Source of the DNA: Vicugna vicugna
Lineage: Eukaryota
Direction of reading: 5' to 3'
Assembly: GCA_013265495.1 (NCBI GenBank)
Contig: MU057700.1
Span: forward strand, 1 to 64,000
Length of the DNA stretch: 64,000 nt
This document shows, one piece after another, positions 1 through 64,000 of the stretch. The notes beneath the pieces were generated by a model. It did no database searches, was not told the origin of the DNA, and was given only the letters and a program-made list of their open reading frames with translations. Within the stretch, counting starts at the first letter, position 1; each line of letters starts with the position of its first letter. A program made the position numbers and the translations under genes.

Positions 1-2128
1 GCTGAGGGCATATAGACCTGGATGGTCCCAGGACTTGGGGCAGAGATGCTTTTCAGGACCTTGGAGAGAACCGCAGAGCTTCTGATGAGCCAGCACAGCA
101 AGGCTGCAGGTGGGGGAGCAGGGCTGCCCCTGCGTGGAGACAGCACTCTCCGTGCCTGGCTCCCGGGAGAAGAGGGGAATGGGCTTCCTACTCGGCGAGC
201 GAGGGAAAGGCAAAGTTGTGTGCATGTGTGTGGCTCAATTTTAGGAGAGAGACCGGAGTGGGTTTGAAGTAAAAGAAAGCAAGTCTGTGAGGAGGGACTC
301 TGGCAGGAGGCAGGGAGAGAGGCAGCGGGAACTGGAGGTGGGTTTCTGGTGGAGGAGCTGCTCACGGGGGAGAGGAAGACCACTGACTTCTCCAAGGCAG
401 GGGCTCAAGGCCGGGACCAAGAGAGCTTTGGTGAAGCTCATGGAAGGCCTCCCTGCTCTTCTCTGGAGGGAAGAAATCTTCCATGAAACAGGGTCCAGGA
501 GAGAGAGGGGAGATCAGAGGAGTTGAAAACATGTGAAATCCTGTGTGGGGAGTGGGCGTACGCACTAAGAAGACATCTCAAAATCAACCATGGCTCTAGC
601 TAATCAACCTAACACTTCCAGCTCACAAAGGACCCATAGAATCTTACTAGAAGCTGGGCTCATTTTGAGATTGGGCCTTCCCAGAAGTGTCCCATGGCCT
701 AGGAGTTTAGGAGTGTGTGGCAGAGGGCTGTGGTAAGCCCTGGTGTGCAGGGTGAGTCCAGAAGTGGCCAGTGGAGCCTGATAAGAGGTGTGACTCGTGG
801 GTCTGCAGAGAAGGTGGGGCCAGGAATGGTGCTTTCTGAGCCTTGCCCACTAGGGGGAGCAGGATGGAGATGGCACAGGCCACACAGGGCTTGCTCTGGG
901 TGCTGGAGAATCCAGACAGCACAAGGACTAGGAAGCCCCAGGGGTGATGGCTTGATAAGTGAGAACTGGGAAGAGGTGAATGGGCTCTCAGGAGTTGAGG
1001 GGGTATTTTAAGAGCAGAAGGGATTGCTGAGGGTGCCAGGAGCCAGGGGTCCCACTATGAGCCAAGCTGGGCGTTATACTGGAGGGGCAGCACCAGGGAG
1101 AGCCCACACAGGCAAGAACTTCACCTGGCATCGTGGGTCCTGGGCAGGAGGCTGGGGAGGGCTGAGAGTTCCAGCGTATTTCGGGGTGCGATTGAGAAAA
1201 CGGAAATCTTCCCAAAAGTGCCAAGACAGGTGTCTGGCTAGACTAGGCAAGTCCTGGTTTGGCCTCCACTGGCCATTGTTACCCACCCTCTCCTCATGGG
1301 CTGGGCTGGGAAGGCCTGGGCTCTCATATCTCACCGCACATCAGAATCTCTTCTGCCCACAGTGAGAAGCCAGCCTTCAGGATCCAGATCCTCCTTGGAC
1401 TTCAAATCCAGTCACACTGGATTAGCCTGAGCTAGCCCCACCCCCTCAAGTGTCCCAGCCCACCCCTTGCCGCCGTCTGCTTTAACAGGCCGACAGCCCA
1501 TCCGTCAGGCCTCTTTTCCAGCCTATTGTCTTTCTCCAGGGGCACATGAAGTCCAGGAGCCCAGCACTCTAACGAAGCGGCTCAGCTACTTCCTTTAGCA
1601 CGGATCCCAAGGGGAAGTGGCTTGGAGGGACCAAGTGGACCGCAGGGGTCTGTGGCAGGGGCTGATGGGAAGGGGTGGGAGTGTCAGCAGGACGACCTTT
1701 TCCAAACTCAGCCTTGTCTATTGTAGGACCATGTGCCCTCACCAGAGATGTGTGAGCACTGGATTCCCAGGTGAATGGCCCTGGGTGACCCCTCTCACCC
1801 CAGACAGTCAAGGCAGGGCCCTTGCTGAGTCCCTGAAGTCACCTTCCTATGACAGAGATGAGCACATTGGAAGCCAGACCCTTCCCGTGGGGCCAGCAAA
1901 GCAGCATCCCCCACACTCACCAAACAGGGGGCAGAGGAGTCCTGAGCAAGGCCTGTCATGTCAGAGACGTGGGCAGGAAGGTCATGATGGGGTGACTTGT
2001 GTCCTTTCCTGTCCAGGCAGGTCTGCACGGGGCAGAACGGCGCCAGGACAGGTCTGTTTTTTGAGTTTTTTTTTTAATGTAGCAATCAACTCTCATTCCT
2101 CCTCTACCCTTTTTTCTGATTTTTTCAG

Positions 2129-2210
2129 ACAAGAAATAAAAGCTGCTCTTAAAAGACTTCAGAACATAGTACCTGCAGGACCTAGAAACATGCATGAAGG
2201 ATTGAAAAAG
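2129..2210 (+). pseudogene. ANTXRL: ANTXR-like exon 4 equivalent (82 nt): (R)QEIKAALKRLQNIVPAGPRNMHEGLKK
   Basis: tttttcag acceptor, gtacag donor; aligns to ANTXR1 [28 protein letters not shown]; 82-nt size as recalled for ANTXR1. Confidence 0.9.
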
Positions 2211-2315
2211 GTACAGACTCCACAGCTCTGAGAACTTATTCTGCTTTATCAAGTTCTTAGAGTCTTTTGGGCTCATCTCACTGCCCTCCACCCACATTCC
2301 TTCATTTTGTTGCAG

Positions 2316-2349
2316 GCGAATGAGCAGATGGAACAAACTAACTCAGGAG
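2316..2349 (+). pseudogene. ANTXRL: ANTXR-like exon 5 equivalent (34 nt): ANEQMEQTNSG
   Basis: ttgttgcag acceptor, gtaagt donor; aligns to ANTXR1 ASEQIYYENRQG; 34-nt micro-exon. Confidence 0.9.
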
Positions 2350-3264
2350 GTAAGTCGCCTGCTGCCGTCACTGCGCTCGGGTGGGACAGAGCCAGGCCCG
2401 GGCCGCAGCAGGGGCTGGCGCATACCCACCGCGGCCAGTTCCTAGCGCTGCCTCTTGGAGCGAGGTCCTCGCCCTCTCTGTGCGGCCGCTTCCTCCTCTG
2501 CGCAGTGAGGATGAAGCCACCCCCAGGGAGGTTTCTGAGAACCAGACGGTTCTTATTAGATATGAGGTTCTTGACCTGCAGTTGGGCTGCACGAGACAGA
2601 AAAGGGAAAAGCCAGGGGCTGCGAGCAGACAGGGATCAGCTGAGGGAACAAAGGCCTTGATGTCCCCTGGCTGCCCACACCTGTGTCCACCCAGTTCCGG
2701 CTCCACCTCCTTTCCCTTCAGCTTCTGCCCTCGGGTTGACTCTCATCCTGTGACTGAGTCTCCACCAGTGGGAAAGGCTGTGCTCGGCCCTGAACCCTCA
2801 GCACCTGGACTGCAGGGTATGTCTCTTGTCAGGACAGATGCATGGCCTGCAGGGAGAGGCAGGGAGCTGGGCGGGGGCTGCTGTCCAAGCGCCTTGACCT
2901 CGAGTCCTGAACGGCAGGCCCCATAGAGCCCGCAGGAAAGGCAGCAGGTGCCACCCAGGCCGGAGCCCAGCTCCTGCCTTTGCTCACCTAAAAGGCTGGT
3001 CCTCGTCCAGGGAGGTTGCTGGAGCGGCCTTTCAGAGCCAAGGCTGTGCCATCTGGTCGTAGTGAGGGTTCACCAGGAAGATCTGAGCTGCGCTCTCAGC
3101 CTACTCATCAGTCACGTGGGTCCTGGGCCTCAGCCCCTTCTCCCTCCACGTGCTCTGGATGGCGGGCAGTCAGGTCAAAGTGGCCTCTCCCCAGGGAGGG
3201 AGCAGTGCTGTGGGCCTGGCAGCCAGTGCCTTGCTGACCAGACTGCTGCCCGCTCCTTCTGCAG

Positions 3265-3336
3265 ACAGGAAGGCTGCCAGCCTGTTTTCACTGTGGACCA
3301 CTCCTGCCAACACCTTTAAGGGAACCTAAGAGCCAG
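3265..3336 (+). pseudogene. ANTXRL: ANTXR-like exon 6 equivalent, frameshifted (72 nt vs ~80 expected): DRKAASL...GPLLPTPLREPKSQ
   Basis: ctgcag acceptor, gtgagt donor; RKAAS resembles RTAS; ~8-nt deletion across the IALTDG motif, with TAA reached in the entry frame. Confidence 0.75.
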
Positions 3337-3414
3337 GTGAGTCCCATCTGTCATCACCAGCTTTGTGCTCCGTGTGCTTGTGTGTTTTATACTCAAAGCC
3401 TTTCTTTCTCTTAG

Positions 3415-3483
3415 GCTAACAGGGCTCAGAATATGAAGGCCAAGGCTTACCGCCTGGGTGTAAAAGACTATCAGAGAGACCAG
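3415..3483 (+). pseudogene. ANTXRL: ANTXR-like exon 7 equivalent (69 nt): ANRAQNMKAKAYRLGVKDYQRDQ; donor reads GG
   Basis: ctcttag acceptor; aligns to ANTXR1 [23 protein letters not shown]; followed by ggaatt instead of gt. Confidence 0.9.
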
Positions 3484-3799
3484 GGAATTCAGAACGGGTA
3501 AACCAGTTGGGGAAAGCTTTCAAAGGCAGCTGTCCCAGGGTCACCCCGAGGATGGCCCTCTGCCCTCCCCAGTGCTCAGACAGCAGACAGCCCCTGCAGA
3601 TGAGCAACGAGTGTTGTGTAGACCTACAGACGGAGGTGCAGGCGGGGGCTTCCTGGTCCCTAACGATGGGCTGCTGGCAGATGCCAGGCGGTGGCCCTTG
3701 GGGTCTAACATGGCAGGAGGCAGGAGCGTGTCTCCTGGGATGGGACCTGCTGGGTCCTCAACCCCTGGCTGTGGGCCAAGCCACCTCCTCTCCCTGTAG

Positions 3800-3877
3800 C
3801 TGATTCAAATGGTAGAAGGAAAGAAACAGCTGCACAAGGTGCCCCATCCCAGGGACGGTGACGGCTTTCTTACACCG
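3800..3877 (+). pseudogene. ANTXRL: ANTXR-like exon 8 equivalent (78 nt): LIQMVEGKKQLHKVPHPRDGDGFLTP; GC donor
   Basis: ccctgtag acceptor, gcgagt donor, phase 0/0, correct position between exons 7 and 9; peptide divergent from ANTXR1 [27 protein letters not shown]. Confidence 0.65.
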
Positions 3878-3975
3878 GCGAGTGTGGGCTAAGTGTGAGG
3901 ACGGGGTCGGGTGGTTTCTCAGCATGGTCACACCCGTCACTCTCCCTGACCCTGCCACCCCTCCCTGTGTCCCGG

Positions 3976-4032
3976 CTGGTGGGAAATTCCTGTAAGGAAG
4001 GTATGGCTGGAGATACTACGCCTGTGTGGGAG
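3976..4032 (+). pseudogene. ANTXRL: ANTXR-like exon 9 equivalent, frameshifted (57 nt vs ~61): LVGNSCKEGMAGD..YACVG; acceptor reads GG
   Basis: SC.E and C(V/A)G|gtgagg match ANTXR1 [20 protein letters not shown]; acceptor is cccgg rather than cag. Confidence 0.75.
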
Positions 4033-4064
4033 GTGAGGGCTGGGTCATTGTTTTGGACTAAGTG

Positions 4065-4320
4065 GTGTTTGTCTGTGTGTATGTGAATGTGCCTCAGTGT
4101 GTCTGTTTAAGTGCAGTGTGAGTGTGGTGTGTGTGTGTTTGGTGTGTTTGTGTGGGGTATTGTGTTCCGAATGGAGCGAGTATGTACGGTGTGTGCGTGT
4201 GTGTGAATGTGGTGTCTGAGTGTGTGGTGTGTGTGTGCCTGGGTGTTTTTACAGAAGTGTGTCAGATATGTGACTGTGCCCTGAGTATATAATTAAGTGT
4301 GTGCTTATGTGAGCTGGGTC
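4065..4320. repeat. Degenerate (TG)n low-complexity tract
   Basis: Repeated gtgt/gtgtgt units. Confidence 0.8.
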
Positions 4321-4364
4321 TGCCAGGGGCTGTGGTATGAATATGTGCGTAATTGCCTTTTCTT

Positions 4365-4870
4365 CCATTTTTATTGAGACACGCTTGACATACAGCTCTG
4401 TATAAATTTAAGGTAAACCATGCAATGACTTGACATACATTTATTGGGAAATAATTACCCCTGTAAGTTTACTTTTTAAAACTCAAAAACAAAAGTTTAA
4501 TTAAAAACTGAGGAAAGATAGTTTTTAAACCCTGAACATAACACTAGCAAATGAAATCCAATAACATATAAAAAGGACAATGCATTAAGACTAATTAGGG
4601 GTCACTCTAGAAATGCAAGTCTGATTCAATATTTGAAATATCAGTATAATTTATCACATCAGCCAATGGAGAAGGGAAATATGACTGTCTCAACAGATGA
4701 AGAAAAGAACTGGACTCAGTTCGGTTACAGCATCATACTAGGAACAAAGGCATCACACGAATACTCACAGCCAGCTTTATACCCAGCGGCTAGATGGGGA
4801 AGGCCTCTCCCTGAGGTCTGGAACTGGACAAGGCTGCCCTCTCTTCCCCAGGAGGGTCCCCGCATCAGTG
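4365..4870. mobile_element. Old L1 fragments (antisense 3' end, then sense ORF2 remnant)
   Basis: tttttattgaga...ataaatttaagg 3'-end motif; actagcaaatgaaatccaataacatataaaaagg ORF2-like sequence. Confidence 0.6.
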
Positions 4871-6349
4871 CGGTGAGTACCTTATGCAGGTACTTTTCTG
4901 ACAGGAGCTCTCTTTGCAGTGAGCACTGTGTGTGCCGGCTCATGTGTCCACATCGCTGGCGTTTGTGCAGCTGAGGCTGGGGGACGAGCACACGCTTCCA
5001 CAGGGACCAGCACTCAGCCAGATGCAGCTGGACGCGGACCCGGGAGCTGGGCCTGCCCCGTGCTCCGAACTGCAGGGCTGCAGTGCACGAGGCCGGGGTC
5101 AGACGGAGCGGTGTCCGTTCCTGAGCTCTGCTGCCCACGGGCACGAACCCGGGCAAATTGCTGACTGTCTGTGAGCTCCACTTCCGTCCCCTAGTGGTAG
5201 AAATAGCAGGACGCACTGTCAGATGTGCAGTGAGACATAGTCCTGTGGAGTCCACAGTGACCCTCACAGGATCTAGAAGCCGGGGCCCCTCACCACCGGG
5301 AGCTGGGGCTCAGATTCCATCACTGACCACAGCTTCCACCCCCACCCCCATGTCCGCCCAGGTTGAGGGGGAAGCGGTTTAAGAACATCCAGGGGGAAGG
5401 GGCTCCAGCTGAGCCCACGGTTGCTGGCAGCTGTCAGACTCCTCCTGTCTTCTGACCCTGGGACCTGCAGGGTGGGGTGTGGACGTGGGCCCTAGACCCC
5501 ACACACGGAGGGTCCTCCCCTGCTTCTCTGGTGCCACGTGCCAGCCGTGCAGTGGCCTGACAGCTGCAGGTCTCTACTTGTGTTCCCAGGACACACATGG
5601 GCCTGTCAAACCCCAGAGAGGATGCCAGTTGACACCTATGCCCTGGGGTGGCCCAGCTGAGGTGACAGGTGCCCGCTGCACCCCCCACCCCCACCTGTGT
5701 GGCCCAGCAGCGCTGCTCTGACCTTTAAAACTGCTGTCATCTTGTTGAAAGCTGCCGCACAGCATGACAGTCCTTGGAGGAAAATCTCAGGGCAGGAGCC
5801 TGGACCCCAGTAAAGTTGAAGATGTTCATCAGGCTGCTATTCTGAATAAGTCAGTGGGCCGGGTGTGAGGAGGCCGGAAGGGGGGTGAGCAGGAGGCACT
5901 CCGCCTCCTCAGACTCTCAGGCTCCCTCCTGGGCTGGGCAGAGGCCTCTGCTGGCCTCCCTGCCTCCAGGCCTGTACTCCAGCCCATCCTGTGCCCAGGG
6001 CCCGAGGGACTGAGAAAGCCACTTCCTTAACCCAGCCTGACTGGGGAGGCTCAGGTCCCCTCGCCAGACAGCCGGGCCCACCAAGGTCCAGCCTCTGCTC
6101 TAAGCCCACCAGCTGCAGAGACAGGGCAGTGCAGGGCATGGGGGACTAGGCTTCCTGAAAAACCTTCCTCAGCGCTACAGGGTCCAGCCCACCCAGCCTT
6201 TGAGACTTTACCCTCAGAGCACCTCAATCCTGAAGCCTTTCCTGATCAGCTGGCCCCTCTGGCCTCCTACAGTCCTCGTCTGTTCCTCTTAGTAGTCACT
6301 TGTCACCCAGTATGTACCATGACTTCTGCTTGGCTGAGTCCACAGCTTG

Positions 6350-8110
6350 ATTTTTTTTTTAATTTTTATCATTCAGTTCATTGTTTTTCTTCCAGCCTTT
6401 CATGACAACTCCAAGCCTACAGCAAAGGAGAAATGCTTGTACAGTGGACACCCCATCTCTGACACCTGGATTTGTAGTTAATATCTGACCACATTTCCTT
6501 TATCATTTATTTATCTAACTCTTTCTTGTATTTTTGTCTTCATCAAACCACCTCATTTTTTGATGCATTTCAAAGTAAATTACAGGCTGCTGCCTCCCCA
6601 GACCCTTCATTCTGCATATCTTTAATTGGGAAACAATTTTTGTTGAGTTCTCTTTTTTAAAAGCAGCAAACTCAAGTGTATCATTTGATGAGTTCTGACA
6701 GGACACCTGTGTAACCCCAAACCCCGTGAAGACTCAGAACAGCACGGTTGTCCCCAAAAGTCCCCTTGGGAACCTTCCCAGGCAACCCCTGCCCCGCCCC
6801 CTGGAGGCAGCTACTGTCTGATTTCTTCCTCCACGGGCTAGTCTGCTCTTTAGAGCATCTGCTCAGTGACTCATGTGGGATGAATGGCGTGTGTGGCTTT
6901 GCACACCTGGCACCGTGGCTTGGAGATTCGTCTCTGCTGTGTGTTCACTAGATCTGGCTGCGCTTGGGGCTTTCCCCCCGGGGGTGGGCTGGAGGCAGTA
7001 ACCTGGTAGTTCCTTTCCCTGTCTGTGACGAGGCCAAGGGTGTGTCTGCAAGAAGCCCAGCAGGTGGCGCACAGCGGCGGTGGCCACAGTAGGACACGGT
7101 GCAGAGCAGGGCTTCCCTCTGAGGTCCAGTGTCCAGGTCTGCATCGTGGCCAGAGACCCTCTGTGGGGGAGGGAGGGGCAGGAGGGCCTGAAGGAGGGAG
7201 GTGGGACACACTGTGCAGAGACCCTCCTGCAACCAGCCTGGGTGACAGCTGTCCCTCCATTACGATAAGGCTCTCCCATGTTTTATCTACTGCCTCCAGA
7301 GATAACAACCACATATCATTAATCATATACATAAATACTGATCTAAATATACTTTACAAGGATATTTTTACATAATGGGATTATGCAGTTCATGATAGTT
7401 TCCAACCATCTCCAATTAATCATATAATACTGATCTAAATATACTTTACAAGGATATTTTTACATAATGGGATTATGCAGTTCATGATAGTTTCCAACCA
7501 TCTCCACAGTATTCCATTGTATGGATGGGCCAATTTACTTCATTAGTCTTCCTTGATCAATATTCAGATTGTTCCTAGTAAGTCTACAAGCAGCTTTGTG
7601 TGGGGACCATCCTGACACTTACCTCTCTGTGAGCTTGGGAAAGGAATTCCGTGGGGTCAAGAGCAGAAGCAGAATTGTTGCGTTAAGGACACACCTAGGT
7701 TAAAGTTGGTCAGTGTCCCATCTCTCTGTTTTCTTCCAGGAGTTTTAACATTTCCCGTCTTATATTAGTTCTTTAACCTGTTTGGGGGTTATTTTTATAG
7801 GTGGTGCGAGAAAATGTTCCAATTTCATCCGTTTACATGGACTGTCTAGTTTTGCCAACAGCGCTTATTGAAGAGATTCTCTTTTCCTCTTTGTATACTC
7901 TTGCCTCCATTGTCATAAATTAATTTCCCATATGAGCATGGGATTATTTGGGGATCTCTGTTTTGTCCCGTTGACCTCTGTGTCTGTGCTTGTGCAAGTG
8001 CCATACTGCTTTGATTCCTGTCGCTTTGTAGTGTGGTCTGAAATAAGGAGCAAGGTAACTCCAGCTTCGTTCTTTCTCGAGATTGTTCTGACTCTTTGAG
8101 GTCAAGGATA
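6350..8110 (-). mobile_element. Old antisense L1 fragments (3' UTR and ORF2), interrupted
   Basis: Typical antisense L1 text, e.g. agtattccattgtatggat, tagttttgccaacagcgcttattgaagaga, ccatactgctttgattcctg. Confidence 0.65.
7318..7506. repeat. Tandem duplication, 97 + 92 bp
   Basis: 7318-7414 and 7415-7506 are identical apart from a 5-nt indel. Confidence 0.9.
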
Positions 8111-9294
8111 TTTGCAGACTTTTAAACATAGACTGTACTATTTTGTAAACCTAAAAACTCCTATCAGCAGGCTGACTTCAGCCCACAGGACAAGAATCTA
8201 TTCGCTCCAAAGCAGAGAATTTGCAAACTCTGCCTTGATCTGATGGAAGCTTCAGGAAGACCTGGAGTAGGAGGAATCAGGACTGCCAGGGCCAAGGTTG
8301 TGCTGGCATTTCTGAGGGATGTTCCTTAAATTAATCAACCTTAGACAATTAATTAGCCTTGACAAGAAGGCAGGGGTGGAGGCTAATGACCTTGGACTTG
8401 CAGCAGAAGGACCTACGTGTTATCCTGGCCAGCTCCCCAGGGGTCAGGCCCACCAGCTGCCCTTTCTGGATCCCTTCATATTTGTTTCCATTTCTGAGAA
8501 GCACCAGTGGAGACCTAAAAGCCTGGGGAGGGACTATGGCCCAGAGAAATTGCACCTTAGCATAACAGTGCCTCCCACCCTAGCGAAATGAAGTGCTTGG
8601 TGAATCCTTGGGGGGTGAAGGAGGCACATGAAGGTCAGGGAAAGGGAGAGGAGGAGCAGTCATTGCAGACTCAGAACAACAGCTAGCATGGGATTTCACC
8701 TTCCGTGGGGACTCTCCCGTGCAGGGTTCTCGCCTCCTGGCTTATATCACCCAAGTCCCAGCCTTGCTCTTAGGGTTTCCACCCTGTCACAGGCACATGG
8801 AAACTCTGTGAAGGGGGGAGGAACAGACTCCCCAAGTGTCAGAAAGTCCCACAGGCACCTAGGAACGTGTGCTGCCCTCAGACAAGAGTCAGGGCTGTCT
8901 TCAGCCAGCATTGTCTTGGTTCCACTGCCATTTATGCAAGAAAGGGCCAGGTGGAGAGAACTGCCTGCACCCGTAGAGAAGACCTTGGTGGTTCTGGGTT
9001 AATAACCACGGCGGGGTTTGCCCAGGGAGAGGGGATGAGACTGAGTGCCTTTAATAAGCTCGATGGGTAATATGGTTGGTGACAGGCCCCCTGAGAACTC
9101 AAAGCCCAAACCCACTGCCTCTGAGAGAACCATCAGTGACAACAGATGAGCTCAGGGTGCAAACAGATGTTGGTTCAGACACAGCTGCTTTCTCAGAGGA
9201 GTCCCCTCAGAATTCAGTTGTCATAATTTTGAGGTCATAGGGAAGACAGCGCTCAGCCCCTCCTAACACAGACCTCTGGCTGTTGCCCTTGCAG

Positions 9295-9390
9295 AACCCT
9301 ACCAACTTGCATTTTTTGCATATGGCCTTATTCAAAGCAAAATTCCAGAATAAGCTTGCAGATATAAGTTGGACAAAACCACAATCTACA
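9295..9390 (+). pseudogene. ANTXRL: ANTXR-like exon 10 equivalent (96 nt): EPYQLAFFAYGLIQSKIPE*ACRYKLDKTTIY
   Basis: cttgcag acceptor, gtaagt donor, phase 1/1; resembles ANTXRL DPYHVVIHGNGF...VICRFIFNESTII; in-frame TAA at 9351-9353. Confidence 0.8.
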
Positions 9391-10772
9391 GTAAGTACCC
9401 ACCTTTGTGCCTCCAGGTGACATACTTCCCACACAACACCGCATCCCCTCCGCCAGCTGAGATTTCAGAGCCCCTGCTGACCACTCACTGCGGACACTGT
9501 GAGGACAGAGGCGGCGTGGACAAGTGGAAGGAGGGTCTGGCTGGGGAGCCCGGCCACCTTTTCCTTCATGTGCAAAACCAAGGAGTAAGCAATCTCTCAG
9601 CACATTAAGAGTATCCTGGAGCATGGCTTACACCTTTCAAGGCTGGGTTTGAGGTACTCAGAGCTGAATTCCCGCCAATACCTTTCTCAGCTCTGCCTTC
9701 CCTTGACAGACAAGGACACGAATCGCACGAGTCTGCTGGTGGGGTGTGGAGGCAGCCACAGGGCCCTGAGTCTGTGTCAGGTGCGCTGGTAGCTTTCCCA
9801 GGAAGGTGTGGTCACCTTGGATTGAGAGAGGATGCCAACTGCCGGGCCTGGGCCCTGGAATCCTAGCTCAGGCCTACATTACATGTGTCACCTTGACCTA
9901 ATGAGTGTTCTGGGTCAGCCTCTACTATCTGCACTATAAAATGGGGCCAATATGGTAGGTGCACTAACTACACTATCATGCATGTAAAGCTACTGTTTGG
10001 AAATACTCAGGCGTCAGGTGTCCCTCCGCGATGGGTGCGTGGCCTGAGGAAGCCCGTGGCTGGGCAGCAGACGTGCCCTCGGCGCTGAGGTGGGGGTGAC
10101 CCCTCACAGGGTGCCTGGGGACAGTGGGACTTTCTGCTTCCCCCTCAGCCCTCCCAGTAAGCCCCCTGATACAGTCATTTCATGTAATTAGGTCATGTTC
10201 AAAGACTTCTCATTCCAGGGCCACCTGGTCAACCCAGAGCAACGCCTCTCGCCCAGCACACTCTGGGCAATCTCTCCTTCTTCCACGGGCACGTAGCATG
10301 GGCAGGGCTCTGCCACTGCCACACTCCCACCCCACACGGTGTGTAGATGGCCTCAGGGCGTTAGATGCCCCTTGGTTTATACTTTCTCAGGAGTGGTTAG
10401 GGACTGAGTAACTCAACTGTGTGGAGAGCTGGTGTTATTGAGCACCTACTACATCAGATAATGCGCTAAGTGTGTTGCTATCCCAATTAATTCTCAAAAG
10501 ACCTATTGCTATTCCTCTGAAGGGAGCTGGTGCAGCAAGAACTGGAAAGTAGACACAGGCGATCTGATTGGCTGGCCTGGGCCTTCTGCCTTGCTGACGA
10601 CAGTCCTGGAGAAATTGTAGATAGAAGCTATCCCCTAGGAAATGCGATCAGATACACCCTCTGTGGTCCGTGGCTCTGCAGCTCTCCCAGCCTGGGCGTC
10701 ACTAGTGTTCCTCCCCGAGCTGGACCAGCACCGAGTCTCACATCCCACAGTCCTGAGCTCCTCTGCCGCCCC

Positions 10773-10895
10773 CCTGCTGCACCTGCAGGGAGGGCTGGGC
10801 CGGGGCCGCTTACTGCCGGGAGCCCATGCCCGCCTGCTGCACCTGCCGGGGGCTGGCCGGGAGGGCTGGGCCGGGCCGCTTACTGCCGGGAGCCC
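10773..10895. repeat. GC-rich imperfect two-copy tandem repeat (~55-60 bp unit)
   Basis: cctgctgcacctgc...gggagggctgggccggg(g)ccgcttactgccgggagccc occurs twice. Confidence 0.8.
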
Positions 10896-11555
10896 GGACG
10901 CACCGGTGAGGGCTGACTGGGCTGTTTTAGATTACACTTTACTCTAATTAAAACATTTGAGAAAATACTTTAATAAATATAGAGAAACATAAAGAAAAAT
11001 ATTGAAATCAATATGTGAATAAGTTTTATCTTGTCTATCTTTAATGTAAAATGTTTTTTAAGAAGTCTAAAATACGGCAGCAGAAGTATTCGGTTTAACC
11101 AGTTAATACCGGTGAGAAAGCTCCTCCCCCGTCAGCCCTGCTTTTCTGGCCGCTCAGCAGCGAGCCGCCCGCCCGCAGCTCCTCCTCGCTGCCCCGTGAG
11201 CGCTGTGGGCAGTTCACCGCATTGCCCCGGGGCTGTTTTCACAGGCATCCCGGCCGTCAAGCCCCTCAGACGCAGATGCCTCCCTCACCCAAGCTCGGTG
11301 ATTGGCTTCATTATCTGCCCCCGTGAAAGGATGAAACAGTTCGGAAGTTCATAGCTAACCAGACAAGTGAGTCATGGCAAAAAGCGGGTCACCTGGAAGT
11401 GAACCCTCCGTAGGGAACAGGCCTGACCTGTGGCCACAGTCGGGGGTGTGAGGGGACTGAGGGCTCAGGAGAGAGGAGGCTCCACAGCTGCCAGCTGTGA
11501 GCTGTCTGAGCCCCGTGAGTGCCGCCTCCCAGCTCTGCCAGACAACAGAGCGCAA

Positions 11556-11597
11556 ACACACACGCGCGCGCGCGCACACACACACACACACACACGC
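11556..11597. repeat. (CA)n(CG)6(CA)n perfect purine/pyrimidine alternation, Z-DNA-prone
   Basis: 42 nt of uninterrupted alternation. Confidence 0.85.
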
Positions 11598-11772
11598 CCC
11601 GCCCCCTCCTCAGGCTCCCCTGTGTCAGTAAATGGAGAGAGAGGCCCGGGGAGGGGGGCGGACTGGCACCCCTGAGGGCTGGGAGGCCGGGGCTGCGGGG
11701 ACGGGAGGGGAGGGGGGAGGAGGAAGGGGTGGGGGTGCTCTCCTGTCTTCATATGACGTCAGGGCTGCTGGT
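11596..11772. promoter_or_regulatory. Candidate cis-regulatory element: GC boxes, G-tract cluster and palindromic CRE TGACGTCA (11754-11761)
   Basis: Motifs read directly from sequence; function not shown. Confidence 0.4.
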
Positions 11773-12049
11773 GAGACTCCCAGGGGGGCCTCTACCAGGG
11801 ACCAGCAGCCTTAGTCTGCCTGCCTCCCCCTTGGCCCTGTAGGGAGGGGCCGACTCGCCTGTGATAACTGAGGAGCCTGAGGCTCGGGGAGGTGGAGCCT
11901 GTTGGTTACAAACCCTGAGGCAAGGGACACCCAGCTTGACACCCCCAAAGCCCATGTTCGGCTGAGCAGGGTCCCCTCCTGTCCTCCTGGCTGAGCCAGG
12001 GCCCCACAGGCCCCTTCCAGCCTGTATTAATATCTCTTTAACATCCTAG

Positions 12050-12088
12050 ATCGTCAAGGCTCCACCACCAACCCAGAAATTTGGAAAG
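12050..12088 (+). pseudogene. ANTXRL: ANTXR-like juxtamembrane exon 14 equivalent (39 nt): IVKAPPPTQKFGK
   Basis: catcctag acceptor, gtaagc donor; matches ANTXRL TVKEPPPVQKPEK and ANTXR1 IIKEVPPPP. Confidence 0.85.
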
Positions 12089-13224
12089 GTAAGCGATGTG
12101 TTTGGTCCTGATGTTGTCAGCCTGCCTGATGCACACACTGACCCGCACAGAGAGGCCTCCTGCCGCCGATGGGGGTACGTCCCCCCCACACCCCCAGCTC
12201 CCACCTACCTGGGCAGGGAGAGCTGGCAGCAGGAGGATGGTGACAGAGAGGCACAGAGGGACACCAGGGAGGACATAGGACTCACCAATATCACTCAGAC
12301 AACAGACTTCCCATATTCCCAACATGCCCTGAACCAGACCCTTAAAACTGAATCAGCAACATGGTGTAGCCTGTTTTAGGAACTGTTATGAGACTTGAAA
12401 TAAATGGGCTTTTTGTCAATTACCAAGGGACTGTTTGTAGAATGGTCCTTCCCCAGGACTCCAGAGCATCCTTTTTGGAAAAGGATCCTCAGGTTTCAGG
12501 GACCTGGTCCCCCTTCTCCAGACTCTGAGTCCGTTGGGCTCCATTCCCTTGGTCTCCATCTCCGTCTGTTGTCAGCATGAGGGTCTTGGCTGGGGGTGGC
12601 CTTGAGGGACATGGGGCCGAGGAGAGGAGACGGAGGAGGGCATTGAGCTGTGAAGGGGGTGCAGCCCAGGTGAGCACAGGGACCAAGGGGCAGGGGAGCA
12701 GCTGTGACTGACCAGGGAGGGTGCCCAAACAGGGCCCATAAGAGGCAGTTGGAGCAGGGGCATGGTGTCCCAAGAAAGGGGACCTGGGCCTGCAACCTGG
12801 TGGGAAACAGGGTCACTGCCTGGGCTGGCATCTGCGCTGGATGCAGTGTGGCCTGGGAATGCTGGATCAGCCAGAGTCAGGTGAGTACCCCCCGTCCCTG
12901 CTCATGACTCGCCTCCCACAGCCTCCATCATGTGACACAGCCCCAGGCCCAGCTTCTCCAACAAGGGCCGCTCCGGGAACTAAGGGGACAGGATAGTTTG
13001 TTGGCCTTTGGGGAAGAGCCATCTTTGTGAACCAGAAGGGGTTGATGTGTTTTTCACAGAGAGGACACTCTCTTACTGTGCCCGGTGCTGCTCATCTGTC
13101 CTTGATTCTCTACCAAACATTCCCTGAGTGACCAGAACTTGACAGGTGCTGGGGCAACAGATGTCATGTGTCTGCAGCCAGGAGCTGCCAGACAAGGAAG
13201 CAGACAATCATTTTTTCTTTCTAG

Positions 13225-13302
13225 AAACCACATGCCATACAACCATGTACCAAGGTGATCGTTTCCCATAGTGAGAGTCAGGAGGACAGGACAACAATGG
13301 AG
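13225..13302 (+). pseudogene. ANTXRL: ANTXR-like cytoplasmic exon 15 equivalent (78 nt): KPHAIQPCTKVIVSHSESQEDRTTME
   Basis: ttttttctttctag acceptor, gtgaga donor; C.TVI and terminal ME resemble ANTXRL NTCPTVII...MRRIE and ANTXR1 WPTV...IKRME. Confidence 0.75.
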
Positions 13303-15924
13303 GTGAGAAGGGCCCTTAGGGAGGGAGGGATCACCCCACCAGGCTGGGGGCTGGGAGGAGAGGGGAGCCACTTTCTGCAGCAGAGGCCTGGACCAAAGTC
13401 CTGGCTGGGAGAGATGAGCTTTATGGGCCTGGACCTTGGTCACTTGGGTCCCAGCACCACGGTCTCCCCCTTGGACCGGGCCCAGGATTCTGGATGCTGG
13501 CCGCAGTAGCTTGGGTTTCACTGGCCAATGACCAGATGAGTGAAAACAAACTAAGTTACAAACAACCTCACGCAGGTCAGGAACAAATATTTCTGAGCCA
13601 TGATCTCACCACCATTAAGCTACCCAGAAGTGCCCCAGCTCCTGCTGTCCTTGCGGAAGTCTGCTCAGTGAGGGAGGGAGAGCGCTCACTGCGTTGTCCT
13701 TGTGGCCCCTGAGATGGGTGACCAGATCCTCAAGGAGGAGGGGGCCTAAAGACACTTCCTTCCTTGCGGGGTGCTGAGCCCATCCTGGTGACTGTGATCC
13801 CAGCCCGGCGGGGGCAAGAGACGGCAGGGATGGAGAAGGCTCCGGGTGGTCCATGTGAGGAAGAAAAAATCCACCATCTCTGCCCAGCTTTGCCCCCTCA
13901 AACCCCTGCACTGCCCTCCTGCACACCCACCAAGGGCCCCCCACGCCCTCCCCGGCCCCTGTCCTGCCTCTGTCTGTGGTCTTATCCACCACTGCTCCCT
14001 CCTGGGACTGTCAATAGCAGCTAGAGGGCCAGCCCCACGTCTCCCCTGATGGTCAGTGTTGGGCACAGAGAAGCCACAGCAGCCCTTCCTGAGAGGGAGG
14101 AAGCCGCCTGCCTGGGTTTGTTCCTGCTCACAGGGCCGACCCCCATCCCCGACCCCCCAGGTCCACTTTCTTGTCTGCTCTTGGTCCTCACCTTTCTCAC
14201 TTGCCCCCAGTGTCAGGACCCTGTCCCCTGAGCAGGGGTGGGTCCTCTTCCCTGCCTTCTCCCTCCCTGCGCCCCAAATGCAGGCCGTCTTCCCCCTTCT
14301 TCCAGCTCCTGCCCAGGTGCCCATGAGCACCACATACTTCCCTCTCAGGCCGTCTCCTGGCTACTGCATATCTCCTCCAACTCTGCACTGTTTTCTCCTA
14401 AAAGTAGCCTCGACTTCTCCTACCCCAAAAGCACTGATTTGTTCCAGAATCCAAAACAATCTATGACTGACGGTGACCACACGTGGAGCCCATATCAATG
14501 ACCAGATCATATGGAAATTAATCAAGCAATTTTTCAGTGGGTGAAAGTAAACATACACACCCATTGATTTTATTAATATGTCTATGAAGTACACAAAAAT
14601 CTTAAAATACAACCTATTATACATTACAGGACACTAAAACAGGATCTGTTTTCTTTAAACTGTTGTGGTTGGAATTACTGAGGCTGCAATGCTTATGTTT
14701 TCTATTAATGAATACTGGAAATTTTGAAGTTGAACAAATTCACAGAAACTCTGAAAAAGAGAATGAATGCTTTAATGTACAAGGTTTTTTTTAATCTGTC
14801 CTAACCTGATTGCAATTTCATAACCTTTTGATAAGAAACTTGTTTTAACTGTACATAGGAGACATCTTGGGAACCAAGAAACTAAGAAACTCTTGTGTCT
14901 TAATCAGAAACAAAGAGGTGATCTGTAACTATTAAATCACCCTCTCAGGCTCCACACATTTTATAAATGAGGCTGAGAGAGATTAACCTTGTATACCCTC
15001 CCTGCACTACCACTGTGTGATCTAAGTTCAGAATAAAAAGAGAATAAAAAGATCTAGATATTAAATACATGGCTACACATCATACATCAGTTCAAGATCT
15101 GGAAAAAGTAAGTGGAGAACAAAGAAATGTGGAATGTTTGGGAAGTGCAATAAACCTTCCTCAGCTCTGGAGACCCCTCCCCCAGGCTAAGCACCCACGG
15201 AGAAGGGACGTTAGAAGGGACGTGTGCGGCCCGCCCCTCACTCACCACTCAGTGCAGCACACCTGTCTGCTGAAACCTGGTCCTGACCTTCCACTTGACA
15301 AAGCTGTGACCTCTGAAGGCATGCTCACTTAGGGCAGGGAGATCAACAATTGCTCCTGGCCTTGGCAATCTAGAATCTGTTTGAGGGGAAGGGGTCTCTT
15401 CCATTTCCGCTCTGAAGCTCTGGCGAGAGGTCTGAGGGGGTTCTCAGGGGTGCTTTCTTCTCAGGTGGGTTTCTGGTTGATGAACTTCCCTCCTATCACT
15501 CCAGAATTGCTTTGTTCCCAGAGAAATGGGACTCGGGTATACAGGACAAAATAATTTAGTTGGAATCTTCAAGAGACAGGGCCCCCAACCTGACTCCAGA
15601 AGGTTGCTCCCCAGGCTACACCTTCTATAAACTGAGCACACAGGCTGGGAAGTTTAGGAGAAGCCCATACTCTGGACCGTGGACTTTGAGCCTAGGGCTC
15701 CTGAGAGTAGCAGGAAGGGACCTGTGCCACTTTGAAGCTGTGAAGGACCTAGCACTGGCTTCCTATTCGCAACAACTGATTTAGACGGCATATCCTCGCT
15801 GCTAGCTAAGTGAACGTGAGTAAATCATTCATCTTTCCAGGCTGGTTTTCTTATTTGCTAAAACAGGTGTTGGTGAAAATTCAAGAGACGCCAAATGACA
15901 GCAACAGCTGCTTAATCATTCATC

Positions 15925-16505
15925 ACGAGCCCCTAGGCTCAACGCTTCACACGTGTCGTCACCTGGAGCGCAGAGAAGCGGGCTGAAGAGCCCGGTCTCC
16001 CTCGGAGAGCGCGGCTGAGAGCGGAGCTGGGCCGCTTTGGGAGGCCCAGGACACTTGCCCAGGGCCGCAGTCCTCCGGACGGCCGGTGGCTGAGCCGCAG
16101 AGTCTGGGCGCTGTGGTCGCGCTCCCGCCCGCCTTTCCCTGCGCGGGGCCCTCAAGCCTCCCCGGAGCCCTTCCCGCACGGGCTGGCGTCGGCCGCGCTC
16201 CAACCTCCATGCACCCCGGCAGGCGCGCGGTTCCACGCAGAGCTCGGGACAGACTGCAACCAACCGACGGACACCGCCAAGCGCCAGGCGCCCGCCACGG
16301 AGCGCACATGCGCACAGGGGTGGGAGGCGTGGCCGCGCGCAACTTCCCATCAGCCCCAGCGCGGTGTGTACGCTCCTCCGCGGCGGGTGGGGCCCGCGCG
16401 CAGGGCAGAGCACATAGCGGTGCCCGCGCAGGAGACCAGGTGGATGCTCGGGAAGACGCGCGGGGTGACTTTAACGCTGGACACGGAGACCTGCGACCCG
16501 CTGGG
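15925..16505. promoter_or_regulatory. CpG island / promoter-like element with no assignable gene
   Basis: Dense CpG and high GC; NRF1-like GCGCACATGCGCA at 16302-16314. Confidence 0.75.
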
Positions 16506-18186
16506 AATGAAAAACACCCGAACAGCAAGGTTTCTCCCAGGACCAGAAAATAATGATGAATGTTTTTTATTATCCTACTTTTTAGGAGACAAGCTTTCAA
16601 GAATTAGTAATATACAAAGATTTAAGGAAAACCTGAAAATACACACAAATCAAAAGAAAGAAACAATAAATAGAGCTTCACATCCTGCTCCCTGAGATTT
16701 GTGGGCTTAACCATGAAAGGTACAACCTGATAGTTTGCAGAAATGCGATCGTATATGATAGGTTTTATCACTAACCTTGCAGAAAACATTTTCATGTAAA
16801 ATATAACCCCAATTATTTTTTCCCAACAACAATAATAATAATAAAGTTCTTTCACTTAATAGCATCAAAAGTTGTACAAAATACTTATTATTCCAGTAAT
16901 AAATGAAAACCTGTAAAGACAGTGACATTTTGTGGAGTATGACATTTAAAAATTTTCAATAGGTACTGGTTTGTTTTACTTTCCCAAAAAGAAAACTCAA
17001 TCTATAACAATATGCCAAACAGAATCTCAACAACTTTCTGTGACTTTTTTCTTTTTTCTTTTCCTTTTTTATTGTCTTACTGAACAGGACATTGTAACCT
17101 TACTCCTATTTCCAAAAAATTAGAATTGGGGGGGGGAACAGTAATGCTTAACATATATTAAAAGTCATCTGCTGTTATAATTTTTTTCAGTTTGGAATTG
17201 ACACCAAAGAAAAAGAATATTTAAGAATTTATTACACAATTTAGCAAAGAAATAATTGAGTATTCAGTTAATCACACTGGACAAATAGACACTTGAGATT
17301 AAACTTGCTTTGTAAACCAGTTCACCAATTGCAATAAGTGCATTTCAAAAATATGAAATAAAGATTAACATTTTACATGCAAGTTATTATATTTTTCTTA
17401 CAATTTTTTAAACAGTGTTTTCCCTAGCTCTGGCCACTCAAACAGCCTAGACAACCTCCCAGTAGCAATGAGCACAGTTAATACTCAGAAATCATCCATG
17501 GAAAGTAGACAGTGCTCTTTGGAAAAGTGATTGATTGTAAGTCAGGCCAAGAAAAGTACAAGATAAAATTAGGAAAACTTACAGTGCTAGAGAATAAAGA
17601 AGCCCTCACACATCAATGGGGTAAAATACACGTAGGAGCAAGCTTGAGGAGGTACCCACTAGCAAAATTATGAGGTCAATTAAAACACCTAGAATAATAT
17701 TTTTTTTTAATGAGGAGGGACACTGCCACATCTGAGAAGATAGAGTAGATGTACTTCTATTCCACCTCCTAAATACTGCTGGAAACCCTGGACATTATAT
17801 ATAAAACAAATAAAAGAAGCCTCTGACAGATGCAGAGAAGGTAAACAGCTAGGGACCCCTGGAACCAAGGAGAAAAATAGTGATCAGTTCTTCTTGCTTC
17901 AGATGTTCCAAATTTGGAGCTAAAGGAAATGACAACCTGGAAATGCCAAGGGGTACAGGTAACAAATGCCCCAAAACAAGCCTGCTGTCTCTAGCCAAAG
18001 AACCAGGAAAGGGGAAGCCTAGGAAGATGGAAAGCTTTTAGTCAACAATCACTATACCCCAGACAAATATCACAGAAAGAACTGTGGCTCCAATCCCACT
18101 CACACCAGTGAAGAGTGAGCAGGAAGCCTCCACACTCACCAGTCTGTAATGATGTGCCTCAATCCCCTATACCCCCCTTAACTCCC

Positions 18187-18543
18187 CACCACATACACAC
18201 ACAAAGAGGTGGTGTCAGAAAGACTGAGAAGGGAAATAGGACATTTGTCTTCATCCAGTAGTAATGAAGGTATCCCTACCATGATTCAGTGGAGAGCATT
18301 TGGGGAACCAGAACTCCCACCCTCCCTCAGGAGCCCAACTCAGGTTTCAAAGAAGAGGTGGGAAACATAATACACCACATACACACACAAAGAGGTGGTG
18401 TCAAAAAGACTGAGAAGGGAAATAGGACATTTGTTTTCATCCAGTAGTAATGAAGGTATCCCTACCATGATTCAGTGGAGAGCATTTGGGGAACCAGAAC
18501 TCCCACCCTCCCTCAGGAGCCCAACTCAGGTTTCAAAGAAGAG
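18187..18543. repeat. Near-perfect direct duplication, 2 x 171 bp with 15-bp spacer
   Basis: 18187-18357 vs 18373-18543, two mismatches seen. Confidence 0.9.
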
Positions 18544-20459
18544 CCAGTGAGAAACCTAAATGGAATTCTACCTCCAACTTTTAATAAAAAAGCAATACCC
18601 TCCAACTCCCCCACTGGAGCAGTATGAGAGAAAGCCAGCTAAAACAGAAGATTTACATAAGATGCAGAGTGTCTTAAGGTAATATGGAAATACCCAAGTT
18701 CCGACTAAAAAATCACTCATAACAAGAAAAAGGAAGCTCTCAAGCTGAATGGAAAAAAAAAAGATAATCAGCGGAAGACTAGAAGAAAGAATATTAAAGT
18801 TATCTGACAAAGACATCACAGCAACCATGATAAAATGTTTCAACACGCAATTTCAAACACATTTGACCAAATAAAAAGCTGAAAATCTCAGCAAAAAAAT
18901 AGGAGATACACAGAACTAGCAAGTGGAAATTTTAGAAATGAAATAACCAAAATTAAAAACTAAGTGGATGGGCTTTAAAAAAGAGAAAGAAAGAATGATG
19001 GGGACAAAGGAAAGGATAGTGAACTTCAAGAAAGGCAGGTGATAAAAACAAAAAAAACCAGAAACAAAATGAACAAATATAAAATATAAACTAAAAGGCA
19101 GACTTAAGCCTTAATATATCAATAATAACACTAAATCTTTATGGTCTAAATATGCCAATTAAAAGACAAAGATTGGCAGCGTGGCTTTTTGAAATGACCC
19201 AGCTATATACTGTCTAAAAGAAATTATATAGGCAGGTTGGCAGTAAATGTGACAACCAATGGACTAATTCCTCAAAAAAAAATCATAACTCACCAAGTGT
19301 GAAATAAATAATGTGAATAGCTTTATAACAATTAAAGAAGTTGGATTCATAATTTTAAAAACTCCCCAAAAGAGAAATTTCCAGATGTTCTTACTGGAGA
19401 AATCTACCAAACACTTAATGGAGAATTAACACCAATTCTACAGAATATCTTTTAGAAAATAGAAGAGGAAGGAACGTTTCCCAATTTATTTGATGAGTTT
19501 AGTATTCCTCTGATATCAAAGCCACACAAAGACATTGCTAAAAAAAGAAAACTACAGACCAATATTTCTCATGAATATAGGTACAAAACTCCTTGACAAA
19601 ATATAAGAAAATATAATTCAGTAATATGTAAAGAGGGTTAAATACATCATGGGATTTATTCCAGGAAGAAATGTTTCAATATTCAATAGAATCCACCATA
19701 TTAACAGGCTAAAGAAGAAACATCACATGATGATATCAGTTGACGCAAAAAGAAAAAAAATCACAAAATTCAACAACTACACAAGATTAAAAAATCCCAG
19801 AAATGCAGGAGTAGAGGGGAACAACATGATAAATAACATACACAAAACCCTCCAACTACCATTATACGTTACCATTATACTGGTGACAGACTGAAAATCA
19901 GGAAAAAGGCAAGAATGTCACTCTCATCACTCTTATTCAACATACTGCTGGAAGTTTTAGCCAGTGCAATAGACAAGTGAATAAAACAAAGGCATATGAA
20001 TCAGAAAGACACTATACTCCCTATTTTCAGATCACGTGATTGTCTATATAGAACATCTCATGGAATATGTATTTTTTAAAGTTTGCAAGATACAAGATAA
20101 ACATGCAAATGTATCAATGGCATTTCTGTATACTAACAACAAACACACAGACATCAAAATTGAAACTACAACACCAATGCTCAAAAAATTTAAATGCTTA
20201 GGTGTAAATCTAACAAAACATATACAGGACTTGTACGCAGAAAATTACAAAAGGCTAATGAAAGAAATCAAAGAAGATCTAAACAAATGGAGAGAGACAA
20301 TATGTTCATGGATTGGAAGATTTATTATAGTAAAGACAATTCTCCCCAAAAATGTAATTACTATTTAAAAATCCCAGCACAATTTTTTGTTTATATAGAC
20401 AAGATTATTCTAAAATGTATATGGAAAGACAGAAGAGCTAAAGAAAGAAGAATTTACCT

Positions 20460-20910
20460 GCTAACCAAACTTTCAGAAACCAGGATCTGATTGAAATAAA
20501 AAGGTGTTTACTTGGGGTTTGTTAGGACTGCAGCCCAGGAGACACAGATTCAGGAAGCACTTGATATGTTCATCCAGATGGCAAAATGGGGGTGGTTTAC
20601 AAAGACAAACACCAGAAGGTTATAGTTATTTATATGCGTTATTTATCAAGAATTATTCATTGGAGCTGGCAAGAGGTAAGGATGCTCGTCAAGTAAGAAT
20701 TGGTGGGTCAGATATGGCTGCCTAGTTACAAGCAGAGACCTAAAGACCGTAAGTTTGCAGCCAGCAGGTGTTCTGAATACAGATGTTCTTGGGTCTGGTA
20801 CAGTTCAAACAAAGTTCAAGTTCTCAGTGGTACAGAGATGTTTCTGAGACCAGATCCTCAATGGCCATCTGACTCCATTTTTATATATCTGAACTGTGAC
20901 TATTCCATCT
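20460..20910 (-). mobile_element. Probable solo ERV LTR interrupting L1 ORF2
   Basis: Non-L1 ~450-bp block with LTR-like composition splitting continuous L1 ORF2 sequence; family not identified. Confidence 0.45.
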
Positions 20911-22914
20911 GAAAACTCTATTCATAAATGAAAAAAACTGATAAATTGAACTTCATCAAAATTAAAAACTTTTATTCTGATACAGACAAAAGTTCACTTT
21001 AAAAGAGTGGATTTTATGGTATTTATGGTACGGTATGTTAATTATGCCACAATAAAGCTGGAAAGAAAAAAAAAAAAGAAAGCTACTGGGAGAAAATATT
21101 TGCAAACCACATATCTGATAAAAGACTATTATATAAAGAACTCTCAAAAGTCAACAGTAAAAAGTAAACACCCAATTAGAAAATTGTCAGAAGACATGAA
21201 AAGAGATTTCCCTAAAGAAGAGACACACACAGCTAATAAGCAGAAGGAAAGATATTCAACATTATTAGCCATTAGGGAAATGAAAACCTAAAAAATGATG
21301 TGCTATCACAACTACCAGAATGGCTAAAATAAAAAACATAAGTCCACACAAAAACGTGTACACTGTTATTCACGGCAACATTACTGGTAATAGCCAAAAA
21401 GTGGAAACAAGCCAAATGTCCACAAACCAATGAATGGATAAATAAAATGTAGTACATCCTTAAGATGAAATATTACTCAGCCACAAAAAGTAATTAAGTA
21501 CTGACACATGCTACAAAATGCACCTTGAAAACATGCTTAGTGAAAGAAGGCAGACACAAAAGGCCACATGTTGTATATTTCCATTTGTATGAAATGTCCA
21601 CAACAGGGAAATCTACAGAGACAGAAGGCGGGTGTAGTTGCCAGAGGTGAGGGCAAAGGAGGGAATCTGAAATGAGTGCTACTTAGTAGTTTCTTTTTAG
21701 AGCAATGAAAACGTTCTAAAACTAGATAGTGGTAATGACTGCATAACCCCATGAATATACTAAAAACCACTGAACTGCACACTTTAAAGTGGTAAGCTTT
21801 ATGATATATTAATTATATCTCAATAAATTTATTATTTAAAAAAAGCAAATAAAGTTTCTAATAGGAATGCAGTATCACCAGTAAGTTTAAAAATAATTTA
21901 ACCAGAAAAAGAAAGCAGAGACAACGCTTAATGCTGGTGTGGATATAGACAAAGTAGGTCACTCCTACATTGCTGATGGTAATGTAAAATGATGGTTATT
22001 CTGGAAAACAGTTTGGTAGTTTCTTTAAAACTTAAATATACAACTACAAAACAACCCAGTCGTTGCACACCTGGGCATTTATCCCAGAGAAATTAAAAGT
22101 TATGTTCACACAAAAATCTATATACAAATGCTTATAGCAATCTTATTGACAGTCGCCGAAGACTGAAGAAAAACAGACATTGTTCAACAGCTGAGGGGTT
22201 AAACTGTAGTACATCCATACCACAGATACTACTCAGCAATGACAGGAGAGCTGACCTAATGACACACAGCAGCCTGATGACTCACCAGAGAATCATGCTG
22301 AATGAAAAAAAAAGTCAGTCCCAAAATGTTACATATTGTATGATTCCATTTATATAACATTCTTGAAATGATGAAATTATAAAACTAGAGAACAGATTAC
22401 TTTTTAAATACTTTTTAAAAAACTTACATTTATCAACATATTTACCTCTTCCAGCATTTGATAGTTGTTTGTGTAGATTCAAGTTTCCATCTGGTATCAT
22501 TTATAATATTCCTGGAAAATTTCGTTTTACATGTCATATGATACAGGTCTGTTTCCAATCTTCCTCAAATTTTGTTTATGGTAAAAAAGCATGTCAGCTT
22601 CATTTTTTCAAGGATGTTTTTGCTGAGTATAGAATTCTAGGTTGCCCTTTTTTCTTTCAGCATTATTGTCTTCTGCTTGCTGAAGAATAACGTCTATTAT
22701 CTTTGTTGTTCTGTGTCTGTTTTCTCGAACTGCTTTTAAGTTTTTATTCCTTATGACTGGTTTTCAGCAATTTGATCATGCTGTCTCTTGTGGAGGTTTT
22801 CTTTTGGTTTATCCTGCTTAGGATATCACTGACCTACTTAGATCTACAGGTGTATAGTTTTCATCAAAATTGGAAAGCTTTTGGCCAAGCTATTGCCCAT
22901 TGCTTTTTGTACTT

Positions 22915-23768
22915 TTTAAAAATTGAAGTATAATCAATTTACAATATTGTGTCAATTTCTGGTGTGCAGCATAATTCCTGAGTCATACATATACATACAT
23001 ATATTCCTTTTCATGTACTTTTCCATTATAGGTTACTACCAGATGTTGAATGTGTTTCCCTGTGCTATACAGTATAAACTTGCTGTTTATCTATTTTATA
23101 TACAGTAGTTAGTATCTGCAAATTTCAAGCCCCCAATTTGTCCCTTCCCACCCCCTTCCCCCTCGCTAACCATAAGTTTGTTCTCTATGTCTGTGAGTCT
23201 GTTTCTGTTTTGTAAGTAAGTTCATGTCTCTCTCTCTCTTTTTTTATTTTAGATTCCACCAATAAGTGATACCAGATGGTATTTTTCTTTCTCTTTCTGG
23301 CTTACTTCACTTAATGACAACAGATCCATCCATGTTGCTGCAAATGACATTTTATTCCTTTTATGGCTGAGTAATATTCCATTATATATATACCACATCT
23401 TTATCCATTCATCTGTCAATGGACATTTAGGTTATTTCCATGTCTTGGCTGTTGTAAACAGTGCTGCTGTGAACACTGGGGTGCATGTGTCTTTTTGAAT
23501 TATAGTTTTCTCCAGATATATGCCCAGGAGTGGGACTGCTGGATTATAAGTCTATTTTTAGGTTTTTAAGGAACCTCCATACTGTCCTCCACAGTGGCTG
23601 CACCAATTAACATTCCCACCTACAGTGTAGGAGGGTACCTTTTTCTCCACACCCTCTCCAGCATTTACTATTTGCAGACTTTTTAATGATGGCCATTCTT
23701 ACTGGTGTGAGGCCATGCTTCATTGTAGTTTTGATTTGCATTTCTCTAGTAACCAATGATGTTGAGAG
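22915..23768 (-). mobile_element. Younger (camelid-type) 5'-truncated L1, 3' end
   Basis: Reverse complement of gggaagggacaaattgggg...tttgcagatactaactact 3' UTR, shared with other copies in the window. Confidence 0.85.
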
Positions 23769-25542
23769 GCCATTAGTTCTTAAAATATTTTTTCTCCCTC
23801 ACCCTATCCCTGTCCTGGGACTCCATTTACCTGTGTGTTAGACCACATTCTATTGTCCCACAGATCACTAAAGCTCTGTTTTAGCCCTTGACTCCTTTCT
23901 TCTTAGTGCTTTATTTTAGGTAGTTTCTATTGCTGTCTTCAAGCTCACTGAACCTCTTTTCTGCAGTGTAATCTCATCCAATGTATTTTTCATCTCTGGA
24001 ATTCTACTGGATCTTTTTAATATCTTCCATCTCCCTCATTACAAACTTGAATATATTTTAAATGACTGATAACTGTTTTAAAGTCCTTTTCTGTCAGTTA
24101 TGAATCTGCTTCTATTGGTTGATTATTCTTGTGGTTTAGGTCACATTTTACAGCTTTCTTGTAAACCCAGTAATATCATATGGCATGCCAGCCATTGTGA
24201 TTATATTGTTGAATGCTGGGGTTTATTATTAATACTTTTTTTTAACTTGGCCTCTAAACAATCATTTATAGATCAGTTTAATCCTTTCAGCGTTTAAGCA
24301 TTTGTAGAGGTAATCTAGACAGTCCTTCCTCCACAGCTCTAGAAATCATCAAAAAGGCATGCTCTATTTGTGGTATCTACTGAATACTCGTGTATTCAGA
24401 GATCTCTCAGCTTTGGCTGGTGAGAACTGCAATGACTTTCCAGCTCTTTGCACACTATGGAAATGTTTCAGCTTAGAGCATCTCAGGAATTGTTTTTCCC
24501 TCAGCATGTGTTGTTTGCCCAGCTCCGTGGATCTTCACCGTCACACGCACAGCCAACTAGTTTTCTGCTTCTTCCATATACTTAACAGTTTTCTAGTTTC
24601 TGGCAGAAGTACAAGTCCATAGGATTTATTCCTTCAAAAGGATAAATTAATAGGACAAATTCCTATTAATAATTTTGTACCTAACATTTGTATACTTTAT
24701 TATTCTATGAGACTGATACTAAGTTAGTTGGAATATTTACAAAAACACAGACTGATTTTTTAATTGAAGAGTTTAGCAAAAAAAAAAAACCAGTCATACC
24801 TATTTATATATGCTGAGAGTTCAAAGATTTTTATACAGTAATTTAAATCTCAGAAATATTTTAAGTATACATTGTGTTTTTAAACTATAAAAATACTACT
24901 TACAGTCCAAACAAGATGGCATACACTCATTTCTAAGTACAATTATAAACTCCAGGAGGCAACCAAAGGAAAACTCTCAAAGGTAGTAAGGCGGCAAACT
25001 GGTTTTGGCCATAGGACTGACGGAACAGCAGGGCAGGGCGTCTTATATCCCCTTGTGCAACATTAGATAGTAATCCAGGCCCAGCGTTGCCAGCTTTCTG
25101 TTGCCAACCTAGCAACAGAAGCAAGTGCATGTAGGTTCATTCATTCCCCCAGATTGAACAGGACAGGGTAATTAACACCAGTTGGACATTCTCTGCCAAA
25201 AAACAGAAGAGGGACACTTTACAATGCATTCTGTGAGATTAATATGAGCCTGATATAGCGCAGAAAACGAAAACTACAGACCAGCACCTCTCATGAACTT
25301 ATACACAAAAATCTGTAACATGATAGCAGTGAGCCAAATCCAACGATGTATAAAAAGTATACACTGTAACCAAGAGGGACTTATTCCAAATTGTAAGGTT
25401 GGTTAAACATTACAAAACTAATAATGTAATACATCATATAAATAGGGTAATAAAGAAAAATCATATGATCATATCAAATGCAGAAAACCATTTAACAAAA
25501 TCCAACACCTGGGCAAATACCGAGCAAGTCAGGAATAGAAAG

Positions 25543-25703
25543 TGTACAGAAAAGTGTTAACATAGCCAGCCTGAGACTAATATCTTTAGGAAGGCCTGCT
25601 TGCAAGGCTGGCCTGGGGCTGGTAGCACCTGGATTTGCTGAGTCCTATTAGTCCTCCAAGCAAGTCACCAAACCTAGGGGAGGTCTTGGGGATGCCCAAA
25701 AGA
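25543..25703 (+). mobile_element. Internally deleted MER21-group-like LTR
   Basis: gttaacatagccagcctgaga...aaggcctgcttgcaagg start, homologous to the copy at 63786+, joined directly to an LTR-like end. Confidence 0.55.
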
Positions 25704-26139
25704 GAATGAAATTACCTCAACCTGATAAAGAGAATCCATTTTTTAGATATACAGCTAACAGCAAACTTAATGTGGAAGGACTGAATGCTTTTCCCCTAAG
25801 ATCAGGAACAAGCAAAGATGTCTACTCTCACCACTCTCAGTCAGCATAGTATTGGAAGTTCTAGCAACTACAATGAGCAAATAGGGGGAAAAGCCTACAG
25901 AGTAGAAAGGAAGGAATAAAATTATCTCTATTTGCAAATAACAGGATAGTCTACAAACAAAATCCAAAGGAATCTACCAAAAAAAAAAAAAAGGAGAGAG
26001 AGATAATTCCTATAAATAATGAGTTCAGCAAGATTAGAGTACAAGAAAAACAAAGAAAAATCGATCACATTTCTATAAATCAACAATAAACATTCAGAAA
26101 TCAAAACTTAAAAACACATACCATTTAGAATAGCTCTAA

Positions 26140-26275
26140 GGAGGGTATAGCTCAGTGGTAGAGTGCCTGCATAGCATGCATAAGGTCCTGGGTTCAATCC
26201 CCAGTAACTCCATTAAAAATAAATAAATAAACCCAATTACCCCCCTAAGATTTTTTTAATAAATAAATAAATTAT
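26140..26275 (+). mobile_element. Camelid-type tRNA-derived SINE
   Basis: gagggtatagctcagtggtagag A box, gggttcaatcccc B box, A-rich tail. Confidence 0.9.
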
Positions 26276-28454
26276 AATAACTCCCAAGAAAATTAAATAC
26301 CTAGGTATACACTTAATAAAACATGTACAGGATATGCATGCCAAAAATTATAAAACACTGATGAAAGAAATCAAAGACCTAAATAAATAAAGAGATGCAC
26401 CATGTTCATAGATTAGAAGACCCAATATATAATCTGATCTTCAGATTTAATACAATTCCTATCAAAATCGCAGTAAAATTTTTTTGTACACATAGACAGG
26501 CTTATTATAAAATTAACATGGAAAAAACAGATACTTAGAATAGCTAAAACAATCTTGATAAAGACTGAAGGGGGAAAAATCAGTAATTTTGTCTATATGT
26601 GTGTATACACATGCACCAGTAGTTTAGACAATATGGTTTGGTGATGAAATAGACCCAGATCAACAGAACAGAACAGAGAATCCAAACACCCACACATATA
26701 TGTTAACTGATTTTTGGCAAAGGTGCAAAATTAACTCAATGGAGAAGGAATAGCCTTTCAACAAAAGGTACTAGGACAATTTTATATCTACAGGCCAAAA
26801 AGATGAACCAAAACCTCACGCTCCTATACAAAAATTAACTCAAAAAATACTGTGGACTTACAAGTAAAAAGTAAAACTATAAGACTGTTAAGAAGTAGGA
26901 AAAAATCTTCACAGTCAAAGGCTTGGCAAAAAAACTCTCAGACCTGACATCAAAAGCATAATCCATAAAAGGACAAATTAATAAATCAGACTCCATAAAA
27001 ATTAAGAATGTTCACTCTGTGAAAAGCCATGTAAACAGAATGAAAAGACAAGCTACAGACTAAGAAGCACCATTTGCAGACACATGTCTGACAAAGGACT
27101 AGAATCTAGAAAATATAAAGAACTCCCAAAATTCAGTAGTAAGAAAACAATCCAACTTAAAAATGGGCAAAAGACAGGAATAGACATTTCTCTGAAGACG
27201 ATACATAGATGGCAAATAAGCACATGGAAAGATGTTCAACATTAGCCTCAGGGAGGTGCAGGTTAAATCCACAGTGACCTACACTGCACACCTATCAGAA
27301 TGGCCAAAGTAAAAACTTTTTAAAATAGTGACAAACCAAATGCTGGTGAGGATGTAGAGAAAGTGGATCGCTCATACACTACAGGCGGGAACATAATACA
27401 GGCACTCTAGACAGAAAGTTTGTCAGATTCATTAAAAACTAAATGTGCAACTACCATACCATGTAGCAACTGTCCTCTTTGGCATTTACCTCAAAGAAGT
27501 AAAAAGTTCCATTCATTAAAAAAAAAAACTCTCTACACAAACATTCATAGTAGTTTTATTCATTATAGTCCAAAACTGGAAACAGCCCAGGTGAGTGGGT
27601 AGACTAACTTTGGTACATCCACACCTTGGAATAGCAATAAAAAATAAATAAAAAATAATAAACTATTGATATACACAAAACTGTGGATGAATGAGTCTTC
27701 AGGGAATTATACTGTGAAAAAAGTCAATTACAAGAGGTTACCTATTGTATAATTACATTCATATAACATTTTAATGACAAAATTTTAGAAATGGAGAACA
27801 TATCAGTTGGCAGAAATAAGAATAAGGGAGATACTGTAGGGCAGTGGATGTGGTTATAACAGAGCACACACAGAATCCTTGTGGTGAGGGAACTTTTCCA
27901 CATCCTGACTGTGGCGGTGGAGACCACAGTCAGTGGTGGATACATGAACCTGCCCATGAGATAAAATTGCACAGAGCTAAGTATATACACACATAAAAGA
28001 GTATAAATAAAATTGAGAAACTGAACTGATCAGTGGATTCTATCAATAATGTCATTATCCTGGCTGGTATGTGTACTATAGTTTTGTAAGATGTTACCAC
28101 TGGAGGAAACTGGGTACACAGGGTCTCTCTGTATTACTTCTTACAACTGCATCTTACAACTTACAATTATTTCAATAAAAACTTCAATTAAAACCAAAAA
28201 AATCACATAGGTATTAAGCATGGGACACCTTATGTATTTCATATTAAAATTATGAAATAAAAATTTTATGTTATTAAGCAAATATATACTTCCTACTATA
28301 ATGTTGGTTTCCAATAAACAAATCATGCAATGTTTCTCTTATATAGCATACTTACACATATTCTGCAAAAGAAAAGTCCTCTTCTTTTTTTTTTAACTTT
28401 TTAAACTCTTTCGGACCTTGTAACATCTTCAAAATACTAATAAAGTTATCAAGT

Positions 28455-29592
<1,138 letters not shown>

Positions 29593-31084
29593 TCATGTCT
29601 TATTCTAGCCCAGTCTTTTGCTGTGAAAATAATCCTGAGGGCATACTGCCTTGCTCCTCTAGGTTTGAAAAATAAATAACTTGCAGTGCTGGAAAACGGG
29701 GAATCTGGCAACAAAACATGGTAACTTGGCACTTCAGAAATGTTTATTGTGGTCACCATTTTGCAATACATCCCAATATAAAACCTTATGTTGTACACCT
29801 GACACTCAAATGTTATATGTCAATTAACACCTCATTTTTTTTAAATGTGACGTTCAAAAGTAGACAGAGCAGAGAACTTGAAATAAGCACAACACATAAA
29901 TTTTTAAATGTTTGAATGACTGTTTAATCTTGGGATGGGGAACCTCACAGGGAACAGAATCAGCCCAACAACTCAACAAATAGTGAGTAGAACCACAAGG
30001 AAAATTAATAGACAATGATGGTGAGAGGAGATATGAAGGAGCAATTAGATCTGGAAAATTCACCTGAAGCAAGAGCCTCACTAACATACAAGCCTACAAC
30101 CTCATCCCTCTCTCTTCTATTCCACATAACACCACCAAATTAAATTCCAGAAAGCACTCACTTCCATCACAGATAAAAGGAAAACTCTATTACCTAGACT
30201 ACATTTGCATTCTTAATGGGATTCACAATGAATAGTAGTGTCAAAATGAAGTACATATACAGGCTATTCTAATAACAGGATCAGATGCACATCTTTATTC
30301 CTCTAGCATATAATCATCTAAAACTTACAGAACTTCACTTATACAATCAATTATCCATCGTCATTAGAGTCCTGAGTGCTTTTACCCATCTCTTTACACT
30401 CAACTGATTTGTCTAATAATTGTGCAATTCTTCTTATGTCGATTTTCTGCTCTTTGCAATTAATGGCAGAAAATAAAAATTCTGAATCTCAATCGTAGTC
30501 AATAAAAGCTAAAAGAAGGAAAAGAAAAAAAGAAAGAAAAGGAAGAAAGAGAGAGAAAGAAAGAGAACAAATGAGGTGTCTCCACACTCCTTGTCCTTGT
30601 GATGAAGGTATGAAAGAAGTGCACAACTGATGCAGTATTCCAAGGAAGTCAATAATAAAACTGAAGGATGATATAAATGGTGAAGATTTACTTCACTTGC
30701 ATTGTCCTTCTAAGAAATTCTATCATCCTTCTATTTTCTTATATGTTAGTGTATTTTAGCGCTGTTGGATATAAGTGATGAGTAGTATTGGAATAATTGC
30801 TAGGGTGATAAAGTAGCAAAACATTTCAAAATATATTAAAATAAGATCACAACAGTCTCATGTTTCTTAAATTTATAAACAAGACCAAATCACCCACTGC
30901 AAGGTAAAATGAGTTTTACTCAATTTAAAAATGTAAATAAATATTCTCTTTGTTCATCCAAGGGAAATTGTTATTTTAATTTTTAATTATAAGAAATTAT
31001 GACAAGGTAACCACAAATCAAAAGCAAACAAGAGTCACAAAAACCAAAAAGAAACCAAGCTAATACAAAAGAAAATTATCAAAC

Positions 31085-31465
31085 CAGAGAAATACCATAT
31101 GATATCAGTTATATGTGGAATCTGAAAAAAAAAAAAGACAAATGAATTTACTTACAAAACAGAAACAGACTCAGACATAGAAAATAAACTTATGGTTAAC
31201 AGGTGGGGGAAGGAGGTGGGAAGGGATAAATTGGGAGTTTGAGATTTGCAGATATTAACTAATATATATAAAATAGATAGATAATAAGTTCATACAGTAT
31301 ACCACAGGGAACTATATTCAATACCTTGCAGTAATCTGTGGTGAAAATGAATATGAAAACGAATATATGTATGTTCATGTATGACTGAAGCATTGTGCTG
31401 TACACCACAAATTGACACAAAATTGTAAACTGACTCTACTGCAATAAAAATATATATTAAAAAAA
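31085..31465 (+). mobile_element. Younger L1 3' end
   Basis: gggaagggataaattgggagtttgagatttgcaga; AATAAA and A tail. Confidence 0.85.
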
Positions 31466-32101
31466 GAAATTATGAAAGTCACAAAACATCAACTCTTGGA
31501 ATTATTAGAACTGCTTCAAAAAGAAATTCAAAAACTAAAGTTGGGTACACTACAACCCTGATGGTATAACTGACACTTAGTATTTTATTTAGTCTAATAT
31601 TTGAAGTATATCATTATTCCTTTTCATATTCCAATAATGGAATATAGTTCATTCTTTTTATATTTCATATGTACTTTTCAAACACTGTATACCTATATTT
31701 GGAAAAATCCATATTGACAATATCTGTTTAACAAGAAGGTTTAGTCCTGTTGAATGTATTGTAATTACTAAAATATCTAGGTTGGTTTCCTCCACTGCAC
31801 TTACAGTTTCCACTTTTTCTAAGTTTTATTTGCTTTTCCCCTCTCTTTCATTGTCCTTTTTTGATCTGATCCAAGATATTTTTTTTCTTTTCCATTTTAT
31901 TCTCTTCAAAAGTTTAGAAGTTACACATTACTTTTGACATTTACTCATTAAATTTGACCTTCACATTTAACTGAACAACACTTACTCTAAACAATACAAG
32001 GATATTAGAACATGAGTCTAATCAATTGGTTAAATAATTTATATGCTATCATTTTTCAATATTTTATTTTTTTATACCCAACAGAATAAACATTACTACT
32101 A

Positions 32102-32579
32102 CAGATCTTCCTCAACTTACAGTAGGTTATGTCCCCCAAAATTCATTGTAAGTTGAAAATATCACAAGCTGAAAATGTATATAATACACCCAACCTACTG
32201 AACATCATAGCCTAGCCTCACCTACCTTAAACGTACTCAGAACACTTACGTTAGCCTCCAGTTGGGCAAAATCATCTACTGCAAAGCCTATTTTATAATA
32301 AAGTGTTGAATATCTCATGTCATTTATTGAATACTGTACTGAAGTGAAAAGCAGAACAGCTGTCTGGGCCCAGAATGGCTGCCCACCCCAGTGGACATGC
32401 GGCTGACTGGGGGCTGCAGCTGCCCCTGCCCAGCAGCACCAGAGAGGATCCTACACCAGATCTCTGGCCCAGGGAAAACAGCAAAATTCAAAGTATGGTT
32501 TCTAGTGAATGTATATCACCTTCACACCAATTAAGCTGAAAAATCATGAGTTGAATCATTATAAGTTGGGGATCATCTG
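32102..32579. mobile_element. Tigger/MER47-like non-autonomous DNA transposon
   Basis: Terminal inverted repeats cagatcttcctcaactta / taagttggggatcatctg flanked by TA. Confidence 0.8.
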
Positions 32580-32994
32580 TAAATATTGTTTAAAACAAAC
32601 AATATTTGTTTAAAGTACCCACATCTTCATGTATTTCCTTCAAAATTGCTTCTCCTCAAGTTCCCCCAACTGAGTTACAGGTATTACCAAGTATCCAGTG
32701 CCTCTGGGAAAAAATTTTTGAGTTTTTCCCTTGATTATTCACTTTCTCCTGTATCTATAATCCAATCTAACAGCAAATCCTGTCTTGGCTACAACTTCAA
32801 AATGTATCAAGAATCCAACCTTGCCACTTTACTTTTACTATTTCCAAGCCAGTACAACGCACCACAATCTCTCACATGGAGAACTTCTAACTGCCCTCCT
32901 GACTTTATTCTTCCCTCCACCCACCCTTCTGTCAGCATTTCTACTGTACAGCAACCAGAGATATACCTGAATCCGATTAGAACATGTGCTCCTT

Positions 32995-33087
32995 GAGGGG
33001 TGGGAATAGCTCAGTAGTAGAGGGCACACTTAGCATGTACGAGGTCCTGGATTCAATCCCCAGTACCTCCATTTAAAAAAAAAAAAA
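32995..33087 (+). mobile_element. tRNA SINE with perfect 16-bp TSD
   Basis: agaacatgtgctcctt at 32979-32994 and 33088-33103; pure poly(A). Confidence 0.95.
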
Positions 33088-33152
33088 AGAACATGTGCTC
33101 CTTCGCTCAAACCCTTCCAATAATTCTGTTTCAATTAGAATTAAGGAGTTTT

Positions 33153-33263
33153 CGGGAAGGAAAACAGCTCAGTGTTAGAGTGCGTGCTTAGCATGCACAA
33201 GGTCCTGTCTTCAATCCCCAGTACCTCCGTTTAAAAATTAATTAAAAAAAAAAAAACCCTTAC
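33153..33263 (+). mobile_element. Second tRNA SINE
   Basis: A/B boxes; TSD tagaattaaggag on both sides. Confidence 0.9.
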
Positions 33264-33967
33264 TAGAATTAAGGAGCTTTAAACAGCCAGTAAGACCACA
33301 CAACCTGGCCCCAACTACTTCTCTGATACCATCTCTAATACACTCGCCGTTACTCACTGACCTCTGTCCAGCCTGGCACACATACTCCTGGCCTTAGGTT
33401 CACGGCATCTGGCTGGAATATTCAAAATCTACTGCCTCACTCCATTCACATCTGTGTTAATTATAATGTTGACCTCAAAGAGGCTCTTTCCTGACACACT
33501 TTCATAAACAGCATTCTCTTTTGCCACTAAAATGCAGTCATCATATTGTTAGAAGTTGTATCCTCAGCACACAAGACAAACCTGTTAAATTAATACTTAT
33601 TGAATGAATGTTAAATTAATGTTAAATTAATGTTAGATGTTAAATTAATACTTATTGAATGAATACATAATATATGATTAAAAGAAGACAACTGAAATTG
33701 ATGTGGAAAGAATAATCAAATATTTAAACAGAGAGGCAAGAATTGGATTTTTGGAAGAAAACCCAAGAAGAAACCATTTAGCTGTTATCCGCCAGTGTGA
33801 TTATGCATCTGAAGCATAAAGGCCAGTTATTCACTCGATCACTTACAAAGTTCTACTAACTCTACAAAAAAATTCCTGAAAAATCTCAAAGATGCCAACA
33901 TCTGAACTAACTCTCTGGGATCCAGTTCCTCCCCAGGTTACAGTAACCTCTGCGCTCACTAACTCCC

Positions 33968-34063
33968 CTGGGCGGCTCTGGCTTTGGGACTCTTCCTCTA
34001 ATACCCATGGCTCTTCTCTTTGCTCCAATTTGAAAATCACCTCCGGTTTGGTAACACAATACC
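33968..34063 (-). pseudogene. ZNF487: KRAB-B exon (96 nt): GYCVTKPEVIFKLEQREEPWVLEEESQSQSRP; donor reads GG
   Basis: tttacag acceptor; followed by gggagt instead of gtgagt. Confidence 0.93.
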
Positions 34064-34340
34064 CTGTAAATGGGAAATTGCATAGGACTTGGAACAGGTG
34101 GTCTGAAGTTCAGGACCCTTAAAGGAGAACAAAGCTACGCCTGCACGAAGGCAGGTCCACTTGAACATTTCACTGGGGAAGAGGAAACAGTGTTCTCTGT
34201 AGTCCCTGAAAGGGATCCATCACCTCTGACCCCTGAATTTCAAATCTATAAATCATTAATCTCTACAAAGAAACCACCTATATCAGCAGCTAAAAAGGAA
34301 GCACATGTTACTTGAAGTTACAAATTATGCAATTCCTTAC

Positions 34341-34466
34341 CCACGAGAGGAGGTAGCTATAGTTCTCCAGCATCACGTCCCTGTACAGGGCCCTCTAAGC
34401 AGGGTCCAGGTACTGCCACTTCTCCTGGGTGAAGCCCACAGTCACATACTCGAATGACACTAGCCT
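34341..34466 (-). pseudogene. ZNF487: KRAB-A exon: [40 protein letters not shown]
   Basis: tttcag acceptor, gtaagg donor; TAG at 34395-34397; 126 nt instead of the usual 127 (1-nt loss). Confidence 0.95.
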
Positions 34467-35317
34467 CTGAAACAGCACATCTGTGTTCAATCCAGAGTGA
34501 CCAGAACTGGATAACATGCAGTGTGTTGGGGATCTAACATCCTGCCATGTTCACAGTTAACAGTTGAAGGGAAAATGCAACATAGGATCCCTTCTGTCAC
34601 TATTATATGTTGTGGGAAAATGAGGAATCCTGGTATAAGGACCTGCCAGTGTATTAATTTCTTAATCCACACAAAAAGTGTATGAGGTGCTGCCAGTGTG
34701 CCGGGAACTCTTCCAATTTCTGGGACTATGAAGATCAATAAAAGAACAATCTTTAATCTTGCTCTCAAGGAGTTTATAATCATATCAGAAAACATATTTA
34801 AACATAAATATCTGCAAAAAAATTGTATAGAAGCGATGCTAAAAGTCTCTGAAACATAAATGGGTAGTTGCAAAGGGGGGAGAAAAGTTTAAGTTCTATT
34901 TTGTATTATCAGGTTGAGCTTTACTGAGGGGTAAACCACTAAGTCTTGACACAAAATCATGTGTTCTTTATAAATCTGGGCGAACTACATAAAAAAGGCA
35001 TGGAAGCATTAAAAAAAACTTGATAATTATTGGAACTACATGATAGGAGAAAAGGGTTTGAGATGCATTAAGATAAAAGCTCAAAGACATAATCAAGAGC
35101 AAGATTATAATTGAGGACATAATCCTACAGCCTAAGGGTTCCAAATATTTGATCATTTACCCACTAACTAAAATTGGAGCACTCACCTAGCATAGCTATT
35201 TATGTATTTCTATATACATGAAATTTCATTCTTATTTTTCAAACTCAAATATCTGTATATAGATACGCTGATAATTCCTTCCCATATTCCAATAGCTTCT
35301 CTTGGGCGCCCCTGGAA

Positions 35318-35957
35318 GAGTGTTCTCAAAGTGTGGTCTATAGGTCAATGTGACCATCAGCTGGGAACCTGTCAGAAATGCAGAATCCTCAGGCCCCATT
35401 CCACACCTAACATCACAGCCAGTTTCCAAGGTGGTCACCAACGATTCTCATCTCTCAGCATTCATGACTGCATGCAGTCCTCTCCTACACTAAACAGGGC
35501 TGACCTCTGTGACTAACAGGATGTTGGAGAAATAGCAGAGTATGACTACTGAGGCCAGGTCACAGAAGAACACTGTTCCTTCCACTCTGCCCCTTCATGG
35601 ATCACTTTCTCCAGGAAAAACCACCTGCTATGTCACTAGGACACTCCAGCAGCCCCATGGAGAAGTCCACCCGGGGAGGAAATGAGGCCTCCAAACATCA
35701 ATACTAATTTTCCAGCCATGTGAGTGAGCCATCACGGAAGCAAATCCTCCAGCCCCAGTTAAACTTCGGATGGCTACAGCCTCATGAGGCCCTTGCATGA
35801 GATAGTAAGTGTTTCTTGCTGTCTTAAGCAGCTTGGGGTACGTTCTAGTGCAGCATTAGGTAACTAATACAGATATTCTGGAACCAGGACTTATCGAACT
35901 GTGTTTTAAGAAGCCCTCCAGGTATGAGACACTGCAGCTTAAAAGCCAGTGATCTAG
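35318..35957. mobile_element. MER5-like hAT element split by an MLT1 (MaLR) LTR (~35415-35871)
   Basis: agtgttctcaaagtgtgg...agaaatgcagaatcctcaggcccc on the left and ttttaagaagccctccaggt on the right; MLT1-like end gtaactaataca. Confidence 0.6.
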
Positions 35958-38047
35958 GGGAGTCAGAAATAAGGACACTAAAGGAATGTGAGGACTCTGG
36001 CACCTACAGCTACAACCAACATTAAATATAGCCTAACTCCTAGCCAGAATAACATAAATCCTCATACTAAAAACTTATTTATCTCAGTTCTATTACCAGA
36101 TACATGTCCAGCCAATAACAAACAAGTGCAAGACATACCAAAAGGCAAGAAAAACAGACTCAGAAAAGATAAAGAAATCATCAGAACAGACTCAGATACA
36201 ACACAAATGTTGGAATTATCAGACAAGGAGTTTAAACTAACTCTAATGTGTTGATGAAAACATTAGACAACATTCAAGTACAAATGAGTAATATAAGTAG
36301 AGAAATAGAAATTCTAGGAAAAAATCAAAAGTAAGTGCTAGAAGTCAAAATGTACAAGTCACACACGAGCCAAGGAAAGAACCAGTGAACTTGAAAACAG
36401 GTCAACAAGAGCTTCACAAACTGAAATGTGAAGAGAAAAAGAAAGAAAAAAACAGAACATCCAAAAACTGTGGGACAACCTCAAGAAAGTATAATATATG
36501 CATAACTCGAATACCAAAAGAAGAAGGAACAGAGCCAAAGAAATATCTGAAGTACATAACCAAAAACAGTCTAAAACTAATGACAAATCCAGGAAGCTCA
36601 GAGACTATCAAGCTGGATAAATACCCACAAAAACCACATCTAGTCATATCACATCAAACTGCAGAAACCCCAAAAACAAAAGATCTTGAAAGAAGCGAAG
36701 AAGGCGGGGTGGGAGCGGGGTAGTTGATGATGTGTGAAACTTACCTTCAAAGGAACAAGGATAAGAATTACAACAGAAGTCTCAGAATCCATTCAAGCAA
36801 GAAGACAGTGGAGTGCAATATCCAAAGTGATAAAAGAAGAAAACCACCAACCCAGAATTAATGAAAAAGACACACTGAGTCATACGTTTATATAATTCTG
36901 AATGACAAGGGTAAACTCTTACAAGCTTCCTGATGAAAGAACAGCTGACTCATAAAGTAAAAAGAAGTACCCTAGTTTTGGATTTCCCCTCTGCAGTGGC
37001 AAAAGCAAAAAGACCGTGGGATTACAAGAGAAGAATTTCAATGCAGGAATATTATACATTTTAAAAAAACTGTCTTTCATATGAAAGGCCCCCAAATCAG
37101 ACGTGTTCAAATGAGCAGGTCCTCAGGCAATAAATCACCATGTAATCTCTGCAGAGAAAACACTAAGGAGGTGCTAACAAGCTGCCAAACAAGTCTCAAG
37201 CAAGGGGAAGGCGAAAAGGACAGGAAAGAGTGAGAAACAACAGATCTTGTTATTGACGTATGTTTACAACTAGATGGATGATATTAACATGATTTGAAAT
37301 GTATAACATAATGTTCGAGAAGACTTCCTGAAAGAGAAAAGACTTTCCGTAAGAGAAGAGCCAGTAATATACTGACAAGTTCACACAATGGAGTCTGGGT
37401 GTGGAGTGGGGTAGACAGGCAACTTCAAACTTACTAAGGTCATCCAAGAGGGGCCGGGGAAGAGGAGCAGCAGACGAGCAGCGAAGTCATCCTGATATGT
37501 TAGGAGACGTAAGTTCAGTTGTAATACTTAGGTGTGGGTTGGCAGCTCTGAGAATTGAATATCACAAAACTACCAAATTAACAGAGAAGAAAGATGAAAT
37601 AATGAAAAATATGAATATGCCAGAAAAGGTAAAGATTCTGAAAAAGTATAATTAGTAGTATAAGTTATGATATAGGTTCATTCCCGGGTTTTGGCACCAA
37701 AAAAAAATAATAAAAAATAAGAAAATTAATTATGATACATATTGTATTATGTGTACTCAAAAACAGTATTTAGGAAACTAAGACAGATATATAAAACCAA
37801 ATATATGAATTACCACAGACACTGTGAATGGATATATTTCTTATCCAATACAGAATGTCATTTTTGTCTAAAAAAACAAGATGTTGCCATTTGTTGTTTA
37901 CCAAAAATAAATCTAAAACAAAGCTATAAAGAATGTTTATAAAAGAAGGAATGGAATGCACAAAGTATTACAAAAAATGCAAATAAAAGGGAAGCAAGCA
38001 TGGTCTTATTTATATCAGATTAACAAGAATTTGTAGCCTTAAACTTT

Positions 38048-39988
38048 TTTTTAAATAAAGTACTCATACTGTATTTTCTCTTAAAAAAAAAGGGGGGGGG
38101 GAATAGGTGCTATGAGGCCAAAACAAATACACATCACTATAAACCAGTAAGTGTATTTTTTTTTTAAACAAATGAATAGTAGCTTCCACTGGGGCAAGGC
38201 AGTGGCAATGGGGAGGTGAAGACATTTTGCTTTGTCCTATTCTTCAGTGTTGATGTTTCCTAACCATGTGCTATTTTTAATTTGTTAAAATCACAACGGA
38301 AGTTTTTTTTACAAGTAATTTTAGTTCTTAAAAATGACACCTGTGTATAAATTCTGCAGCTGTTATTCAGAGTGGGCTCTGACATAGAACAGCAAAATTA
38401 GACAGGCAGTACATCATAGTACCATATGAAAAACACTACAAATTTAGGCACTGTATCCAAAAAAAAAAGTTTAGAAATGAATGAGGTTACCAGTCCTCTG
38501 CTACCCCCCGAAAGGGTCTCTGCTGATGCCTGATTTACATCCTTTAAAATGATCACATTAAATGGAACACACAGCTCTTAACACCAGCATGACTCTTTCC
38601 TAAATATAGTCCTCTTCTGACAGAACCCCCTGACCAGACAGACCCCATAAAACCTGACAGACATCAAGAGCTCTCTGTAACTGATGAGAGGAATTCAAGT
38701 CCAAGAAACTCAAAGTGAATATTCAGGATTTCCAAGTTACATAATCTTCCGCTCTCTGTGTCTTCTGCATAGATCTGTGATTTACACACCCTCATTGTGT
38801 ACTGAGATGCCGGTGCTCCCACAGTAATGGTAGTGATGTCTGCAGCACGAAGAGCTTGATTCAATTAAATCAAGAGTATTAAAGTTTGATTAGAACCTGA
38901 TATCCTTTCGGTTAAGGGAAAATGGAACGCCTGGACGCAGCAAGCTACCGGTTTGGAGCAAGTGCAGTGAGGGGAGCGGTGCCACAGTCCGATTGGCGGC
39001 TCCCCCCACCTCCACATTTACATGGGAAAAACCAGCCCCATCAGCTTTCCATCTAAAGTGATCTGATAGTAGACGTCAATGTGTCAGGGTCCCATGTTAA
39101 TTACAAAACCTCTGTCTTCTTACTGGAAGACTTTTACACCGTAATTCTTATGCTGACCACAAACTGGTCACGAGGCAGACCTTTCCTAGAAGAAACCAGA
39201 ATTCCATTCATGTGCGGTTCCCCACGCCCGCCCCCATTCCCGCGCGCACGCTCCCCCGCAGAGCAGCGCAACCCCCTCACAGCTCTTCTCTTTTACTCAC
39301 AGCTCTGTTGTCTTCCTTCGAAGCCCAGGCCTTTGGCTCTCCCTCCTTCTTCTTTTTGTCCTTCTCTTGCTTGGTTTTATTTTTCTCTTTGCTTCCTCCT
39401 CCTTTGCCAGGATACACCTGTCCCTCCAGAGTTACATCAGCGCACCTGTCTTGACTGACCAAAAAGCCCTTGCTCTCCCAGGCGCGGCTTCCATCACGAA
39501 GCATGACGATGGTGCGGTCTGACCCCACGAGGAGCCTCGGGACGTCGTAGGTGGCGTTGAAAAGACTGCCGTGCCAGAGGCTCGTGATTTCCTCCGTCTC
39601 CTTCTCCTTGGGGCTTCCCGACACAGTGACAAACATCATGAGAATCTTGCCCTTTTTCATCATCTTCAGCATGCTCTCAGGCTTGCCGGGGTCTTTCTGT
39701 GAGAAGGCAACAGGTGCGGAGGGTCTCCTGCGCGGGGAGGTCTCCTTCTATGCCGTCATCTCTCTCCCGCTGTTCCAGAAGACGAGCCGTGTCCGCATCA
39801 CTATAGTCGCGAATGTCCTTCTTCTTCCAGGGAGGTGGGGTAGCCTCGCTGGGCGTTTCAGGAGGCCGTCGGCGGCCAAGACCCAAGCTGGCAGCAGCAG
39901 ATCAGACACACAGAGAAGGACCACGGCGGCACCTGTCCAGCCGGAGGCCGCCACCTTGGCCGCGCAGCACCGGCCGCCAGACGCTGCT
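38048..39988 (-). pseudogene. MESD: Processed pseudogene of MESD (MESDC2, LRP chaperone), with full CDS and 3' UTR
   Basis: Intronless AASGW..VVLLC.SDLLL / KKKDIRDYSDAD.ARLLEQ / KKGK.LMMFVTVSG...DRCADVTLEGQVYPGKG...REEL*; start reads GTG; two frameshifts; short A tail; 12-bp TSD gccttaaacttt at 38036-38047 and 39989-40000. Confidence 0.96.
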
Positions 39989-41419
39989 GCCTTAAACTTT
40001 CAACAGGGCAAAGGCAGGTACCATGTAATGATCAATGATAACATCAACCAAGGCTCAGGTCACATCTGTATGTATCCAAATAGATAACAGAAAAACTGTT
40101 ACAATGACAAGATAGTTTGATTAAAGAGAACAAATCATAATTACACTAAGAGACAATATATCTCTTGTCAACAAGAAAGGACTACCAAGCAGAGTTCACC
40201 GAACTTTCATGTTCAGGTAATTAATGACAGCTAAATTCACTAGGCAGTTACTCAGAAGAATGTCTTTCATGGAATACTTTAAATATATATTATCTCATAC
40301 TGGGGATAAACCTATACATAGACACTATTTTCCTCATTTAACAGGTTCCCCTAAACTGGAACCAGGTCATCTGAAAATAAAGTGCTACTTATAATTATTA
40401 TGTTATGCTGTGCTTTCAGAGAAAATGTTACTAAATTCTATAAATCAGAGGTTTTACAAGCTACTTTGTCTGATTATGACATATAAAACCAAAATTTAAA
40501 AAAAAACTCAGTGAAAAGTCACTAACTCATAAAATGAGACATTCTCTAACTTAAAAACTTTAGATCAAAGAAAAGTAACCAACATCCAAATTACTACTTT
40601 CCTGGGAAGAAACAATGGGGAAGAGTTCATTACATGAAAACTTAAGACCTACAACTAAAGCTGTTACAGAGAAAACTTGTCTTTAACTTATTTTTAAAGA
40701 CTAAAAACAATTATGAACTTTATATTTAGCTAAAATAAATATGAAAAATAACAAACCAAAGAAAGCATGAAAACAAAAGGATAAAATCTAAAATAAATAA
40801 AATTAAAATGAAGCCAAAATAAATAAAGAAGACTAAATTAAACCAAAAGCATTTTTTAAATATGTCACATAAAATGGGCAAAATTTGGGGGGGGAAGTGA
40901 GAAAACAAAAATATACAACAGACCTGAGGAACCACATATATCCACAAAGATGCAAGAATAGTAAAATTATAAGAGAATCATATGTGGCATTTCACAGCAA
41001 TAAATTTTCCGAATATAGAGAAGGAAACGTTGCTTACTAGTAAAATTTTAACAAACTGATCCTAAAAAAAAGGTCATTAGACCAATAACTGAAGATGAGA
41101 TTTGCAAATCCATTGATGACATAAAAGCCAACAGGACTGTGAATCTCTGCCCTGAATTCTAGCCAGCCTTTCAAGAGCAGATTAGTCATGATGTCACACA
41201 CTTTCCACAAAATATGGAGAGCTCCACAAATCATTAACAAAAAACCATAGGAAAATTTCTCTTATAGTTTTGATTGAAGTGTACCTACTAATATATTAGC
41301 TCAAGAGTATATTATAAAAATAATATACCATGACCCACTGAAATGTGCTGTCTAGTGGCTTTCTGCTATTCACAGTGGACTTTCCACCTAAAACATAGGA
41401 AATGTTCAATAAATTTTTT

Positions 41420-41539
41420 GAGTTTTTTGGGGGGAGGTAATTAGGTTTATTATTTGTTCTTAGAGGACATACAGGGGATTAAACCCAAGACCTCGTGCAT
41501 GCCAAGCATGCACTCTACCACTTGAGCCAGACCCCCCTC
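41420..41539 (-). mobile_element. tRNA SINE
   Basis: Reverse-strand A/B boxes; TSD caataaatttttt. Confidence 0.9.
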
Positions 41540-43839
41540 CAATAAATTTTTTTAAATAAATGAAAGTCCAGGTCACGTCTATTCCAAAAATATAAAGCCA
41601 GTTCAACAATAGGAAATATAATCAATATAAGCCATTATATCAATACATTAATCTGGGACACAGGATGAAAACCATTAGTTAATTAGATGCAAATTTTCAG
41701 TTGTATTTTGGCAACAACCATTTAGTAATGGAAATGGAAGAAAAAAATAACAGTAATGTAATGTTGAAAATGATAACTAGCTAGAAAGTTATATAATTCA
41801 GGTCAAAAATCATTTAAGATGTTAGAAAAGAAATCATATCTGGAATGGGATTTATATCCAGAATATATAAAGAACTCTTGACAACTCAATAAAAAGACAA
41901 AACAAAAACATTTTAAAAATGGGCAAAGAACTTTAATAGACAATTCTGCAAAGAATATACACAATGGCTAATAAGCACATGAAAAGATGCTCAACATCAT
42001 TAGTTATTAGAGAATGCAAATCAAAACCACAATGAATGACTGGATAAAGAAGTTGTGGTATATTTATACAATGGAATACTACTCAGCCCAAAAAAGATAA
42101 CATAGTGCCATGTGCAGCAACATTGATGGATCCAGAGACTGTCATTCGAAGTGAAGTAAGCCAGAAACAGAAAGAAAAATATCATATGCTATCACTTATA
42201 TGTGAAATCTAAAAAAAAAAATGACAAAACTTATTTACAAAATAGAAACAGACTCATAGACATAGAAAACAACCTTATAGTTACTGGGAAGAAAGGGGGT
42301 GGGAAGGGATAAACTGGGAGTTTGAGATTTGCAGATACTAACTACTATATATAAAATAGATGAATAAGCTCATACTGTGTGACACAGGGGACTATATTCA
42401 ATATCTCATAGTAACTGATGATGAAAAAGCATATGAAAACAAATTTATGTATGTTGATGTATGACTGAAACATTATGCTGTACACCAGAAACTGACACAT
42501 CATAAACTGTCTATTACTTCAATAAAAATATGTAGACAAAAACAAACCCACAATGAAATACCACTTCACCACCAGGATGGCTATGATTAAAAGGATAGAA
42601 AACAGCAAATGTTGGCAAGGATGTAGAGAAATTGGAACCCTAATACATTGCTGGTGGGAATGTAAAAGTGAAAAAACGTGTACATAATATTCATAGCAAT
42701 TGTGCTGAACACTGGAATTTGACACAACACTGTAAAATGATTATGAATCAATAAAAAATGTAAAAAAAAAAAGTGGGAAATAAAAGGAAAAATAACAACA
42801 ACAAAAAAATTCATAGCAGCATTCATAATAGCCAAAAAAAAAAGAGAGAGAGAGAGAGAGAAATAACCCAAATGTCTATCAGCTGATGGCTGGATAAACA
42901 AAATGTGGCATACCCTACAGTGGAATATTATTTGACCATAAAAAGGAATGACAGATGATAAAAGCCACAACATGAATGAACCTTGAAAACATTTATGCTA
43001 GGTGACAGAAGCCAGACACAAAGGCACATATTATATATGAACTATGTATATATTTATATGAAATGTCCATTATAGGCAAATCCACAAAGACAGAAAGTAG
43101 GTTAATGGCTGCTAGGGACTAGGGGAGGGGAGAATGAGGAATGACTGCTAATGAGTACAGGGCTTCTTTGGGGGCTGATAAAAATGATCTGAAGTTAGTG
43201 TTGCTGGTAGCATAACTCTGTGAAGATACTAAAAGACACCAAAGTGTACACTTCAAAATGGGAGTTATATGGTACATGAGTTGTATCTCAGTAAAAGTGT
43301 TCTTTAAAAAAGTGTTTCTGTAAGACATAAAGCAATGTTCCTGAGATCCAAGACTTATCAAAATATTGAGCCATCAAAACTAACATAAAACTTTCAGACA
43401 ATTTAGCTTAGCAAACACTTTTTTGGGTTGCGCTTGAAATTTTTACAAAAGGGAGACGAGATCCACTGGATGTAACTGTTTTAATTCAAAGGGGGAAAAG
43501 GTATGTCAAAAATACAAACTGTAAAAAGGGCTTTCCTTGCTAGATATTACTTTTTATTACAAAGCTCCCTTAGTCAAAAGAAAAATACACCAGTGACAAG
43601 AAAAAGTCCAGAAATAGTCAAATACGTGTACAGTGTCTATTTGCCAAAAAAAAATTTTACACCTTATACTGTATAAAAATATATATTTGAATTAAAAGTA
43701 TAAAACACAAAAACAAAAACAAGGAAACACTCAAGCAATAACATATTAAGTCTGTTATAAAAAGGTAGAAATTCTTAGATTAGATTGAAAAGATTGGGCT
43801 ACATGGTGCTGACAAAGGAGACACTTAAAACATCTCATA

Positions 43840-45130
43840 AAAGTTCATTCATTCCTTTAATAACTTTTCAACACTTACTATACCCCGAGGATACAACAGT
43901 GAAAAGCCTTCATTCAAGAAGGGGAAAACGGACGGTGAACAGCACAGTCACAAGGAAACTCGGGTGTGATAGATGAGAAATGCTATGTTAAAAATAGACA
44001 GTGGATTAAGGTTAGGGGGATGGGAACGCTGGGCGTTAGTGCAACAATTCTAAGCCGGAAGTCTGCGTAGAGCTTACTGAGCAGCGACATTTGAGCAAGG
44101 TCCCAAGGCGGTGGGGGGGGGGGGAGCAAGCAGGCTCCCTCAGGAAGGCTTACGGCAGGCAGGTGCACCTGGTACTGCAGGCAGGTACACGTGGTACCAG
44201 GACGAAGATGGCCTCGTGCCTGGTATGCTTCTACATCAGCGAGAAGGCAAGTGGGGCCCGAGCAGAGTGATCAAGGGGTGGAAGAGGTGAGACTAGAGAA
44301 ATAACGGGGCCACCTAACCCACTCTAAGAACTCTGGCTTTCACCCAGAGAAAAATGTAGATGCGGAGCAGAGGAGTGACACAGAATAACCCCACACACAA
44401 TTCTGTGAGGCGCACGCGGGATTCTATGGTCAGGTGCCAGGGAGGAGGAGCAGCAAAACCTGCTCTGTGCCTGTTCCCGGAACGCAGCCAAGTACCCTGA
44501 GCTGGTCAGGGTAACCACGCGGGGAGGATCAGAAGATGTCAGACTCTAGATGCATTTTAGATACAGGGCCCAGGGGTTTTGCTGACCAAAAAGATAGGGA
44601 GCCTGAGGAAAAACACAGGTCAAAGATGATTTCAAGGAATCTGCTATGAAACAAGAAAAGGAAGGCTCCAGAGGGAGCAGGTTTGGGAGGGGGAGTCCAG
44701 GACCTCAGTGTTAGTCACGGTGAGCTCAAGTCTATTAAACATTCAATCAGACACAGAGTGGACCGTTAGGTAAAAGCATCTCAGGTGCAGGAAGAGGTCT
44801 GCACACTAGAGATTATCAGAAGTGACCAGGCCACAAACAGTCCTGATGAGAAGACACGGGATCACCAAGGGAGAGGCCTCAGACTGAGAAAGGAAGAGGA
44901 CCAAGGACTGCGCTCTGGGGCACACTAACCTCCAGTGGTAGGAAGGAGGAGGAACTAGCAAACAATGAGAGAGAAGGAAAATTTACGAAGTGTGGGAGCC
45001 AAGTGAATAAAGTGGATGGGGGGAAAGTAGCCAATGGCGTCAAATGTGATTAAAAAGTCAAGTAAGATGGAAGACTGAGACTTCACCACTGGATTTCACA
45101 ATGGAGTTCAGTGCTGACCTTGACTAAAAC
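43840..45130. mobile_element. Degenerate L2 fragments
   Basis: cattcattc...caacacttact end motif; aggtcaaagatgatttcaagg; aagtcaagtaagatggaagactgaga. Confidence 0.55.
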
Positions 45131-45379
45131 GTTAAGGGGTGGAAGAGGGTTTTAAGGCTTTTAGTTCCTATCAGTATGCTAAATTAGCACCATTGCTGGA
45201 TCCCACCCAGACGATCATCCCAGGAGGAAACAGAGGCAGAAAGCAAAGCAAACTGAGAAAGCCCTGGTGGGTTATCTGAATAGGTGTGAGAGCTGTGCTT
45301 TGCCTTGGGACAAAAGGCACCCACTCCCACCTGGGGATGACCAATGACAAGTGGGGAAGAAACAACTGCAACTTATGTC

Positions 45380-47960
45380 ATGTTCTAGAGAATAATTTCC
45401 CTAATATAAAAAAACCCTATAATTGTAAAACTTTCCATAAAGAAAATCCAGACCCTAGACGCATTCACTGGTGAATTTTTACAAACAACTAATCTTCAAC
45501 AAATGCTTCCAGGAAATAGACAATGAGGAAACACTTAACATGTTTCTTTAAGGCGGTATAAAATTGATATAAAACCTGACAAAAACATTATAAAAAAGGA
45601 AAATAAAAGTCCCCTTCATGAATAAAGACAAAAATCCTAAGTGACTTATCATGAAATATATTTAAAGATCAACAACAGGTGGGATTTTTTCTCCTGGAAA
45701 ATAGGGTGGTTTCACATTTGAAAATCAAAACATTAACAGAATTACCTCAATTAATATGCTAATATCAATCCATTAAAAGAATAAAGAAGAAAACCATACA
45801 ATCATCTCAACAAATTCAACACCCATTGAATAATAAAAACTTTCAGCAAACCAAAAATAGAATGAATCTTCCCAAAGACTATCTACCAAAAAAGTTACAA
45901 TAAATACCATCCTAAATGATAAAATATTGAAAGGTTTCCCTTGAAGGCTGGGATGAAACAAGTATATACTATTCTATTTCATGATACATGTGAGCTCCTA
46001 GCCACAGCAATAAACAAAAAGAAAGGTTCTTAAATGGGTTAAAAAGTAAGAAATGGCTATATAACATAATTGTATGGCTAGAAAATCCAAAATAATTTAC
46101 AGATAAAATGCTAGACTTAATAAATGGAAAGGTCACTAAAAAAAGTTCAATATACAAAAATTGACACTATTTCTTTATGCTAGCAATGCCCAAATAAGGA
46201 GAAAATTTTTCAACCACCTAAGAATAAGTCTAACAGAAGCACAAGATGTACACATCAAAATTATCAAACATTGATGAAAAAAATTAAAGGAGACCTAAGT
46301 AAATGAAGAGAAAGGCCATGTTCATGAGTTGAAAATTCAAGACAATATTAATATAACCAACTCCCAAATCGATCTATAGATTCAGTGCAATACCAAATTC
46401 CAGTAGATTTTCAGGTAGAGGTGGGGCATGTTGACAAGATGATTATAAAGTTCATACAGAAATACATAGGACTTAAAGCAGCTAAGGTAAATCTTGAAGA
46501 ACAAAAGTGGAAAACATATATCCACAGATATGAGTACTTTTTACAAAGCTACAGTGGTAAGGGCAGGGCGGTGCTGGCCTGAGGCGAGACAAATAAGCAA
46601 TGAGAATAGAAATAAGAACCCAAAAAGAGACACACACATTCGGTTGCCTGATTTCCAACAGATACCACTGCAATTCTGCAGGGAAAGGAAGGTCTTTTTG
46701 ATAAAAAATACTGCAGGAACTGGATAGCCACAGCCCAAAAACAGATATATTCATGTTTATGTGTATGTGTAGAATAGTTTAAAATGGATCATAGACTTAA
46801 ATGTGAAAGCTAAAACAATTTGAGCTTTCAGAATATAACAAGAAAATTCCTTTGTGACTCTGGGATGGGCAAGAGTTTTCCTTTTTTTTTTGGTGGGGGG
46901 AGGTAATTAAGTTTATTTATTTATTCTTAGAGGAGATACTGGGGATTGAACCCAGAACCTCATGCATGCTAAGCATGTGCTCTACCCACTTGAGCTATAT
47001 ATACCCTCCCCGCCCAAGACTTTTTTTAAATAGGACACAAAGAGCACTCACCATTAAAGAAGAGATTGATAAGCTGGACTTAATTAAAATTCAGAACAAG
47101 CCTCAAATTCAAAAAAGACATCTGCAGTACATGTGTCTGAAAAAGGACTCATTATCTAGCACATACAAAGAATTCATCCATTTTTTTTAACAAACAAAAC
47201 TGGAACACACACTGAAAAAAAAAATCAAAATAGAAAACATGAAAAGATGCTCAACATGATCAGTGTTTAGAGAAATTCAGATTAAAACCACAGTGAGCTA
47301 CCACTACACCACTACACTCATCCACCAAGTACTGAAAAAGAAAAAAGAAAGGAAAGCCTCATAAGCAACAGCAAATGCCAACCCGGCTCTGGCACAGCAG
47401 GGCCCACTCACACGCAGCTGGCGGGAGGGAAAGCGACACAACTGCTTTGTCAAACCGTTGGGCTGAATCTATCAAAGCCAAACCTGTCGTACGTGTGCTA
47501 TGACCCATCGATTCCACTCTTAGGTTTATAGCCCTCGGAATCAAGTGCACAGTGACAAGAGCCAGAATAAGAAACAACCTAAATATCCACCCAGAGCAGA
47601 ACAGACAGTCATACCATGGGGGGAGAAAACCAAACCACTGCTACACATGGATGACTTCGAACACAGAATGTTGAGTAAAAGAAGTCAGACAGAGCAGAAT
47701 ATACTGCATGATTCTATTTGTATGAAGTTTAAAATGAGACAAAACTAATATATAATAATAAAAGTCAAAATAATGATTACCCTTGAGTGAGTGGGCAAGT
47801 ATAGTCTTTGAAACAAAACAAGGAAGCCTTCTGTGGTACAGAAAATGCCCCTTATCTTGATCTGGGTGCTAGTTATCCAGCTGCAGAGCATATGAAAAAT
47901 TCATCAAGTTGTTCCCTGAGGATCTGTGTGCACTTTACTTCAACTTCAAAAAAAAGAAAG
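45380..47960 (+). mobile_element. Degenerate L1 ORF2/3' UTR with nested SINE (46880-47013, -)
   Basis: ORF2-like DKMIIKFI, aaagatgctcaacatgatcag; SINE A/B boxes on minus strand. Confidence 0.75.
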
Positions 47961-49225
47961 AAATGTTAACAACTTGAAAGAAATAAGATTTGATCACTGA
48001 CTAGATGTGCAGGTAAAGGACAGCACTTAGAAATAAATGCTGTTTGTCACCTGGATGACGGGCTGGCTGGTAATAACATATGTTGGGAAATAAATGAGAA
48101 GGGGTGGGGGGTTATTAGTAACAGCTTTCTTTTTGGATCTGTAGGGTTTGAAGGGCCTTTAGAAGAGCTATACAGAGATGTAGAGCAGGGAGTTGGCCAA
48201 TTGGGTCTAAGGTTGGGGAGAGGTCTGGGCTGGAGAGCCGGAAAAGCTTCCCAGCTATGGTGCATCCCCAGAGAGGAGAGGAGATCAATCAGCAAGACCT
48301 GAGGAAAGTGAGGACAACAGGGGACCAGAAATGGACACCTTGGGAGAAACAGTAATAACAGGCAAGAAGAGGAAGAAGGCTCCATGGAGAAAACAGAAAA
48401 GAATCACAGAGGAAGGAATAGATCAGAAACCAATCAAGACTTTCCAGGAGGGACTGAACATGAGTGCCAACTGGACAGAAGGCTCAATTGAGGCAAATAA
48501 TATAGAATCACAACATTTGTCTTAATAAGGCCACTGCTATCCCTTCCCAGACAGATCCAACAAGTGAAGCAGTTTGAACGTGAAAGGACAATGGGGAAGC
48601 CTTTGTCAAAAAATACAACTTTAACCTATCCGCTGCACAGTCTACACATAATATTACAAGAGATTATTTGAAGGTGATATAATCCATTCTTTCTTGCAGA
48701 TATCCCTGGTTCCATGCCTGGATCAAGCAGAAAGAGGGCTATGAGGCCCCGGTGTTGGAGGACCTAGAGACCTGCATTGACTGAGTTCTCCTTTGGCACA
48801 AAGTGTCCAGCTTCCCCTGAGAAGCAATTACAGGCAGCAGGCTGCACCGAGATCCAGTACTCACTTAAAGATTATTTACTGTGATACCTACAGGAAGACT
48901 AGGAAAGGAACATTTTTTTTAGAATTCTTAATGCCTCATAAGAATTAGCATGATAATTTTTTTAGGGTCAATGCAAATCATGTAACAGACAACAGCTGCA
49001 TTTTTGCTGTAACCATCAGAAAAATCAAACAAATTTGGCCAACAATAGCACAGAATAGCATAGAAATAGAATAGGTCCTGCGTATTTCTGCATACTGACA
49101 TATGCTCCTGAATATTATCTCTGAAGTTGATTTTCATCTATTTCTGTATTTCCCTTCTAACCCACTGACCTTGAAAGTCTCATATAGGACATTGTAAACA
49201 AAGTAGGGGCAAAAAAATAACTCAC

Positions 49226-49284
49226 CTGAGATACGTTCATTTTCTGTGGATCTAGGAAACATGTAGAGAATCACAAAGGTGGGG
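49226..49284 (-). pseudogene. ZNF487: Start-codon exon (coding 49226-49240, MNVSQ)
   Basis: ttcttctccag acceptor; cagaaaATGAACGTATCTCAG|gtgag, typical of the ZNF33/248-clade first coding exon. Confidence 0.85.
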
Positions 49285-50399
49285 CTGGAGAAGAAAGAAT
49301 GGATCACAAGAGATCTGATCTGCCCTGCATCTCCTGAACTCTCCTGCCTACAAGCTCCACACACTAGCTAGATGAAATGTACCCCAGTAGGTGAGCATCT
49401 TTTGGTCCTTAATTACATTGGCAATAATTTCTCAGTCTTTTGATAGTAACTGGGTTTGACTTAACTATGTCTGAAAATCTGACTGTTGACTAGGCTGCTG
49501 AGAATGAGCCAGTCAACCTCTTGGGCTCAGTGGTTTTCATCTTTCATGCTAGGCAAAAACAGGTGATCCATGAAGCTCTTTCCTTCACTACTTTCTGTGC
49601 CTGAGAAGCCAGGATGAAGGAAGCACCCCCATCTCTCAATGCCACGCGTAATAAAGGACAAAAGTGAGAGCCTCTCAGGAACTGAAGCGTGGAGAATCTG
49701 AAATAGGCTGTTAGGAATGTCTGAAATTAAATGCTCTTAGTGGTAGTTGGCATCCCCCGCCCCCTCCCCCAGACTATGCTCCCTCAAACCCTCAAGTGTA
49801 ATTTCTTGGGCAGACTTGCTCCTTGCCTTAGCTTAGCTCACCTCTCCTGAAACTTGGCTCAAACCTCAGGCTGTCTCAGTCTGCAGGGTGGCCTGCGGAG
49901 CGCAAGGATCCCATAGTGCTACCAGCCGTGCAAATCTAGGGTTTCCTCTTTCTTGGCCTTGATCCTCCTCTGCTCTGCAGCCCTGGCGGGAGGTCTCCAT
50001 TCAGAAGTGCCATCTTCCACGTGGGACTCCTCTTTACCTCACAAGATGGGTTTTGTGAGGTAAACCTGAACCTAGGGGACAAAATCATTTTAGTTGGAAC
50101 CTACATGAGGGCCCCCAAACCTGGAACTTCCTGTGCCCCAAAAATCTCCGGTGGGTTCTTCAATAAACTCAAGTTGGGACCACTGAAAACACACTAACTG
50201 GACAGTTCAGATTAGGCCCAGAAAGAACCATTATGAACTGTGATCCCAGAGCCCTGAAGAGACACCAAGAATCCCACAAATACAAGTGCCCCATGATAGA
50301 GAGTCCACGTTATACTTGACAGCGATGGCCAGTGCTGGAAAGGATGCAATGCCAGATTCGGGCAGAATAGTTTCTTAAGGAGGAGGGAGAGGTGGATGT

Positions 50400-51000
50400 G
50401 CCCCCTTGAGCCGCCTCCCGCGGGCTGTGTGGTCTTGAGGCACTCGCTGGCCTCTCTGGGTCTCTGTTTTCTATCTATTAGAGCGGAAGGGCGAGAACTC
50501 CCTGTAGTCCTCACGGAGCGCGCGGCGGCCTCAAAACAGGGGTCGACAACACTACTGCGGCCTTTCTTAGGATTCGCAGGCGCCGGTGCCCGAGCTATGG
50601 CCATGCCCCAAAGACCCACAGCGACTACTCTAGCGGGCGAGGATCCGAGGTCTGTACCCCGCCTTTCCGCAGGTTCAGCCAGCTCTTCGCTCGGGCCACG
50701 CCCCAACCGCGCTCCAGTCTCTGCGCGACCAGACTGAGGCTGCGCGCGGGGTGACGCATGCGCCAGAGCGCCTGTCCGGTGCTCCCGCCCGCCGGCGCGC
50801 GCCGCCGACGCGTAAGACGCTTCCCGTCGGGCTCCGCGGCGGGAGCCCCGCCCTGCCCCTGCGCTTCCGCCCCGCCCCGGAGTTGGCGGCGGGACCCGAA
50901 CCCACTCGTGTGAAGCTAACCCAGAACCTGACGCCGCGAAAGCCCGGAGGAGAGACCGCGGTGCAAACATTAAAATAAAACAAACCACGCGATATCAGGG
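50400..51000 (-). promoter_or_regulatory. CpG-island promoter of the ZNF487-like gene
   Basis: Dense CpG; NRF1 motif CGCATGCGC 50755-50763; ETS core CTTCCG 50864-50869 overlapping tandem GC boxes; ~1.2-1.7 kb upstream of the start exon. Confidence 0.8.
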
Positions 51001-52414
51001 CTTCTCCCAAGAAGGCACAGCAGCTTAGTGCTGGCGATGTTGGCAACAGTAGTCAGGAGAAAATGCGATGATTATTTGTAATACACAAAAATTGTAGATG
51101 AATAAAAATACACACAAAGTAAAGACTGTCACACACAGCCTCCTCCCCCTTAGGTAGCAGTGCACAACCTTCTGACGTTTTACAAAAATGGGATTTTCAA
51201 GCCTTAAGTACTTGGTAAACAATATAAACATTTTCGTGGTCAATGTATTTCCAGCTCTTCCTTATCGAACATTTCAAACAAACAGAAAATTTGAAAGAAT
51301 TCGGTCAGCAAACATACCTCATCTAGAGTTAATAGCTGTTAATATTTTGCCCTATTTGCTTTATCTAGGCGTGTCTTCGTGTTGAAACTTCACTCCTAAG
51401 TGTGTCAGCATGCATCTTCTGAGAGGAAGGACATACTCTTACATAATCACAATACACTTATCACACCTATAAAATTAACAGTAATTCCATACAAAGCATC
51501 TAATACCAAGTCCATATTTCAGATTTCTCCGATCATCCCAGGAGTGTCCGTTACAGAGGTTTTGTTAAGTCTTTGAAGCTGTTTTTTCAAACCAGGATTC
51601 AACAAAACCCACATATTATAAAATACAGTAGTGATATGAGGAAAGTATAAGTGTAGACATGGCAAGATTCACTTGATTCACTAAAAAATCAAGTACTAAT
51701 TTTCCCACTGGAATAAATGTAGGAAGTACATTCTAAAAAAGAGCATAAATCTCCAAAGAAGATAGAGAAATTTTGTTTTAATTCTATTTCATACTTTCTG
51801 AGCATTCCAGACTGTTCTCTACCAATCCAACTGCACAGTGTGTCAAAATCCAATTTTATCAGAAAACAAAATTCCCATCCAGATTTGTCAATGTTCAGGC
51901 ATGTTTCACAGCACAAGCTTTAACACCAGTCCTAAATGAATATTATGGTTAGTTGGTTAAAAAAAACTTTTTTTGAATTTTAACATCACTTTAAAATAGC
52001 AGCACAAGTCAGCAGATCATTTAGAAAACTTTCAAAGCACATACACAACTTTTATAGGAGACTGACACGTGATAGAATTAAATCTTGTGTATTAAAGGTG
52101 AACCTGTATAGTAATAACAAATACTGCCTCAATTTGCTGTTCAAGAGAGTTTTGAAATGCTGTGACTCCCCACAATTATTTTAAATATTAAGAGAATTGC
52201 ATTATTTTAAACTGTGCAGAACATACAACTTTCAAATATTTATTCATATCATTTTAAATTTGCACAATTTACATTCTCATAAAATGTGGCAGCACTGTAC
52301 AAGCAATCTTTCGCAGGGCTCAGATGTGCATGAATTTCTTCCAACATGGTTTAGTTACGTAACACTACTCCCCCAACAATACAAATCAAATTTCAATTCC
52401 CACTTTATATTAAC

Positions 52415-53283
52415 TGTGAGGAATCCCCTAAAGTACTACAAACTTGGCTGCTAGCTCTCCAGTCTACAAATCACAGCAGGAATAATACATGATATCGTGA
52501 TCAATGGCCAATCATATAATTTCTTTCAAAGTCTGCTGAGGATTGGTCACAGCAAATCTGTTACTCAATTCGGGCAGAAACAGCAACAGTCATAGTTGTC
52601 TGGGCTGTTTGCCTCCTAGTGATGAACTGTTGTGGTTACTAAGAACTGCAAAACTCCTGGGATGCAGTGACTCCATCCAGACCTCTGCAGAGAGACAACC
52701 AAACTCTAGCATAAGGCCACATCCCTGGGATGAATCCCCTGACACCCATCCTTCTACCATGCCTTCCCGTGCGCAGACACACACGCACCCCATTAAAATG
52801 ATGTCAGAATTTACTGTTACTTCCAGCTTACACCTAATAATAGGCCCGTGACCTCCCTTTCCTAGAGCATTTACTAAAATGGACTTACAATTATGAATCC
52901 TTCTTCTGTTCCTTCAAGAAGTACACGAATCTCCCACAACTCAAAAGTGTCTCTCTCAAGGACATGAAAGCCTTTAGAATTAGTCATCAGAAGGAACAGA
53001 GACTCTGTCTTCCAATTTCTGTGGGATAGAAAGCTAACTTCAATAATTGCAGACCGATAGCACACACAGCCGGCCTAACTGCATTTACACTGACCAACTC
53101 TCTAATTTATCACTTCTCTGACTCAAGCCCCTGCTTGCCTCGCCCTCACTCTCCTTTTAAAGAGGCTAGACACCTCTGCATGAATCCGGGTGGAGGGCAG
53201 CTCTTACCCTTACTGTCAGTAGTTACTGAATAAAATCTGTTTTCATTGCTTTAACCTTTGTTCAGCAGTGTTTATCTTTGACA
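52415..53283 (+). mobile_element. Solo ERV1-like LTR (5' boundary uncertain)
   Basis: actgaataaaatctgttttcattgctttaac...tttatctttgaca U5-like end. Confidence 0.55.
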
Positions 53284-53332
53284 TAAACCCAAAGATATGA
53301 AATGGATTCCACATGTAAAATTTGTTTTGGAT

Positions 53333-53688
53333 GTCAAAACTGATGACCTGCCACATGCACAAAGAGGGTATAAAGAGGTTTATTACTCACAGAGTGAGGC
53401 TGTCTGGAGTGAACAAGGATGCTCCCAAGCAGGTCCACAAATGGCTTGAAAGAACAGGGGAGAGACTGCCATAGAGGTTTTATTACAGTTAAGGCATGGG
53501 ACTGAAGTATGGACTCCAATGCACATGCAGATGCTTGTGTGGTTTGAAGTTCCCTCCAGAGCCAGAGGAGGGAGCACCTGGGTTTTCATAGCCGTTTGCC
53601 CAGACGCCAACCAGAAGGGGAAGGAAGACTGGTGGAGCTTGAAAGCTGTTCTCAGTGAAACATCAAACGTGCAGTCAGACTATCACAC
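53333..53688 (-). mobile_element. ERVL-type solo LTR fragment
   Basis: Minus-strand gtgagtaataaacctcttt poly(A) region; TG...CA ends. Confidence 0.5.
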
Positions 53689-53689
53689 A

Positions 53690-53981
53690 AAGCCACATTA
53701 CATTTTACATAAAAAAAAAGGAAGAGGAAAATTAATGGGAAATTGACCAGCAAAGATGAAATTGCAGCAAAAAAAAAGTAATAATGCTAGAAGTGAAATT
53801 CTAATTGAACATAAATGGAAATAGCTGGGGGTGGGGCGTGAGGGGTGGAGGATGCCAACCAACACTGCCACCATTCAAGAGGCTCTAGATTTGCAACCAG
53901 AGGAACTTGCTGAAGGGGAACTCATTGCTATAAATGAGGGAAGTGACAAAAAGAAAAAGAGGTCCCAAAGGAAGTGATACT
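53690..53981. mobile_element. MER82/Tigger-like fragment
   Basis: gctctagatttgcaaccagaggaacttgctgaagg...cccaaaggaagtga. Confidence 0.55.
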
Positions 53982-54164
53982 GTTCTGAGGTTTTTTCTAA
54001 GCCATTGTGTTAGTCTTCTATGAGATGTTAGTCTTGCTATACTGATGTCCAGAACTTCAGAGAGTGTCCAGCAAACTGCTTCTGCACATGTAGTGAAACC
54101 AGTTGTCTCTTTCCAGCTCAGTTCTTTTAGGAAATTGTTAGAGTCACAAATTATTCAGGTAGTT

Positions 54165-54630
54165 CATTAGTAGCCTATGGATGCATTACAAATTGCCCAT
54201 GATTTAGTGGCTTAAAACAACAAATAACTATTATCTCACACCATTTCGGAAAGTCAAGAGCAGCTTATCTGGATGGTTTCAGCTCCGATTCTCTCTTGAG
54301 GTTACACTCTCAGCCAGGCTGCAACCATCTGAAAGCTTGGCCAGGGCAGACTCCACTTCCAGGATGGCAGCTCACAAGGCTCTTAGCAGAGGTCCCAGTT
54401 CCTGGCCATGTAGGCCTCTCAACACAGCAACTGGTTTCCCTCAGGGCAAGCAATTCAAGAGAGAGAGGTAGAAACCAGGGTCCTTTACAACCTTGCCTCG
54501 GAAGTGACATGCCACCACTTCTGCCACATCCTGTTGATCACGGAGGTGACCCCACTGCATTGTGGGAGGGGATTATACCAGAATGTGAATACCAGGGACT
54601 GGGATCACTGAGGGTGACAAATCACCTAGA
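54165..54630 (-). mobile_element. MLT1 (MaLR) LTR
   Basis: ttagtggcttaaaacaacaaataactattatctcaca motif. Confidence 0.7.
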
Positions 54631-54809
54631 AGGGAGATGATGGTGGCAGTGTCCTCTGTAGAATGCAATTACGGCCCTGTGTATGTGAGGGTCTTTGCAC
54701 CCAGCCATGTTTTTCTGTTCCAGATGTTTTTCTGCATTTCCTTTCATTTGCTGACTCTCTTCTCTTGTATTCTAATTTTGTTCTTTGTAAGTTTAAAAAA
54801 TGGTTCAGA

Positions 54810-55316
54810 TGGCTGGATAAAGAAGTTGTGGTATAACTATACAATGGAATACTACTCAGCCATAAAGAAGAATGAAACAATGCCATTTGCAGCAACATGG
54901 ATGGACCTGGTGTTTGTCATACTAAGTGATGTCAGACAGGGAAAGAGAAAGAAAAATACCATATGATATCATGCATATGTGGAATCTAAAAAAAGACACA
55001 AATGAACTTATTACAAAACAGACTCAGAGACATAGAAAACAAACTTATGATTACCAGTGGGGAGCGGGGTGGGAAGGGGTAAATTGGGAGTTCGAGATTT
55101 GCAGATATTAACTACTATATATAAAATAGACAAACAAGTTCCCACTACATAGCACAGGGAACTAGATATTTAATTGAAAATATTGAATATCTTGTAGCAA
55201 ACTATAATGAAAAAGAATATGGAAAGGAATATATGTGTGTATATGTATGATTGAAACATTATACTGTACACTAGAAATTGACATAACATTGTAAACTGAC
55301 TAGACTTCAAGTTTTT
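54810..55316 (+). mobile_element. Younger 5'-truncated L1
   Basis: L1 3' end; TSD aaaaat(g/a)gttcaga at 54796-54809 and 55317-55330. Confidence 0.88.
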
Positions 55317-56000
55317 AAAAATAGTTCAGACACATTTTCATAGTTGAGTGTAATTTACATAAGTTCAATTTCCGGTTTGGTGCATTTTGCTCATTTTTGT
55401 TTCTCTCCCAGTGTGAGGGTTGCAGGCTTTGTGATAGATCGAATTAGGGAATTCTGCTTTTAATCCTGAAGGGGAGGGATGTGTATCAACCTGTCACTAG
55501 GAGCAAAAGTCATATGGTAGACGGCATGCTCCCTGTATTCCTCTCTGATCTTAGAGGTCTGCTAGGGGACCACATGTTTAGGCTGAACAGCTGATTGGTA
55601 AACATGAATATTACTGCTGGACACAGTACAGAAGCCCATGTTTTCCATTATTTGAGACACTAATGTCCCCCAATATATATTTAAGCAGATTATATAAAAT
55701 GGGAGGCTTTGTTCCCTAATCAACTATAACCTGCCTCTATTGATGATCTATTTATTTGAGATACTATCCAGTTGCCTAGCCCTTAATATGACTGAAGATC
55801 AAGTTCAGAAGCAGGAGGGTCAGTTAGGAGGCCATTGCAATAATTCATGTACAAAATAACGGTGGTGGCTGGGGTAATATCACTGGAGATGGGGTGAAGT
55901 GGTCAAAATCCCAATATATTTTAGGGTGCAGCTGATAGGGTTTTTTTAGCAGTGCATGAGAGGTGTAATTGAAAGAGAAGAGTCAAAAAATGACTTTATT

Positions 56001-56120
56001 GGGAGGGTATAACTCAAGTGGTAGAGTGAATGCTTAGCAAGCATGAGGCTCTGGGTTCAATCCCCAGCATCTCCTCTAAACATAAATAAATAAATAAACC
56101 TAATTACCTCCCCCACCCCA
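56001..56120 (+). mobile_element. tRNA SINE within an L2 remnant
   Basis: gggagggtataactcaagtggtagag...gggttcaatcccc. Confidence 0.9.
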
Positions 56121-57189
56121 AAATAGACTTTGATGTTTTGGGCCTAAGTAATTGGGCAGGTGGAATTGTGACCGTCATGGGGAAAGACCAAGAGAAACAG
56201 GTTGATGGGGGAAGATTAGGAGCCTTGCGTTGGCCACAGTGATTTTAAGATGCCTATTTAACCAACATGCAAGGCTGTGCAAATGGTTGGAATACGTGGG
56301 TTCTGGATATCAGGGTAGAGGTCTGGATTAGAGATTTGAGTTTGAAATTTTTAGGGATATAGGTGTTATTTAATGCCTTATGATTTTAAAAAATCACATT
56401 AAGTGAACAGTCAGATAGAAAAGAGAAAAAGGCCCAAGCGTTAAGTCCTGCCCTAAACATCTGGTTATCTGGTATGAGTAGGGTGATTATCATCTAAGCA
56501 TCCAAACATGAACACTTTTGAGAATGAAAATGAGCACTACTAATCCTTAGGCCTAGAAAACAGGAGTAGACTAAGACTATCCCTTTCACATCGTAGGGAT
56601 GGTTTCCTTGCTGACGGCAGGGAGAATATACTGAATGCTCAAATAAATGATGTATGAAATAAGCATGAAATCATCTTCTGGAAGAAGGGAAGAGCAACTA
56701 GACTCTGTATTACATCTGCTGAACACGTGAAGAAACCATGTTGGTTGGTGGACACGAACTTAAACTGATCAGAATGACAGTGTTTTCAACCAAGTCCAGC
56801 TGCGTGGGTGTCAGAGCGTAACAGGCAACATTTGCCGAGTTTGGGGATTGATAAAGCAAGAATGGAGGGATTAATAATGACTGAGCATTAACGTTAAGCT
56901 GGGCAAGTAGGGAACGGGGACATCACTGGGTGAGGGGCACCTGGAAACGACAAGGCCTCAGACAGGATCATGACAAGGTGGCAAATAAGATCATTGGAGG
57001 GGAGGAGTCAAGGGATGAGCAACCAGTTTGTTAGACTTGTCATCTATGCGGATACTGAAATGACCAGTTTTGACATGGGCAGGTTGGAGAGAGTGAGCCA
57101 GTGAGACTAAAATTTTCAAAAAACAGGAAATGATCAAAGATCAGATCTGCACTTGGCAAAGACCCCTTTACAACTTCACAACCTTTCAT

Positions 57190-57317
57190 GGGGTGGGGGA
57201 GGTAATTAGGTTAGCTAATTAATTAATTTTACTTTTTAGGGGTGGTACTGGGGTTTGAATCCAGAACCTCATGCTTGCTAAGTATACAGTCAACCACTGA
57301 GCTATACCCTCCTCCCT
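57190..57317 (-). mobile_element. tRNA SINE
   Basis: Reverse of gggaggagggtatagctcagtggttga...gattcaaacccc. Confidence 0.88.
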
Positions 57318-58839
57318 GACAAATTGACTTTTAAAAATCAATTGTATCCAGGCTTTTTCCCGATTCAGGGTTTCCCTACTTTTCTAACTTTCCTGTTGGC
57401 CTTGAACATCTGTTGAAAGTAGGCAGTTTGTCCTTTGTGCACCTTGTGATTATTTTTCCATATCTCAAGTGGAGATGTAGTGGACCACTGGATTTCAAGA
57501 GATTTGTTGGACAGATTTTCAATGTGAAATGCTCTTCATAGGTATGAGACTAAAGACCCATCACGAGTATCATCCACCCTTGTAAAACTCTCCAGATCTC
57601 TAGGTTCTGGACAGTCCCATGTAGATCAAGGTTGTAACTGACTATCACACTTGAATAAATACCCCTTACTCATCATTCAGTGAAGAGAGCAAGAACATAT
57701 CTAAGAATAAATATAAGAGAAGGGATAATTCTTTCTTACGAAATAATTCCAATTAATAATTGTAGAAAGAATGAGAGGAATACAAAATCACCACTGGTCA
57801 AACACCATGGAAATAATTGTTATAGACAGATCCACCGATGGATACTAAGTAAAATCAGTGGGCAAACATAGACACTATATACATAATCTCAAAGTATTTC
57901 CGAACAAGAAAAGTATCACTTACAAGGGGAAAACAGTAACCTTATGGTGGAGAAACCCAAAAGAAACCATGTTAACCAAGTGACCAAAATTAATACCACC
58001 AGTAAAAGACAGAGACATCAAAGATGCACTGAGAAAGAAACATTACTTCCATGGTATTCCTGGCAAAAAATGCGTAATTCTAATCGAATTATAAAAATAT
58101 TAGACAGATTCAGTGAGAAACATTCTTAAATATAACTGACCAATACTTATCAAAATGTTAAGGTCATGAAAAACAAGACTGGAGAAGTGTCACAGACTGG
58201 GATGTGACACAACCAAATACAAAGTGGGATCCTGAACTGAATCCAAATAGGAAAAAAGAAATTAGGGGAACTGGTGGGATGTGAATAAAGTTAGTTGTTT
58301 AATGTATCATATCAATGTTAATTTCCTGGTTTCTGTGGCTCTGTAAGTTGTTGACATTAGGGGCGGCTGGAAGAACATACTTGAACCCACACTATCTTTT
58401 CAACTTCCCTGTAAATTTAAAATAATTTAATCATTAATCATTGGAGAAAAGCCAATCAAAACCACAATGAGGGACTAATTCACACCCATTAGGATGGTTA
58501 TCATCAAAAAAATAGAAGGTAAGTGTTGGTGAGGATATGGAGAATAAGAACCCTTGTGTGTCAATGGTGGGAATGTAATATACTGCAGCCACTGTGGAAA
58601 ACAGTACAGTGGTTCCTCAGAAAATTAAAAGTAGAATTACCATATGATCCAGCAATCCACTTCTGGGTATACACTCAAAAGAACTGAAAGCAGGGACTCA
58701 ATTTGCCCACTACTGTTTTTAGCGGCTATTATTTACAATAGCCAAAAGGTGGAAGCAACCCACGTATCCATCAATGGATAAACAAAACGTGGACCATACA
58801 AACAATGGAATATTCAATCTTAAGAAGGGAGGAAATTCT

Positions 58840-59635
58840 TTTTTTTTCTACAAAAAGTGTAAAGTTTTTTTTTTAATTGTGTAACAGAGGCAAAATTATT
58901 TAAGTCAATAAATTGTTTAAGAATTTCACATGTTCTGGGGGCAGGGTATAGCTCAGTGGTAGAGTGTGTGCCTAACATTCATGAGGTCCAGGGTTCAATC
59001 CCCAGTACAACCATTAAAAATCAATCAATCAACTGATTACCTCCTCCCACCAAGAAAAATAAATTAAAATTAAAAAAAATTTTTCACGTGTTCTGATTCT
59101 TTCCACTGCCCATCACCTTAGTTCCTCAATGTTTGAGTCATAATCTTCAAGATAGCCCTTTCAACAAGAATTTTTGCTCAATCAACAGTTGTCATGTCAG
59201 TCAGTCCATAGTTCTTTGAGTTTCTTTATTTCCAGTGGAACATGGACACACTTCAAAAACTCCTCACCTGTAATCTTTGGGATCCAATTTCATTAAGCAA
59301 TTTACTTTAGGATTATTACGTATTTGGGGTCAGGGAAGATGGATCTGCCTGGTTCTGAATTTAAACACCCTCTAAACATGCATTAAGTTCAAATCATATT
59401 TACTCCTAAGCTTATCACACCCTAAAACAGAACCGATCGTTGGGATATGCCAATATCTAAGATAAAGAGTTTGACTGTTAAGTTTTTCATAGTTTATATA
59501 GCAGCTCTGTCTTGTAGTTCTTTCGCACAGATCCAACATGTAGTTCTGTGAGTAAAGGAAAGCACACAGTTACTCTGAGACATTTCCAACTATGTAGGTC
59601 TACGGAAAAAGCCCCATCTAGACAGACCTCAACAG
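58840..59635 (-). pseudogene. 5'-truncated processed pseudogene of an unidentified gene
   Basis: 13-bp TSD gggaggaaattct (58827-58839, 59636-59648); A tail; decayed frame ...EEFLKCVHVPLEIKKLKELWTD*HDNC*LSKNSC*KGYLEDYDSNIEELR*WAVERIRTCEILKQFIDLNNFASVTQL... Confidence 0.75.
58937..59081 (+). mobile_element. tRNA SINE nested in the retrocopy
   Basis: A/B boxes; TSD tttcac(a/g)tgttct. Confidence 0.9.
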
Positions 59636-60459
59636 GGGAGGAAATTCTGAGACATGCTACAACAGTGACGAATCTTGAGGACATTATGAGAAGTGAAATT
59701 AGCCAGACACACAAAGACAAATAATTTATGATTCCACTCTCATGAGTTACCTACAATAAGCAAATTTATGGAAACTAAGTAGAATGGTGGTTGCCAGGTT
59801 CTAGAAGGAAGAGAAAATGGGGAGTTTTTAAATGGGTGTGGAGTTTCAGTTTTGCAAGATGAAAAGAATTCTGGAGATTGGTTGCACAACAATGTGAATT
59901 ACTTAACATTTCTGAACTGTACACTTAAAAATGGCAGATGGTAAATTTTATGTTATGTGTATTTTATGATTAAAAATAAGTTATAGAGATGGATAGTGGT
60001 GATGTATATGTAAATGCCACTGAACTGTACACTTAAACATGGGAAAATGGTAAATATTACACATATCTTACCACCATGAAATAGCTTCAAAATCAAAAAA
60101 AAATAAAATAACTCAGACTATAAAATTTTAAAGGAAAATATAAAGCCGAAGAGTCCTCAAGATGTGTATGAACCGAGAAGTGTTTAAAATTGGGTTGTGC
60201 ATATGCAAGAGACTGAGACATACAAAATAAAGGGATTACTAGAAAAAGAATGTTTTTCAAACTCTAAGTTTTTAGTTATACTACAGAACAGAGTACTGAT
60301 AAGTCCATTTAATAAGCTGGTTGCTTTTTCAATTACTTATTATCTGCAGACTCCACAATTTTCTACCCCTGGTTTCAGAAATGTTCAGAGATATTAAGGT
60401 TGCTTTTACTTTGCTTCACACTTCAAACTTCAGTATGCATTAAGAATTGTGCTCCTGCA

Positions 60460-60765
60460 CTAACGAACTCATCTACAAAAAGAAACAGACTCACAGTCAA
60501 GAAACGTACGGTTACTGGGGGAAAGAGGGTGGGAAGGGATAAATTGGGAGTTCAAGATTTACAAATATTAACCACTAGATATAAAGTAGATAAAAGACAA
60601 ATTTCTTCTGTATAGCACAGGGAACTATATTCAGTATCTTGTAGGAACCTATAATGAAAAAGAGTATGAAAACGACTATATGTATGTATATGTATGACTG
60701 AAACATTATGCTGTACACCAGAAACTGACAAAGTGTAACTGACTATACTTCAATTAAAAAAATTT
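60460..60765 (+). mobile_element. Younger L1 3' end
   Basis: gggaagggataaattgggagttcaagattt, atagcacagggaactatattc. Confidence 0.85.
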
Positions 60766-61402
60766 TTTTAATTATGTAAAATTTGAAATTGAAAGGCTCC
60801 TCCAAATAGATTGCTTATCGGATCATCACAGTGAAGGTGTTGTCAGGCACATGTTGTAGACCAGGAAATGGAAATGCTGAAGCTTTTTTTTACGTACTGT
60901 CTATTTCACACTTAAGAGCATCTCAAATCAGATGCTAAATTTTCCTCAGAAATATCTGACTTATATTTAGGTTTCATAAAATTTACTGTTAAAAAAATAT
61001 TCACCTACCAAGTTATTCCAGGTACACTTTAGTTTCCCAGTAACTGAATCGAATATCTGTATTTAAACTTACATTAAAATTAAAAGGAAAAATTCAGTTC
61101 CTTAGTCACACTAGCCACATTTCAAGTGCTCAGCAATCACCTGTGACAAGGCAGCTTTAGACAGATACTGCCTTTACAAGGACTATCTCTGTATGCATCC
61201 TGATTTGTGTTTCCACAGGGTTTGTACCTATCTCTTCATTGTACTTAACACATGTCATTCTAAAAGTGTGAGGGTTTCTATATCTTTTCTTGGAATTAGA
61301 ATATGTGATATTAAAGGCATCACTCTCATTCACCTTCCTATCCAGGAGTATCTGGCACCCTTCCTACCAAGAGGGACTCGGGCAAGTTGTTACATTTAGT
61401 AA

Positions 61403-61861
61403 TGTCATGGGTTGAATAGTGGCCTCTGCAAAGTATGTCCAAGTTCTAAATTCAGGAAGCTGTGAAGGTGACCTTGTTTGGAATAAGGGTCTTTGCAGAT
61501 GTAGTTCAAGTAAGGATCTGGAGATGAGATTATCCTGGATTAGGGTGGGCCATAAATCCAATGCAGGGTGTCTTTCTGAGAGACAGGAAAGAAGACATAC
61601 AGAGATACACAGAGGAAAAGGCCACGTGAAGATGGCAGCAGCGTTCAGAGGGCAGTCCCAACCCAAGGAACAACAAAGATTGCCAGCAGCCACCAGAAGC
61701 TATGAGAGGACTGGAATGGACTCCCTCTTGGAACCACCAGGAGGAGCCAACTCTGCAGAAGCTTTGATGTCCAACTTCTGGCCTCTAGCCCTGTGAGGTA
61801 ATAAATTCCCTTTTTAAGCCACCAGATTTGTGGCAATTTGCACAGCAGCCCTATTAATACA
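61403..61861 (+). mobile_element. MLT1 (MaLR) solo LTR
   Basis: tgtcatgggttgaatagtggcc...gggtctttgcagatg...ttttaagccacc...taataca; flanks agtaa/agtag. Confidence 0.85.
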
Positions 61862-62268
61862 AGTAGTCTGTGTCACAACCACAGAGCAGGGATCATGGCA
61901 GGAAGTAGAAAGTCTTAGACGAGTGATTGAAATAGTAAATCTCCACCCCAGATTTTATTACGATAAAAATGAAGACGGGTTTTGTGCCTGGAATACAGAT
62001 GGTATGCCATGAGGTTCTGAACATGGCTTTAGAAAAAAGAGATAATATAATCTTGTAACAGAATTAAGGGTTTTAGATAGCCCCTATATAACCTTTTACC
62101 TAATGATAAAACACTAAAATAAGTCCACCAAATTAAATCTGATAACCAAACAAGGAGACTTAGCATCACCATTATTAATATTGTCCCCAAATTCTTATCA
62201 ATACAATAATTCAAGAAACAGAAGTAGAATACCTATTAAAAAGAGATCAAGTTTTAAAAATGAATTGA

Positions 62269-62410
62269 GGGGGGAGGATATAGGTCAAGTGTTAGAGCTC
62301 ACGCTTAGCATACACATGGTCCTAGGTTCAATCCCCAGCACCTCCTCTAAAAATAAAACAAAAAAGTAAGTCTAATTACCTACCCCCCCAATTTTTTTAA
62401 AATAAATAAA
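62269..62410 (+). mobile_element. tRNA SINE
   Basis: A/B boxes; TSD tttaaaaatgaattga. Confidence 0.9.
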
Positions 62411-63169
62411 TTTAAAAATGAATTGAAGACAAAACTAAAGGAAAAAGAACTACTGAAATACTAGCAGGACATTTGAACTTAATTTAAGCAAATCACCTGA
62501 AAACTTCCCTGTTCACCAATAGTAATTTGATAAATACAATGAAGTTCTATTCGTATTGCTGTAAACATAAAAGTATCAAGGTATAACTTTACTGAGAAAA
62601 GCATGACATTTATAAGGACAAACTAGAAATTGTGTGCAGATACAAAACAGAATTTCTTACATGGGGTACAGTAAGGACAGGTGGAGCATCTCAGCACTGG
62701 GCCATCCAGCTGGGTCCAATCCCAGGACAACTGACACACGCCACCAAGGAGGGTGAACCTCTCACCTTCCCAGTCCATGGATTACAGTGTTTCCTTTGAT
62801 GTAGGGATTCCAAGAAATAGAATAGGCAATACATACAGATGGGGAATTGTGATTTATTAACAGAATCAGCAGAAGCAACAAGTTTCCGATATCCAGACCC
62901 TCCTGAGAAAAATTATCTTCTAAAACATTTGCTTCCTATCCCATCCCTTTCTTCACCATCTCTTCTGTCAACACAAATCCCTCATAAACCATCACTGAGA
63001 GACACATTTACAAACTCTGCGCCCTTAGGTTGCCAATTTTCTATTTGCTTGTTCCCTCATTTATAACAGCGGTGGTACACATCATGTTACATACACCGTA
63101 AGGGAGGTATTCTTAGGATATATTTCATTGCTGTTACTTCAACATAGTCCTAAGGGGTTTAACCAACAA

Positions 63170-63785
63170 ATCACTTTATAGTTTTATAGTTGGATCTGTG
63201 ATCCATTCTGAGTTAATATGTAAAGTGTGAGGTTTCAGTTAGGGTTCATTTTATTTGCAGATGGACATCTGGTCGTTCCAGCACTTATTTATAGGACTAT
63301 TCTTTTCCCGTTGAACTGTTGCAAATTGTTTCCATTGAATTTGTTGTCAAAAATTGGCCATGTCTGTGTCAATTTCTGGACTCTCTATTCTGTCCCACTA
63401 ACCAGTCTATCCTTCCACCAATACCATACCCTCTTGATTCCAATAGCTTTATAGTAAGTTTTAAAATTGGGTAGTAATGTGATTCCTCCAATTTTACCCT
63501 TTTTCAAAATAGTTCTGGCTACTCAGTCTTTTTTCATTACATACGCTATTTCTGGTAATTTTCATTGTTCAAAAGCCTGCTTTGTCTGATAGCAATACAG
63601 TCACATCAGATATCCTTTTTTTTTTTTTTTACTGTTTGCATGTTATACCTTTTCCCATCTCTTTAAAACTACCTATTATTTATAGGTAGTCATATACATA
63701 AGGACTCTTATACACATTGAGTCTTTTTTTAATCCACTCTGACAATCTGTCATTTTATTGGTGTGTTTGTGCCATTTATATTTCA
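63170..63785 (-). mobile_element. Antisense L1 fragments
   Basis: tctgtgatccattctgagttaat, ctggactctctattctgtcccact. Confidence 0.65.
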
Positions 63786-64000
63786 TGCCAAAAAGAGTTA
63801 ACATAGCAGGCCTGAGTCCCCTCTGCTTAGAAAGGCCTGCTTGCAAGACTGGCCCTTGGCTGGTATCTGAGAACTTACCTGGGAAACAGTTGCCTATGCT
63901 CAAATAAAACTTCACCTAAATGATTAAGAGTGGCTCAATACACACCTAACCTAACAAATGATGTGGTCACTGCTGAACACCTGCTTCCCTCATCAATCAT
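63786..64000 (+). mobile_element. MER21-group-like LTR, runs off the window
   Basis: aagagttaacatagcaggcctgag...aaggcctgcttgcaagactggcccttggctgg. Confidence 0.6.

What the first reader, a model, noticed from the sequence alone, without database searches (positions are those of the whole stretch)
2129..13302. Hidden anthrax-toxin-receptor-like gene relic beside a ZNF487-like gene, possibly a distinct ANTXRL paralog
Seen: nine small exons with splice signals spell a VWA/Ig/proline-rich-tail protein in ANTXR order (82, 34, 72, 69, 78, 57, 96, 39 and 78 nt). No supplied ORF reveals it. Knowledge: human ANTXRL lies in the ANXA8/NPY4R region of 10q11.22, whereas ZNF487 lies by HNRNPF/ZNF239. Inference: the peptides are quite divergent (e.g. 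LIQMVEGKKQLHKVPHPRDGDGFLTP; a short exon 15 without the long poly-Pro run), so this may be a separate paralog lineage that is intact in other mammals and dead here.
Basis: partly seen in the sequence, partly recalled or inferred. Interest (0 to 1): 0.75.

Follow-up and report, generated by a model that had tools for sequence, protein, structure and literature searches.

The report
Broken copy of MIDAS-less ANTXRL paralog
This is a dead, relocated duplicate of a second anthrax-toxin-receptor-like gene lineage, shared by bats, carnivores, horses and even-toed mammals, that has lost a conserved metal-binding residue; an intact sister copy survives elsewhere in the same camelid genome.

Summary
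The nine exons are real but cannot make a receptor: two frameshifts, a stop, damaged splice sites, and the Ig-end/transmembrane exons deleted. They belong to an ANTXRL clade that has lost the last MIDAS aspartate (16 of 16 scorable members; kept in 17 of 18 other ANTXRL rows). Database members come from badger, meerkat, snow leopard, bat, horse, pig, whales and ruminants. The clade nests inside laurasiatherian ANTXRL, so it is a co-ortholog of human ANTXRL, not an ancient paralog (AU p=0.034). It is not dead in camelids: contig C2222 has an open sister copy, and near-identical RNA is spliced. The home locus is RBP3-paralog-ANTXRL-annexin. The HNRNPF/RET position is one of ten duplicated fragments in this assembly, and the window copy is a gene-conversion mosaic. 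Every canonical, MIDAS-type copy I could read here is broken. The relic is ordinary; the clade is worth a study.

The parts
2129..2210 (+). exon 4 (VWA; MIDAS threonine position is Arg)
   Evidence: AG/GT intact; 68 of 82 nt equal to C2222
2316..2349 (+). exon 5 (VWA); canonical-type sequence inside a conversion tract
   Evidence: near-identical to canonical-type copies C3107b and C11979; only 19 of 34 nt equal to C2222
3265..3336 (+). exon 6 (VWA); 8 nt shorter than in C2222, frameshift, the T-A-G motif is within the lost bases
   Evidence: 72 against 80 nt; same in C6842
3415..3483 (+). exon 7 (VWA); donor reads GG
   Evidence: GT in C2222 and C12171; GG also in C6842 and C11979
3800..3877 (+). 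exon 8 (VWA end); GC donor; clade-specific 78-nt form
3976..4032 (+). exon 9 (VWA-Ig linker, LVGNSC signature); acceptor reads GG, 4 nt shorter, frameshift
   Evidence: 57 against 61 nt
9295..9390 (+). exon 10 (Ig domain start) with in-frame TAA
11630..11650 (.). junction of a deletion of about 4.8 kb that removed exons 11-13 (rest of Ig domain, stalk, transmembrane helix); 2-3 nt microhomology, no long repeat
12050..12088 (+). exon 14 (cytoplasmic, juxtamembrane)
13225..13302 (+). exon 15 (cytoplasmic); 3 nt shorter than in C2222; exons 16-17 not in the window
2201..3100 (.). gene-conversion tract of canonical-type sequence (86 canonical-like against 6 paralog-like informative sites); 3201-3500 and 3801-4100 are paralog-like
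1..20000 (.). segmental duplicon carrying the relic; 1-15036 matches C6842, 13439-20000 is repeated inverted at C677:734912-741300; exons 1-3 would lie beyond the contig start
28400..34465 (-). neighbour, not part of the relic: broken KRAB zinc-finger gene (KRAB-A exon with TAG, KRAB-B exon, last exon with stops and an interspersed-repeat insert)

Best explanation
The window holds an unprocessed pseudogene fragment that makes no receptor. History: (1) in an early laurasiatherian, ANTXRL duplicated in tandem at the RBP3-ANXA8 locus, and the new copy lost the last MIDAS aspartate (T-D-G became T-A-G) and remodelled the VWA end and the Ig domain [tree and residues shown; tandem origin inferred from gene order]. 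(2) In artiodactyls this copy multiplied again into at least three subtypes; the window belongs to the one that also lost the MIDAS threonine (whale, cattle, camelid) [shown by tree]. (3) In camelids, segmental duplications spread pieces of the cluster to about ten places, among them both ends of the HNRNPF-RET block in inverted orientation [copies shown; restriction to camelids inferred]. (4) Copies exchanged sequence by gene conversion, which made the window copy a mosaic, and it then gathered frameshifts, a stop, splice-site losses and a deletion of the transmembrane exons [shown]. The living members (C2222 here) are type I membrane proteins with a VWA fold that most likely binds its partner without a MIDAS metal ion, an Ig domain, often a threonine-rich stalk, and a cysteine-rich tail; most likely a germ-cell or reproductive-tract surface adhesion/recognition protein [fold predicted; metal independence and role inferred].
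For: Lesions. Window + C2222 form a pair at 100/98 inside the T-A-G clade at 100/100; laurasiatherian canonical rows plus this clade are set apart from primate/rodent ANTXRL and ANTXR1/2 at 98/96 (41 rows chosen by me); same shape in a quick tree of 112 of 162 rows. Holding the 18 other ANTXRL rows together costs 30.3 lnL, p-AU 0.034. Taxa of the clade. MIDAS columns; residue roles from PMC1762376 (passages). Fold kept: AlphaFold model of the cattle member matches the ANTXR2 ectodomain (Foldseek E 5e-30) and its VWA domain at rmsd 1.6-1.9 A. Home locus: RBP3 at C3107:259-262k, paralog-type fragment 286-306k, canonical copy 308-329k, annexin from 340k; a yak model fuses canonical ANTXRL to an annexin, a dolphin model fuses paralog exons to canonical exons, a sheep model fuses three paralogs; neighbouring accessions in banteng, ibex, reindeer, buffalo. 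Duplicates: 6 contigs hold the VWA exons, 10 hold the e14-e15 region. Mosaic: 288 informative sites fall in 74 runs, permutation p 1e-4. Sister copy spliced at all 5 introns from e4 to e9 in 3 of 4 runs laid, 2 studies, two runs on record as reproductive system.
Against: The AU test is modest, the group was named after the tree was seen, and branches are long. Gene order in other mammals rests on accession adjacency and fused models, not on their genomes; an HNRNPF-linked copy in another species was not excluded directly. The RNA runs differ from C2222 at a few letters (one exon-3 codon matches the Camelus ferus protein P0014), so they come from another camelid genome or allele; contigs show no level or strand. 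Exon 16 was not found in C2222 (best score 21; a 57-base gap lies there), though its absence keeps the frame. Several clade members keep D-x-S-x-S and the threonine, so weak metal binding is possible for those. The assembly is broken at most copies, and some short contigs (C6842, C12171) could be alleles or haplotigs. Transcription of the window copy itself was not tested.
Confidence: 0.85

Rival explanations
1. An ancient fourth ANTXR paralog, older than the primate-laurasiatherian split, with its own HNRNPF-ZNF487 synteny, lost in humans and dead in camelids.
For: The clade is sharply distinct (100/100), only 32-40% identical to canonical ANTXRL over VWA+Ig, and the window does lie on the HNRNPF-RET contig.
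Against: Nested inside laurasiatherian ANTXRL, AU p 0.034; introns still align with canonical copies at 70-94%; home position beside canonical ANTXRL and annexin; open, spliced sister in camelids.
Confidence: 0.07
2. Simply the decayed 1:1 ortholog of canonical ANTXRL, whose odd peptides come from pseudogene drift.
For: Window 2201-3100, exon 5 included, is canonical-type.
Against: Exons 6-10 carry clade signatures found in open genes of whales, cattle and goat (LVGNSC, EPYQL/ESYQL, 78-nt exon 8); the window groups with C2222 at 100/98; the canonical copy lies on C3107 beside annexin.
Confidence: 0.02
3. The window copy has a function of its own, as a non-coding transcript, a conversion donor, or a short secreted VWA fragment from exons 1-5.
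For: Exons 4 and 5 keep frame and splice sites; patches of 97-100% identity with C6842 show recent exchange; unspliced window-type sequence turned up in run X4, which may be DNA.
Against: The first frameshift falls before the VWA fold is complete; the lesions are shared with C6842; no spliced window-type joint appeared, though reads were laid on C2222 and not on the window.
Confidence: 0.06

Closest known systems
Human ANTXRL and ANTXRLP1 (10q11.22)
   Same: Same exon order and domain plan; duplication-prone, copy-number-variable locus with a duplicated pseudogene (PMC11534156, passages); higher expression in testis (10.1101/339226, passages).
   Different: The orangutan ANTXRL keeps all five MIDAS residues and lies outside the T-A-G clade; 32% identity to the camelid sister copy. 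ANTXRLP1 is a 92%-similar primate duplicate, independent of this one.
RefSeq/GenBank 'anthrax toxin receptor-like' models of artiodactyls, e.g. XP_057387521 (minke whale), XP_061261580 and XP_061261584 (banteng), EPY78509 (Camelus ferus)
   Same: Same clade; the whale protein is 70% identical to the C2222 model, the C. ferus exon 1 96%. The genes are therefore already annotated.
   Different: They carry the same generic name as canonical ANTXRL, or 'zonadhesin-like' or 'hypothetical'; no paper found treats them as a clade. The window copy is broken, mosaic and relocated.
ANTXR1/TEM8 and ANTXR2/CMG2
   Same: VWA + Ig + TM plan; predicted fold matches.
   Different: They have the full MIDAS (D50, S52, S54, T118, D148 in ANTXR2; PMC1762376); about 31-32% identity; separate loci in this genome (C10460, C4557).
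Naked mole-rat Antxrl/Antxrl3 expansion
   Same: ANTXRL copies multiply inside a structurally unstable region (10.64898/2026.10.14.758906, section 8 read).
   Different: Rodent, independent expansion; the section read says nothing on MIDAS state.

Membership tests
ANTXR family (ANTXR1/2/L) | VWA domain followed by Anth_Ig domain, sequence homology | tested here: met
   exon pieces alone gave no Pfam hit
ANTXR family (ANTXR1/2/L) | Conserved exon sizes and phases over VWA-Ig | tested here: met
   82/34/80/69/78/61/96 in C2222; window equal but for two deletions
ANTXR family (ANTXR1/2/L) | Open frame with signal peptide and transmembrane helix | tested here: not met
   window: frameshifts, TAA, e11-13 deleted; met by the sister copy C2222
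MIDAS-type I-domain receptor (ANTXR1/2, canonical ANTXRL) | D-x-S-x-S ... T ... D | tested here: not met
   last Asp absent in 16 of 16 scorable clade rows (13 Ala, 2 Thr, 1 Ser); Thr absent in 6 of 6 rows of the window's subtype and the pig row; window has Arg at the Thr place and has lost the Asp-place bases
MIDAS-type I-domain receptor (ANTXR1/2, canonical ANTXRL) | Divalent-metal-dependent ligand binding | not testable with these tools
   inferred from residues only
1:1 ortholog of human ANTXRL | Groups with canonical ANTXRL and lies beside ANXA8 | tested here: not met
   groups with the T-A-G clade; lies with HNRNPF/RET; the annexin-linked canonical copy is on C3107
Ancient separate paralog with HNRNPF synteny | Clade outside all ANTXRL | tested here: not met
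   p-AU 0.034; group named after seeing the tree
Ancient separate paralog with HNRNPF synteny | Intact ortholog beside HNRNPF-ZNF487 in other mammals | tested here: inconclusive
   no other mammal genome on hand; accession adjacency and fused models point to the ANXA8 cluster
Laurasiatherian T-A-G ANTXRL clade (defined here) | Tree membership and LVGNSC / YQL signatures | tested here: met
Unprocessed pseudogene in a segmental duplication | Introns kept, disabling lesions, long flanking homology to other loci | tested here: met

The most novel reading that the evidence does not exclude
Laurasiatherian mammals have an unnamed branch of ANTXRL genes that has given up the metal-ion adhesion site, keeps the VWA-Ig fold, often sits on a mucin-like stalk, and turns over fast in reproductive tissue. 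In camelids this metal-free form may have replaced the canonical gene outright (every canonical-type copy read here is broken), while the gene cluster acted as a core duplicon at the ends of a rearranged HNRNPF-RET block.
Probability: 0.45. Interest if true: 0.65.

Novelty: new variant of a known kind. Interest (0 to 1): 0.45.

Why it matters
The relic itself is genomic debris. What it points to matters more: annotation lumps at least four kinds of gene under 'anthrax toxin receptor-like', and most of them lack the residue set by which ANTXR1/2 bind ligands. A conserved, fold-preserving loss of MIDAS across bats, carnivores, horses and artiodactyls suggests a shift to metal-independent recognition, and gives a defined set of genes for work on the unknown function of ANTXRL, probably in reproduction. 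If camelids truly lack an intact canonical copy, they are a natural knockout of it. The copies also mark probable rearrangement ends in the camelid region that corresponds to human 10q11, a region that is duplication-prone in humans as well.

Tried and rejected
Pfam scan of single exons: 0 of 7 pieces matched, too short. Atlas feature search of the unnamed clade member P0015 gave only generic ANTXR/VWA clusters at 0.90 or below; that of the zinc-finger frame gave generic C2H2 clusters and no ZNF487 name. A chemokine-family search for CXCL12 listed no hit on the ANTXRL-bearing contigs among 46 matches, so the neighbours of C2222 stay unknown. GPRIN2-type hit lies on another contig (C10826): uninformative. 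Assembly collapse as the cause of the e11-e13 loss: rejected, no long repeat at the junction ends (best local score 27-28). The tandem repeat of e11-e13 in C2222 (4933 bases, 99.96% identical, either side of a gap) is treated as a probable assembly artefact. The careful 112-row tree did not finish; the quick tree was used as a screen (50 of 162 rows dropped for covering under 190 profile columns), then a careful 41-row tree. Run X4 showed no joints. Paper searches: 0 papers for ANTXRL+MIDAS (45), 'anthrax toxin receptor-like'+camel (46), ANTXRL+ANTXR1+ANTXR2 (76), and receptor+gene family+Laurasiatheria (80); listings showed no title or abstract start on the family's evolution. The library lacks most subscription journals, and bioRxiv supplements were not available, so prior description is not excluded. 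Upstream parts of the copies on C3122, C2263, C11785 and parts of C11979 and C12171 were not read.
Full report
Setting. The window is the first 64 kb of contig C677 of a 2.03-Gb mammalian assembly.

Observation. The nine exons are there with the sizes given. A whale ANTXRL-like protein hits five of them in order at E 4e-7 to 7e-6. Set against the open copy on C2222, the window copy has: 8 nt missing from exon 6 and 4 nt from exon 9 (frameshifts), a GG donor at exon 7, a GC donor at exon 8, a GG acceptor at exon 9, a TAA in exon 10, a deletion of about 4.8 kb that removes exons 11-13 with the transmembrane helix, and no exons 16-17. The deletion joint shows 2-3 nt of microhomology and no long repeat, so it is not an assembly collapse. 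Exons 1-3 would lie before the contig start. It is an unprocessed pseudogene fragment.

Copies in this genome. Window 2000-4000 matches five other contigs at 85-94%; the exon 14-15 region is on ten contigs. Two protein types occur: a canonical type like hippo, bovid and horse ANTXRL, and a divergent type (window, C6842, C2222, part of C3107, part of C12171). C2222 reads 520 codons over exons 1-15 without a stop, with AG/GT at all internal sites, followed by an open last exon; exon 16 was not found. RNA contigs near-identical to its exons join all five introns between exons 4 and 9 at GT..AG, with loose ends matching exons 3 and 10, in 3 of 4 runs laid; two are on record as reproductive system, and the three come from two studies. 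They differ slightly from C2222, so they show that the gene is spliced in a camelid, not in this animal. The window copy is a mosaic: of 288 sites that tell the two types apart, 2201-3100 has 86 canonical-like and 6 divergent-like, whereas 3201-3500 and 3801-4100 are mostly divergent-like; 74 runs, permutation p 1e-4. Identity to C6842 is 79-93% over 1-3200, 85-96% beyond 11600, and 91-100% (mostly 97-100%) in between, and the two share the exon 6, 7, 9 and 10 lesions.

Relatives elsewhere. Searching with the C2222 exon 1 and then with the unnamed protein P0015 gave full-length divergent-type proteins of banteng, cattle, buffalo, goat, sheep, deer, reindeer and baleen whales. A search of 1.84 billion representatives gave 239 proteins at E up to 0.001, of which the best 150 were listed; ten were looked up, naming badger, meerkat, snow leopard, a phyllostomid bat, horse, pig and whale in the clade, and orangutan, dog and a rodent outside it. 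In the careful tree of 41 rows the window pairs with C2222 (100/98), inside a whale-cattle-camelid subtype (98/94), inside a 17-row clade (100/100); that clade and the laurasiatherian canonical rows are set apart from primate and rodent ANTXRL and from ANTXR1/2 (98/96). The ANTXR1/2 labels of the four outgroup rows rest on motif likeness. Forcing the other 18 ANTXRL rows into one clade is rejected at p-AU 0.034, with the caveats that I named the group after seeing the tree and that branches are long. The clade is thus best read as a laurasiatherian duplicate and co-ortholog of human ANTXRL.

What defines the clade. ANTXR2 binds its metal with D50, S52, S54, T118 and D148 (PMC1762376, passages). 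The last aspartate is missing in 16 of 16 scorable clade rows and present in 17 of 18 other ANTXRL rows and 4 of 4 ANTXR1/2 rows; two distant unnamed rows have Ser. The window's subtype and the pig row also lack the threonine (6 of 6), while the ruminant, horse and badger members mostly keep D-x-S-x-S and Thr. The fold survives: the model of the banteng member is confident over VWA and Ig and matches ANTXR2 best, VWA rmsd 1.6-1.9 A. Loss of metal-dependent binding is inferred, not shown.

Synteny. But C3107 carries RBP3, a divergent-type fragment, the canonical copy and an annexin in that order, matching the human ANTXRL-ANXA8 region (PMC11534156, passages; RBP3 position recalled). In other artiodactyls the types have neighbouring accessions or locus tags, and gene models fuse canonical ANTXRL to an annexin, divergent to canonical exons, or three paralogs together. 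The window's flank recurs inverted at the far end of C677. The HNRNPF position is therefore most simply a camelid segmental duplication; this was not checked in other genomes.

Canonical copies. All four canonical-type pieces read are broken, and canonical exons 6-9 were found on two contigs only. The assembly is fragmented at these loci and three further contigs were not read upstream, so loss of the canonical gene is a lead, not a result.

How it works. The window element makes no receptor; at most it serves as a conversion partner. The living clade members are most likely metal-independent surface adhesion or recognition proteins of reproductive tissue: human ANTXRL is higher in testis (10.1101/339226, passages), the camelid RNA comes partly from reproductive samples, and rapid copy turnover is also reported for the naked mole-rat (10.64898/2026.10.14.758906, section 8). 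This step is inference.

Novelty. The proteins are in databases under a generic name. Ten paper searches showed no description of the clade, its MIDAS loss or the camelid expansion; the library is incomplete. Verdict: observation confirmed, interpretation partly supported; new variant of a known kind; interest 0.45.

Noticed in passing
G000:C3107:308372-328600 (L040-L042), C12171:34015-34146 (L006), C11979:13658-15651 (L021), C6816:12112602-12112733 (L027): All canonical-type ANTXRL copies read are broken: C3107 has a stop in exon 10 and lost donors at exons 8, 9 and 11; C12171 shares the stop; C11979 has a GG donor at exon 7; C6816 has a CT donor at exon 10 and no exons 1-9 in 27 kb upstream. 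A DNA search found canonical-type exons 6-9 only on C3107 and C11979.
   Followed up: partly
G000:C3107:340809-345290, C12171:809-5273, C3122:336308-342406, C10552:824-9538: The annexin next to ANTXRL (ANXA8 by recalled position) is itself present in about three copies in this assembly.
   Followed up: no
G000:C677:660463-660708 and 734912-741300: An orphan paralog-type exon 1 and an inverted 90-92% copy of window 13.4-20 kb at the far end of the same contig, so that HNRNPF and RET are enclosed by inverted duplicons; C6842 may continue that end.
   Followed up: partly
window 28400-34465 (-): KRAB zinc-finger relic with a stop in KRAB-A, degenerate fingers and an interspersed-repeat insert; CpG-rich stretches at about 16.0, 39.5 and 50.5 kb.
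   Followed up: partly
L036 (C2222:33864-34262); proteins P0034, P0049: Long threonine-rich, mucin-like stalk exon in the camelid, whale and sheep members, over 800 residues in the sheep model; some whale isoforms are named zonadhesin-like.
   Followed up: no
protein P0121 (Scotinomys teguina): A rodent ANTXRL with T-A-G that groups with other non-clade rows: an independent loss of the same aspartate. Two unnamed distant rows (P0142, P0153) have Ser there.
   Followed up: partly
L034:7289-8224: Run X2 shows extra joints into an internal exon at about 7855-8049 of intron 5 of the C2222 copy.
   Followed up: no
window 7311-7503: A near-perfect tandem repeat of about 100 bases in intron 9 (seen; C6842 aligns twice there).
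   Followed up: no
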